Source: Amoebophrya sp. A120
Lineage: Eukaryota > Protista > Dinoflagellata
NCBI GenBank assembly: GCA_905178155.1
Contig: CAJINV010000016.1
Coordinates: 1,749,102 to 1,813,101 of the forward strand
Direction: 5' to 3'
DNA length: 64,000 nt
Shown here: piece by piece, positions 1 through 64,000 of the stretch
Layout of the letters: each line of letters starts with the position of its first letter
Position numbering within the stretch: the first letter of the stretch is position 1
Program-made: the position numbers and the translations under genes
The notes under the pieces: model-generated
The model's input: only the letters and a program-made list of their open reading frames with translations
The model's database searches: none
Told to the model about the DNA's origin: nothing

Positions 1-89
1 ATAAAATTTGTAATGCGCATTTATCTTAAGAAAAAAATTTGTAATGCATGACTGCGATTACTACGAGTACGATACTTTTGCAATTCATA
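1..89. mobile_element. Introner family B (partial, right end)
   Basis: Ends TACGAGTACGATACTTTTGCAATTCATA, like copies at 35293 and 38974. Confidence 0.85.
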
Positions 90-2235
90 TCTAGAAACGG
101 ATATCAAATGCTACGGAAATTATTTCAATTCTTCGATCTCACCCTACACCAACTGGTGACAACTCTTGTACGTGTACGAGCGTTGTTGAGAAATGGCACG
201 CCCGGTGTGTTTATTGTGGCTTATTTGAAAAGCTCTGCAGTGAAGCGGATGACGGCGATTATGCTCATCTACATCCTCATTTTCTCCAGCTGCATACATT
301 CAAATTGATAAACATGACCTATGTAAAAACCCATTGTTCTGGCCACAAAAAAGGCCGGTTGCCGTGTCTCGAGCGGCTTGCACCAAAATAAGATGAATTT
401 CCGCTAGGATAAGCAACTGCTGCAGTTCCGGAAGGGAATAGTTGGCATTCGATGCTGGTGAGGGAGCCGTCGTGGAGCCTCCAGACGGAGCCGTCGTGCT
501 TGTTGGAGACGTCGCGGCACCTCCACTTGCTGATCCTGGTAAAGGCGACAGTAGCGGTTCGAAGCTACTTTCTTTTGCTGACGTGGAAGGCATCGCCTGA
601 AGATCTTGGTACTCGTGTACCTTCGCCAGGCCGACCTGTATCCAATGCAAAAACCACCTCCCCACCCCATAGTCAAGCTGGGGATGATTTGGCTACGCAA
701 AGAAAGAGCCAGCATCGATCTTTTGGCTGTCGCGCGTGACAAGTTTGGGCGAGCCCAAACGTGTCATCGCGTTTCACTTTTCTAGCTGCATCGCAAATCG
801 ATACCCTGGTGCTGATTCCAGAAGGATGACAAACGTCCAGACAGCATTAGAGAATGCTCCTCATGGGGCTCTACATCATCATCATCATGTAGCGGACACC
901 CGCACCCAGCGCCACAGGTCAAGGATCCCCTCCCCGGGGGGTGGGCGAGGAAGCACTTTCGGCGACCTCATCATACAAAAGCCGAGCGCTACCACGGCAA
1001 GTCGCCCCAACACACATGACAAACATTCGAAGCTTGCGGATTTGCATGACAACAATGAGGTAGGGAGGTACAGGTTTTTCCTCAGCATAATCTGGTAGTG
1101 CGCCTCATCCGACTTCGCTTGGGGCAGGATTTTCAAGCAGCCGGCACTTCGTCTCGAATGAGAAGTGGCTGTGGAGGAGACAGAGGAGGCAGATGTTGTA
1201 GTTGAAGACAGCGAGGACTGTGGCGATGTAGTTGAAGTCATCAAAGCAGGATTTTGATTTGCAATTTCAGCAACAGATTTTTCATCCGCACTGCCATTTT
1301 GTTCACGTTCTTCTTCCCCGTCGGTAGTTACCACGGCTTTTATCTTCGGCGAAGTGTTCGCTCTCTCCACCACGTCGCTTTTGTTCCCCAACATCCCAAG
1401 CTCGCGCGCCAGCTCACACGTTTCCTTGTGCCACCGGTACAGGTTTCCGCGCATCCCACTGCCGCCCGAGTTGGTGCCGTACTGGCAAAAGGCCGTGCCG
1501 ACAAACCCCGCGGAGTGCCACGTGGACCCGGAAAACAGCTCCGCCTTTTCGAACAAAATCGCGGACCGGTTTATTTCATGTTGGTCCGGTTTGATGTTGT
1601 ACTTGTGGTCGTCTCCGAGGTCCTCGCGTTTCATCTTATTTGTGAGCTGGTACAGTAGAGATACGCCGGTGATGCCACCGCCGATGATGACAACCGAAGC
1701 CTCGCGCGGAATCGTCGAGGTGCTTGCAGCAGTCAAGATCTTTGTGCTGTTTGCGGTGGAACTACCCGCGTCTGCCGTCCTGCTTAAAAGTGTAGTTGAC
1801 CACGAGTTCGGACCGGAAGACGAGCCTGTTTGAACGTTGGTCGAAGGCGGAGTAGTATGAGAGTGCACAACTCCCCTTCGCCGTCATTTGCCTGGCATGG
1901 AAAGCAATACAAACACCAACACAGGTGTATGCTGTGCATGACAAGTTCTTCATACGCTGAGTGTAGTACCGACTGTTTAAGCTTCGAAACTTTGTAATGC
2001 AGACAGTGCCATCATCATCATGTAGTGGACACCCGCACGCAGCGCCACAGGTCATGTAGTGGACACCCGCACGCAGTGCCACAAGGCAGCAACTGGATTC
2101 GAGATTTTGCATGACAAATGAGGGGGAGGGGGCGTTGTCCAGTGTCATACGGAGAAATCGGCACGGAACTGGTGATGGAGAACCGACGTGGGTTGAGTAT
2201 GGATTGCTCAGACAGTCGTAGGTATAATATCCCAT
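1..2235 (-). CDS. FAD-dependent oxidoreductase, dimethylglycine/sarcosine dehydrogenase (GcvT-family)-like; spliced, 3' end probably outside the window
   Basis: IPREASVVIIGGGITGVSLLYQL Rossmann motif and FEKAELFSGSTWHSAG motif. Removing introner 639-1089 gives in-frame EAHYQVGLAKVHEY. Start codon uncertain. Confidence 0.7.
639..1089. mobile_element. Introner family F with nested retroelement
   Basis: TAT...ATA ends, DR ACCTG/ATCTG, reverse-complement match to 35533 and 54019. Confidence 0.85.
874..1010 (-). mobile_element. (ATG)n-tailed 5'-truncated retroelement, copy 1
   Basis: (CAT)5 followed by GTAGCGGACACCCGC..., near-identical to 19683-19820, absent from other family F copies. Confidence 0.75.
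1856..2149. mobile_element. Introner family C with nested retroelement
   Basis: TIR TATGAGAGTGCACAAC...GTTGTCCAGTGTCATA, interior matches 24608 copy; DR CGGAG offset by an extra TAG. Confidence 0.85.
2010..2073 (-). mobile_element. (ATG)n-tailed retroelement, copy 2 (very short, internally duplicated)
   Basis: (CAT)4GTAGTGGACACCCGCACGCAG, repeated twice, flanked by CAGTGCCA on both sides. Confidence 0.7.
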
Positions 2236-4169
2236 GTTACCAGGAGGAAGAAAATTTGTCATGCAAACGCCACATCATCTAGTTGCAGCCTATTTCGAGA
2301 AGTACAACAATAAGCATAGCGAAGTAAACTAAAACATAAACTAACAAAAAAGTACATAAAAGTGTATGAAAAGCACAGCTTGTTCCTGGTTTATTTCATT
2401 TTTCGTAACAAGAGAGTGAGGGCGGGGAGCAGAGAGAGCGAAAAGAAAGGGACCTAAAGAAGGAGTGATTTGCGAAAGAGGAGCGGGCAAGTGTTCGTAT
2501 GTATGCATTCTGGTGGTCAGCTGGTAATTGTGAACGTCTTCACTAGCGCCTTAAGCACCGGCCTAAACCTGCGCACCGTTTGCCTACGGTACACAGATCG
2601 ATCATGATCTGCGGCTCCAGCCTTTTGTAACTTGCTCGTGCGGAAGATGAAGAAGAAGAATGGGCGCGGCAGCAACGCTGATAGCTCGCAGCTACCACTA
2701 TCTCTCGGTAATTTCTCTCATGAAGAAACAGGACGACGAAATGAAGAAGAACACACATACAAGAATACTTTCATCTAGCATCGCAACTGCTTATTTTGTA
2801 TCAGCAAGTGCTAGAAGCATGCAAGGGAAAGACTTATACCATATGACACCTATTTCCACAGGGAGAATACCCATGACAAGTGCGAGCTCGTCTCCAGTCC
2901 AAACTGCACTTCGTAGGAGAACAACCCGGCAAAAAAACATGTGATGCGAAAAGCGCCAAGGCCAAGCTCGTCACGTTCCTAATGCTCATGCAAGAAGACA
3001 AAGTTTATTTTTCATCGTAGCAAGGTCTGAGACTGCGACACCTGAGCGGGGCGTATGCAGCAGCGGGCGCGCAAGGTAGTTCGTCGGCGGCGATCGCTCC
3101 GCTGTTGGACCGCTGCAGCTACTCAAGAACATGTTCGAATTTCGATGACCCGGATCAAATGTGACAACGTGGCCACTAGTCACACTGCCACTCGTGCGAC
3201 CCCGTGACGAGCATCTCCCTTGTAGGAGCCGCTGCATTTATTTGGCGTTATTCGTGAAGATCATGTCCAAGTGCGCAGCTGGTCCTGCTCTCCGTCTACC
3301 TGGTGGTGCTGGTCGCTTGTGTCAGTGGTCTACGACTGGGAGAAATGCTCGTCGACTTCCTTTCGCCAAACAGAGCTAAAAGGAAGCTATCTATGGCCTC
3401 TTTCTGACATTGAAATCGTGGGCGTCTTTGCAGTGATGGCATTTGTTCCGCGGGCGGGCCCAATCAATCTGGTTGCAACGTCACTCGCGAAGTTGCCATG
3501 TTCGTTGCTGGTAGAGATGCTAACTATATAAACGATCGACGCGCCACAGAAAATAAAGCTGACTATGTTCCGCAATTACACTTGGAACCTGGAACACAAA
3601 CTGACAAAGCAGCTAAGATACGCCAAAGAGCGAAGACAAACAACACGCACTGTTGACCTGCCTCATACAGAGCCGATCATTCTTGACATTGCAGAAAAAG
3701 AAGACTGATAAATAACTTCTGCATCGGGTACTACTCTTCAAGTGGCTTTGCGCTCGTCGCCTCTCTTGCTCGCTCTTGCTTTTCATCTGCACAACCACCA
3801 CCATCAGCACGAGCTTCATGCGTGCGCAGATGAAGGAGTAACACGAGCTTATGTACTACATACACCACCTCCAGCACCACACGAAAGAAAAGGAAGCGCC
3901 CTGTAAACAGGGTCTCCCTCGAAAATGCGTCGCACATCTCAAGATTTGCGCTGCATCGGCACCACGAGCAGCTGCGCAATATATAAAAAAGCACCAGGTA
4001 AATTGAGAACACGCCAGAATCTTTGTCGTTTCGCGCACGGGCGTGCACCAGATCCGAGGACGCAGGTCCTTCGCCAAGCGTTTTTTGTTCAAATGCTTCA
4101 AGAGTGGTTCATAGTCCTCGACCTCGTTATTTGTGTTTACAACTTCAGGACGTTTCTCCACAAGAACAG

Positions 4170-4630
4170 CACAGCTGTACGTGCGTGCTTGGTGCACCAC
4201 CCTCGTACTGCTGATTTCCGTAAATGTGGCCCCGCGCTGCTGATTTCCAAAAATGCTGTAGATCGCTGTCGTTCTCCTTCTTTTTTATTTTTTAGACAAA
4301 CAAGCTCTTTAAGTAATAAAATGCCAATAGTTCTTAACAATAACAGTAGTTGCCGCACGCGGATTGATATCAGACAGCTCAAAAAAGTCAGAGCGCTTTG
4401 TAGCGGGCGTCCCTTCCACCACCAGGACGGCACAACTGTACGTGCGTGCTTGGTGCACCCTCGTATTGCTGCTTTCCGTAAATGTGGGCTGGCGCTGCTG
4501 ATTTCAAACAATGTCGGTCGTTCTCGTTTTTTCAAAAAGCTCTTTAGATAATCAAATGCCAACAAAAATCAGTACCAGTAGTTGTGATCAAACCGCGAAA
4601 AAAGGTCGGAGCGCTTTGCAGCGAACGTCC
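4170..4630. repeat. Diverged tandem duplication, unit about 265 bp
   Basis: CTGTACGTGCGTGCTTGGTGCACC at about 4175 and about 4436, with continuing similarity. Confidence 0.75.
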
Positions 4631-5537
4631 CTGATGCTTTTTTCACCAACTACGTACTCAATGAACGGAGAGAGTAGATACATATGATACGAGGCCCTAC
4701 TTCCAGGTACAAAATACTTTAAAATTTAAGCTTCCATGCTATACTTATTTTTATTACATTCTTGGGATACAAAAAAACGCGGAGCAAAAAAATAAAAAAA
4801 GATTTACATGCCACAATTGAAAGATACAACAGAACAGATGCAAAAGGGCTTTATAGTGTTGAGTCTTCATTTTTCTGATATCTCATGGGGGCATGGACAT
4901 CTCGACGCTTCTTTAGACTCCCTTCGGGGTTAGGACAAAAAAGATGATTTGTTTTTTTAAAATTAGCTGATGCTTTCGAGCTCAAGCATGATCCGATTAC
5001 GATCTCCATCTCGACATAAAGTTTTACTTTACGCCGTCTTCAGAACTTGCGTTTAGTGCCACGAGTGCTAGTACTCGTACTTCTTGTGGCTGTATAAGTT
5101 AAAATGAAAACGCAATGGATTGACTTTGATACTTGTTCTCACGACCGTGGCGTGGCCGGAGTTGTTGTCGTAGGGTTCTTGCATTCACAAACAGTAAACA
5201 AGCTTTGTCTTTTGGTGCGACGGTCGAAAAATTATAGAAAGATTCTGGTTCCGTTCCTTCCACGTATTTTCTACATTGCAAAATGAAGATCCTAGCCGAA
5301 ATGTGAAATTTTGCACTGCAAGTAAGTGAGCGAAAACTGAGAGGCTGTTTTTTTGAGAAAACCTTGCGACATGATGCAGTGAGTCGTTGAAAATTAACAC
5401 GATAAACGCGAGCGTTGGTTCTCCTGGCCTGGATGAAGTAGTGATGCGGGCTCCTGCTCAATCGTGGCTCTTGTCCGAGTTGGTAGATCCAAACGTGGTC
5501 CAATCCATGTCCCACACGTCCTTGTTCTTGTCCACCT

Positions 5538-5740
5538 GTGTGTTATGGTTGTAAGATGGAGAGAACTCGGGTGTTGGTCGAGTCGAAGTTCTATTCATTT
5601 GATCCGTTGCTCGAAGCAAAACCATCCAAGGAAGCGTGACAGTTTGGTGGAAGTCCAAGCGAAATAACAGAACTGCAAGACAAGCGCTTTCTATTGGTGA
5701 GTTATTTTCCTTGGCCCCCAGTCTTTGTTGTTTTGATTGA
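5538..5740. repeat. Dispersed duplication of about 200 bp, copy 1 (partner 7685-7882)
   Basis: TGTGTTATGGTTGTAAGATG...TTCCTTGGCCCCCAGTCTTTGTTGTTTTGA shared. Confidence 0.85.
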
Positions 5741-7315
5741 TCACATTCGCGATCTGCAATCACAATCCCGCAAACAAACCCGCCAAGCTGGTCATCTGAG
5801 TGGTCATCTATACAACAATCATCTCACATATATTGTTGTCTTGGTCTTCATTCCATTTTTTCCAAACACGACCACAAAAGGATCCGCGTCACGGACTTTA
5901 TCAATATGGCACCAGCATGAAAAACATATCATAAAACTCAATAAGTTGCAAATCAACAAGGCACACAGTCTAACCTGCGAAGGAACCGGCTTCGGCGCAC
6001 GATCTTCACCAGCAGGAATCAGTCCCGATCCTCCTTCGGCAAGAGCAGGGTGAAGTGGTACTAGAATTGTTCGTTCGCCGTCTTGAACTTTCTCGTATTC
6101 CTGTAATTAAGTTGGCCGAATCTACTGAACTACGGAATGCAAATTTATGTATTTGTAACCACGTCGTCTACAAAGCCGTAGATGATTGTGGTTTATTCGA
6201 GTACGTGACAAGTACTTAAACAAGATTGACGAAGTCAACTAAAACGCTTCATGGGATTGGGGTCCGAATCCGATAAAAAGGTAGATTGCATAGGCGTTTC
6301 AACAAAGGAATGTTATATTTCTCACCACTTTTGCAGTCGTGTCGGCTGACGCACTGACTGCGGTCCGATCAGCGTCCCCGGGACCTCTGGAGCTGGTACC
6401 GCTGTCATCCTCGTCGACGCCGGTCGACGCACCCTGTCGTGCACGATAAGTATTATAAATGAAGGTCTCATACCATGGCGCCGGGCGATATTTGTAGTAA
6501 AACAAAAGCGCCCTCCTCGTGTCAGTTTTTTTCGTTCCCCCATGCGCCTTGTTCACTGTCTTCTTTTGAAGAAGACACACTACGCTAAAAAGAAAGTGTC
6601 CGGCTTCTAAGCGTTACACTTAGACTTAGTACACTTTCTTCTACAATGAATGGCTGGTCATCGTCATATGAGTAATCTATCGAACAACAGTCATCTCATA
6701 TATTTATAGCGCCCGGGAAAAAATCATGCGATCCATAGGCGCAGCTAGGTGGGAAGCGCCGCCGCGAATATTCAGATCGAAGAAAAGCGCTACGAAAATT
6801 GTAAAAGTGCATACTTCATCATCACTTCTTCTACCTGAACAGCCCCCGACCGCTGCCCAACATCTTGCGACTGTGCTGCATCAACGTCACGCACCGGAAG
6901 CCGAGCCGGAGGCTGGCCGACCGGCCGTTCAAAAGCCAGGTCGAAGTACTCGGTGTGCGGGCCGGCGGCCGCAGACGAAGCAGGAACCGGAAGCTGTGTA
7001 TTTTGTTAAGACGGGAACACGATTGTCAAAACACGACGAGGAAGCAGCCTACCATACATAGTCGTAGAATTAGAGTCTAGATCTGCAATAGGCTCGACGG
7101 AATGAATATTTAGAATAGGCTGTTCGTCCAGGAGCAGGACAATGCAACCACGAGAGAACGTTGATCCGAGAGAGGTGGTATCTAGGCTAATCGAGCCTCT
7201 AAGCGGATGCTGCACCTCCGTCTCGTGATTCGAAACGATGGATCGGCAGCGTTTGCTTTATTGAGGTACGAAAACGAATACGATGGGAAATAGGTAGAGG
7301 TAGGGCCCAGATTGA

Positions 7316-7510
7316 TACCCTGGGGCCCGGTACCCTGGGACCCGGTACCCTGGGACCCGGCACCCTGGGACCCGGTACCCTGGGACCCGGTACCCTGGAA
7401 CCCTGGAACCCGGCACCCTGGGACCCGGTACCCTGGGACCCGGTACCCTGGGACCCGGTACCCTGGGACCCGGCACCCTGGGACCCGGTACCCTGGGACC
7501 AGGTACCCGG
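7316..7510. repeat. 15-bp minisatellite (TACCCTGGGACCCGG), about 13 units
   Basis: Directly visible; gives periodic ORFs in several frames. Confidence 0.95.
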
Positions 7511-7684
7511 ATTTGAGCAGTTCTGCAGCTGCTTCGTCGTTACGAGAGATGATGGCCATCGTGGAAACTCGCGTCACCAATCCATGCGGCCACTCGCGAT
7601 CTGGAAGCCAGACCAATGCGCGCACTCAGATGAATGCGGGCCCAATGGGCACCTGCGCCCAGGTACCCGGGTCCCCCGAATGAA

Positions 7685-7882
7685 TGTGTTATGGTTGTAA
7701 GATGAAGAGAACTCGGGTGTTGGTCGAGTCGCAGTTCTCTTCATTTGATCCGATGGTCGAAGCAAGACCATCCAAGCGTGACAGTTTGGTGGAAGTCCAA
7801 GCGAAATAACAGAACCGCAAGACAAGCGTTTGCTATTTGTGATTTTATTTTCCTTGGCCCCCAGTCTTTGTTGTTTTGACTG
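7685..7882. repeat. Dispersed duplication of about 200 bp, copy 2
   Basis: Matches 5538-5740. Confidence 0.85.
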
Positions 7883-8941
7883 GTCGAACCAAAATCAAGC
7901 ATCCGGAATCTTCTCGCGCCCCTGCGCGCGCGCTGTCGAGTTGTCTATTACTCTGGAGCGCGCCTGCCTTGCCGTCTCTCTTTCATTCTCCAAACATCAT
8001 CGCCACCATTCTGCGAGCGCGCGGCTGCTCTACCCTTCCTGGTTTCTTTCCTGTCCGGACTCCTAGGGCAGGCCAACAAGGGGTCGCCATTTAGGGCGAC
8101 CCAAATCTTGTAAACTTAAAGCTGGCCGCATCATGAACTCGAGTGGTCATGTAGGAAGCAACAGAGCCACTGTAGATGAAGTCCAACTGAAACAAGGGAA
8201 GAAGGTGGACAAGAAACTACACACACATAGAAGATTTTCGCGCCGGAGCGGCCGCTACAGTATAAAGCTTCGCCCAATTTTTCCGTAGGCTTTTCTCTTT
8301 ACGGCCGACGCCAATGATGCACATCTGATGGCGCAAGTGAGGCCTGACAAGACGGCAATAAGTAGCCAGCTAGTGCGTCCTTTGGCACGCTGCTGCGCGC
8401 CCCTCCCTCCTCCGGCAAGGCAAACTGCGAACCCAGTTTCCAGCAGACATCCAACCTATACCATGGGGGCGCGGCTGCTTCCTTCAAGCGCGGACGCCTT
8501 CAATGCGAGGCTAGGTTTTTGTGGACTTGGGTGGGTGTGGCTCAGATTCCGACCAGAGGACCCCGGCTCCCTGCCAGAATCGACGTCGTTCGGGGGGGCG
8601 GCAAAACGCGCACCGTAGCTAGCACTGACTCTGCCTGAGTTCCGGGCGGTCCAGCAAGCAACAGAGCCGCGGCACTTAGCCCTGTTTTTTGGGTCTGGCG
8701 GAGGGCGCCACGCGACCCCACGCCTGCACTTCGTGCAGGAAGGGCTCTGGGGCTAGGGCTCGACCAGCAGACCCACTCTTGATTGGAGACGGATCACCCA
8801 GCGCAAGAGCGAGGAAGAACAATCAATGTCAATAATCAAGGAAAAAAAATTTTTTAAATTGCGTCGCTGCTTCAACTCAGTCACGTGATACCTCTTTCCC
8901 ACGCTCGTCCCCGACGGATTCGCCTTCGTATTGAAACGTGT

Positions 8942-9155
8942 CCCAATCGACGTCGTACTCGTCGGCGATGGCCTGTTCCAAAAAAGTGAAAAATTAGTAT
9001 GGCGCAGGCTTACGACACATCTCAAACAGGTAAAAAGAGGAAAGTGCCGGCTCGTGTACTTACACTCTTTCACCTTCTGCTTATGCGTTAGAAAATAGCC
9101 CAATGCGGGCGCGGGCGGTAGTCTACTTAATCGAGTCACTACTCGGATGCTGCAC
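8942..9155. repeat. Dispersed duplication of about 210 bp (partner 10822-11027)
   Basis: CCCAATCGAyGTCGTACTCG...CTGTTCCAAAAAAGTGAAAAATTAGTATGGCGC shared. Confidence 0.85.
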
Positions 9156-9276
9156 CAACACCATCGCCTCACAATATGAGACGATCGGCAAAGTTCTTTG
9201 TTATGTTCTTCTAAGATAGAAAGCAAAGAAAAGATCATGGAGCTTCGGTGGGATGGACAACCAGCGTACTGGAGAA

Positions 9277-10371
9277 CTAAAGTTTGTCGGTGTGGAGTTT
9301 AATTTTTTCTGCTTCTCTGGTGTCCGTCAAGAGGATGCTCATCAATTGTTCCAATTGCAATTTCAGTTGGGTTCCAGTAAAAAATTTCTTGCAGCAAACA
9401 ACTACAATCACGTCTACGTCACATGATGACACCCCCGCAACTACCTTTTCGGCCCGCTGGTAGGCCCGGGTTATGAGAGTGAACAACTCCCCCTCCCCCT
9501 CATTCGTCATGCAAAATGCCAAGTCTACCCGTTGCCTTGCGTCTTGGCACAGTTTACATGACAAGTTTCGGAAGCCGAAACAGAGCTAGAATCGACCGCC
9601 GATTTGTGATGCGAAAGCTGCATATTTGCCGGAGCTTGTGTTGCTGTGGATGCTATCCAAATGGGGGAGAGGGAGAGTTGTGCACTCTCATATGCGCCTG
9701 CGACTGGATTTTCGTTGCAGCTGCGTCTTCTGCTTTGGCCTGCGCCTGCGGTGTGTTGCGTAAATAAGCAATCTTCTCTGGCGTCCGTCAAGAAAATGCT
9801 CATAATTCCAAACAATTTAGCTCGGTTCAGAAAATCATTTGCAACAAACAACTACAATCACGTCTACGTCACATGACGACCCTTCCGCAACTACCTGTGC
9901 TTTTCTTTCCGCCAACTCCTGCCTGGCCTTTTTGGCCCGCATTATGAGAGTGAACAACTCCCTCCCTCATTCGTCATGCAAAATGCCAAGTCTACCCGTT
10001 GCCTTGCGTCTTGGCACTGTTTGCATGACAAGTTTCGGAAGCCGAAACAGCGCTAGAATCGACCGCCAATCTGTGACGCAAAAGCTGCACATTTGCCGGA
10101 GCTTGTGTTGCTGTGGACGCTGTCCAAATGAGGGGGAGGGGGAGTTGTGCACTGTCATACGCACCCTCCTCTGGATTTTCGTAGCTGCGGCAGCTGCTTT
10201 GGCCATGGCCTCCTGCGATGTGTTGCGTAATAAGCAATCTTCTCTGGTGTCCGTCAAGACCATGCTCGTAATTCCAATCGATCCAATTAGGGCTGGGTTC
10301 CAGAAAAAAACTCTTCCAACAAACAAGACAGCGGAAGAGGTGCGCAGCGGGCGCCTGCGCGATGCGGCCAA
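9277..10371 (-). CDS. IQ-motif repeat protein or pseudogene in a tandem duplication of about 465 bp
   Basis: Removing introner 9943-10159 gives AAATKIQRRVRAKKARQEL; the second unit is degenerate. Confidence 0.4.
9472..9692. mobile_element. Introner family C
   Basis: TATGAGAGTGAACAAC...GTTGTGCACTCTCATA; DR not retained. Confidence 0.85.
9943..10159. mobile_element. Introner family C
   Basis: TIRs as above; DR CGCAT/CGCAC. Confidence 0.9.
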
Positions 10372-11850
10372 AGTGGGCGCAATAGCATGCGCGCCCCAGA
10401 CTCATGGCCACAACACCCGGCAGACAGCGTTTCGGGCAGGGTCAATTTTCGACCGCTAGGCTGTCGCGAGCAATATCTATGCAGCCTGGCAATATAACAA
10501 AGCGACAATATAGAGAAATGGGGTTTTTGGTTGGCTTTGGAGCCCGTCGCGGCCAAATGTCATATTGGAGCACTGTGTGTCAACATAGTTATGTTAATGT
10601 AATCTGAAACTGAATTAAATAAGCAATGTTGTTTATGTTAATATTCTTACTTCTTCATCAGCCATGGAGATAAAATCCGGGGCGTTCGTTTTCGCAATAG
10701 CTTCTTTAAAGTCTCTGTCGAGCTGCGTTGCCTCGTCTGCGTCTTTGCTGACGACGACCGCGCCCTCCTGGAAAGGATTTATTGACTATGTTGCGAAAAG
10801 AAAGAAGCATCTATATGATTCGCCCAATCGATGTCGTACTCGCCGGCGATGCCCTGTTCCAAAAAAGTGAAAAATTAGTATGGCGCGCGCTTACGACACA
10901 TTTCAAACAGGTAAAAAGAGGAAAGTGCCGGCTCGTGTACTTAGACACTTTCTGCTTGTGCGTTACAATATGAGTAGTCCAATACGGAGGGTGGTTTAAT
11001 CGAGTCGCTACTCGGATCGCATGCTGCACATAACGCGCGGTAAAATAAAGAGAAGTTCGTGGCCAGGGATGAGAAGGAACAGATAGCGACAGCGAGCGGT
11101 GCCGGTGCCAAAGATCAAGACGAAGTGCTGACGATCATACTGATAAAAAGGATGATGACATCTTCGCAACAAGTAGTTGGTAAAGAAACGAACCTCGCAG
11201 ACCAGAGCAAGGTGCTTCGGGTCCCATTTTCCGGAGTTGCGAGATTCATCATCAATGTTCTGCAGAAAAAGCGCGGTTGCCACGACTTTCTGCACTTCCA
11301 GCGCATCAGCACCACCGATGACCCAACGCACACCCTCGCGGAACGCCTGCAAAAGTGGGTCGTGCTGTGTATCGTCCAAATAGTATCGAGTGCACAACCG
11401 TCGCTATCGTGGAGACCGAAACGCAGCAGCAAGGTTTACGTTTTTACACTCGCATGCCTATAAACAGAGGCCTGTTCTTCGTTTCTTGCAGGGACTGAAC
11501 CACGGACAGGTTTCTCACCATGCTATAATCTGATGACATGAAAACATCTCGTGACACAATTGCAGACGCTTGCAATGCAGATGCCTGACGAGTGTACTTC
11601 TCATGGTTCTTTGGCTTCTCAATGTAGGTAAATGACGGGAGCTCCACCACTCAGCTAGCCCTTTTCCGCGATGCCTGTCCGTGTCCCCCTGCAAGAACAT
11701 TTTGGTATTTGTTAAAAATATCCAATTATTTATGAATGCAGCTCAAGAGGCTTGGTCAAGTGATGTAATAAAAAGTAGTTCTAACACTACCCAAACCCTA
11801 TTTCGTGACCGATGAAACAGCTGTGAAAAGTAAACATTGCTTCTGCAAAT

Positions 11851-12636
11851 CTATGTTCCGAATCTGACCACGCCTGCGACGCCGTTGCATAAACGAGGAG
11901 GGACCTGGACAAGATCTTTCCACTCTCGTTTTCCGCTGGCATCATGTGTCTTCTTGAAAGCACCGGCTCCGAGATGCGTCAGTATGTCACTCATCACCGT
12001 GTCAGTGGAAGGCGCGACCTCCACTTGCTTTTGGAGCCACGCGACGCAGTTTCTGCCGAGCTGCTCTGCAGTGGGAATCACCGCTTGCACCTTGAAGCGA
12101 TAAGTGGGATAGGACGGAAGATAGTTGATCAAAGTGTCCCAGAGCGAATCCGTCTCTGCACAAAAGGCACGGGCATCGGTGACGGGCATGCCGTCATGGT
12201 TTGCGCAGTTGCAGACAATTTTTTTGTCCGCAGTTTCGAGGTAGTAGTTGTCTTCAAGAGCGCCCAGTAAGCCCACAAAAGGTTTGCATTGGTCATTGTC
12301 GTCGATCGATCGCGCACACACACCCTGCCCCGTGAAGGCTTTTTCAGCGACCTCCAGCACTGGGCCAGGATCTAACCAACCGAGCAAGGACCAAAAGTAG
12401 CCTTGTTCCTGTTGCTTCTTCGTAGTGTCGAAACGCTGCTGTGCCTGTTTCGCCTCATTCAAAACTGACGCGAGCTCGCGCTTTTCCTCTTGCTCTTGTT
12501 CGCTTAGTTCGTGGGGACGAAACTCGTTGCAGACAGAATCTTTGCGGTCGTCCAAAAACCTTGCCCATGCTTTTCCAGCTTCCCGGTACATCTTCGTATC
12601 GTGTTGCGTTCGTATCGTGTTGAAAACATGTACCAT
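11851..12636 (-). CDS. Hypothetical protein
   Basis: 261-aa ATG ORF with globular/coiled composition; no family recognised. Confidence 0.5.
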   Translation of the reverse strand: MVHVFNTIRTQHDTKMYREAGKAWARFLDDRKDSVCNEFRPHELSEQEQEEKRELASVLNEAKQAQQRFDTTKKQQEQGYFWSLLGWLDPGPVLEVAEKAFTGQGVCARSIDDNDQCKPFVGLLGALEDNYYLETADKKIVCNCANHDGMPVTDARAFCAETDSLWDTLINYLPSYPTYRFKVQAVIPTAEQLGRNCVAWLQKQVEVAPSTDTVMSDILTHLGAGAFKKTHDASGKREWKDLVQVPPRLCNGVAGVVRFGT

Positions 12637-13297
12637 CCATCCCCAGGACCTGGACCCGCGGACGCGGAGAGGACGAGGGCTTCGAAATCATATTAATTAA
12701 ATGCCACTTATTCATTTATCATGTATTCGCGGGCCGCGGCCTTCGTCATCATTACCATCGAGCAAGCGCGCTACGTGTTGTGCCACTAGTACTAGTGCCT
12801 GAAAAAAAATTACCCCGCCCCCGCCAGCCGGGGGGCCTAGCCATATTTTACGAAGATGATTTTCTTTGGCTTTTGGTTTCGGTTGTCGCGAATGCAACAC
12901 GTGAATTGTAGCCGAGGCCTTTACTCTAAAGCAACTGAGCGTAATCGAGAAAGAGAAACGCGCGCTCTGCTGGGGCGTGTCTCCGATGGCATCAAGGACG
13001 ATGTCTACAAAGAAGTTGTGATGAAGCAAAAGCAATCAAATGCAAAAGCAATCAAATCAACATAGTGAAGAGCCTCCGCATGATCAACCGCATTTATTAA
13101 CATTTCAAAGCGTTCCATGCTGCTTGGCACTACTGTCCTATTCTTGTCCTCGTTTTCTCAGCAAGTGCAAGAGCAAGTAGTGTACAATAAAAAAATAAGT
13201 CGCACTCTTGCAGGAGCTGATAATCATACATGATAGGCTTTCCTTCGCAATCCGTTGCTGCACTGTGTCCGGGATGATGGTAAACTAAGAAAGACTT

Positions 13298-14700
13298 TTA
13301 TGTCATAGGAGGTTCCATTTGGATTTTGGCTGTGTCCGCATTGATCCGCTGCAGAAATGCATCAGCATCCGGTACTTCCTCGTGGAAGTCGTGGTCCGGT
13401 CCACCGACCTCAGGCAAAGAATGTTGTTCGCCGGATGTCGCTTCCCGTTTCAGCAGGTCATCTTCTTGCCCCGTCGACGCGCTGCTGGGCGCAACTGCGC
13501 GTATCAAATGGAAAGGACCACTACAGCAACACCACCTCACGAGGAAGATTAAGTACGTTGTCGTGTTCTGTTGATAAAACGCAATGCTGACACGCACTGC
13601 GACGTTTTGCGACAGAAAGGATATGACTGTGATCATAAAACGACATTGAATTACTATTAATTTGCTCATCTGTCTCATCTTCAATATCCACATATCCACC
13701 CCGAAAACGTCGAAATACAGTACACCATGAGATTTCGAAAGCAACTACAATCAATGCCGGCATATTAAGAGTTCACATTTACTTAGTTTCCTCGGTGCGA
13801 CATGTAGTGGAAAAATCAGAGGAGCGAGTCCGTCTTTCTCCTTTGATAAAACCAGCGTTCCCGTCGTTGCTCGCCGGGCGGAAGCCGAGGAAACCCCCGG
13901 CTTCCGTAATTTTGAGAAGCCCCTCCTGGCGACGGTCTGCCGTGGTGTCGACCTGCGAATCCCCTCCCTGGTCAATCTGCTGGTGCTGAATCGTCTTCAC
14001 CGCGGCCACGCCGGCCGTTAGCGAGGACGCCGCGCCGGCGGCGAGGAACGTCGTGACGCCGCTTCGGATATCAAATGCGAATATGTCTGGGTCTGGAAAG
14101 TTATAGACTTCTCACGCAGCTTTTCCATGACCCATAAGGTCTGGAATGCGGCACTTAGCATGACAGACTCTGCGAGGCCGACGCCGAGGTCTCTTCCATG
14201 CCTATCCTGCATGAGAAACTCCTTTCCAACTTGGTGAAAAGTGTACAGCTTTTGGCACTCATGCCACACAGATTTTTGCATGCTTCAGATTTACCATGAC
14301 AAGTTGCAATCTTCCAGACCCAGACACTTTTACAATTCATACTTGATGGTCGACATGGTCGGTCTACTCGATCTGGACGAGCAGGCTGTGCAGGTGCGAG
14401 ACTTTTCGGCTCGACGTGCTGTCTGGAATGGATCTCTTGTTCTGACGAAAAAGCTACGGTTCTTGTGGCAGCTCGAATCTTCGTGTTTGTCGCAGCGAAC
14501 GTGCGTAAGTAAACACTTCACTTGTTTTCTTCCGCGTTGGCGTCAGAATCGCGAGTGTGGTTGGTCGCCAAAGTTGAGTTTGTTGCACACCTCTTCGCGC
14601 GTGATTTTTCAAATTGTTGCGAACTTCGTGTTGGTACGAGTGCTCCTGCTGAGTGATTTTGTTGTTCGATTTTTTGTTGTTGTTGTGAAAGTCCATAAAA
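13298..14700 (-). CDS. Hypothetical spliced protein (ends uncertain)
   Basis: Protein-like minus-strand segments flanking introner 14069-14341. Confidence 0.3.
14069..14341. mobile_element. Introner family A
   Basis: TATCAAATGCGAATATGTCTGGGTCTGGAA...TTCCAGACCCAGACACTTTTACAATTCATA; DR degenerate. Confidence 0.9.
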
Positions 14701-15816
14701 CGAGCTACCGTCCGTAGCTGAGAATGATATGGTGAGAAGAGGGTCAAAAGTCAAAGTTTTTCGTTTTTCGTTTACGTTTTTAAAGTTCTTCGTTGTTGAA
14801 AGTAGGGGATAGAAAGATCGGGTCACTTGAAATTGTTCGAAAGAAGAAAGACAAAGTCTGAGGGGGTCCTCGTCGTCGTCGTCCTGTGCAGAGTTTTCAT
14901 AATCGCGGTAGCATGATAGCCAAGAATACTTGAATGGATGAAGATGAAGAATACAGACGAGGAAATACGAGGTCGCAAAGCGACAAGACCAGTTAAAAGT
15001 CCAGCGAGGGCTGACATCAAAGTTGTAGAGGAGCCGATAGTTGTATCGTAGAGGTATTTTGACCTTCGCACGACCTCGAGAAACGATAACGAACCGACGG
15101 CGTCTTACTACGCAGCTGCACGACCAGTAATGTAGTTTGAACGACAAAATATTTTCGTACTACGAAGAACCGAATTTTTACCTACGCCGTCTTTCTCAAG
15201 CAGCAGAACCGAAACCGAACATACTAACTATTCGCTGAAATATGAGACGAACGAAGAGTGCGGGAGACCGATATATAATTCTTTGTCTTCTTCTCTGCTT
15301 TGGCGTCGACCGAGAAGGACCAGGACGAGGTTCTTGTTATGAGCAACACAGAGAAGGCGAATACATCTTCCGGTTCCGACAAAGAACACCGAGGGACATA
15401 ACATTGCGCTTCAAACCGGTGAGAGATTCATTTAGACGATCAATAAACCGAAATGAAAAAAAGGTCAAGGCAGCTGTACAAAAAATATAGACGAAAGTGC
15501 TCTGCCAAGTTCTTGGCATGTTTCCAATAAAGAACCATTCCACCGCGCCGCGGCTTCTATTTTGCAAAGGCAGTTCTTCTTCTTCCGCGTCGATCCAGTT
15601 CTGCGTGAATCAACTTTTTTATACAGCAAATTAGATTGATTCGGATTTTTTTTGATTGCTATTGCAGTTTCATCTGTATGCTTCAGGTCCTCGCGGCAAA
15701 GGGCAAGCCGCGGCCCCGGAAGCGTCGAATGTTCAAGTTCACGAACAGCCGTCCCTCAGGCGAACGTTCAGGTACGGGCTCTTGTCATACTCCTCAGCCG
15801 TCAAATCGTCCAAGGG

Positions 15817-16060
15817 TGTGCAATGCAAAAATGTCTGGCTCTGGAGATCTGGTAATTTGCCAGACTGAGCAGGTCAACCTCGTGCTGCAAACGATGGACT
15901 ACACATCAAGTCCAACTGCAGCAGCCGAGCTGCATCTTCTCGAATTTTGAGATGAATGCGTCGTCGTGCGCAGGGGCAGGCGCACGACGACGACCACCAA
16001 GTGCGTTCTTGCTGTAAGAGAGTCAGAGACACACGCTCTGTCCAGACCCAGACTACATAT
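15817..16060. mobile_element. Decayed introner family A
   Basis: TGCAAAAATGTCTGGCTCTGGA...TCCAGACCCAGAC; termini and DR lost. Confidence 0.6.
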
Positions 16061-16436
16061 TGGTGCTTTTCTCATACACGACTTGGCGTCGCAGCTCGGA
16101 GCTGGCTGCAGCTCCATCGGGTAATGTCTTGCCTTCTTTGATTCCTGGGGCGCCCCAAGTGCGCGCTGAATGGTATCGAATGTGAAAACAACGATGAAGG
16201 AGCTGCACGATGTTGACGAACTACTCTCGACGTCGTGATGGAGCAGTCACAGACACACAGACAGGAGCAGTACATCACAGACAGGAGCAGGTAGACTCGC
16301 CCTAATTGAAAAATAGGTCGTGCTTCATGTCTTCTCTGACGACTTCCGTGACATACTCGTGTTTCAAAGACGGATAAAAGAGGAGACGTCATCAACATGC
16401 GCGTCCTTCACGCGGCGGGAGAGGCTACTGTGGTCT

Positions 16437-17153
16437 TCACATGGGATAGATCAATACTGCTTGCCAATTAGAGCTATTGTGGTTGAACAAAGCCCCGTCA
16501 GTAGAGGGAGACGCTTCTTCTCCGCCCTTTGTAGGAAAAGTCTTGGTCTCAACACGGTTTGCAGATGCGGCCGGGGTAGTTGTCCTCTTATTTTCCAAGA
16601 CAAAGGTAAACACGGCAACGTCCTCCTCCTCGCTGTCGCCGTATTTGAAATGCTGAAACATGCGGATTTGGCAGCAACACGCGGAAGAGAAGCCTGTGCC
16701 CGAACCTAAAAACCGCACGTTCTCCAACGCGAGAATTTTCTGCGGGGCGAGCCAGGTCAAGAACGTCTTGCACATTTCCTCGCGGCTGGCACCCCCCGTC
16801 GTTGCGGAGTTGCCCATGTACTGTCCTGTCGGCTTGATCATCAAACAATCCGGGCTGACAAAATCGCCGTAGTTTTCCGGACAGATGGACAAGTGCGCTT
16901 CCAGCTCGCGAAAATACCGCCGGACGCTGTTGACCTCTGAGAGGGAAGGCGAGGGAGGTTGCTCTCGTGGTCCCGGGGTAGCTGCACTGGTTTCATCGGA
17001 ACGAATTCTGGGCAGCCTTTCATCTGGACCCTCCTGGTGGAGGAGCAATTTGCAGTTCTTTGTATCTGAGCCTGTGCCCAAAAAACCCCAATATTGGTCT
17101 GATGCAAGACGTGCAGTGGTATCATCTTCTGCACCGCCTGGGTCCTCTTCCAT
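16437..17153 (-). CDS. NTF2/SnoaL-like protein resembling DUF3804
   Basis: CLMIKPTG...FQHFKYGDSEEEDVAVFTFVLE...WQAV pattern; family recalled from memory, not searched. Confidence 0.5.
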   Translation of the reverse strand: MEEDPGGAEDDTTARLASDQYWGFLGTGSDTKNCKLLLHQEGPDERLPRIRSDETSAATPGPREQPPSPSLSEVNSVRRYFRELEAHLSICPENYGDFVSPDCLMIKPTGQYMGNSATTGGASREEMCKTFLTWLAPQKILALENVRFLGSGTGFSSACCCQIRMFQHFKYGDSEEEDVAVFTFVLENKRTTTPAASANRVETKTFPTKGGEEASPSTDGALFNHNSSNWQAVLIYPM

Positions 17154-18476
17154 CTTGATTTTGGGAGCGGCAGTGTGGACGTTGGCTTGCTGGTAAGGAA
17201 TAGGAAAACAAAGCACTTACTACTTTTAGAACTGGATAGGACTGATGGAAAGCAGTAGTACTGAATAAAGCCGGCACTACTTGAAGAAGTGCAAGCTATT
17301 TGATAAAGACCTCGCGCTTGTTCTGTTCTCCTGGTATTTCCACCGAAGAGACATTTTTACAAGTGGGCTGCGGCAGTTGTAAGTCGATTCAACATGAGCA
17401 CGCCGGGGAACAACACCGTCCACCACCAGAAACACTACTTTATTTCTAATTATGTGATCTCCTAGTACACAAATCGAAAGCAAACGAAAACGCCGGTGGG
17501 CCGCGCCCCGACCGAATCATTGTAGCAGCCCGCTTCCCGGCGACAGAACAGAGCGTCCTTACGACCGGACTCGGCAGCCAGCCAGGAAGAATTGACGGCG
17601 GTACAACTGCGTTGCTTTCCACCTGCTTTTGCTTGTATTTTTTCACTGCTCACCAGTTGATCATCAATTGCCTTTATTAGTTTCACCCGCACCGCAGAAG
17701 TCGTCAACCTTCATTTCGCTTTTTGATTTACAATATCGTCTTGTCGCTGAGCCTTCCACAAGGAAAAGCGTCAGCTCAACGTGGTGATCCAGTGACTTTT
17801 CCTAAAACTTGGTTTTGCACCAAAAATAGGACTAGCTAAACTGTTCATACGACACGGGAGACTGAAGATACGTCTAAAGAATAAAGGTGAGCTTCTTCAT
17901 CGGAATGATTGATCTGTCTAAAGTGCTTAATATTCTCACGACCTCATCAAGGTTTTATTTTGTTTGATGGGGGAAACAAAAGCTGAGCCATGCCAAAGCT
18001 CATCGTGTTCACATATTGTTCACACAGCTACTTGCTTCAATAGCTCTTTAGAAATTCATACTGTACACTGTTTTACGTCTTTATCGTTTCACTTCTTGCT
18101 AGTTTTGTGGAATTCTCGAAGTCAATAACAATAATGTAATGGAACTAGGAAAACAGGTCCAGTAAAGCTGCAGCATTCTTGTACAGAAACCACTGCTACA
18201 CTAAGCTGTTTCGTCGTTCCAAAGCGTCGTAGTTCGTCTCAATTGTTGACTACGGCATTTGCATTATGAAGAGGAGAGTAGTACTACTAGTAGATCCTGT
18301 CTACTTAATTTTCGGGGCACAAGCGGTTGCTCTTGCTCGTCGTCCCTCTATCGCTACTTCAGTTCCAGCTCGACCAGGTTACAAATCTCATCAGCAGGTG
18401 AAGTAATCGTAGTTCTACCGTAAAAACCGTAGTACGTACGCGTACCTGATCAAATTCATCAAATTAATAGAACAGC

Positions 18477-21400
18477 TTAAAACAGAACCACGACGCCAAA
18501 CAGCAGTGAAAATAGAACTCCCATCATTTTCACCGGGCCTAACATCAGCGAGGGAGACGCAGCTGTTCCCATTCTGCCCACCGCCGAGCTGGTCGTGCTG
18601 GTTGACAGTAGCTGCGCTCCGGAAGTAGATGAACCATTTTCGTTGTAATTCTGAGCTGCGCCGGCCATGGAGGCGCGGACGTAATCGTTGCTGGCAGGAC
18701 TTCTAGACGAGCCGGCGCTTGTACTGCTTGCCGTCGCAGCACTAGAAGAAGATTGATACACAACCGGTACAGTCGGGCTCATTTGCGGCGTGGTTGTGAG
18801 TTGCAGTGTGGCTGTAGTAGGAGAGCCTGCTGCGCCTGTTTTAGGATTACTACCGCCGCCACTCGCTTCCGTCAAACAGCTGTTACAGCTCAATTGAAAA
18901 GCCGGCGCCGTCTATGCATTGGAAACATGTTAAGTATTTGGGTCCTCTGGAAAGGTGCAAGTACATAGCTTGTGAGTGTGATAGCGATTCTCTTTCTCTC
19001 TGTCAGTCACATAAAAAAAAATAAGTAATCTGTCACTGCATGCATGCACGAGTAGAAAAAGGTGTCCTTTCGTGGCCACACTGAGTAGAGAGGATTTCTC
19101 ATCCTACAGAGTGGGCATTGCAAAACTCTCACCATAAAAGCTGTGAAGATGCTACGATCCGCATTCCAGAGTAGCACCTTCTGCCTGGCCTTTCTGGGCG
19201 GTCATGCAAAACCTGCATGACAAACATCTGTAAATTTTCCAGCCCCAAAAGCTACATCTTTGCACTCGCATACCGTCTCCGGTTGCGCGATCTTTTCTCG
19301 CAGCTGCTGCTCCTGCACAAAATCGGCCGCGGCAATCTCGTAATCGATCTTGATCCGGCCAGTGGACGAACTGCTCCCCGCAAGCAAACGAAGCACTAAT
19401 CGATTTTTCTCCAACACGGCCACCTCTTGCAAATTCACCTGCTGTTGCTCCACATCAAGCGTCCCCGCCAAGGCCTCCAGGACGCTCGCGCCGAAAATTT
19501 CCTGCGCCTGCGCATCGCTTTCCATATGGCGCTCTCAACTGTTACATTCTCAACTGCTATATGAATTTGTGATGCAAGAATGGAAAAAGTGAAAGGGGTG
19601 ACCTTGCACGTCTCGCATGACAGATTTGCAACAGATTCTCAGCCTGTTTGGCTCTTTTAGAATTTGTCATGCGAAGCAGCTTCATCATCATCATCATGTA
19701 GTGGACACCCGCTCCCGGCGCCACAGGTCAAGGATCCCCTCCCCGGGGGGTGGGCGAGGAAGCACTTTCGGCGACCTCATCATACAAAAGCCGAGCACTA
19801 CCACGGCAAGTCGCCCCAAGAAAAGTGCCAACCAGTCGGGAGCTACCCACCACACCTGATCGGTACAGCCCGGCCAGCAAGCCGAGCGCGACAGCCCTAC
19901 ATACAGAATGATCCAGGACCCGACCCATTTTACGCCCTACGTTTTTGTTCTCACGGAAGAGACGACGTACCCCTTTGGGTGCAGGGGCGAGACTCTCCCC
20001 TAAGCCGCAGCCCCGCCCAGACAGGGGAGGCTGGACCGTTTGCGCCTTACCTTCGGCACGGACGAAAAAGGCAAGCGAGCGGGCCACAGATGTCAAACCA
20101 TAGACCAGTTGTTTGGCACTGCTGACTGGCAACCCACCTGGGGCGCAGCGACAACTTAAAGGCTTAATTTTCGATTCTGCTTGATCGCGTCGATTCTGCT
20201 TGTAATTTTGCATGACAAACCATGTAACAGTTCAGGATGTAACATTTGAGAACGCCATATTCCAACAGCCCGACATTGGACACGGTAGTTTCCATGGTCC
20301 CCTGGATGCCCGTCTGCGCGCACTGACAGTTCGCCAGCATCTCCTGTTTCTTTTCCTCTTTGAACTGCCGCTTTTCCTCGTCCGACAGGGCTGCAAACGC
20401 GGCTTTTTCCGCCTCTTTCTCCGCCTTTTTCGCCTCGTGTTGTTGCTTTTTTGCCTTCATCTTCTCGAACTTTTCCAACTCCTCCGGAGTCAGTTCGCCG
20501 CTGTTCGCCTTCCGCTCCATATCGGTGAAAAATTTCTCGCGCTCCGCCTCCATCTCGGCCTTTTTCGCTTCCATCTCCGCCTTTTTCGCTTCCATCCCTT
20601 GCTTCTTCTCCTTCATGCGGTCAAATTTCGCCTGTTCCTCGGCCGTCAGCGCGCCGGCGTTGGCTTTTTCCTCCCATTCGGCAAACAGGGCCGCCTTGTC
20701 GGGCTGAGAAGAGCATAGTCGAGATGGAGTTGGATACGTTTACGTGAAGATCATGGGAAAAAACTAACTTTTTTCAACATCTTCCGAGTAAGATTTTTAT
20801 TTAGACAGGAGCAGAAGAAAGTTGCGCTAAACTACACACCAGGAGCAGAAGAAAGTTCCGAGGTGGGCGCACAACCACACACCCAGAGACGCTACGATGT
20901 ATCTACTTTATCCAACGGCGAAAAGTGACCCACGCCCGGCCGCATAGTCGTCAAGGGCTGACAACCCAGGATGGGCCGAAGGTAGTGGCGATATCTATGA
21001 TACATATGATGGTGGCGCAGAATGATGATGGACAGGCGAGAGTTTGACACGGGGCGCAGTTATCCTCTATGCGGGTGGTGGGGCCACTACCACGGGGTGA
21101 GAAGCTATCCTGGAGGCGCGCTCAAGTCGCGAAGCAGCGTAGCAGTAGTGTGCACTTCTAAGCTCCTCGACGAAAAAATAAAAAGTAAAATGTCGGCGTC
21201 ACAACAAGTTCGTAAGAAATCGTTTTCAACTAGCGTAAGACAGGCTCACACAGCACTGCAGCGTAGGAAAAGACCAAGAAGTGGACAACAGCGAAAAAGT
21301 TCAAAAAAGTGAAAATAAAAAAAACAAAACCTTCCTTTTCGACTATATACAGCAAGACTTTAACTTGAAGCTTTCTCTTCACAAGGCCAGCTTTTTACAG

Positions 21401-22845
21401 CGACCGCTTATTTTCTCCTCACAGTTTCTCGAAGCAAGTTCTACTAGTGCTCTTTCCTTTTTCGTGGCTGACCATGCCAAGGACGTCCAAAACAAAAAAC
21501 TTTCTCAGGGTAACTTTTTTAGCAACACAACTTTCGAACCTTTTCACTTTTACAGCAAGTTAGTGGTCGACAACAAAGACTTCACTTCCAGGGCCAAACT
21601 TTCACCTTCACACCTTTGTCTTTACTTCTTTTACAGCAATTTATACAGACTTAAGCTCTAGCTCCTTGCAGCAGTTCGTTTTTCTAAGGCAGAGGCCAAA
21701 GTAGCTCTGCCAAGTTGTCCTTTTTCTTGAAATAGCGCTAACCATGTGAGAGGAAATACCAACTTCCAAACGGTTCCACATGACCTTCAACAACAAACAA
21801 ACAAACAAAGTTGCGCTAAACACCCACGGTACTAGTACGTGTATGGTCCTCAGGCGCACCTGGTCGAAGAAGAAGGACACATATTAATAAAACACGGAAA
21901 GTACCTTTCCCGCTCCGGCAGCGCTTCCCGTGGAAGTTCCCCCTGCGGCTTCCTTGCTGCTCTTCTGCTTCTTTTTTGCCTTCATAGCCGCAAATGGGTC
22001 GGCCGAAATTATATCATTCCCGGCCATTTTGCACGCTCGCACACACTTCTTCTCGTCTTTACCCCCGCCTTTGCCGTTGCCTCTAGTGGAACTCCGACCA
22101 GTTCTTGCTGTGCCGGTCGTCTCTGGTGGCGCACCATTGCGCGCTTATCAAAGTGAAAAATCCCCCCACCCCATACTCAAACTAGAAATTTGTGATGCAG
22201 ATTTGTGGTCACAAATCAGCTTTGTCATGCTAGAAGGGAAAAGATGCGGACTGTAGTGCTTGCTGGCGTGGGAAAGCCTTGCATCTTCAGCATGACAGGG
22301 GGCAGCTGGAAGTGGGAAACAGCATGACAAATTGCCTGCAAACGAGGCCACAGCTGCGTCTCTTGGCCTTCTAGCATTGCAAGTCGATTTGTGTACTCAA
22401 ATACAGCATCACAAATTTCGTTTTCGATATGGGGAGGGGGGATTTTTCCTTTTGATAGCGCTGCTGCATCAGAGGTGCGCACAGCAGAAGCCGCGTTCGG
22501 GTTACCACTATCTCGAGCAGACGTGCGAGGAGAGCCCGTGCCCGCGCCGCTTCTGTCAGTGCGACCACCGCTTCTGGCACGACCACGGTCACCTTGGCCG
22601 TCGGAGGCTGTACCAGCCTCAGTTCCAGCATCGTTTGACGGACCCGTACCACGAGACGAGTTGGATCCTCGTTGGCCGCGACCGCGACCGCGACCGCCAC
22701 GACCGCCTCTCCTCCCTCGGCCACTACCCGAGCCGCCACCCGCAAGGACTTGTACAACTTGTAGGGGGTACAAACTGGTCGTGAGGGAAGAACCCGCGAC
22801 AAAAAGTAAGGCGAGAAGACGGGAAAAACTCGCCGAAGGCATCAT
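18477..22845 (-). CDS. Probable secreted/GPI-anchored surface protein (multi-exon, tentative single gene)
   Basis: N-terminal signal-like MMPSASFSRLLALLFVAGS, RGG tract, E/K coiled coil, S/T-rich stalk, hydrophobic C-terminus. Three introners plus a probable GT-AG intron ending CTCTTCTCAG at 20704. Confidence 0.5.
18913..19272. mobile_element. Degenerate introner family A
   Basis: TAT...ATA ends, perfect DR CCGTC, eroded TIR core. Confidence 0.8.
19525..20259. mobile_element. Introner family G with nested retroelement
   Basis: TATGGCGCTCTCAA...TTGAGAACGCCATA, DR TTCCA; removal gives VGLLESDAQ. Confidence 0.9.
19683..20170 (-). mobile_element. (ATG)n-tailed retroelement, copy 3 (longest, about 490 bp)
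   Basis: Same tail end as 874 and 2010; GC-rich; absent from family G copy at 37450; far end approximate. Confidence 0.75.
22146..22457. mobile_element. Introner family E
   Basis: GAAAAATCCCCC...GGGGGATTTTTC TIR, DR GCGCT. Confidence 0.9.
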
Positions 22846-23837
22846 CTTTTCTTTGCGGCTGGATAATGTTGCTCAAAGAACGGGTAAGTAAAAATATCGA
22901 TTCGAAACTTCGAATTACCCACAAGTATTATCTAGCGCGTCAAAGGCTTTTGTGCTCGGCGAAGTGTTTTTGTGGATGATGTTGTGAGCAAAAAAATGGT
23001 GCCTTTATATCAAATTCGAAAAATACACCGTAACAGACGTCCAATCAACGGGAATGGTGCTAGTGCTACAATATGAATATTTTCTCACAATCAAGAAGTG
23101 CTAGACCGATAAAAAGACGCTTGCTTGTTCAGCAAGTTTATTCCAAGACAAAGAAGAGACTAGACTAGCAACTAAACCGAAATCCGATTTGGGCAGTTCT
23201 TTGTTGGCTTGGGTTATAACTTCCAGGGCAACAACCAAATCCTGTTTTGCAAAAGGAGATAAGAAAATTTCCAGACCAAACCAGTGACCACAGATGCTTG
23301 CCGCATCATGGAGATCGTCTACTTGATGAATTCGCCTCAGCCGGGCTGTCCTCATGGCTGCAGTTCTTCTGACCACATATCTAATCATGTACCTGTAGTA
23401 CCAAAGTGTGGCCGATTCTATCGATTATTTTTCAGCTCACAAACTCATCACGATGGGTGCGTTTCATTTCTTTATTCGTCTCGTGCCTTCATCAAGAAAA
23501 ATGCCCAGCTACCGGTACCGAATGGATGGTTTTGCATATCGTAGGAACACAAATACACCTACTCTACGTGAATGTCTTCAGTAGCTGACCTTCTGCATTT
23601 GGTACCACGCCGACATGGCACAACGAACTACCACGGACTATTCATTTTTGCTACTACACTCCCTAATCTAGTTGTAGTTCCAGATACAAAAAACATGAGG
23701 AATCGTATCGCTGTTCTTTTTATTTCTTAAGTAACCTCTCGTCTTCTTCTTCCTTTGAGCCGAGCAACGGCCCCCACAAGAAGATTGATGCGAAGAATAT
23801 CGGTGCTGTTGCGCTTGTGGCTGCCGCGGCCGCTCCA

Positions 23838-25825
23838 TCATTTCCCGCCCCCAGATTTTGCATCGCTACCGTTCGAAGTTTTTTTCTTCGCCTCGATCTG
23901 ATCGAACGCCGATATCAAATCTTTCTGGTCCTCCGTCAAATTTTCCGGTAATTGCAAGTGGAAGTGCAGCACCAAATTTCCCCGGGAGTCAGCGTTGCTG
24001 TTGCTCATTCCGCCACTGTTCATCATTCCGCTCAGCCTCGTTGGGCCCTTCCCGCGGAGAATCCTGGTGGAATTTGGGTCTTGTAATGCCGGTAAAGTCA
24101 AATTCACCTCCCCCTCATCTAGCGTCGGGATCTTGGTCACGCCGCCTAGCAGCATCTGCTTCAGCGAAATGCCCACGTCCGCGTGCACGTCGTCGTCGAC
24201 GTGTCGGAAAATGTTGTGTTTCTCCACATTGACTACGACAAACAAGTGCCCCCGCGGCCCGCCCCGCTTCCCCGCGTGCCCCTGGCCGCAGAGCCGGAGC
24301 TCCATACCGGGCTTGATTCCCGGCGGAATGTCGATTTCCACGCTGGTCTTCCGGGACTGAACCCCCTCGCCAAAGCAGGTTCGGCATGCTTTTTCCAGAA
24401 TTTCGCCCACGCCGCCGCACTTCGCGCAGGGGAGGCCCATCGACATGATGCCCCTTTCGACCCGGCGCACCCCGGTGCCGTTGCACAAATTGCACTTCAC
24501 CCAGCCCGCGCCCTCCGCCGCGCCGGAGGCCCCGCAGTCGTTGCAGGGGAGCTGTAGCTTGATCGTGGTGGTCCGCCGGGAGCCCTTCATCGCTTCCACG
24601 AAGGGGATATGAGAGTGCACAACTCTCCCTCCCCCTCATTTGTATGGCGTGAACAGCAATGCAAGCACCAGCACACGTGGAGCCTAGGCATGACACATTT
24701 AATATGCGCCTAATCTTAGTACTGTTTGGGCCGCTTCCGGAATTTGTCATGCAAACAGTGCCACAGGACAGCGACTGGATATGGATTTGGGGTTTTGCAT
24801 GACAAAGGAAGGGGAGGGGGAGTTGTGCACTTCATAGGGGATGGAAAGCTCGATCGACGCGTCGTCCCCCCGCGATTGCATCGGCCCGGACGTTATCCAG
24901 TGCAAATATGTCTGGGTCTGAAAACTTGTGATGCAAGGAAGGGAATGGGGAGCGCACTGTAATGCGCTGCTAAGCATGACAGACAAGTTTTCCCATGGTT
25001 CTGAGTTGCGTACTCCGCAAGAGAAACTGCGTTTTTGCATGACAGGCAAGAGGAGTTCTTTGCGGCCACGCAATACAGATTTCAGAGTCACGTCAGGCTA
25101 GCAGAACAAATCTCGCATCCGTCCAGACCCAGACATATTTGCATTTGATACACGTTCGGGAAGCGGAGTTTCCGCGGTGCATGCGGCTGGCCATTTTCCC
25201 GAAAATATTGGAAAATTCGGAGTACATCTGACTGGGGTCCTGCCAATCGGAATCCGGATCGGCATGGTGATGTTGAGCCGAGGATATGGAGAGAAAAAAG
25301 TTTGTCACAGTCACTAACTTGCTGGCTCTGCATTACAATTTTTTTTTGGCATCACAGCTTCTCGTTGTATTGCAGAAACACTAGGAAAAACCCCTATGAA
25401 GTTGGTCTGTGATGCATTTTTACGCATGACAGAGAAAATTTTGCATTGCAAGCATGCGCATGAGTGATCGTGACGAACTTTTTTTGTTTGATAGAGGAAC
25501 TTGAAGCACTACTAGTACCACCACTGCTCCCACTCGCAAAGGAGGAGGAACTAGTACTGCCCATCGCCGCGTCGAGTTGTCTCCGCTTCCTTGGGTCGGT
25601 CAAAACCGAGTAGGCGTCGGTGATCTTCGCCATTCGCGCAGCGGAGTTCGGGTCGTTTTTGTTCAAATCCGGGTGGTTTTGCTTGGCGAGCTCTCTGTAT
25701 CTGGCTTTCACCTCGGCAGCCGAGGCGGTTCGCTGGAGGCCCAGGAGCTTGTAGGGGTCGAGGGTTTGCTGGGCATGCGCCGCAGAGGAACTACTGCCTC
25801 CGCCGGTGGAAAAAAATCTTCGCAT
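23838..25825 (-). CDS. dnaJ: Type I DnaJ/Hsp40 chaperone, probably mitochondrial (4 exons)
   Basis: J-domain with HPD, four CxxCxGxG motifs, C-terminal domain, MRRFFST N-terminus; removing 24608-24836 restores IELSIPFVEAMKG. Confidence 0.92.
24608..24836. mobile_element. Introner family C
   Basis: TIRs, DR GGGGA. Confidence 0.92.
24894..25150. mobile_element. Introner family A
   Basis: TIRs, DR GACGT/CACGT. Confidence 0.9.
25285..25493. mobile_element. Introner family H
   Basis: AAAAAGTTTGTCACAGTCACT...AGTGATCGTGACGAACTTTTT, DR GAGGA. Confidence 0.9.
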
Positions 25826-26832
25826 GATGGTAGGAAAAGTGCAGGCTTAGTTTTTGAGAATGAGAGGTAGAAAAAATTAAGGGACGTTGACCACTGCCAC
25901 TGCAGAAGAAGAACAACCATAGATATGATCTTGATTCAAGATTTCTACGTCATCCCAGCGATCGAGAAAAAAAAATGGCACATCGTGACGCGTAACATCT
26001 AAACGACGTGGCGCTTTCGAGCGTCATGCGCCGGGCACAAGCCGCATCCATAGTCCACGATAGCATCATCATCAACTTGGAAGAGCTGCCGATCTTGCAG
26101 AAGCAGACCACACAGAAACTCAGGCGATCGACAGAAGCAGGAAGCAAACGCACACAAGACACACACTGAGCCGACAACTTTTTCTCGCCTGCTTATTTTC
26201 AAAAAAGCACAATAAGATCTTCTGGACGAGCAGCGAGGATCGGAGATCGTGAGGACGAGCACCGTGATCGACGTTGACAGCCCGCCGATGGGGCGAAAGT
26301 ACACCGAATAAAACAACAAGCAATAATCCATGAACAGCCTCAGCCACGACCACTCTTCAAACGTTGGACGTAGCTGCGGTGTAGCTGCTAGAGGGGTAGA
26401 AACAAAAACCCACTCGGCAGCACTACAGCGATTGTAGTTTTGAAATTTCAAACGAACTTCGAGTTCGAACCTGTTGTCTGGCAGTTGTACACAATAAAAT
26501 CACGATGATCCTACTCGTCGATAGCATTAGCACGTTGTCGCTGCAGATAAAATACTTACTGTAAAAGTACGACGAACCGTCGCGGAAGAAAGAACTCAGC
26601 GTGGCCCTGAGCTCCAGCATCTTCGGCCGGTTAGATGGTAGTGCTTCTCTTAAACAAGTGCTGGTTGTGCTCAAAGAATTATCACGTTATGCGTCATCAA
26701 CTAATTGTAATTTAAACAGTTACAGCGATCTGTGGAGAAAAATAATAATAGAAACGTCGACCCAAAATCTTCGGCGCTGATAAACAGCAACAGAGATCAG
26801 TATCACGACCAGCACACAGTGCTTCTCCATCA

Positions 26833-29469
26833 TCAACTGGAAGAGGTGTTGGAGCTGCTGGAGGAAGAGCTGCTGGAGCTACTCGAAGAGGATATGAAAG
26901 TGCACAACAATCCCTCCCCCTCATTTGTCATGCAAAATCCCAAATCCGGTCTGTTTCTCTTGGCCCTGTTTGCATGACAAGTTCTGGTAGCCGAAACAGC
27001 ACTACCGTCCCGTGTAAATTTGTCATGCAGAACTGGCATTCTTGCTGAGGCTTGTCTTGTCGTTCATGCAATACAAATGAGGCCGAGGGGGAGTTGTGCA
27101 CTGTCATAGAGGAGCTACTGGACGAACTACTCGAAGATGAGGAGCTACTGCTTCTCTTTCTCGAGGATTTCGACGAAGATTTCCGTGACGACTTCATGGA
27201 TGATTTCGACGCTGCTTTGCTCGCGACGGCGGTGGTCCGATTTTTTCCGCCCCCTCCAAAGCTCGCCAACACTCCTTTCTTGGATGAAATTGCGGCCTCT
27301 TTCGTGCTATCTTTCGAGGAAGAGTTGATAGAATTAATACCTTTGTCGTATTTCCTCTTCCTCTTCCCCTTTTCCACCTCTTCCAGTCGTTTCCTCCGTT
27401 CTCGCATGGCCTGCTCTTCAAAATCCCGTTTCTGACTGTGGAACACCAACCTCGCCCACCGGGATCCGGGGTCCGCGTTTTTGTAAAACCCGTTCTTCGT
27501 GCAGAACTCGGTTAATTGCGGCTCCTTGTGCTGGATTTGCTTCACGACAACGTCGGTCAGTTGCTTGATCGTGCTCAGCAATGCGTTGTAGCCCTGTTTC
27601 CTCCGGTCCAAGGCTTTCCTATGGTGCGCCAGTTGCGCCACCGCGATGTCCTCTCGCCCCACCGTCGCCCCGTCGTGTAAAAGCAGCGCCGCCTGCTGCA
27701 GTTGCGGCTCCTCAAACTGCTTGACCTTTTTGATTCTCTTTCCCTTCTCGACGATCTCTTTCTTGGTGGTTTTCGGCACCTCGCCCTTCAGAATTTTTTT
27801 GTAGTGCTGGTCCGCGTCGATCGCGTGCGGGGTGAACTCTTTGTTCGGATCTGCCGGCTTCATCGGGTCGCGCTGCACCTCCTGCACTTTCGGGTGCCTC
27901 TTCGCTTTTTTCCGGTCCTTCGGGTCCTTCGGGATCTTCAAAATGATCGAATTCGGATTTCTCGTTGGTACCTCCTCTCCCGCGAAATAACCCTGGGGCA
28001 TGACCCGCGGGACGTTCTCCCCCGCGACTGTCATCTGCAGATTGTCTTTCTTTTCCGCCGCGGGGTTCGGATCCTTCACGTCCCAGTGCTTCACCGGTCT
28101 CTGCTGCTCTTGCGCCGTGGGCTTCATGATCGCCTTCGCGGGCTGGTCGTAAAGGGGGACAAAACCCGGATGGACCACTTCGTTTTTCCCGACATCTGCG
28201 ACTGGCCGGAAGGATTCCGTCGGGAGCGGCGTCGTCGCTTTCACTTGCGGGAACTTCTTCACCTGCTTCTCTTTTGCATCTTTTAACAGCTCTTCCCGAT
28301 CCACGGTCTTCACCCCCAGCTCGCTGTTCGGGAAGTACCCTTTCGGTAAATAATGGTTGGGACTCTTGTAGTCGTGCTTTTCGCTGCTCGCTTTCAGTAA
28401 ATTCCGTTCCCCGGCAAGAGTCTCCACATTCGACTTCACGTCATGGTGCTTTGCTTTTTTTTCCTTCCCCTGCGCGACCAAATCCGTCGCGCCCTGAATC
28501 TCCTTCGTTTGCTCCGTCGGGGTGAGACATTGGAACAATTTCGACCGTTCCGCCGCACTGTCCCGGACCTTCGATTTGTGCCCGGTGGTATACTTGTGGG
28601 ATTTATCAACTTCCTTCACCTGCGGCCACTGTTTGGGCTTCTGCTCCTTCAGTTCCTCTATCTTGTCCGGACTCAGTTCACGGTCCTCGGGATCTGCCCT
28701 TGTTGATAGCAGGTTCTGTCCCAATGTGTTGCTTTCGTCCTTCACGATTGCCCCGTGCTCGGTGAAGACCACCGGCTTGCCGTCGAAATGGAAGTCCCCC
28801 ATAATGTTCACGTGGTTTTGGTCCTTGCCATTCCAAAACTTCTGCAAGTAAGCTGAGCTCGCAGGTTTGCTCACCACCGTTTGCGGATTGTACACGCCAT
28901 GATCCGTTAAAACTCGACCGCTGTCGTCTTTGGTTTTCCCGGAAAACTTCCACCCATCCTTTAAATAGTCCATCTTCGCCGGCTTTTCGGCTAAGGCCTG
29001 CTGCACCCCGACGGCTTCGTTGTCCGTCAAATTCGCCGCGTTTTGCTTCGTTTCCGCGATTATCAACTGCAAAAGTGTCTGGGTCTGGAAGAATGCAACT
29101 TGTGATGCTGCATTTGGATTCCAAAAAAATTTGTATTGCATGAGTAGCAAAGGGAATGCAATTTTTGCTACGCGGATAGGGCATTTGTCGTGCGAAATAG
29201 GCATCAAGGACCCCTCGAAAAATCTGTGATGCTACGGCATGCATCACAGACATCATGGCTCATGCAAAACGTGTATGACAAGTCTCAGAACCTCCCAGAC
29301 CCAGACACTTTTGCAATCCATAGCGATCCCACGCACGAGCTTGTCGGTGTAGGCGAGACCGTACTTATCCGTCAAAATCTTGGCCTGGTTCTGGTTCCCC
29401 CGCCCCGCGATTTTGTCCCGGGCGCGCTGGCGAAGCGTGTCTTCGTCAACATCCTGGGCAGAGGACAGG

Positions 29470-29501
<32 letters not shown>

Positions 29502-29513
29502 AATTGCACTCAT
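26833..29513 (-). CDS. Hypothetical K/P/E-rich protein with poly-Q and poly-S (3 exons)
   Basis: Open exon of about 1.95 kb with coding-like codon bias, bounded by two introners. Confidence 0.75.
26893..27108. mobile_element. Introner family C
   Basis: TIRs, DR GAGGA. Confidence 0.9.
29061..29322. mobile_element. Introner family A
   Basis: TIRs, DR GCGAT. Confidence 0.92.
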
Positions 29514-29704
29514 CTGGTACGACGTAATGGTGGGCCGCGAGGAAGACCGCGGCTGTGACTGTTTATTGTGTAGTTTTCATCGGAAAATTTTCCCAAAATA
29601 ATGGTAACTTTGCTTAAATTTGTGGTATTTTTTTCAATTATTGACATCATCCATCAAATCCAAATCCTGCATGCAAAAGTCTCGACGTGATAATCCGCAT
29701 CCGC

Positions 29705-31891
29705 TTAGAGTTCTTCTGCGAAGTGAATGAATTTATCAACGACTTGCTGAACAACCTTAAGACAAAATACCTGTTCCGCCGCGCTTTTGAGCAGACTGCT
29801 GCCCGCTCTGTGCATGGCCGTGGTGGGTTCCACTACCGAGTTTTTCACCGAGGACTTCCTTATCGAGGACTTCCGAACTTCTTCATCCTCATCCACGTAC
29901 GGAACGGCGGACTGCAGCCACGGTGCCTCGGAGGCACGGACCGCGGAGATCGGAGAGACTTGCGACCTATGCATTGCAAAAGTATCGTACTAGTAGTAAT
30001 TGCAATACAAATTCGCTCAGCGTGACAAATGGAATTTATCATGCTGATTTGCCATAGGAACCAGATTTGTAATGCATGACTGCGATTACTACAAAGAGTA
30101 CGATACTTTTGCACAGGATACGACGCGTCCACCAGCGACTTCATGGTGAATTGCTGAGGATACTCCTGAGCATTCGCGCCGGACTCTTGGGATATCAACT
30201 GTAAAAATGTCTGGGTCTGGAAGAATCCAACTTGTCATGCTGATTTTGGATTCTAAAAAAATATGTATTGCGTGAGCAGCAAAGAGAGTCTAAGTTTTGC
30301 TACACGGAAAGAGCATTTGTCATGCGGTATAGGCATCAGGAAGCCCTCACAATCTGTGATGCTAGGGCATGCATCACAGACATCAGGAGTCATGCTAAAT
30401 GTGCATGACAAACCTGGAAATCTTCTAGACCCAGACATTTTTACATTTGATATGGGAGTCCGTCCGCTGGAAGTGGCTGTTTTGATGTTGATGTTGTTGT
30501 GTCGACTTTGATGTACTACATGTAGAAGTAGAATTTTAGTATACAACCACGCCGAATCATCAAGCCGAAAACTGTCCTTGCGAAGATGTTGAAGAAAACA
30601 GTGAAGATCATGATCTCGTGTGCATGTGCATACTTCGCCGCTCATGACGATCGCATGCGTGTCAGCGCCGCCGCATAACAAAGTAGATCGTGCAGTCACA
30701 AGCACATTACAACCACAAGCTAACATCACAAAAAATTCACCCGATAACAATAGAAACAATGTATTCAAATCAATACGGTGCCCCGACGGTTGCGGTCATT
30801 CTATTCATCGGCGTGGTTCTGGCCATGGACGGGCTGGACGCCGGCGGCTCGTTGCTCATTCGGCTTTCCCGCACGGACCCCCTCGTGGACTGCCTGGTCA
30901 CTACGGTTGTGGATTGCCTTACCGAGCTGTCGCGCAGCAACACCGAGGCCGATTGCTCGTTGGACGCGGCAGAGGTCCGCCGCGTGGGCGAGGCGGTGGA
31001 GGCTTTGGAATTCTCTATGATGTCTCCCCGAGAAGTCGATGAATTTTGGTTCATCAAATTATCGTCCGCCATCGCGTTGGTCGCATGCGACTCCCGGATG
31101 GCCTCCATGTTGAAATGCGCGTCCGCGTGACTGTCACGGTTTCCCGTGCTCTGTTCATTCGCTAGCCCCGTCCCGTAGTCCGTGGCCGCACCGTAGTCCA
31201 TGTCCGTGGTGTCCTGTGTGGCGATGTTTAATGTTTTTGCTGGCTGGTCAGTCGCTACTTCTTCTCCTTGATTTATCTGCGCCCCCGCTTGTTGGGGAAC
31301 TTCTACAACATCTCCTCCGGCTGCTGGAGGTGCGTCTACAACAACTCCGGGAGCAGGGGGAGCAGCAGCAGCACTTGATCTAGTGGCTGTGTGGTCCTCC
31401 TCAACCGCAGGGGAAGAACCAGCGCTCGCAAGTTTTGGAGGTTTATTCTCGTCACTTTTCTTCTTTTTTGTCGACTTGGTTTTGCTTGTCGTCGCCGTGG
31501 TGAAAGTGATATTCGTCGGCTGTGGCTCCTTATCGCTGTCACCGTCCCCGCCCTTGTTCAGCGCGCCTAAGTTAAAACCTTCGCCCTCGGGTTGGATGTT
31601 GCCCTTCGGGAGGGCCGCCGGGGGAGCAGCAGGAGGAGCTCCTTCTATGCGGAAATAACCGGTTCTCAGGAGAGCGGAGTTCTTACTTGTCGTTTTATTT
31701 GCCGGTTGTTGTTGATGATCCTGGTGCCTAGAACTACTTCCTGCTTGATGTATGTGTATCGGTATTACATCCCCTTCGCTCGATAAAACCCTTTTCCCCG
31801 GCTTGAACTTCTCTAAAAGTCGCGAGTGTTGCCAAGACTTCTTGCTGCCCTGCCTCTGCGAGGGCGACGCCGTAACTTGTTCCAGAATCAT
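29705..31891 (-). CDS. Hypothetical low-complexity protein (multi-exon, tentative)
   Basis: 373-aa ORF plus downstream exons split by two introners. Confidence 0.5.
29968..30120. mobile_element. Introner family B
   Basis: TGCAAAAGTATCGTACT...AGTACGATACTTTTGCA, DR CGACC/CGACG. Confidence 0.9.
30193..30452. mobile_element. Introner family A
   Basis: TIRs, DR TGGGA. Confidence 0.92.
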
Positions 31892-32885
31892 CTTCCTGTT
31901 TTATTGCAGTTGTCGCGGCCCTGTTGGGAGACGGCGACGGCGTCGTGCTCGATTAGGCTAAAGGACAATCAACATCGATCCATGTGCATTGAAATCGGGG
32001 CGCGCCGGTGGTCGTGGGTGCTCTAGTTATGTCATACGTTGATAGAGCTGCATGTGCATTTTGAAAAACTACATGAGACTTCATGTTGATGAACTTATTT
32101 TTTCGTTTTCTTACATAGGATACAACGCTAGTAGAGAAAATAATGTAAAAGTCGGGGAATAAGACGGGATATCCTGAGGTATTTCGGCAAAGACAAACAG
32201 CGATGTTGAGGATGACGACTTAAAACACGACCAAGAATACGACGAATACACGAACAACGCCACGCACGAAAAAACTTGAACGAACGACACACAGGAGCTG
32301 GACAACAATCTATAAAGAAATAATTTGCACGATATTAAAAACGCGATGTCGCTGCTTACTTCTTGTGCCACCGAGGTTTTTGCACCTTCGCACGACACCA
32401 ACCGAGAAATCAATCAGTTTCAACAAAATGAATTTTGTTCTACCGAGAAAGATGAAGACTACCACTACAGGACGGTGGATTATAACCGAGAACGTCACTT
32501 GGCATGTGGTTCGTACTAGAGAGGGTATCTAACATTGTGTTTGTGTACGAACCGAGAGTAAGTTTATCGACTGTCAGTGAAGAGACCGAAACAAAACGAC
32601 ATCGTTTGTTCTCTGGCACCTGCGGGTGGACCGAAACAAAATTCTTTCAAAAATCAATCGAGTTTTCTATAATTTTCTCAGTAGTGGCACAGGCGACAGC
32701 AACGGCTGCCAGCACTTCATTGTTTTCGGCGCTAACTCAATTATATCTTTCCACGTTTTTTGTTTCAGTAATCAGCTCCGAGCTCCTGGCTCAGCTTCGC
32801 GAAATCTCTACCAGCAGCTATGCGACATCACTAGCGAAAAACTTGCAACAGCAAAAACTACATACGATACTGTCGAAATAGAATC

Positions 32886-34212
32886 CTAATTCGCAGCTAC
32901 CACCTGCGGCTGCTGATTCTGGGCTGCACTCTGCGGCACGACTGGAGGAGCACCGCCGACTACACTCGTTTTCGCAGGAGCGCAAGAAGTGCTCTCCGTA
33001 GTTGTACTCGTGGTCGTGGCCACTACTGCTGCATTATTGTTCGCCGCCGTCACTATTTGTTCACTGGCCACCGCAATTTGCAAGTCCAGCATCCGCCGCT
33101 GCTCGTAGGTCTGCTTGATCTTTTCCTTCAGAAACTCGCACTTCTTCTCGATTTCTGCCGTTTCTCTGTCGAGCTGCTCCTTCGATCTCTTCGTCTGATG
33201 TTGTTCCTGCCTGCTTCTGGTGCTGTTCGGCTTCTTGTGTTTGTTCACCGAGGAAGACAACCCCGAGGTGGAAGAAGATGGTGTTGAAGACATCTTCGTC
33301 GTCGCTTGACCCAAGAACTCCTGCGTACTACTTCCATAATGTTCCGTTGCTGGGCTGGCGGAAGCTGACTGCACAGTTTGGTGCTGCAACAGTAACCCCT
33401 CGTACGCGTCCTTTATTTTGGTCAGCAAGGGGCCAAAGGCCGTGTCCCGAGTTATCACTTCGTCGAAGAGGTCTGGGGTATAGTTTTGTAAGGACTTTTT
33501 GCTGGAGTTAGTGCATGAGATTGGGCTGCGTCATCGCCTGGGCTGCGTCGGCGTACTAGAAAGAGTAAAAGAAAATGCAGGACCGGATATGGATATGTGC
33601 ATGACCGAAACCGACGCACGACGTGCAAAAAATGAAGTAAATACCTTGATAGATTTTGAGCCTTTTGTCCGCAACATACGCTGCAGATTTGGAACTCTTG
33701 TTCTCGCTCATGATTTTTGAGGTGCCACTCTCTGACGTCGCACCACCGACATTTTTAGAAGCTGCGCCACTACCTGCAGCCGCGATTTTGGGGGCGCCGC
33801 TTGCCGTTCCTGCTGCGCTGCCCAGTGCGCTCGCCGAAGAGGTCCTCGAGCTTGCGGATTTTGAGCCGGTAACCTTGTTCGCAGTTCGGGCACTGCTCGC
33901 TGAGGACCTTGAATTGGTTGCCGAAAGTTGTGGGGGAGAAGAAGTGCTGGGAAGCTGTCCGGTGGTACAAACGTTGTTCACTTGGGTTGATGTGCCATGA
34001 TTTATTGGTGTCGTAATTGATGTAGTAGTGCTCGACGCCGGTAGTAGCTCCTGGTCCGGATTATTCGCATTCGTCTTCGCACGGGTGCTGTGCTGCGAGG
34101 AATTTGTTCCTAGAGTTGACAAAGTACCGCCACCTGCCGGAACTGCGGAAGAAGCTGTACCACCGCCGTTCTGCTTCCAGCGACGCGGAGGCACGGACTT
34201 CGAGGTTCGCAT
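32886..34212 (-). CDS. TSNAXIP1 N-terminal/C6orf118-like coiled-coil protein (2 exons, canonical intron 33473-33644)
   Basis: GT-AG splice gives RLKIYQDLFDEVITRDTAFGPLLTKIKDAYE; family recalled from memory. Confidence 0.6.
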
Positions 34213-35206
34213 GGTACAGCTTCTACGTGGTTTCTTCTTGAAGTAGACAACTTTCAAAAATTACTCTGGTTGCAACGAGATTCCGCTTCGTTTTCTTCTG
34301 CTCCCTACGGCCAGATCGGGGGAATTAGAGACACCATAAGAGGATCTTCATCACAGCCTCGACACAAGGACGCACCAGTCAAGCCATTTAGCCAGTGTCG
34401 TGCCCAATGCGGAAGCTCCCACCTCGCTCAGCAAACAAGAGGAACAGTGCCACGACAGTTGTGATGATGTGACATGATCAGAAAGGTACGGAAGAACTAC
34501 ACCATGTAGTTCCACAAATTATCACGCAACCGAATCATACGAAACCAAAAGGACAGTTGGACGCGACACGACCGGAGGGGCCTCCAGACCTTAAACTTAA
34601 TGTATTTCCGTCCGATCCCAGCCGCAAGGTATCTATGAATAGAGCTCTGCTTGAACGCCGGTCTTCTGGCGTGCTGCGGCCTCGACGTCGGCCTTGTTCA
34701 GAACGTAGTTCTTTTCATTTTTGGTATACTTGTTTTTTGTACAAAAGTTGAAACGTCAGATTTATTTTCGGATTCGGGTACATGAGGTGCATAGTTCTTC
34801 GCTAAAGACTATCAAAGTTTTGATTTGCTGGTGGCAACTGTTGATCCACTGTTCATTTTCAATTTCTTTTCAACAATTTATTCAACTTCGCTGTTATTCA
34901 TCTGGGAACTACAAAAATAAGTCGTGCTGCAGGTAGTTTCAAGTGTCAAAATTCAAAGCAGATTTTGTCTATTTTCTGTTTGTTCAAGACGTCGCTAATA
35001 CACAGTTCAATCATTCAAGGAATCTGGTTCTCAACGAGGAGTTTCGGTACTAAACTGCTATCATCTTACAAACAAGGCAGAAGCTCTGTGACATCGTTTT
35101 TCTTTTGTTTCTGCTGATGAAAATTTGTCTTTCAATAATTCCTAAAAGTAGGTATGTGCTTGTGCTAGTTCTCCTTCTCCCACTACAATAGTACCCCGGT
35201 TATTCA

Positions 35207-36770
35207 TTACAGGTTGTTGTGGCGGTTATCTCCGCCCTCCTGGTCGAATCCCCCCTGCGAGTGCAGCTGTGTCGTTGCGTCTTCGATTTCCATATGAACT
35301 GCAAAAGTATCGCACTTCTCGTATAAATGCATTACAAATTTCCCCAGCATGAGAAATAAAATTTGTCATGCGGATTTACCGTAAGAAAAAAATTTGTAAT
35401 GCATGACTGCAATTACTACGAGTGCGATACTTTTGCACAGGATATTCCATGGCCAGAAAGTGGATGGCCTGCTGGGCGGAGACAAAAGTCGCTTGTTCGT
35501 AATTTATCCTCTCTTCCGCCCACCGTTTGAGCTATCCTGAGGAAAAACGTCCCCGCCCCAGAGTTGTCATGCAGATTTGCAATGCCGAGGACATTTGTGA
35601 TGCGCATACCCATGAGAGGCATTTCCCATTGCGTTTTAGAACTTGTAATGCTGTAAACAGGATAAGGAGACGGATTTGTTATGCGGCTTCCCTTGCTAAG
35701 CTGCACGACAGTACAGCCTGCAACTTGTCATGCGTGACTCCCAAAACTCCTAGGTTTGTGTTGCAAAATCCCCATCTTGACTATGTTGGGGTGGGGACGT
35801 TTTTACACAGGATATGAGCCGCTCGCTGTTCGTCTCTTCTGCGTGCTCGGACATGTAGTACTGTTCTTTTTCTAACTCCTTCATGTGCTCCTTCTCCGCC
35901 TCAAACTGCCGCACGTTATCCCGGGGTAAAATCCCCCCTCCCCATATCGAAAAGGTACGTCGCAGAAGATTTGCAATGCTGATTTGCGACCACAAATGCT
36001 CTCTATCTTGCAAAAAGGCAACTCCACAGGCTCCGCCGCATTATGCAGGCGGTTTGTGATGCTGTTTGGCCTACAGCGCAGACGTTTCTCATGCTAAGCG
36101 CCTAGGCCACAACCTCTCTACTCAGGCTTGATGTGGGCCTGCAGTCCTCTTCAGCAAGACAAATCTGATTTGTGTACACAAATCCAGCAACACAAACTTC
36201 CGCTTCAATATGGGGAGGGGGGATTTTTCATTTTGATACACGTGCGCACCTCGTCCGGACGCGTCGTTCAGTTTCTTCTGCCGGGTCTCGTCGTGCAAAA
36301 ACACGTCCATCATATCAACTGCAAAAGCGTCTGGGTCTGGAAGAGTGCCAGACTTGTCATGCAGGTGTTCCGTTACCCATGAGGTCTGGTATCTAGGACA
36401 TAGCATGACAGATTCTGTGAGAGTTCTACCATGCCTATCCTGCATGAGAAACTGCCTCTCGACTAGGTCAAAAGTGGACAGCTTTTGGTAATCACGCAAC
36501 ACAGATTTTTACATGATTCAGATTTAGCATGACAAGTTGCTGTGTTCCAGACCCAGACATTTTTGCATGTGATACATCATCCACTTGGCCAATTTCGCAT
36601 CCTCGGCCCGCCGCCTTCTCTTCTCAAACTCGTTCACCTCCGCCTCCATGAGCTGGATTTTCTTCTCCAAAAGATGCTTTTCCCCCTCCGGAGCAGCGGC
36701 AGAAGAAGATGTGGTAGAATTGTTGTTTCCCAAACCGTTATTCAGCCACGACCACGGACGTTCATTCCCT
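35207..36770 (-). CDS. Hypothetical coiled-coil protein, at least 5 short exons (5' end unresolved)
   Basis: Removing introners gives a frame ending ...LKRWAEERINYEQ...AMEIEDATTQ...NNL*. Confidence 0.65.
35293..35444. mobile_element. Introner family B
   Basis: TIRs, DR TTCCA. Confidence 0.9.
35533..35814. mobile_element. Introner family F
   Basis: AAAAACGTCCCC...GGGGACGTTTTT, DR TGAGC. Confidence 0.9.
35917..36238. mobile_element. Introner family E
   Basis: TIRs, DR CACGT. Confidence 0.9.
36313..36574. mobile_element. Introner family A
   Basis: TIRs, DR CATCA. Confidence 0.92.
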
Positions 36771-37228
36771 AAAAATTAACCACCCCCATCCTATTTTTCA
36801 TGCAAAACATGTATAAAGTTCTGTTTTTGTCATGCAAGAAATGGATGGGGATGGTGAATTTTCAGGGAGTAACGTTTTTCTTGCGCTAACAAACGGTCGT
36901 ACTCCCGCATCAGTTGCGAGATTTCAAATCCTTTTTTGCTGTAGAGCACCAACTTCTGCCGGGACTCCAGGTAAGCGTTCCAGTGTTTCGCACACCGCTT
37001 GGCCACACGATAGAGGTACCAACCCAGTTCTGCGGACCCTTCGTATCCCAGAGAAAAAAGCTAGCTCATCTTCACGTTTGTATCAATCAATGCAAAAGTG
37101 AATAAAAACACACACAAAACTCTGTCTTGCATAGCCCTGAGACAATCATGCTAGTATGGGCCCGGCCTCCCTTCTCGATTTTGTGACTGTGAGTGTATTC
37201 AGTTAAGTAATACAAAGGTGAAAATATG

Positions 37229-40200
37229 CTACATTTTTTTGTGAAATACTTCTTCCGGGACATTGAGCGGTTCTTCAAAGTCCTCGTCTGAATTCAGTTC
37301 GCCTACAGCAACGGCCCCTCCGCTCGCCGCCCTCTCTCTATTGCTTTTGCTTCGCTTCCACTTAGAGATTTTTTTCCGCACCTCCTCGCGCACTTGATAA
37401 GTTTTCGCGCCTTCCAGCATCGAGTCCGCGATGTGTTCGGGATTCGCCATATGGCGCTCTCAAACGTTACATTCATCTCAAGAACTGCTGCATAATTTGT
37501 CATGCAAAACTCTCATCAGCATCTACACCATGAAGCTGCTACTTCACATGACAAATTTCCGAAGGGCCAAACAGCATCTAGATCTGTGCCAAACCCGTAC
37601 TGCAAGAGGCGCAATCTTCCCCCTTTCACTCTTGCTGTTTTTGCATCACAAATTCATGTGACCGTTGAGAATGTAATGTTTGAGAACTCCATACGGCAAA
37701 CGCAGCAGGTACATTTCCAGCCAGTCCCCGTAGTCCACCGGGGCCTCCACCCCGGGTTCCACCTCATCACTCAGCAGCGGCGAGGCAAACTCTTGCTCGC
37801 AGACCAGCCGGGGCAGGTACATCTCGTTTTTATTCACCCTCATCATGCCGCCGTCGGCAGATTCTGTTCCTCGGGGCTGAAACGCGGTGGACAGCAACGA
37901 AGGTTCTTCCACTTCCTCGTCCTTGTCGGGGCAGTCTGCGTCGCGACCCGGAACGCAGTCATCGTCGTCGTGGTGGTCTACTCTGGTTAATTCCTTTGAA
38001 GAAGATGTAGTTGCCGGCGTGGTACCGGCGACGAGGGGCGACATCTTCTCGCCCCGCACGGTTTCTTGGTTTACTACGACGTTACCCACATCTTCGTTGG
38101 CCTGTTGGTCGCTTTCGTGCCGTCGCTCGCTCCTCGCCCGCCGCGCGAGGCCCGCGACTTCGGTTTGGGTCACGGAATCGACCCCAATGTACTGAAAGTA
38201 CTCCATGGGGAGGTCGACAAAGTCCCGCAACCGCTGCAGTTTGGAGCTGTACCCGTAGAAAGCCTTGATCACGTTCAGGGACTCCTTTTCCGACCCGCGC
38301 CAGTAGTGCGTCACCTTCCCCACGTTCGGTTTCTTGTCCGCCACCGTGACCATGGTCCCGCAGACCGGCGGTTTCTTGTCGACCAACCACGACCCGGCAC
38401 ACACCCCGGCAACCTCGGTCTTTGCGTGGTCCACAATCAAGTCGTCAGTCTCGAACAGACATCCGTCCTCGTGCCCGCAGATCAGGTCGTACATGCTGCA
38501 GTACATCTTCGACTCCTTCTTGGTGTAGGCGGTGTCGAAGAGTTTTTTGCCCAGGTTGGAAATATCAAATGCAAAAATGTCTGGGTCTGGAAGATTGCGA
38601 GATTTGTCATGCTTGTCTGGCATGGCGAAAAAGTTTGTGATGCGTGTCCAAGAAGAGACCCTTTTGCCCGTCATGCAAAAACGCAGTTTCTTATGCGAAA
38701 AACAGAACACAAAGAAGCGCAGACGTTTCTCATGCTTGGCTGTGCATTACAGAGCATTCGCTATTCCCAACACAGCATTACAAGTTTCCAGACGCCCCAG
38801 ACATTTTTGCAATTGATAGGAAAACGGGTTCTGCGAAACCCAATCGGTGAAGCCCTCCACTTGCTCCATATCCGACCCTTCGTTCGTCGCGCACCCGGAC
38901 ACGATACACCGCGGTTCTCGTGTAGGATCATGTTGATCTTCTTGCTCAGCCTTTATTGTATCTTTTTCTTCCTTATCCTGTGCAAAAGTATCGTACTCGT
39001 ATAAATTATGCATAACAAAGTTCCTCAGCATGAGAAATAAAATTTGTAATGCTGATTACCTTAGGGAAAAGATTTGTAATGCATGATTGCAATACGAGTA
39101 CGATACTTTTGCACAGGATATTCCTTCCTCCCCTCTACAACACCGGCGGCCTCTTCCTCGAACCGCAATACCATGTGGATGTCCGTCTGTTTCCGCACAT
39201 CCATATCAAATACAAAAATGTCTGGGTTTGTCATACTAGAAGAATGCCAGATTTGTCATGCTAGTCTGGCATGACTCGAGAATCTGTGTTGCATAGGCAC
39301 GAAAAAGCCCTGCTACCTGTCATACAAAGACGCAGTTTGCCATGCGGAATACGTAAGAGATGGCAGCCAAAAAATTTGTCATGCATAGCTTTGTATTGCA
39401 GTGCGTCTATCATTCATTTTTAGCATTACAAGTTTCATCCAGTTCCAGACCCAGACATATTTGCATTTGATAATCCATTTCCTCCTGCGATTGCGCGTGC
39501 GTGTACTCACCATCCCGCCTGTGGTGCATATGCCGTTGAAAACAAGTACCGCCACCGTACTAGTGAGACTTGGTATTGGTTGAACACTTTGTTCAACAAC
39601 AATAAACCTGGAAGTCATCTTCAATCATATAGATTAAGGGATACAAAATGGATGATCTCTGTCATGCCGAGTCACTGGCCGACGTTATCTTCCCGTTCTA
39701 GTATATACAACGAGTGCGATACTTTCTTTGCATTTGATAGTGCAGAACGTGCAGCAATTTCCTTTCCGCGGTGCTTTCCTGCAAGCGTTTGTTGCTGGTC
39801 TTGAGCCCGTGTTTTGCTTTCTCTTCTTCTTCCGGGGGGAGAAGTCGGTACTGTCCCTGTTGTGGGTCCAGCCAATCACTGCTGGTGATCCGGGACTTTA
39901 CCTCGTTGAACACCGTGTCGCACGGGTTCTTTTTTGACAAAGAATCCTCGTTGACGCCCCCGCGCCGCGGTTTTACTTTCCAGATGATGCGGCACTGCTT
40001 CGTACAGTAGTCGTTGTGCGGACAGATCTCTTCCGCAAGTTTGTCCACCGTTTTTTTCTGGAACGGCCACCATTTTTTGTTCAGTCGCTTCATCGTAGAA
40101 GTTTTCTTAGTTCCAGTATCAAGTTTTTCTTCTTTCGTCCTCAGTTGCTGCTCCACGAAGGAAGATGATGACCCTACTGATGAAATCGGTTTAATATTGT

Positions 40201-43200
40201 TCAACTTCAACCTTTCTCTCGCATGCTTTTTTTCCAACACTCTCTTTACCTTTTTCCGCCAGGTGTGTTTCAACCGGTTTCTTTCCAGCTTTTCAACAAA
40301 GGAGAAGGACTGTCTTGCTGTGCGGAAAGGTTGCGGTTCGAGATGTTGCGGGTCCTCGTCCTGCTGCTGCCGTTGCTGCTGCTCTGTTCTTCCCCCGAAA
40401 GAAGTAGTAGACCTCGTAGAAGTTCTTTTTGTTGTCGCTTTATCCAGTATCCTTTCGATGTTTTTCGCCATTTTGTTGTGATACTGTTGTTCCTCTTCTA
40501 CTGTCAACTTGTTCAACAACATCGTGCTTTCCTCACTTTCATCCTTTATTTCGGCAAACGAAGAGGAAGAAGCAGCTGCTGAAATCATCGCCGGGACATC
40601 TCTTTGTGTGATTCCGTGCTTGAGTCGGCGCTCCGGAGCAGGCTTCTTTTTGTTTTTCCATTTCCTGTACCGCCCAAGGAGCGAATTACTAGTATATCGC
40701 TTCTCGGACTCTTCCACCTCCGCCTTCATTGCAGAGTCCGTCGCTCGTTGCGCCACCTCTGCGTCCGAACTTGTAGCTGATGTTGCGTTGTAGAATTTTT
40801 GAAACCGCTCCTCTTGCCGCAAAATCCTGGCGACGGAGCTCACTTTTAGCTCTAAACTCGCGAAGAACCTCCCGATCCGCGCGTTGTCGACCTCGTGCGC
40901 CAAAACGTTCGCCTTGTCGCGCTTTTTTTCTCGACCGGATGTGGCCGGATCGAAGTCATCTGTCACTGCGAAGAACGTGTCCCTCTTGAACACCCCGAAT
41001 TCTTGTATGACAGTGCACAACCCCCCCTCATTTGTAATGCAAAGTACCAAGCTCGCACCTTGCTCGCAAGCACTGCTAGCATGACAAATTTCGGAACCTC
41101 AAATAGTACTACAATCCGCATGCAGATTTGTCATGCGAACGCCCCTCTTCTGCTGTGGCTTGTGTTGCTGCTCATGCCATGCAACTGAGGGGGAGGGGGA
41201 GTTCTTGTGCACTCTCATATCTTGCTCCGTGATGTCAAAAACGGACTGCAGCATGTCCGTCACCAGCCGAGTCAAAATCGGCACGGCGCGGATCACCTGG
41301 TTCTGCAAGTCTTCAAACCGCTCGTAGAGCTGGTTAAACCCGGACTTCAATTTCTTCCAGGCGGAGCGCACGAACATGTGCCAGGAGGGCTGCATCTTGT
41401 ACTCGTACACGTCCTTTTGCAGGGGAAACATGTGCACCAGGTGGTTACAGGCGAGCAGGAACTGGTATTCCGCATCCGACCCGCGGGACAGATACCGCAT
41501 GAGAAACAGCGTTTTCTCCCCCCGGGTCAACTTGGGCAGCCGTTTTTCCCGAATGACAGCATTAGAATCCTTCTTATACCTCCGTAAAAGTTCCGGCTGG
41601 ATCACCTTCTCCGCCAAACTCTGGACGTAAATGTCCTGGGTATCGAAGAAAAAAAGTTCGTCACGATCACTCATGCGCATTCTTGCAACACAAAATTGTT
41701 TGTCATGCGTAAATATGCATCACAGCCAAACTTCATTGGGGATTTCCCTAGTGTTTCTGCAATACAAGGAAAGTTTGTGATGCCGAGAAAATTTGTAATG
41801 CAAAACATGCACGTTAGTGACTGTGACGAACTTTTTCCTTTCCATACTGAGTCGCCACCAGGTAGTAAATCATCACCAGTTTCGTTGCGGCCGCCTCGAT
41901 CACGTTTTCCGTTACGTAGGCGCCGAACCGGTGCCGCTTCTTCCAGTATGCATTGCAAATATGTCTGGATCTGAAAGGATGCAAGATTTGTCATGCTTGT
42001 CTGGCATGACTGAAGAGTTTGTGATGCGTGTCCAAGAAGAGACTCTCTTGCTTGTCATGCAAATAACGCAGTTTGTCGTGCGGAAAGCGCAACACTAAGC
42101 AGCGTCAATGCTTCTCATGCTTGGCTTTGCATTACAAAGAATTCACTATTCACAACTCAGCACTACAAGTTTCCAGACCCAGACATATTTGCATTTGATA
42201 TCCAGAACCGGGTCCCGATATTTTTCAGCCTTTCCCGCTCCTCTTCTTCGTATTCCACGCCAAACACGGCCGCGGCGGTGCTCATATGAACTGCAAAAGT
42301 ATCGCACTCGTATAAATGCATTACAAATTTCCTCAGCATGAGAAATAAAATTTGTAATGCGGATTTACCTTAGCAAAAGGATTTGTAATGCATGATTGCA
42401 ATACGAGTACGATACTTTTGCACGGGATAGCTCACCTGTCGGTACAGCTTTTTCACGGGGTTGTACTTGTTGTGGATGTGCCGCATGTACTTCGTCATGC
42501 GCTATTACGACGAAAAATGCCCCCACCTCCAAAGTTGCAAAAGTTGGTGATGCGAAGCTTCCAAATGAAAACCAAACCTTTTTGTGATGCATGAAAGGAG
42601 TATGAATCTTTCTGATGCAGACTCTAGGCGTCTATCGCATCGCTTGCATGACAAGCGCCGCTCTTGTTGGGATCTTTTGCAATACAGTTTTTTGCTATTC
42701 ATATTGGAAATCTGTGATGCTGATAGATGCAAGAGGGCGAGTGTTTCATTTGGAAAGGTTTGCAATACAAATGCTCCCAAGTTCGGGGTTGGGGGCATTT
42801 TTCATTGGAATATGCGCTTCACTTGGTTCGCGCCCGTGTCCCACACCTGCGCCATAAAAGCGGGCATTTTGAAGTACCGCTTGGCCCACCCAATGATGCC
42901 GTTGGTCGTCGTCCGGCCCAGCTGCACGTCGCGCTCCGTGTCCTTGCGCTTGCCCCCCTTGTATTACAATGAAAAACGCCCCCTGCTCCCCGTATCGAAA
43001 AAATGCTGCATTTGAGTTAGTACACGATTGGACTTGTATTGCTAGCAGGCCATCAAGAGACGCAGCTGCTGCATGAGTTCCTGCAGGCAATTGGTCATCC
43101 TGTTTCCCACTTCCAGTTGCCTCCTGTCATGCTGAAGATGTAACACTTTGTTCCCACGCCAGCCAGCACTACAGTCCGCACCTTTTTTTGCCTTCTAGCA

Positions 43201-46200
43201 TGACAAAGCTGATCTGGGACCACAAATCTGCATCACAGATTTCCGTTTTGATATGGGGAGGGGGTAATATAAATATTTTTCTTCTTGATAACTTGGTGAC
43301 GAACTCCTTCAGTTTCTCTGACCGCTTGGAGGGTTTCCAGGCCAGGTACCGCCAAACCGTACTGCCGTTCTCCACCACATCCTCTAGAGCTAAGGCCCCA
43401 AAGATAGCCATCGCAAATTGCTGGGTGTGCCGGACCAGTTCGGTCTGCCCCATATCAAATGTAAAAATGTCTGGGTCTGGAAAAGTGTAGACTTGTCATG
43501 CAGATTTTTCATGACCCATGAGGTCTGGAATGCGGGACTTAGCATGACAGACTCTGCGAGGTCTCTGCCATGCCTATCATGCATGAGAAACTCCTCTCCA
43601 ACTTGGTCAAAAGTGTGCAGCTTTTGGTACTCATGCAACACAGATTTTCGCATGCTTCAGATTTACCATGACAAGTTGAAATCTTCCAGACCCAGACATT
43701 TTTACATATGATACCCCAAAGCGGTGAGCAACGCGGAGCTTTATCAAATGCAAATATGTCTGGGTCTGGAAGAATGCAAACTTGTGCTGCGCATTCTATA
43801 ACACACAAGAATCTCTCATGCATAGGCAGCAAAAGCTGCCCACTTTCTGTCACCAAAGTCGGGCATTTGTGATGCAAATTCGGCATTGCGGAAGCTTCTC
43901 GAAACCTGTGATGCTAGAGCTTCCATGCCAGCCCTTCTGTGTCATGCAGCAGCAGCGTGACTCTTCCAGACCCAGACATATTTGCATTTGATATGCTTGT
44001 GCTCGTGCCAATGTGCACCCCGTAAATCAGGTGGCCGATGGCGAAAAGTGCGGGCAAAATCTCGATGACCAGCAGGTGAAACATGTGGTACGTCAGAAAC
44101 AGGGAACTCAACACCATGCCCGTACAGACGAGCGCAGTGGCCCAGCCCTTGAACACGACCGGTTGGGAGGCGAAGGTGGAGATCAAACGCATGTCCTCGA
44201 GGAAAGAAACGAGAAAATTCTCCTTGTCCTTTTGCCAGCCAAACTGGATCACGTTTAAGTGGTGCCTGCCCTTCACCCCGGCCGCCCCCTGCTCCAGGCC
44301 GAAGTACTGGTCCTTCGTGTTCTGAAAAATCACCTTCCAGGGCGGCATCGCCCGGATCCGGGAGATGTGCCGCAGATCGCTGGTGGCCGCATCCGGGTCG
44401 TCTCTCGCTTCCATCAGAGCGCGGTCCTCCTCCCGTGCTTCTTCCCCGTAAATGGCGAGCGACGTTTGTTTTAGTGCCCAATCCTTGTCATTCTGCGACA
44501 CGTCTTGCACTGCTCCGCTAGCACCGTATAATTGCACGGCTTCGGCGTCCATACTGTTGCTGTTCCTCCCCGCGATATAATTACCCAATACGTCTATCTC
44601 CATTTCATCTCGCTCCTTTGAGGATAATTGCAATGGCATCATCTCCTGCGCTTGGACCTCCTGTTCTCTCCCCACCGCAGACTCGAGTCGGTGCGCACAA
44701 TTCAACTCGGCGAAGTCGACTTTCTCCGTCATTTCAGCTAGTTGTGTCCGCAAAGAGTCGATCTCCTGGTTTTTCTGTAAAAGAATTTCTTCCGACTTCT
44801 TCCCGCAAGCCACCATTGCTTTTTTCAAGGCAAGATTCGTTTCCTTCTGCAACAGATTGCTGTACAGGGATCTCAGCTGGGTTACTTCCTCGTGTTCTTC
44901 TTGATCGTCGTTTTCATTTTCCGCTCCGCTTTTCGTTTTCCCTGTCGTAGGAAGAGCTTGATTTTCATTTGAAACAACGTTGAGGATTTCGTCCCTCTCT
45001 TCCTCCAAAACTGTTTCCAGATCGTGTTCGGCTTCCAGCTGATAATTCCCGGCCTGTTCCTCCAGTTCCTGTTGCAACTTTTTGATGCCCTGGTGCAGCG
45101 CGGCGTGCCTCGCTTCAGCCGCAGCGGTTCTACTCTCGGTACTTTGTTGTTCTCCGTTCTGCTCTACTTCCGCCAATCGCAATTTCTCCTCCAACTGGCT
45201 CAGCTTCTCCTCAAAACCGGCAATCAGTTGCTGAGCTTTTTCCCTTTCCCTTTCCCGCACCTCCTCTTCCCTTTTCTGGTGCTTTTCTTGCATTTTTTGG
45301 ATTTTAAACGCCAATCCGGTTTTCGTTTCGTCTATCTTCTTCTTGAAGTCAAATTGCAACTTTTTTATCTTTTCCTGCTGCTTCACCTCTAACTCGCCTT
45401 TCTGCTTTTCCAACTCTGCGTCGCACTGCGCTTGTTCTGCTTGGAGCTGAACATTGTTGGATTCTACCAACTCCTTTTCCCTTTGATTCAACCTCTTCCC
45501 ATCTTCTTTCACACTTGTTCGCAATTCATTTTCAAACTCTTTGCTCATCGTCTCGTATCGTTTGTGCACTTCCTGCACCTCCGCCTGCAGCGAGTGCAAT
45601 TCGCTGTTCCGGTCTATTGCTTCTTTTAGCTCTTCTATTTGGTCCTCCTTCATGCCAATCTCGTTTCGCAGTTTCTTCATCACTACTTGGAGTTGCTCGT
45701 TCTCTTGCTGCAAAACGTGCACCAGTTCCTGCAAAGAGTGCGGGTCCATGGCATTGATAACATTGTAGTTCGTCGTGGTTTCTAGAATGTTCTTCTCCCC
45801 AACAGAGTTGTATCCGGTGATTGGCACGTCGAAGTGCGACCCTCGGTAGTTTTCGTTCGCACCTGCCGCCGAAACTCGGTCGACAAACTGGCCTTGAGCT
45901 GGTCTCTGTACGCGAACGAGGTTGGGGTGGAGCCGTTGTTGCATCTTTGACGTCCTCTGCAGGTAGCTACTATTTCCGTCGTTCTTGTTGTCAGAGATGA
46001 TATTTGAATTCGAATTCTTCTCCTCGAAATCGTACTTCTCTTCTTGAAGCACGGAAGAAGTACTAGAAGAAGTAGCAAACGCCGCCCCCTCGGTAGTAGA
46101 TGTTGGCGCAGCTTGTCTACTTGTTGCCGCGCCTCTCGATGCACTTCTTGATGCACTACTATCTTCCAGGCCCGGTAGAAGTTCGTCTTGTTGTGCAGCC

Positions 46201-47060
46201 AGTTCAACATCACCATCATTGTCCAGCACCGGTATCGCCGGCGAGTCCGAGTGTTCGTTCTCATGATCGTCGTTTTCCTCTTTTTTTGCGCCGTCATCTC
46301 CATATCAAATGTAAAAATGTGTGGGTCTGGAAGAATGCATGTTTGTCATGCTTGTCTGGCATGACTCTTAAATCTGTCATGCACGTTGCCCAAGAGCCGC
46401 GTTTTTCTGTCATGCGTAGTAGTAGTAGTAGTAGCACCATTTAACTCCTGGCGGGTTGGCGTTAGAACAGATTTAGCCTCTGCCAATATCTGGGCGTTAG
46501 AACAGATTTAGCCTGTCATGCAGAATAGGCAACACCTACAAGCTCAGAAATTTGTCATGCTGAGCCAGCACTTGTGGCCTCCTCATACTACGCCACTCAG
46601 CATCACAACTTTCCAGACCCAGACATTTTTGCATTTGACACTCCAGGCGACGCAGCGAAAGGAGCCGCATGATTCCCTCGCTCGTTCAGCCGCGCGTCGG
46701 CAATTGGTATATCAAATGTCAAAATGTCTGGGTCTGGAAACTTGTGATGCTAAAATGTGCATGATGAAAACACTTCCGAATGCAGTCCGGCATGACAATT
46801 TCCCAAAACGCTGTCTCATAGGCAATCCGCATGAGAAACTGCGTTTTTGCATGACAAAAGAGGCTGCGGATTTTGTTGGTTATGCAATACAGATTTTCTA
46901 GGTATGGAAAGCTAGCATTACAAGTTCCAACCTTCCAGACCCAGACATTTTTACAATCCATATGGTAGAAACAGGAACCACGCGGTCTCCAGGAAACAAA
47001 GGACGAGAACAGACAATTTTCTTGCCGTAGCGCGGCTGGCGCTGGCGCTGGCCTGGTATG
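37229..47060 (-). CDS. Very large hypothetical protein (coiled coil plus hydrophobic segments, probable signal peptide), split by 15 introners
   Basis: Checked junctions are in frame: SQNPFSNLGK, GTSTSSALLTALGQTEL, HVLHHRRDGE, SPGDDGAKK. Start codon not resolved. Confidence 0.7.
37450..37693. mobile_element. Introner family G
   Basis: TIRs, DR CGCCA/CGGCA. Confidence 0.9.
38563..38818. mobile_element. Introner family A
   Basis: TIRs, DR GGAAA. Confidence 0.92.
38974..39120. mobile_element. Introner family B
   Basis: TIRs, DR TTCCT. Confidence 0.92.
39204..39472. mobile_element. Introner family A
   Basis: TIRs, DR ATCCA. Confidence 0.9.
39529..39739. mobile_element. Highly degenerate introner family B
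   Basis: TAT...ATA ends, perfect DR GTGCA, removal restores frame. Confidence 0.75.
41006..41219. mobile_element. Introner family C
   Basis: TIRs, DR TCTTG. Confidence 0.9.
41641..41846. mobile_element. Introner family H
   Basis: Reverse orientation of the 25285 copy, DR CTGGG/CTGAG. Confidence 0.9.
41947..42200. mobile_element. Introner family A
   Basis: TIRs, DR TCCAG. Confidence 0.92.
42285..42429. mobile_element. Introner family B
   Basis: TIRs, DR GCTCA. Confidence 0.92.
42503..42812. mobile_element. Introner family D
   Basis: GAAAAATGCCCCCA...TGGGGGCATTTTTC, DR TGCGC. Confidence 0.92.
42962..43290. mobile_element. Introner family E
   Basis: TIRs (AT-rich insertion in the right TIR), DR CCTTG/ACTTG. 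Confidence 0.85.
43453..43713. mobile_element. Introner family A
   Basis: TIRs, DR CCCCA. Confidence 0.92.
43742..43993. mobile_element. Introner family A
   Basis: TIRs, DR AGCTT/TGCTT. Confidence 0.9.
46303..46640. mobile_element. Introner family A with nested (TAG)n insertion
   Basis: TIRs, DR CTCCA, right end GACA; longer than sister copy 61918. Confidence 0.9.
46416..46512 (-). mobile_element. Short (CTA)n-tailed insertion, probable retroelement fragment
   Basis: (TAG)6 plus about 80 bp containing a duplicated GGCGTTAGAACAGATTTAGCCT, flanked by CTGTCATGC. Confidence 0.55.
46710..46962. mobile_element. Introner family A
   Basis: TIRs, DR TGGTA. Confidence 0.9.
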
Positions 47061-49060
47061 GTTACGGAAAATAAATTTCATACAAACTTCTTTTTGTCAT
47101 TGCGACGAAAACGTAGCTAATGCTGCTCGTCGTGGGTTAAGTGGTGCTGGTATGTTTTAGGACGACTTTCAAAATTCAGGCATATCATGAAAACGAATAG
47201 TTGTTGCACATCAATTTGAAATTACCTGCACCACTCGACCACGCGCGGCACCAGATGTGGCTTTCTTCATGGGGAATTCTTGTCGCAGGTAGCGACTACG
47301 TTGCAAATGTCGAGAGCTACTCCGTGCCGGCTGTTTCGCGACTCTAACTCTGCTCATCAGTTATTTGCACAACGCTTGGAGTAGGTACATAAGTACTTAA
47401 TACTTGCAGCAGCAAATCATTTCACTCCACGATAATTGCACCAGCAACCAGGTTCTACTTACCAAGCTCAAAGAAAGCTTTGACCAAACGAATTTCAGTT
47501 TGATAGAAGATCAAGATGCGTCAAGATGAACCCTGCCTATACTAACTTCCGACCGCGCGCATGCATCAACAGCTGGCGCGGCCGTGCAAAAAAATAATTC
47601 AAAGAAGACGATTACTACAAAAACGTACGACCACGAGGAAAAGACATACAGACGACGAGACGAACCACAATATTCAACATCCTCTCACGATGGGCGGCAG
47701 CAAATCGAATGCGAATCCTTTACCTTAGATACAGGAAAGACTAAACGAGATTTTTGAGTGCACTCCTTACTTCTTGTGAAGATGCTTCAGACGACGAAAT
47801 CACTCCAGTTAAATCGCAACGAATCTTCTCGTCATCTACATCTTTCTGATGCCACGGAAAAATAACGACCCTAATGCTAACGAGGAAGACCCGTGGTACC
47901 TGCGACCTTACTCAGAACAAGGCAATGCAATTGGAAAAATCGTGACTGCGGACAATGTGGATGTGGTCCAAAAGAATTTCATTCCAGCATTCGGAGTTAG
48001 TTTTGCTTTTGCAAAAGCAACACCGGCACCGCGCGCTGCAAAATAAATGTCCCAACTACTTTATCCCTTTCCATTATAATCACACAGTGGAAATTTGTTT
48101 AAATGTTTACAGTCTTCATACATAATTTAGAAGTAGTGGACATCACGATCAGAGATAATTTCCATACAATTGCAATGCTCAACATCTTGTGCGTCTTTTT
48201 TTCGACCCAGCAATGATAATGAATGCGAATAGAATAGACTAGATTGGCTCCAGATGCAGCGCAATATGTCCCTGAATCCACGTCGCTATGCCTATGTTGT
48301 ATCTATCCACAATAAAGGCTGGATCCAGGGATACATAGAGCACGTTTTATATCGCTCTTCGATCAAAGCACAGCAGCACTGCTAGAGCCTTTCGTCGATA
48401 AGCATCTTCGCAGCCAATGAGCAAATCATCGTCTGGTCATCTCATTCCTAAATAGGTAGGTCGCTAAAAAATTTGATGAAATCTTACACCGTAAGTAGCA
48501 AAAACTACAAATTGCGTTCTTGTTCTAGTGGAGGCCGGGCAGTCCCAGCTCGTTATCGTAGCAACAGTTCAGATGGTTTAGGTTTTTACCAACTGCGGTT
48601 TGCCAATTTCACTTCTGCCGTAGGATCCTCCTCATCTCAGTCCGACTGAGATGGGAAGATCCGTAGTTGCGCTTGCATGTAGTGCTTTTCGTTCTTGTAA
48701 TGTTCTGCTCATCCAGTTGTTTGCCTTTTATGCCAATAGACAAGAAGCACTCACTGCCGAAGAAGTTTAGATGAATAAGGTACCTGTCTAGAAGTTGTAG
48801 AACAGATGGAAATGAAAAAAAGGTCAAACGTAGTCGTGCTAAAAATGTGATTGAGATGCCTTTCTATTTGTGTTTGTTCTGTAGTAGGTGAGTCGAAGTA
48901 GAGCTTTTTCGGAAGCGAAGCGCCCGCGGCCCCGATTGTGATTCATTATCGACCTGACCTCCACCTGAACAAGAACAAACCCCGAAAATAAATCAAAGAT
49001 CATTTTACACAATCATTTCATCCGCGGCCTCGTCTCCCGAGATTGAGTTCTTCTGCGGCA

Positions 49061-49747
49061 CTATAATATACCTGTTTCTCCCGGTCCCGCGCTCGTAAGA
49101 TCGTCAGGAAAGAGTGGCTGTTTTTTCCGACCTAATTGTCGTCCTTCTTTGTCTTCCAGAAGCTTCGGGACCGGCACAATTATTTCAGCTAGCGCTTCCT
49201 TTGTTGTTTGTTGCAAGTGTCGTCTTTCGCTTTCTTTTTCTTGATTCATCGTCCTTCCGAAAGAGTGATAGAAGTTGTTGTTCCGAAGGGATGATAGAAC
49301 GTAATCATCCGTGGTCTGCTCACGAGAACCAACTTGATCAACTCCGTCTCCAAAAGACCGCAAATAAGTAGAGCCAGCACTACTGGTGCCTCCCGCATCG
49401 CTACTGTTGGAAGACCACTGTAAATTGGAGGAGGACCAAGACGGGGCCACGGCGCTAGCAGTTGTGCCACTACTGCTACCGCTGCCGCTAGCAAAGGAGC
49501 CCGGTGCAACACTACCGGCGTGAGAAGAAGAAGACCACGTGCTTCTAGCGCTGGTGGGAGCTGCTCCTGCTCCTGTCGCGGTGCTGTCTGATCCACCTCC
49601 AAAAGATGTCAACAGTCCCGTGCTGTCGCTCAGCCGTAGGCTCGTCCGCGACTTTTTCGCATTAACCAGAGAGAGAACTAGCGGATCTGAGATCAAGTCA
49701 AAGAAATGGTCATCTTCGTCTAAATCGGGATGAAACAACGGGATCAC
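49061..49747 (-). CDS. Ser/Gly-rich hypothetical exon, possibly the 3' part of the upstream gene
   Basis: 228-aa open frame with composition like neighbouring exons. Confidence 0.4.
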   Translation of the reverse strand: MIPLFHPDLDEDDHFFDLISDPLVLSLVNAKKSRTSLRLSDSTGLLTSFGGGSDSTATGAGAAPTSARSTWSSSSHAGSVAPGSFASGSGSSSGTTASAVAPSWSSSNLQWSSNSSDAGGTSSAGSTYLRSFGDGVDQVGSREQTTDDYVLSSLRNNNFYHSFGRTMNQEKESERRHLQQTTKEALAEIIVPVPKLLEDKEGRQLGRKKQPLFPDDLTSAGPGETGIL

Positions 49748-49909
49748 CCGCTCGCGATACGGAATCTTGGTCCCGGTAGTACTAGTACCACCTGCCGCTT
49801 CGATATAGTAACTCTTTGCTGCTGACGGCAGGGGAGGTGGACCACGGCTTTCAGGAGCTGAAGCTGTAATAAAGCCTCGAGAAATATTAACACCTAGCGA
49901 TTGTTCTGG

Positions 49910-52900
49910 CTACTTCTCCTTTTTACTAGTACCCTCGAACATGGAGTCCCTCAGGGTCAGCGAGGACAGGCCATTTCTGCTTGCCGAGCGTTCTTTTGCG
50001 CTGAAAGGCTCCTGCATAGAAGTCTTCACATCTTCATCACGCGGCTTGGGCTCCTGATTCTGAATGTAGTCTTCCAAAATTTGTTGACTCGGTTTACTGC
50101 CTCCTTCTTGAAAGTTTGGCTGCTGTTCGTGGTGACGACCCCCTGCTGCTGCTGCGAGCAGTTCTTCTGCAACTGCTCGATGCAAAGCCAAAGCCTGGAT
50201 TGCGTTGCTGCTCATTGTGTCTGAGTTCTTCTTAAAAACTTTCTTGACCTTCCCCTTCGCCCCGCGCCACAAGTTCCTCATTTTTTGTTTTGCCGTCAGC
50301 TTCAAACTTCGCACGATTTCATCTGCCCTTCGAGTTTGTTGTTCTCGGATTTCCTCTTGATGAGCCATAGCATTAGCAGCCGCGGCGGCCGCTTCTTGTT
50401 CATCGCGAGCTTTTTTTTCCTCTTCGAGACTGCTTGACAGTTGGAAGACCGATTTCTGGAACTGCGAGGCTGGGTAGAAATTCAACATTTCGGAACCTGC
50501 TGCGACTGCAGCAGTAGTTCCTGTTCCTTCTAAATACCGCTGCTCCTCAATCTCCCACTCTTGCAGCACGTGGATGGCGACATCGGTGAAAACGTTGTTC
50601 GCAGGTGGATTTGAGGACCGTCCAAATAATCCCGAAACTCGTCGTCCTTGCGAAGTGGTTCTCCTAGTAAAATAAACCAGGTCCTCCAGATCCTTGTGCC
50701 GGGCGAGAAAATTCGTTCCACAAGCTTCGCTCTGCTGTTTCAACGCCTCGTATAGGACTGCTTTCGTCAGCAAGGTTCGATCCTCGTCGGTGTCGCGCAT
50801 AACGTCTCGTCGCGCCTGCTGTCGTGGATTCCTGAGAAGACTAAAGCCAGTATCGTCGCGGTCTGTTCTCCTGCCAAGAGGGACCACTTGCACCTTCGGC
50901 GGGAGGAAAACCCGGGTAACCGCGTCCAACACGAAATTGCACAGGTTTAATTCTCGTTCTTTGCTATTTATTCTACCGTGTACAAGAACCCCTCCTGTGG
51001 GAGGTAGTACAACGGAGGGCGGATGAATCGGCTGCTGCCTAGTACAACTGGCAGTAGAAGTTAAAAGCGAAGCGCCAACGACAGGAGGAGGTGGTTGTCC
51101 AGTCATAGTTCCTGTGTAGTACGATGGTTCTTGTCCAGCTGCACTCAGATGACTTGTTGGCTCAGTAGGCTCGTCGTCAAAGACGATCCCAGCTTCGATT
51201 TTTTCTCGCAGCCGGTTCTGGATCTGCTTTCGCGTGGTCAACCGACGAGAGGCAACAAGCCGCTGCATTTGGGAGGTGGACATGGTCGCACTACTACTTC
51301 TACACAGCCTTGTTGATGAGCTAGTAGGTGGTTGTGCTCCTATCGCAGAGTTGTCGTTTCCAGCAGCTGCAGCTCGGGGCGGCCGCCCCGGTGGAGGAGG
51401 AGGGATTAGTTCTAGCGCTGCACTACCGTTAGGAGCTCCTGAGGAACTTGGTGTTCCCGAAGCAGGAGTAGGTCGAGAACTTCTGATAGCACCACTCGTC
51501 GCCCTAGTATGAGATTCCTGAGTAGAACTACAAGGTCTTGACGTAGTACTACCACTTCTCTCCACTTCTCGCGACGACGATGTCGACGACCCAGCATCAT
51601 CATGAGAAGAACTCTCGCCGAACATCCACCACAAATCGTTTTTCTCCACGACAAAATCATCCCGTACTTTCCAGGGCTTATTGTACAGTTCCAGCAAATG
51701 CGCCAGCTTCGGCAGCACGGCCTGATACAGCACGTCCAGCACAAATTTCCCGAACAGCCTCGGCCGAAAAGGAAAAGACGGCACCGGTCGGTAGTTGTTG
51801 CGGCGCTGTCGGTCCCGCCGGGCTCGGAGGTCCGCCGGGAGGTCGTCCGCGATTTCGCCGAAAACGCCGACGAAGTCCAGGAATTTCATTTTCCCGCCGT
51901 GTAAAACATGCCGGAAATCGTGGAGATTCGACTTCGTGTATTCCAGTAAACTTTTCAAAACCTCCTCCCTTTTCGCGGAAACATCAACATGTGCTTCTCG
52001 TGCATCCGGAGGCAGGGCATGCACTCGCTGCATCTCCTCCTCACTATCTCTATCTGATGTGTCAACATCTTCATCATCTTCTCTAGCATGATCACTTCTG
52101 TCCTCATCGCTGCTGGTCGTGTCGATGTCCGCTGAGCCGATGTACCGCTTTTGCCACGCGATTTCCATAGTCTCCGCGTACCCCAGCAGAGACGCGAATT
52201 TGTCCGTCGGCTTCACCGGGATGATTGGATAGTTGGCGTAGAAAACTTTCTCGCTCATCGGGTTTTCTAGGGCCTGCGTCGGTCTACTGTGCAAAAGGAG
52301 ACTTCGCTTCTTTTCAACACCATCTTGATCTCGTCCATATTGCGCGGCCGGAAACAAGATCCAGTTCGTCTTCGGGTCTGTGATCCGGTCTGCGATGCTG
52401 AAAACCAAGTTTTTCCTCTGTCGAAACTTGTCCCAGTACCAATTAATATCCCGGATCAAATCGTAGGACTCCCGGGTGGGCAACACAATGCCAGCGTTCA
52501 GCGACGTATCGTTGTCCCTGTGATCCCGCAGCCCGTACTGGATCCCGACCAAAAGCTTCTTCTGAATCTCGCCCTTGATGTTGTAATCCGTGTGAATGTA
52601 GGTCATCTCCTTGAGTAGCAATTTCGTCACGAACTCGCTGTTGTAAGAGGGCAGTAGCTATCAAATGCAAAAATGTCTGGGTCTCTCTGGAAGAATGCGC
52701 GATTTGTCATGCTGCTTTTCCATGACCCATGAGGTCTGGAATGCAGGACCTAGCATGACAGATTCTGCGAGACCTTTCTCATGCCTATCCTGCATGAGAA
52801 ACTCCCTCCCGACATGGTCAAAACTGGACGACTTTTGGTAATCGTGCAACACAGATTTTTGCATGCTGCAGATTTAGCATGACATGTTGCAATCTTCCAG

Positions 52901-55900
52901 ACCCAGACATTTTTACATTTCATAGTAGCTTCTCCGCCAGCACGTCGAAAAAGTTTTTCGTGAACGCGTGTTGGTTATTGCAAGGAAAAATCCCCCCTCC
53001 TCATATCAAAACGAAATTTCTGATGCTAGGTTTGTCTACACCAAGCAGCGTTGTATTGCAGGAAGGCACTGCGGCCAGATCCCAAGGCCAGGTAGGGGCG
53101 TATGGGTCTAGTTGTTCAGCATGGCAAACGGCTCCCCTTTAAGCCCAACAGCATGACAAACCGCTTCCATGATGGGGCGGAAGCTTCTGCCCTTGTCGTC
53201 TTGCAAGACACATGTGATTTGTGACCTCAAATCAGCAACACAAATTTTCGGAAACATAACTTTTCAATATGGGGAGGGGGATTTTTCATTTTTATATTGG
53301 TTCCGCAGCCGAATTCCGTGTTGCCACACGTGGTACCGCAGTTGCAGAAACTTGTAGTCGGAATTTATTACGATGTCGCGGCCCGCCTCGTCCTCTGTAC
53401 CAGTAGAAAGCGAGCTCGTAGCTGGTTTGTAGGGAAACCGGAACCGCAACCCCAGGCCGTTTTCCCAATTCAGCAAGTCTTTCTCGTCTCGCGACAGCTC
53501 GTCGTTCTCGTACCGGGCGTAGATAATCATGCGGTGCACGACCGCCAGATAGGCTTTTAGGTACAGGGCGGGGAGGAAGGTGGAAAATTTGTTATCCCGG
53601 TCGTAGAAAAACTCGTGTCTGATCACATCTTTGTTCACCAACTTGTATGCACTGCAAAAATGTCTGGGTCTGGAAACTTGTAATGCTGATTTGTGAATAG
53701 TGAATTTTCTGTAATGCACAGTCAACATGAGAAATTTTTACGCGGCTTAGTGTTGCGCTTTCCGCATGCCAAACTGCGTTTTGCATGACAAGCAAGGGGG
53801 TCTCTTCTTGGACACGCATCACAAACTCTTCAGTCATGCCAGACAAGCATGACAAACCTTGCATCCTTCCAGACCCAGACATATTTGCAATGCATAACTT
53901 GTGCCCCTTAACTAAGTCATCCAATTGCGCGGAGTGGAGCCCGGTCCGTAGCACGGCTTCGTAGTAGGGCGGCAGGTCACGGACGTCGGGCGGAGGTTCC
54001 GATCCCTGGCCGGGAAGATATCCTGAGTAAAAACGTCCCCACCCCATAGTTGTCATGCAATTCTGCATGCTGAAGATGTTTGTCATGCGGAGCCCCATGA
54101 GAAGCATTTTCTGATCGTGTTTCGGGATTTGTTATGCTCCAATCAGCATGATGTGCTAGATTTGTGATGCTAGTGAACCAGCTAAACAGGATTACACTCT
54201 GAGCCCAAATTTGTCATGCGCAACAACCAAGCCTTGTGGATCTGACTAACAGATTTCCCATCTTGACTATGGGGTGGGGACGTTTTTACGCAGAATAGAA
54301 GATGCACAGGGTCTACCTCAAAATCTTCGGGAAACCAGTCGTCTCCCTCGCGGTTGCGCTCCTTTTTGCTGCTCCGGTTGTTCAAAACAGCGTACAAGCT
54401 GTAGTCATCCGTTATCAAATGTAAAAATGTCTGGGTCTGGAAGATTAGAACTTGTCATGCTAAATCTGAATGATGCAAAAATCTGTGTTGCGTGAGTGCC
54501 AAAAGCTGTCCGCTTTTGACCAAGTTGAGAGGGAGTTTCTCATGCAGGAAAGGCATGATAGAGACCTCAAAGAATCTGTCATGCTGGGTCTCGCATTCCA
54601 GACCTCATGGGTCGTGGAAAACCTGCATCACAAATCTTGCATTTTTCCAGACCCAGACATTTTTGCATTTGATATCCGTGAAAATGTCCGTGAACCCGCG
54701 GCAGGCCTTCAGGAAAAAAACGGGCAGCGCCTCCCACAGGTAGCGCACCAGCAGCGGGAAGTAGTACTGGAGGTACAGCATGCGGCCCAGGATTAAAGCC
54801 AACCGCGTCGGCATCTTCTTAAAGGACACCCAGCCGTGGCGCTTGCTGGCGAATTCCTGGTGCGCGTCTTTCAGAACGAAGGACCTGCGAAACTGAGTGT
54901 CCTGGTTAAAGTGCAGCTCTTCGGGCGTGTAGTCTCCAAGTTTGTCCAGTCGGTGCGCAAACTTGAGCCAGTCCCGGTACCAGAGAGCGAAGTGATGTTT
55001 TTTCCGGTTGTTCTGGTTGATGATGTTGACATCTTCAGGAGTGCTGACCGTACTAACACTCTGCTGGCGAGAAGAAGCTGGAAGATCTTCGCTCGAAGCA
55101 GGGGGAAGATCGTTTTTTTCTTTGAAAACGTCAGGTGTTGGGCCGTCGTCAAACAAGAAACTATTGGCCGAAGCAGGATCATGTTGAGCTGGTGCCCCCT
55201 CTTGGTTCTTGCTTTTCCTTTCAACATTTCCTCCTCCTACAAGTTTTTGTTCCGCAGGCAGCTCCGTGGTCCTGAAAATGTCCAGCAGCAACCCTTTTCC
55301 GAACGGAAACGACAACTCCTCGTCTTTCCACAACAAATAGGGCACAAAAGGAAGTTCCCCGGCACGCAAAAGTTCTTTCTTGATATCCTCTTCCATTTCG
55401 TTTCTCAACGTATCTTCGGGTCGGAAGGAGGTTCTTCTTGTTCCGCCTTGGGCTTGTCTTGTTCTCCTTTCCTCATTTCTACCGGTGATTTCGTCGACCC
55501 AATCCTGCTGCATCACCCAGTGGTTCCCGCTCAGGGAGGAGGGGGGAGTCATTTCCTCCGACGTGCTCCCTTGATTTTCGCCATTCGATGTTCTTGATGA
55601 CCTTCGGGCTGCTGAGGGTCCTCGTGCTTGTTGCTCCCTCGTAGAAGTTCTTGTAGTACTTCTGCCAGAAGCACTTGTGGAAGTACTAAAATGAATATCA
55701 CCTCCGAACGTTTTCTCCGGTAGCATGCGGTGAGCAAAGAACATCTTCACCAAACTGCTGTCGTTCATACCCGATGGGTTTCCGTTATTCATCTCGGGAA
55801 TATCATCATTTTTCTCCGCAGGGCTCAAAAACACTGTCGGATCTGTCCGCATGTCTAGGTCGGAGACGGTTGCCAACTCCAACGCCGCCGTGTAAATCAA

Positions 55901-58048
55901 AACGGTGAACTCGATGAGGTAGCGATGCCGTAGATCGTTACTGTACTTGAACTGAATCTCCCGGTCTGACAGTGTGAACTCGCCTTTATTTTTTCCGTGT
56001 TCTTGTGCGGTTCTTTTGTCCAAATATTTCTCCTGCAGTACTTTCCACGGTGAAGGTGATGTTGCAGTCCTCTCCTGTGTCGAAGAGGACGGGTCAGCAG
56101 AATCAGCTCCTGTAGATGTATTAACACCTTTATTTCTATCCTGGTCGACGACGTGCATCGTCATCCCTTCTTGTTCGTCTTTTTCCAAAAACAGCTTCGC
56201 TCTTTCGGTCAAGATCCTTTGTCGCAACCCCACGCGGACAAACTGCGGCAACTGTCCGAACTGCTTCGCGAAGATGAAGGGAAACGTCGGGTTTTTGTCC
56301 AGCTGGTCGCAGTTTTCGAACAGTTTCTGCTCCTGTTTGGACACAAACTCCCTTTTGTTCAGCAACCCCAGTGCCGCCGCGTTGGACTTTTTATCCAGCG
56401 TCGCTAAAGGCAGCGTCGTTTGCGATACCGCCGGCTGGTGCTCCGGGTTGTTGATCTCGAAAACTGACTGGGTGCGTAGAATATCGAACACGTCGGCTAG
56501 CTTCTCCTTTGGATACTGCTGCTGTTTTGTTGTAGTTCTGCTAGTAAAAACTGCAGAAGTTGTACTCGTCGTTTTCATCTTCCCTGAACTTTCTCTATCT
56601 GCAATTCTTCTTCCTGGCGATCTCGACGTGGTCGCAGCTGCTCTGGTTGTATCATTCATTGGCTTATTTCTACTTCCGGAGGTACTATGATGAACATGTC
56701 TAATGTTCATCATTTCGACCTGCTTTTTATTTATTCCATTTATTTTCATTTTTCGCGCGAGGTAGCTCCGTCTTGTTGGTGCCCTATTTCTCATTCCAAT
56801 AAACGCGGTCGACCCCCCCGTCGGTCGCTTACGCAGAGCGTCTTCTTGCTCCAGCTTTTCCGCCGCTTCTACAATGGCCTTATCGAACCTCCGCACGCTA
56901 CTCGGCGACTCGGAGACCATGTCGCGCGGGTTTCTTCTGGAAGTGGTGGTGGTCTTCAACCACTTTCTCGTCTCAGGGACAGATAATTTTCTCGTTCTGG
57001 AGGACGAGGTACTAGCGCGCTGCCGATGCCCAGCTCCTGCTCGTGAAGATCCAGCAGGAGGAGCGGCCGCTTGTTCAACATGATCTCGGTCGTCCTCTCG
57101 AACAAGAAGAAACCCTTGCCCACCTAGCCCTTCTTCCGCAATCATTTCCTCGCTGTCGCTCCCGTCACTATCCAAATAGGTCCAGTCATTGAGCCAGGCT
57201 TTTTCTTCGCTTGGACTTCGCTCTTTTGCTCGATCAGCGACCTGATTGTCGGAGGTTGATGCGGCAGCAGAGGAGAAGAAACCCAGACCCCCGCCTGCTG
57301 CAACAGCAGGTCTAGCAGTTCTTGCCTCGTGCACCGCTTGGTCTACTCGGGACGAGTCATGATCATCAACATCTACCTTTATGGACGACGAGGATCTGAT
57401 GGTGGGCAGCACTAGCTTATGCGAGGTAGACGAGTTCGTCGTGGCTTCAGCGGCGATGTCGTGAAAATCCCCCGCGGCGGTCTGTTGGTTCGAAATGGCG
57501 TCCCCCGAGGTTTCGCGGGACACGATCTCAGGCGGATGTTGAACGGAAGACGAAGGAAAAGACGGCGGCGAGTTGTTCCTACTCGCGGCACTGGTATAAT
57601 AGGAAGTAGGTGCACGACCCGTGTGGATCGGGCGCACACCGCTTTCATCATCATCTCCACCAGTGTGCGGTGCGTCGATTCCAAGCTTTTCCAATTTCGA
57701 TGCGAGCTCCGCCTCCTCTCCTGAAACGCTCCTGTCGGTAAATAATGCCGCAACATCGCTTTCCTGTTGGCCGAGCGAAAGAGTTCTTGCGGTTGCGCCA
57801 GAATTATCGCGAAAGAGTTCTTGCACCGGAGTAAAAACTGCCTCAGTGAACACACGCCGGGCAGCGACGCAATTATCCACCCTACTGCCCCCGGTCGTCG
57901 CACACGCAAGAACCAGAAGCGTCGAAGCGCTGGCCGTGCGCTTCAGCAATTTTGCTCTTTTATCCCGGCCCTTCATCTTCTGCGCCTGCGCCTCGCAGCT
58001 CGAAGGAGGTTGGCAATAACTTGCACGGGTACTTCTAGAAGTCGTCAT
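49910..58048 (-). CDS. Very large hypothetical protein (more than 2000 aa, possibly secreted), split by 5 introners
   Basis: 1147-aa and 906-aa ORFs bridged by four short exons between introners; hydrophobic STLLVLACA near the N-terminus. Confidence 0.75.
52659..52924. mobile_element. Introner family A
   Basis: TIRs, DR GTAGC. Confidence 0.92.
52976..53296. mobile_element. Introner family E
   Basis: TIRs, DR TTGGT. Confidence 0.9.
53646..53896. mobile_element. Introner family A
   Basis: TIRs, DR ACTTG. Confidence 0.92.
54019..54297. mobile_element. Introner family F
   Basis: TIRs, DR GAAGA. Confidence 0.92.
54413..54674. mobile_element. Introner family A
   Basis: TIRs, DR TCCGT. Confidence 0.92.
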
Positions 58049-59277
58049 TTTTCCTTTTCGATCCGTAATCTGGTTTTAGTTTTGCTAATGCTATAAGTAT
58101 TCCACAATATTTTACAAGATATTTCTATATACACAGGCTGTATGTATCGTCCTTCTCAACTAGAAGAGATAATTCAAAATTTGGTAGACGAACACAGAAA
58201 AGTCAAAAAATGGTGCCTTAGTTCAGGTGGTCTGCGCAACACCACGCAGTGATATTTCGTTTTTCTGTACAAGTCAACAAAAGAGTCTATGTGTCGTGAA
58301 AGAAAGCTAACTTTAGAAGCGGAGATCTTGATCTATAGTTGTAAAAAGAGTTCAATATCTTCACAATTAGGATAGGTTACATTCGTCGTGTGCCGATGAA
58401 AGAAGCGACCGATCATCGAACGGAATCGCGTGCTACCCTGTTCCGAAAATTGTTGCGTACAAGACAATAATATGGCAGGGGACACCGTGCTGCCAGGAGG
58501 TCAAAAACTTACTAGTAGGACCATGCTACACTACAGTTCTTGCACCTCGTTTTGTTCTTCAAAACGACAGGACCAAGCATTCAGACGGATCTTCCACCGG
58601 ATCAAGCTCCTGAGCTTCAGACGATCATCTTGGTTTTTTGTGTCGCGTTTAGTACCTATGCAATTTTCATATTTCCTTGACAAATTCCATCGTCTAGACC
58701 GGATCTCGATGGTCATCTTCTCGGGGTGTTCATGTGAGCCTTGAAGTTTTCAACCAGAGCCACATCGATCTTTTTCTCATTTCTCTCCTCCTCGGATTCG
58801 GAATAAATAATGGTCCAGATGATGAACCAGAAGTTAGAACTTATGCCTCGACATTAATATTGCCACTTCTTTGCGGATGAAATTTACACCCAAGCAAGTG
58901 TCGTCCCACCTGCTTTGGTGTGTAAGTCTTGTGAGATGAAGAACGGAACTGCATCAAGGATCCGGTTGGTTCGGTCCAGAAAATTTTCATCAAACACTAT
59001 AGTACACTTGCATTTGTATAGTGATGAATTGGACGGGTGCATTTTCCGCCATCACCGATGCGTGCTAGAAGCACGCGCTCTCAATTTTTGCCGCGCTGTT
59101 GACTTCAACCGCGTTTCCTTCTTGAGGAGAGAATATATCAAATTCAGATAGAAGTCGACGGAGAAAAGTTGTAAAGTGGATTCTCCTTGTCTGCTCCACC
59201 GCTCGAAGAGCTTCAAGGTCTTCGAGTCGTGGTCTGCTTTTTTTTCCCTCTTGTAAAAGTAAATGAACGCTCATCGC

Positions 59278-62200
59278 TCACGTATCCCCCATGTCCACAT
59301 CGTCGTCTCCACCAACTCCAGCACGCAATTCTGCGTTTTCCTCCTCATCAGCCGACTGCGCGTCATCGTCCGATGGTGTCTGCATTTCGTGATCCTCATC
59401 TTCGCTCACGACGTTCTGATCGTTTCCCTGCTCCTGCTCGGCTTGCTCCTCGTCGGCCTCCTCGTTGTCCCGGATTTCCTGAAAAATATCGCGCATGCGG
59501 TCATTCGTGATGTCCCCGCTGAACAGAATCCCCCGCAACCGCCCGATCTGTCCCTTCCACTTGAGGTAAAGTTTTCCCGGAAAGATTTCCGACTTCTCAT
59601 TCACGTCTTTTTTCCCCGAAAACTCCGAGTGCGGCAAATCCAGGGTGATGACGTCGTGGAAATATGGATTGCAAAAATGTCTGGGTCTGGAAACCTGTAA
59701 TGCTGCGCTGGGAATAATGAATGCTCTGTAATGCACAGCCAAGCATGAGAAATATCTGCGCTTCTTTGTGTTGCGTTTTTCGCATGACAAACTGCGTTTT
59801 TGCATGACAACCAAAAGGGTCTCTTCTTGGACACGCATCGCAAACTTTATTTTGGTCATGCCAGACAAGCATGACAAATCTCGCATTCTTCCAGACCCAG
59901 ACATTTTTGCAATGCATAGGAAATATTCCCCGACGAAATACCGACTACCACCGAACACGAAGATCTGCCCCGTCGTCGGGACAAAACACGCCGCGAAGTG
60001 CGAGCGGCGCAGGGATTTAGTATCACACGACCGGTGGAAGATGGTTTCCATTTTTTCCGAACTGGTCCACTGTTTGGTGACCGTGTCGAACACGAACGCG
60101 TTTCTTGCCAAATCCGAGTACCAGCAGGGCCACCCGGTCTCTTCCGATTCGTCCATCAACTTTTGAAACGTGATCCCCTCCTCGCCGATGTATCGCGAGG
60201 AAAAATGCCCCCACCCCCAAAGTTGCAAAAATCTGTGATGCGAAGTGTTCAAATGAAAAATTTTTGTCATGCATGAAAGGAGTATGAACCTTTCTGATGC
60301 AGAGCCTAGGCGTGTGTCGCATCGCTTGCATGACAAGCGCCGCTCTTGCTGGTATGTTTTGCAATACACGATCGGAAATCTGTGATGCTGATAGATGCAA
60401 GCGGGCGGATGTTTCATTTGGAAAGGTTTGCAATACAAATGCTCTCACGTTTGGGGGTGGGGGCATTTTTCCTTTCAATACGATGTTCTGCGGCTTCGTA
60501 CCGCCGAAGTAGAGCAGTTCCCGGCCGGTAGCAACCAGCTGCCCGGCGGTCACCCAGTCGGGGTACGTGAGGTCCGGCACCAGGCGGCCGAACGCGCTGT
60601 TGAAGAAGTTTCGGAAGCGGCTTGTCGTGGTAGGTTGCTGTTGCGCGGAAGCTCCTGTAGACCCTGCGGTCGCGCCAGAACCGCGCCCATTTTCTATTTG
60701 CGCCCCAGCTGATGTTCTTGATGTTGTACTACTACTTCTCTCATCCCCGGCCGGAAACAGCCGGTCGGTCGTTGGGGTAAGCGAAATCTTCTCCCAGATG
60801 TACACTGGTCCTGCGCCCTCAGTAGACACTTCGTCGCTCATCGTCATCTTCCCTGGAGCAGGTCGTGCCTCGAAAGTGCTGCTGCTGGTGTAGTTGTAGT
60901 AGTCGTAGTGGTCGTCCTCTCCGTGGTCTACAACTTCGCCAAAATTACTGTTAAAACCCGAACTACCAGTAGAAGTCGCAGCTCCTGCACTACTGCTCTG
61001 TGAAAGTTGTCCACCACCTCGGTTCCTATAATTTGATGCCAAATGCAAACAGTACAAGTCCTGATACTGGCGCACCGTCTCTTCCGAATTTGTTTTTTTG
61101 AAGTCCCTATCAACTGCAAAAATGTCTGGGTCTGGAAGGTTCTGAGACCTGTCATGCATGTTTTGCATGACCCAGCATGTCTGTAATGCACGACCTAGCA
61201 TCACTAATTTTTAGAGGGTTTCCTGATGCCTACTCCGCATGACAAAAGCCCTCCCCGCGTAGCACAAACTCGACTCCTCTTGCTGGTCATGCAATACAGA
61301 CTATTTTAGAGTCCAAAGTTAGCATCACAAGTTTTAACCTTCCAGACCCAGACACTTTTGCATTTGATAGTCCCACAAGCTCCCCCCGGTGATCAGCCAC
61401 CTCCCGTTCGTCGCTTCCGTCGAAGCGTACCATACTCGCGGCGCCGGGATGTCTCCGGCCTGCTGTTCCTTCTTCCATTGCTTCGTCAACAGGTTGAAGC
61501 TCCACAGGTCGTTCCTGCACCCGTTGTCGCGCGTGAGAGTTCCGTCTGCCTGGGCAATTCTGTTGTTCCCGATTGTCAGCTCGCGTCCGCCGAAAATGAA
61601 AAATTTGTCCCGGAACACCGTCCCACGCTGGCCTTGCCGCGGCTTCGGGAAATCTTCGCCCGGAATGCCCTGCGGCTGACACGGGCTGAGGTTCGGCTGG
61701 AACGACACGGACCCGCTGCCATTCGCCCTCCGGAGGGCAGCTTGCTCTGCAGAAGTTGCACCAGAGCGAGCATTGCGGTTAATGCCAGTAAAAGCTGGTT
61801 GGTTGTTCACCTCCGTGGTTGTAATTCCCCATAATCTCTCCCATCTTTTTTCCCGAATATCGAACACGCTGACGCAGTTGTTGATCTTCGATTGGTCAAT
61901 CGGACTGCCGCCGCCGATATCAAATGCAAAAATGTCTGGGTCTGGAAGAATGCATGTTTGTCATGCTTGTCTGGCAGGACTCTTAAATCTGTCATGAACG
62001 TTGCCCAACAAGAGCCCCGCTTTTCTGTCATGCAGAAACGCAGTCTGTCATGCAGAATAGGCAACACCTAGAGGCTCCAAAACTTGTCATGCTGGGCCAG
62101 CACTTGTGGCCTCCTGATGATACGCCACCCAGCATCACAAATTTCCCGACCCAGACATATTTGCATTTGATAGCCGAAAAACACCACCTTCCCGCGCCAC

Positions 62201-64000
62201 ACGCTGCTGGCCGCGCCCATGATCTGTGGGTGGGGCGTGCCGTGGAGAAACTGGTCCGTGGCAGGGTCTTTCAAACCGTAGTTGACCGTCTCGACCACTT
62301 TGACCGGGGTTTGCTTCACGTCAATCTCGTACACGAACGGCAGCTATGGATTGCAACAGTGTCTGAGTCTGGAAGATTCTAATCTTGTAATGCTGTCTCT
62401 GGATTCTAAAAAAATGCGTATTGCATGACCAGCAAGAGCACTCCAGTTTGTGCTATGCGGAGAGGGCATTTCTCATGCCGTAGAGGCATCGCAAAGTAGT
62501 CCTCTAAAAATATGTGATGCTAGGGCATGCATCACAGACATCATTGGTCATGCAAAATATGCATGACAAACCTGGCAATCTTCCAGACCCAGACATTTGC
62601 ATTGGATAGCAGCTCCTTGGGCGTCGCGCCCCCGATCCGGTCCGCGTAGTAATTTCCGGCGAAGGCCTATTACCGTGAAAAATGCCCCCACCCCCAAAGT
62701 TGCAATAATTTGTGATGCTACGTTTCCAAATGAAAACTTTTTGTCATGCATGAAAGGAGTGTGAATCTTTGTGATGCAGGGTCTAGGCGTATATAGCATT
62801 GCTTGCATGACAAGCGCCGCTCTTGCTGGGATCTGTCGCAATACACATCTTCGCTATTCACGATTGGAGATCTGTGATGCTGCTAGATGCAAGAGGGCGA
62901 GTGTTTCTGTCGGAAAGGTTTGCAATGCAAATGCTCCCAAGTTCGGAGGTGGGGGCGTTTTTCATTGTGATAAGGCCAGCAACCGCGTGCCCCCGAGCCA
63001 GTGCAAGTGTGGTGCGTGGCCCGCGAAAAAATCCTTGGCGGCGCCCGTCTCGAAGTCGTCAATGCCCGTTGGCTGCAGAAGCTCCTCGCGCATGCGGATC
63101 CTCGGCGGGGGTTGGACTGCTCGTTCTGCAAAGCGTGCACTTGATGTAGTCTTGCGATTAGTTTCATGATCGCCCCGTCCTCCGTGTTGGTCTGTGATTC
63201 CACCTTGCTCCATGATGTTGGAATTATCTCTTGCACCAAAGTTAGAAGACGACGACGATGAGCCACCTCCTGTGGCGCCTATATATGATGAACCTGGATT
63301 GTTGTTGTGGATATCCGCACTGGCATTTTGCGCACGATCCGCCTTCTGTACAAAACTGGAAGCTTGTTCAGCTAGGTTGGCGTCCTGATCCTGTGTAAAA
63401 ACTGCGCCATTTATCTTTCGGGTCGACGAAGAGGACGCAGATCCACCTCCGACTTGCGGGCCGACGTGGTTTATCGCCGGAGCAGAAGACAAATCCTCCT
63501 TGGTCGCGTCAACATCATCCGCTAGGTGTTTTGGGCGTTTGGACGCCGGCTGCTGCTGCAGTTGTACCTGGCTCGACACCCTGCCTTCCCCTGGCGCGAA
63601 AGCGAACCCCAACCCGGAGCTCGAACTACTAGACGCGTCGCTGCGCGCCGTCAACATCGACGAAGCGGCGGATGAACTACCGCTACCTGATATCCAAGAA
63701 CAAAACTGTGTAAGTGTAACTTTGTGTTGCAGAAAATGCAAAACTGTTACACTTGTCATGCTGGACATGCATCATAGGCTCTTTTCGTACGTGTTTTCAA
63801 GTACTAGCTATGCATGACAGGTTTTCTGTTTCATGCAGAGCAAACTTGTGATGCTATTCCACCAAGAAACTTACACTTACACAGTTTTTTTCTTGCATAC
63901 CTGAGGGTCTGGAGCCGATATCCCGCTGGTTCTTATCGTTCAAGCTTGCGTCCGCTTCCTCCAAATCGGCAACAATTTCGGCGATGTACGCCGGATCGTA
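59278..64000 (-). CDS. Kelch-repeat beta-propeller protein, 5' end outside the window, split by 7 introners
   Basis: Repeated VVFFG, FFIFGG, WLITGG, LYFGG, FVFGG blades with NDLWSFNLLTKQW; acidic tail; YFVGEYF|HDVITLDL junction in frame. Confidence 0.85.
59663..59918. mobile_element. Introner family A
   Basis: TIRs, DR GGAAA. Confidence 0.92.
60191..60480. mobile_element. Introner family D
   Basis: TIRs, DR CGATG. Confidence 0.92.
61108..61369. mobile_element. Introner family A
   Basis: TIRs, DR GTCCC. Confidence 0.92.
61918..62172. mobile_element. Introner family A
   Basis: TIRs, DR GCCGA. Confidence 0.92.
62345..62608. mobile_element. Introner family A
   Basis: TIRs, DR GCAGC. Confidence 0.9.
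62668..62972. mobile_element. Introner family D
   Basis: TIRs, DR AGGCC. Confidence 0.92.
63691..63899. mobile_element. Introner family I (single copy here)
   Basis: AAAACTGTGTAAGTGTAA...TTACACTTACACAGTTTT TIR, DR CCTGA. Confidence 0.9.

Follow-up and report, generated by a model that had tools for sequence, protein, structure and literature searches.

Three tailed inserts lie within introners

The window, by which we mean the whole 64-kb stretch of Amoebophrya sp. A120 DNA analysed here, contains three short inserts that share a trinucleotide tail. The tail pattern is matched exactly at 880, 2013 and 19689, each time on the plus strand as read and with a chance expectation of 0, and BLAST with the longest insert (copy 3) returned no additional copy in the window. 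All three inserts run on the minus strand. Copy 1 (874..1010) consists of an (ATG)5 tail at 874-888 and 122 nt of the element's 3' end; its target duplication, ACAT at 873-876 and 1014-1017, is accompanied by 3 extra bases at the 5' junction. Copy 3 (19683 to about 20170) has an (ATG)5 tail at 19683-19697 and about 473 nt of non-coding 3' end, followed at the 5' junction by a 13-nt host duplication with a period of 19. The extents given for these two copies in the initial annotation of the window stand; its reading of copy 2 (2010..2073) as a single 64-bp truncation does not. Copy 2 is composed of an (ATG)4 tail, 33 nt of the 3' end and a second partial 3' end (34-bp period), and its target duplication, CAGTGCCA at 2004-2011 and 2074-2081, overlaps microhomology with the element. 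A second tailed family, at 46416-46512, may likewise target introners under a different rule.

The hosts are different TIR elements. The first (639..1089) has TAT...ATA ends and a 5-bp duplication, ACCTG/ATCTG; the second (1856..2149) has TATGA...TCATA ends and is located where a minus-strand gene of the DAO family begins; the third (19525..20259) has TATGG...CCATA ends and a TTCCA duplication. Excising host 1 or host 3 in silico together with its 5-bp duplication reopens the minus-strand frame, while excision of host 2, which sits at the start of the DAO-family ORF, gave no open frame in a 150-nt test. The hosts match published A120 introner elements in their TAT start, A-run and 3-5 nt direct repeats (Farhat 2021; Gozashti 2025). 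TIRs and a fixed duplication, as expected of an introner or MITE, are present in the hosts and absent from the insert, and sister introners of the window hosts lack the insert altogether. Introners had been estimated to cover about a fifth of the window; a conservative mask, which misses some copies, puts them at 15%, or about 27% of the non-coding tiles. Because of this share, three inserts of three in introners are weak evidence on their own (P about 0.02).

The same sites were hit repeatedly

A metagenome scan with the tail pattern returned nine loci, eight of which are genuine copies, all from one other assembly; the ninth (L005), 24 nt of GC-rich bacterial DNA that match by chance and have neither tail nor body, is excluded from all counts. 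The viral contigs scanned with the pattern gave 0 matches. The eight extra copies again show the same tail polarity, variably truncated 5' ends, a restriction to introners and sense orientation. Ten of the 11 copies lie inside A120-type TIR introners. The remaining one (L007) adjoins half an introner, and its tail abuts exon sequence, which requires a later deletion or a mis-assembly.

Five insertion sites in four introner families account for the 11 copies. Three sites were each hit repeatedly at one and the same nucleotide: site F four times (lengths of 122, 170, at least 429 and 97 nt), site C three times (33, 30 and 472 nt) and site G twice (473 and 560 nt). The fourth family has two sites, with copies of 29 and about 2263 nt. 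No exon flanks are common to window copies and metagenome loci. Since the five sites were reused with differing 5' truncations and with either 4-9 bp duplications or small deletions, the insertions are independent events. Every copy ends in a 3' tail of (ATG)4-6 with the same polarity, although the scan pattern itself demanded two repeats; 5' truncation varies from 29 to about 2263 nt, with microhomology at several junctions. Target duplications of 4-9 bp were found in five of the ten copies having a 5' junction and deletions in three; of the others, copy 3 is complex and L007 one-sided. The uniform tail polarity, the variable 5' truncation and the target duplications of varying length or small deletions are as expected of the target-primed non-LTR retrotransposition proposed in the initial annotation.

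An upstream motif at near-fixed spacing

Every junction has the tail in register with CA, CAT or CAA of the host. Beyond this, in all five site classes the cut sits 25-28 nt from a motif, TTTGTCATGC, that is common to the introner families, an arrangement of upstream motif and near-fixed nick distance characteristic of R2/RLE-type elements. Near copy 1 the motif lies at 1044..1052 on the minus strand (GCATGACAA on the plus strand, TTGTCATGC on the element strand), 27 nt from the site CA; near copy 2 it lies at 2109..2117 (minus strand), again 27 nt from the site; and near copy 3 at 20210..20218 (minus strand), 25 nt from the reconstructed site. The empty sister of host 3 at 37450-37700 likewise has a spacing of 25 nt. 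With both flanks intact the distances are 27, 27, 25, 25 and 27-28 nt, and with the right flank alone 25 and 27 nt; for L001, L002, L003 and L006 the spacing was taken from the position in the family rather than from intact flanks. Empty sister introners also give spacings of 28, 30 and 33 nt.

The 11 copies that the rule describes also served to derive it, so the probability that any 4-nt window would hold all five site classes, about 2e-6 (at most 1.8e-6), is a post hoc value. As a null, introners free of the element contain 4416 CA sites, of which 108 are followed by the motif after 25-27 nt; for 25-28 nt, 4.1% of CA sites in introners qualify. Across all DNA examined, 127 of 146 rule-matching sites fall inside introners, compared with only 25% of CA and 35% of CAT. 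One junction in run X1, found after the rule was fixed, resembles site C. Among the ten loose ends listed of 31, one is a clear introner site and two, from run X9, show no recognisable introner over 30 letters; the others comprise an 11-nt tandem repeat (also in run X3), three blurred consensuses and three stretches of element sequence. Two other rules were rejected: constant spacing from the introner end (about 66-76 nt in most copies, about 150 in L008) and constant spacing from the motif when measured on the tail side. Near-fixed spacing from a motif common to the introner families is the likely basis of targeting.

Copies lie in host sense, biased to the donor side

Relative to the host gene, all 11 copies are in sense orientation, with host strand assigned by Pfam on the same gene for five copies, by Pfam on neighbours for three and by a codon model for three; the model agrees with 64 of 66 coding tiles outside its training window. 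Free rule sites point both ways (68 vs 78), giving the sense bias a P of 2e-4 when counted per copy and 0.02 per site class. The copies are biased towards sense orientation and the donor side, whether through targeting coupled to transcription or through purging of insertions that face the other way. Purging is a serious contender, falling somewhat short of an even chance: the motif rule would be orientation-blind, and antisense insertions, landing near the acceptor end, would break splicing and be lost. This retains targeting by the motif and differs solely in the cause of polarity. A sense insertion beside the subterminal motif is one at the donor end, which couples orientation to intron end, and the five site classes yield only the weaker of the two P values. 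However, none of the 11 copies is antisense, the internal site of L008 is sense too, and the donor side tolerates an insert of 2.3 kb.

Structure of the element

The longest copy, L009 (2.27 kb), begins exactly at its 5' junction with the final 12 nt of the spliced leader of dinoflagellates (leader sequence from PMC12014239), a 12-mer that occurs once in 167 kb over both strands. As leader relics in dinoflagellates mark retroposed RNA (PMC12014239), this one copy points to an RNA intermediate. Contigs from three runs join across its empty site. Summed contig depth in run X1, which is not a copy number, exceeds 10,000 at the tail and has dropped to about 340 by 470 nt, which fits 5' truncation; X1 contig cover is missing over most of L009:1472-2331, a gap that carries no weight as evidence. 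L009 may itself be a chimera: an X1 contig follows it over 270 of 620 letters and departs at L009:2387.

The full-length RT/endonuclease master copy that had been anticipated did not emerge. In the longest copy found, frames for RT and endonuclease are both lacking; as far as seen, then, the family is non-autonomous, and the copies yielded no autonomous partner (no Pfam hit, no codon signal). A 147-aa minus frame of copy 3 was rejected as a gene: changes spread as 14/15/13 over codon positions, non-synonymous exceed synonymous changes (33 vs 12), stops interrupt it in three of five copies, and beyond its own gene call the only homolog is an Ig-repeat protein matched by chance. The fold of the 3' end is not unusual (z 0.24 and -1.15), and no Rfam family was matched, including over the whole 2.27-kb copy. 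A hairpin at about L009:2760-2803 has a z of -4.3. A Penelope-like origin, considered earlier, found no support: instead of pseudo-LTRs the ends show mutual resemblances of only 12-18 nt, neither strand has a CTGANGA core as in a hammerhead ribozyme, a GIY-YIG/RT frame is lacking and Rfam gave no match. A SINE with a tRNA-, 5S- or 7SL-derived head was likewise rejected, for want of an Rfam match and because the 5' start is spliced leader. Raw RNA of run X22 gave zero reads on the element; host introners match this run at only 85-99%, so it is probably another strain and hence uninformative on expression.

We think it rather unlikely that only the 3' 0.6-1.3 kb is the targeted mobile unit, as the 3' UTR of an unseen autonomous LINE, and that the leader-capped 2.27-kb copy arose just once, by fusion with a host transcript. 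Consistent with such a short unit, a single copy carries the leader, contigs of runs X1 and X3 depart from L009 at 2387 and 3290 and continue with other letters, and published A120 TIR families have LINE peptide hits with alignments of about 7.1 kb. Yet X1 contigs match L009 blockwise over 1.3 kb with frameshifting indels, an internally deleted derivative is present, and L009 sits at a rule site, flanked by a clean 6-bp duplication.

Discussion

These data make it probable that the family is a non-autonomous non-LTR retroelement whose borrowed RT and endonuclease are aimed by a motif common to introner families. An element of LINE type with a loose CA/CAT preference and no real targeting, of which selection leaves only the introner copies, is improbable. 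Introners are enriched in such sites (35% of CAT, 49% of GCAT), insertions into the roughly 43% of the window that is coding-like would be purged, and some junctions in the RNA runs are not recognisably introner; but non-coding DNA outside introners makes up 41% of the window and holds zero copies, separate events reuse identical nucleotides, and five unrelated sites keep to the 25-28 nt spacing. Least credible of all is that site reuse reflects copying of already loaded introners (composite transposons, as Tx1C) with later deletions, for although introners are mobile and element-bearing hosts within one family are alike, same-site copies differ in length, tail count, duplication or deletion and microhomology, every loss is on the 5' side, and the element is present in four unrelated host families.

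The closest precedents for a targeted non-LTR element of this kind appear to be R2 for spacing, TRE5/TRE3 for position and orientation, and Tx1L for a target inside a DNA transposon. In R2Bm (RLE clade), RUM-RASIN recognition involves an upstream motif, spanning -34 to -22, whose spacing from the nick is almost constant (PMC10499050); the motif described here spans about -36 to -26. R2, however, is autonomous, targets 28S rDNA and tolerates one base, whereas our copies spread over 25-28 nt and end in an (ATG)n tail. The Dictyostelium TRE5/TRE3 elements (L1 clade), residents of a compact genome, insert in a position- and orientation-specific manner some way from a promoter element that is occupied by protein (PMC5911963). 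Insertion here is similarly specific, and a tethering geometry would fit; the TRE anchor is TFIIIB/TFIIIC at tRNA genes, while here it would be a transposon motif with a putative tether. Tx1L/Tx2L of Xenopus laevis (Tx1 clade, APE) occupy a specific place inside the apparent DNA transposon Tx1D (PMC1950540). Our copies share with them non-LTR-type insertion within a DNA transposon, here TIR elements. Unlike Tx1L, which uses one sequence in one host family, they show five unlike cut sites in four families with only the upstream motif in common, so there is no single specific target sequence of the Tx1-clade kind; moreover, the hosts are introns, and no ORF was found in the element. The leader end at L009 recalls further systems. 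NeSL-1 obtains its 5' end by trans-splicing, and CRE/SLACS and dinoflagellate retrogenes also link retrotransposition to spliced-leader RNA; NeSL-1 and CRE/SLACS insert into leader genes, whereas this element carries the leader end and inserts into introners.

We propose the following route. Transcription of a sense copy, probably as read-through of the host gene, would come first, and the transcript may be capped through spliced-leader trans-splicing, of which the L009 junction preserves the leader end. An autonomous LINE would provide RT and endonuclease and bind the element's 3' end. The complex may then dock at TTTGTCATGC, directly or via a protein bound there, and nick the opposite strand after the CA that lies 25-28 nt further in. 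The freed CA/CAT end could pair with the AUG tail, in the register seen at the junctions, and prime reverse transcription. Synthesis mostly ends early, and joining through microhomology leaves the 4-9 bp duplications or small deletions observed. Finally, the insert would be removed by splicing along with the introner, so that introners may serve as a spliced-out safe haven, as first suggested for the window.

A more elaborate version, a hyperparasite built on the host's intron machinery, is rather unlikely. The tether would be a TTTGTCATGC-binding protein of all these introner families, either a transposase or a splicing factor; the direction of transcription would be sensed, leading to sense landing on the donor side; and read-through would express the element, spliced-leader trans-splicing would release it, and splicing of the introner would remove it from the mRNA.

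The published literature searched gives no description of this element, and the passages and tables consulted in the A120 introner papers describe no nested site-specific retroelement (Farhat 2021; Gozashti 2025); the latter reports that secondary insertions were removed by filtering. The element's end motif is absent from the supplements examined, while files 13 and 14 or the deposited introner sequences may hold it. Known targets of site-specific retroelements are rDNA, snRNA, tRNA and leader genes, microsatellites and single transposon families (PMC4640811). The literature searched contained no precedent for one motif that marks the target in many unrelated intron-forming transposons and combines a fixed spacing with host-sense polarity.

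The targeting described here may account for the LINE hits in published introner families of this lineage, and an integrase that reads a short motif and cuts at a measured distance would be of interest beside R2-based insertion tools. For the biology of Amoebophrya, the result points to TTTGTCATGC as a candidate functional protein-binding site and thereby offers a handle on how non-canonical introners are recognised for movement or splicing. If the hyperparasite reading were true, the insertions would footprint the very factor that handles Amoebophrya's non-canonical introns.

The element and its host introners

The tail pattern matches the window three times, at 880, 2013 and 19689, with none expected by chance, bearing out the initial annotation's three tailed copies with one common end; BLAST found no further copy in the window. 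The inserts (copy 1, 874-1010; copy 2, 2010-2073; copy 3, 19683-about 20170) lie in introners at 639-1089, 1856-2149 and 19525-20259, each a TIR element with a 5-bp duplication, and these hosts begin with TAT and an A-run, matching a published description of Amoebophrya A120 introners (PMC7789003); these features are also what points to the taxon. Removal of host 1 or host 3 restores a minus-strand reading frame; in the same test, no open frame followed removal of host 2. The sister introners compared all lack the insert, as had been claimed. Copy 2 is tailed as proposed, but instead of one 64-bp truncation it consists of two 3' ends in tandem. In a comparison of 19683-20102 with RNA run X1, a joint 20102 -> 19683 suggests tandem element copies.

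Scanning metagenome contigs with the tail pattern yielded nine loci. The element is present at eight, which belong to a single assembly, with 93-100% identity; the ninth, L005, was a chance match and was left out of the counts. No exon flanks are common to the window and these eight loci. Seven of the eight copies lie inside introners, extending the confinement first seen in the window, and the exception, L007, adjoins half an introner: its 5' end is joined to the right half of an introner, while a calpain exon adjoins the tail. Element and half introner form a 565-nt intron in the calpain gene (L007, around 500-1000), whose exons stay in frame provided that the tail's last ATG is shared, so the tail may at present act as the intron's 3' end. 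In L003, the right part of the host is duplicated beside the 5' junction, giving a tandem pair of ends that both bear the motif.

At the junctions, a host CA or CAT (CAA in L009) keeps register with the tail, and the same tail end recurs with differing lengths in window and metagenome copies, so that the suggested tail polarity and variable 5' truncation hold in both. Target duplications (ACAT, CAGTGCCA, TCGCTTCA, ACAGATTCA, ATGCAA) overlap microhomology with the element in several cases, copy 3 has a short duplication of host sequence at its junction, and L001, L006 and L003 show target deletions. Junctions of this kind are what target-primed reverse transcription usually leaves.

Orientation to host genes

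The element is sense to its host gene in 11/11 copies, so the orientation noted in the window extends to the metagenome. Host strand was taken from a Pfam match within the host gene itself for copies 1 and 2, L007, L008 and L009 (the last under the curated cut-off), from Pfam on neighbouring genes for copy 3, L004 and L006, and from a codon model, which agrees in 64/66 tiles outside its training window, for L001, L002 and L003. By orientation, free sites fitting the spacing rule described below divide 68 versus 78 and family sites 24 versus 24; the sense bias has P = 2e-4 when copies are counted and 0.02 when site classes are. Sense insertion beside a subterminal motif falls on the donor side of the intron, and this coincidence lends weight to a reading compatible with targeting, namely that selection created the polarity by purging acceptor-side insertions, to which we give somewhat less than an even chance. 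The whole window is one co-oriented gene block, with minus-strand Pfam matches to a DAO-family oxidoreductase (888-1883), DnaJ (23841-25846), a TSNAXIP1-like protein (32889-33530) and a Kelch repeat (61337-61960).

The long copy

Extension in the 5' direction had been proposed as a way to a full-length RT/endonuclease master copy, and none was found in the DNA examined. The longest copy (L009:1440-3717, 2.27 kb, flanked by a 6-bp duplication) has no Pfam or Rfam match, no long terminal repeats and no codon signal judged against positive controls; its 3' open frame shows no constraint, and we found no homologs of it. The copy is therefore non-autonomous. In three runs, contigs span the site in its empty state. 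The copy opens with TTTTGGCTCAAG, the 3'-terminal stretch of the spliced leader of dinoflagellates (PMC12014239), and this sequence occurs once in 167 kb; this leader-capped end is known from one copy. Contigs of X1 leave the L009 sequence at 2387 and those of run X3 at 3290, so other 5' parts exist. Given these departures and a single long copy, L009 might be a chimera, which would be compatible with targeting, but we think this rather doubtful.

At L009:3290, contigs of runs X3 and X9 connect an 11-nt tandem repeat with the last 413 nt of the element. A contig of X3 also continues beyond the tail into other sequence; these joins possibly represent a further master copy or a transcript of the host. 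A 683-nt skip in X1 (L009:2726-3410) marks an internally deleted derivative. The two ends of L009 carry look-alike motifs of 12-18 nt (1484-1561 and 3657-3702), and a strong hairpin lies at 2760-2803. As a lead, Dataset S2 of a published survey lists two A120 TIR families that are short (305 and 234 bp) yet have LINE peptide matches (I-Jockey, RTE-BovB) and alignment ends near 7.1 kb (PMC12130899), as a nested LINE of ~6.9 kb would give.

Motif spacing and site choice

Host introners contain the motif TTTGTCATGC/GCATGACAAA many times, and 123/145 strict matches fall within the introner mask; it is likely a shared protein-binding site. Its spacing inside introners is ~30 bp across otherwise unrelated families, and it is rare elsewhere (motif-rich introners: 38560-38820, 42500-42810, 54020-54300). 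On the element's strand, the motif reads TTGTCATGC and lies upstream of the nick, with 25-28 nt from its end to the nick. Copies in which both flanks are intact give 27, 27, 25, 25 and 27-28 nt; the right flank alone gives 25 and 27 nt; and, for the remaining four copies, the distance is taken from family position. Among CA sites in element-free introners, 108/4416 fit 25-27 nt, and the chance of five site classes falling in any one 4-nt window is at most 1.8e-6. In L008 it is an internal motif that lies 25 nt from the nick, which makes the motif, and not the introner end, the ruler. A run X1 junction found after the rule was set resembles site C, the insertion site of copy 2; the other nine of ten loose-end rows (10 of 31 examined) were element sequence (3), blurred (3), tandem repeat (1) or not callable as introner from 30 letters (2).

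In all DNA examined, 127/146 rule-fitting sites lie inside introners, so the spacing rule alone accounts for the confinement, whereas the density of CA or CAT (25% and 35% of sites inside introners) does not; untargeted insertion followed by selection is very improbable. Introner-like sequence makes up 20% of all DNA examined and ~27% of the window's non-coding tiles, giving P ~7e-7 for 11/11 copies with introners if the events are independent. Site F of copy 1 is also used by L001, L002 and L006, site C by L003 and L007, and site G of copy 3 by L004, while a fourth introner family has two sites, one each for L008 and L009. Because each reuse differs in length and junction, the copies are independent as events, and it is most unlikely that the repeated sites arose by copying of already loaded introners.

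A second, unrelated tailed insert (46416-46512, ~97 bp, in which 22 nt are duplicated internally) carries (GTA)6 on the plus strand, so that its tail reads (TAC)n on that of the gene. It directly follows CTGTCATGC within a large-family introner, is missing from the sister introner at 61910-62175, does not obey the 25-28 nt rule and has no other copy in all DNA examined. The window also holds a tandem duplication of ~460-540 bp that includes an introner (9312-10326, 80% identity), further duplications (4158-4632; 5539-5742/7685-7885; 8942-9148/10823-11017) and a coding-type tandem repeat of 13 copies of a 15-bp unit (7316-7508).

Mechanism and relation to known elements

The mechanism that we propose starts from what was observed directly (the tail and the truncation, the duplications, the spacing, the polarity and the leader end) and is, as a whole, quite probable. 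Element RNA would be freed by read-through transcription and trans-splicing, the latter a process that NeSL-1 uses for its 5' end. A LINE protein supplied in trans would dock on the motif, either directly, as in R2, or via a bound factor, as in TRE5, nick after CA and prime on the AUG tail, and the insert would leave the mRNA together with the introner.

In published accounts, R2 is alike in motif-to-nick spacing (PMC10499050), TRE5/TRE3 in position and orientation of insertion (PMC5911963) and Tx1L in choosing a DNA transposon as target (PMC1950540), likenesses of behaviour alone, as assignment to any of these clades would take a protein; unlike Tx1, the element does not keep to a single target. 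Published lists of what site-specific LINEs target already include transposons (PMC4640811), and safe havens are an established idea (PMC6719617), so the kind of element is known; in the literature searched, we found no published description of motif-measured targeting across introner families or of its polarity. The element is a real site-directed retroelement in introners and, as far as we searched, a previously unnoted one.

Follow-up and report, generated by a model that had tools for sequence, protein, structure and literature searches.

The introners of Amoebophrya sp. A120 share an internal word, YYTGTVWTGC, which is conserved in 13 families and placed on a lattice of 10.45 bp. We consider it probable, at about 0.6, that the word marks sites for a shared protein whose bending or wrapping of the DNA joins the ends of an element for transposition. 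Binding by a protein, a role for it in transposition, and its nature as either the DNA-binding domain of a transposase or an architectural host factor are what we infer.

Introners and their host genes

The window, by which we mean the whole 64-kb stretch of DNA that was analysed, is occupied by long genes, co-oriented on the minus strand and interrupted by about 49 short introners with ends TAT..ATA and a 5-bp target duplication. A curated set holds 43 of these elements, and six were added later (one partial, two with uncertain edges). Excision of the 43, each with one copy of its duplication, gives open frames of 2022, 2253, 948, 751 and 432 codons. The first of these frames belongs to a minus-strand host gene with approximate limits 37230–47060, extending leftwards, and results from removal of 15 elements with one duplication each; the gene is also represented by an RNA-like contig (run X3, record 9). 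A Pfam search on 16 ORFs of the window returned DnaJ, DAO and Kelch only, and no transposase. The DnaJ gene (23838–25846, minus strand) is interrupted by three introners, a Kelch-repeat gene lies near 59000–64000 and an FAD-oxidoreductase near 885–1883. The window also contains a tandem array at 7316–7508, with a 15-bp unit in 13.3 copies, and two near-identical introners of one family 250 bp apart (9472–9690 and 9943–10159), possibly a local duplication or a recent local jump. One cargo, which begins with a (CAT)n run and is truncated to various lengths in the manner of a 5′-truncated retroelement, is found at 19682–20180, 874–1029 and 2010–2054, and at 4372–4557 of locus L017 (the same as L018); all four insertions seen sit within introners, of at least three families.

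Further copies were obtained by scanning metagenomes with a family-independent end pattern, which gave at least 151 stretches and 148 loci, all but two of the listed rows coming from one assembly. Filtering for exact TAT..ATA ends, a duplication of at least 4/5 and at least 19/30 TIR (terminal inverted repeat) matches yielded 328 elements from these loci, among the matches listed, and the same filter recovers 35 of the 43 window elements. No element is present in two loci, L043 and L060, whose matches are regarded as accidental. The duplication is 5/5 in 278 locus elements and 4/5, the limit set by the filter, in 50. Over their length, 278 of the 328 match window copies at about 72–98% identity and are therefore of the same lineage, not independent species; all copies come from one lineage. 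Elements matching the search pattern (134) were flagged as ascertained. Thirteen families take in 335 of 371 elements, with 36 left out (singletons, a pair and length outliers); consensuses were built from all members, and seven families have no ascertained member. No autonomous element or protein was found in the window or in the 148 loci, in which long TIR-bounded stretches are nested or adjacent elements without long ORFs, and in a scan of viral contigs neither the main TIR nor a two-site end pattern had any match.

Every end consists of TAT(C/G), six variable bases, an A-rich block at positions 11–15 and a box of about 15 bp that differs between families (74 ends, selected for TAT). The TIRs had been called unrelated in the first-pass annotation, which is not borne out, since all share TAT(C/G)-N6-A-tract, and the families look anciently related. 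At TIR positions 4–7, complementarity is no higher than between random end pairs from the same family, and within TIRs G-U and A-C pairs are equally common (130:122 and 206:203). In Fam3, subfamilies with homologous interiors have different TIR boxes, and the box at positions 16–30 has changed in concert at both ends (0.89 own, 0.59 across subfamilies), which keeps a terminal stem plausible for removal, or else homogenisation of the ends. Single copies often carry insertions of 2–8 bp between the A-tract and the family box (many loci, for example L059, L065, L072 and L076). A 109-bp element at 36763–36871 has the ends CAT and GTA rather than TAT and ATA and is still absent from the contig.

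Anatomy of one copy

The introner at 38563–38818 (256 bp) belongs to the 253-bp subtype of Fam0, the largest family, and lies inside a minus-strand gene; it was delimited by a TIR/TSD scan and family alignment, and length arithmetic indicates its removal in record 9 of run X3. Its ends, TATC..GATA, are flanked by GGAAA duplications at 38558–38562 and 38819–38823 (plus strand, from the same scan). On the left, the end common to all families (38563–38577, plus strand; TATC, six variable bases and A-tract, from the profile of 74 ends and a position-wise test) is followed by the family-specific TIR box at positions 16–30 (38578–38592, plus strand; family alignments). Five motif sites lie on the plus strand. 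Sites 1 (38603–38612, core 43 bp from the left end) and 2 (38634–38643, 31 bp after site 1) are exact; site 3 (38667–38676) is degenerate, with three mismatches to the 10-mer, and passes the weight matrix; sites 4 (38687–38696) and 5 (38726–38735) have one mismatch each, site 4 falling under the matrix threshold in this copy and being present in the subfamily consensus. Site 5 forms a convergent pair with site 6 (38744–38753) on the minus strand, and site 7 (38775–38784, also minus) follows 31 bp from site 6 with its core 34 bp from the right end; both have one mismatch. The right TIR (38789–38818, minus strand; end profile) is made up of the family box with a small insertion, the A-tract and TATC.

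The 11 sites listed in the first-pass annotation are all in place: four are exact TTTGTNATGC (38603, 38634, 39043 and 39073), six have one mismatch (38687, 38726, 38744, 38775, 63721 and 63752) and 38667 has three; the gaps it gave between them are also right. Those outside this copy fall in a Fam2 introner (its family B; 38974–39120, 147 bp), whose four sites all point outwards, and in a Fam3 introner (its family I; 63691–63899), both delimited by TIR/TSD scan and family alignment.

A word shared by all families

Exact TTTGTNATGC sites number 75 in the window, against 0.87 ± 0.94 in 100 shuffles, and 73 of the 75 lie inside the 49 annotated elements. The density is 5.7 per kb inside and 0.04 per kb outside, a ratio that is slightly circular because five of the six late-added elements were noticed through motif hits. 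An exact site is present in 38 of the 49 elements, and YYTGTVWTGC, a looser word than the one first proposed, in 48, which bears out the claim that the motif studs every family and is rare in exons. Each of the 13 family consensuses carries two to nine sites; together these 66 sites give YYTGTVWTGCW, with a central base that is C, A or G and never T.

A helical lattice

A single reference point within the motif places both orientations on one lattice, with a best period of 10.45 bp (95% range 8.1–10.55 in a bootstrap over families) and a mean cosine of 0.54 (129 site pairs on the 13 consensuses). The highest of 300 random placements reached 0.30, and at a period of 11.0 the signal is −0.04; the periodicity that the first-pass annotation had asked for above shuffled controls is thus present above random placement. 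Same-direction pairs peak at 10.5 bp in phase, and opposite-direction pairs are offset by half a turn, start to start. Gaps of 31–33 bp account for 20 of 42 consecutive same-direction gaps and occur in 11 of the 13 families. The lattice survives dropping Fam0, and also keeping one family per TIR type, and when the gaps are collapsed to 15 distinct classes they are still phased (Rayleigh p = 0.008). With the parameters fixed, it reappears at 0.44 (0/2000) in 19 non-ascertained elements that the alignments did not include, and all seven families with no pattern-ascertained member show it (0.46–0.94). Fam1 (48 copies), to which the introner at 35533–35814 belongs, has its sites all in one direction, inserts both ways in genes and lacks an overall lattice (−0.03); Fam8 shows a weak one (0.23). 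Some gaps (18, 39 and 49 bp) miss the lattice by roughly a quarter of a turn, and element lengths show no phasing (p = 0.66). The families are not independent lineages, because site layouts are shared between them.

Within the spacers, G/C dinucleotides are out of phase with the lattice (p = 0.003) and AA/TT weakly in phase (p = 0.04), a pattern as in bent DNA. The distance from the end to the first site differs between related layouts by 9–11 bp, one turn, in four comparisons: 34 versus 43 (Fam0 subtypes), 34 versus 44 (Fam5/7), 35 versus 46 (Fam2/9) and 45 versus 56 (Fam6/4). Among individual copies, 25 of 130 ends have moved, mostly by 1–6 bp and off phase.

Removal from transcripts

Contigs of runs X3–X6 (one study, presumed RNA) skip exactly the element plus 5 at eight joints, and the 5234-nt contig of X3 record 9 accounts for 19 elements by exact length arithmetic (795, 279, 0 and 567 nt). 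The junctions have no fixed dinucleotides, and hence no fixed GT-AG, and the duplication has no base preference. At three mismatched duplications (37450, 41641 and 43742) the bases retained by the contig, in the direction of the RNA, come from the upstream copy at positions 2 and 3 and from the downstream one at position 5. In these three cases, read from piece ends, the cut falls within the duplication, behind its third or fourth base. Two decayed introners, 37044–37248 and 39529–39739, have one recognisable site each (end profile, matrix scan) and are still removed precisely, as are the elements at 37450 and 39204, whose first site is shifted by 5–8 bp; this holds for the dominant contig, since contigs show the dominant form only and a reduced efficiency of removal would not show. 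With duplication mismatch as the age clock, the motif has decayed to the same degree whether the duplication is perfect or imperfect (0.094 versus 0.090), and this clock gives no sign that selection on the motif ends once a copy has inserted.

The continued removal of off-phase copies, together with the whole-turn shifts between families, suggests that selection acts while the elements transpose. As an alternative, the lattice could be coated by a chromatin or other DNA-binding protein of the host, which would mark each element for cleavage of the nascent RNA at the element's ends; the motif would then serve removal and perhaps also jumping. Such a protein would draw on the same DNA-phase evidence and would fit one motif in all families despite differing TIR boxes, the junctions and duplications described above and, in passages of PMC7789003, a U1 snRNA not found in the organism. 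We nevertheless regard it as unlikely, given the precise removal of one-site and shifted elements, the off-phase shifts of single copies set against the shifts of 9–11 bp between related families, and the lack of nucleosome-like spacing among 153 exon gaps. The original proposal that a protein marks introners therefore stands for the shared candidate protein and is weakened as regards marking for removal. It is also quite unlikely that each introner is wrapped by the same protein on a phased scaffold of DNA, the protein both mobilising it and guiding its removal without normal splice signals; if true, the DNA itself would carry the code by which introns are recognised, and the transposon would have a novel means of rendering itself harmless.

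Conservation of the motif

Short duplications might have built a common ancestral element from which the motif is simply inherited, with no present function. The end structure and site layouts common to the families would agree with such a history, in which the 31–33 bp gap could be an old repeat unit. It is largely refuted by the conservation of the core while the central base of the word and the spacers drift. With sites called on one half of the copies and measured on the non-ascertained copies of the other half, identity is 0.87 in the core, 0.68 in the spacer and 0.63 at the central V base. In all 11 families tested the core is better conserved than the spacer (p = 0.001), two families having been dropped for too few copies and several halves containing only two or three sequences. 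A free base within a conserved word argues against an alignment artefact, and motif cores change less than spacers, contrary to the equal decay that the first reading had named as counter-evidence. Phasing also persists after removal of gaps near multiples of 31.5 (mean cosine 0.48, n = 81; 0/3000 random), and the insertions between related layouts are whole turns, so that inheritance without function is very unlikely.

DNA or RNA

For gene strand at the loci, a codon model was fitted to the open frames of the window, and 276 of its 294 calls are consistent within loci; window elements were all set to minus. No family has a significant orientation bias. The one-directional Fam1 inserts 17:27 relative to the transcript, and the pattern end is the 3′ end in 53 elements and the 5′ end in 51; the non-ascertained copies give 54:52. 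Taken by itself, the window has a surplus of the GCAUNACAA reading on the sense strand (25 versus 8 elements, p = 0.005), which is not replicated in the larger set, and mismatches per site are 0.64 versus 0.61 for the two RNA readings.

The window excess could be taken to mean that the motif acts on single-stranded RNA or DNA, with GCAUNAC as a branch-point-like signal or with motif and reverse motif as hairpin stems. In many copies GCAUNAC places a UNAC core, which may be compared with the branch-point consensus, 30–45 nt from the 3′ end. The signal is not strand-specific near the 3′ splice site (the 53 versus 51 ends and the Fam1 ratio above), and a branch point was rejected. As for hairpins, the interiors give more stable folds than shuffled sequence on either strand (mean z about −2.4), whole-element folds give z of −5.2 and −6.9, and pooled Fam0 dyads look complementary at V (239 versus 157 expected over all dyads). 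The dyad excess vanishes within subfamilies (146 versus 144.6 of 310) and reflects subfamily structure. Moreover, the V bases fail to match in 13 of the 26 dyads on the consensuses, on the sense strand G-U pairs are as common as A-C pairs (250:228), the period is 10.45 and not the 11 of RNA helices, and an Rfam search of the window gave no matches. Action on a single strand is therefore hardly probable.

The motif most likely binds protein on double-stranded DNA during transposition, not splicing, because the 10.45-bp lattice is strand-blind in the larger set, the dyads show no hairpin covariation, and one-site and shifted copies are still removed. The suggestion of phased double-stranded sites for one shared protein is well supported by the lattice in both orientations, its absence at 11 bp, the free central base and the fact that the larger set shows no strand bias; the protein itself is putative.

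It is extremely unlikely that a lattice-reading excisase cuts the elements out of DNA at one stage of the life cycle, as happens to the internal eliminated sequences of ciliates. Removal of the element with exactly one duplication and the joins inside three mismatched duplications would be compatible with it, as would the fact that runs X3–X6 are RNA by presumption. Against it, contigs of the DNA-like run X1 cross whole elements at single-copy depth (36547–37520 and 39447–41106), although rare DNA joins may exist beyond the 15 of 966 X1 joints listed; only part of the genes is covered by X3–X6, removal extends to decayed copies, and RNA-seq published in passages of PMC7789003 supports the elements as introns.

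Proposed mechanism

In the transposition scaffold that we favour, a shared protein would bind the sites along one face of the helix and bend the element of 110–320 bp so that both ends meet in one complex, which would then cut at TAT(C/G) and insert with a 5-bp stagger. The protein may be a transposase or a host factor. Copies with a broken lattice would stop spreading and remain removable, and it is likely the ends (TIR stem and TAT(C/G)-N6-A-tract), not the motif, on which removal from RNA depends. The 5-bp duplication and the published family 38 (below) suggest an integrase-like DDE enzyme. The phased double-stranded motif offers a defined bait for the protein and a sensitive probe for autonomous elements and old decayed introners, and gives genome-wide predictions that separate jumping signals from splicing signals.

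Comparison with known systems

Accessory-site scaffolds are known from bacterial recombination and have been shown experimentally, among them the Fis enhancer of Hin and Gin, lambda attP and the Mu enhancer. By analogy, the introner lattice would resemble them in its helically phased sites and in a protein, here presumed to bind, that bends DNA to join ends. MITEs with subterminal transposase-binding repeats, such as those of hAT Ac/Ds and CACTA En/Spm, have motifs near their ends in both orientations. Like such MITEs, the introners are short and non-coding, with TIRs, a target duplication and internal motif repeats running both ways; unlike them, they have one motif across differing TIR boxes, a lattice over the whole interior and removal from transcripts.

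According to passages of Bao et al. 2010 (PMC2836005), Ginger elements end in TGTNR with TIRs of 40–270 bp, and TDD-4 and TDD-5 make 5-bp duplications. Compared with Ginger2/TDD, the 5-bp duplication here fits TDD-4/5 only, the Ginger duplication being otherwise 4 bp. The ends here are TAT(C/G), with TIRs of about 30 bp, and no enzyme was seen; because the Ginger termini TGTNR are absent, membership in Ginger is not claimed. Family 38 of A120 is entered in the dataset of PMC12130899 as Ginger-like, with a 5-bp TSD and TA/TA termini, and passages of the paper note that it lacks Ginger termini. The nonconventional introns of euglenids, in passages of PMC11282704, are likewise bounded by TIRs, flanked by duplications, derived from MITEs and removed by a mechanism that is not known; a common phased internal motif is not mentioned in those passages.

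Introners of A120 are treated by Farhat et al. 2021 (PMC7789003) and Gozashti et al. 2025 (PMC12130899). Our elements have all the marks of this type: a TAT/A-tract inverted repeat, a direct repeat, removal without fixed GT-AG and repeated families. Passages of PMC7789003 give ends of TAT, seven variable bases and AAA, direct repeats of 3–5 nt, non-canonical junctions and about 240 nt, as here, and the family lengths of 106, 149, 208, 234, 252–260, 278, 305 and 320 in passages of both papers match ours. To speak of an undescribed system, as was done at first, thus overstates the case, since the elements match introners described in 2021 in passages of PMC7789003. Our elements go beyond the published accounts, as far as passages of PMC7789003 and PMC12130899 go, in the common internal motif, the phasing and TIR positions 4–7 that are not kept complementary. 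No report of a shared internal motif or phasing was found in passages of these two papers, although figures S19 and S25 of PMC7789003 may show the motif, or in passages of PMC9860276, PMC2836005, PMC11282704, PMC11453091 and bioRxiv 10.1101/2020.10.14.339549, theses and subscription papers lying outside this search. A120 has tens of thousands of non-canonical introns to spread and to remove, and passages of PMC7789003 report that neither a transposase nor a U1 snRNA was found in it. The introners are known, and the shared phased lattice appears to be new relative to the literature searched; judging by the lattice, the many families may form a single radiation, with one factor serving them all.
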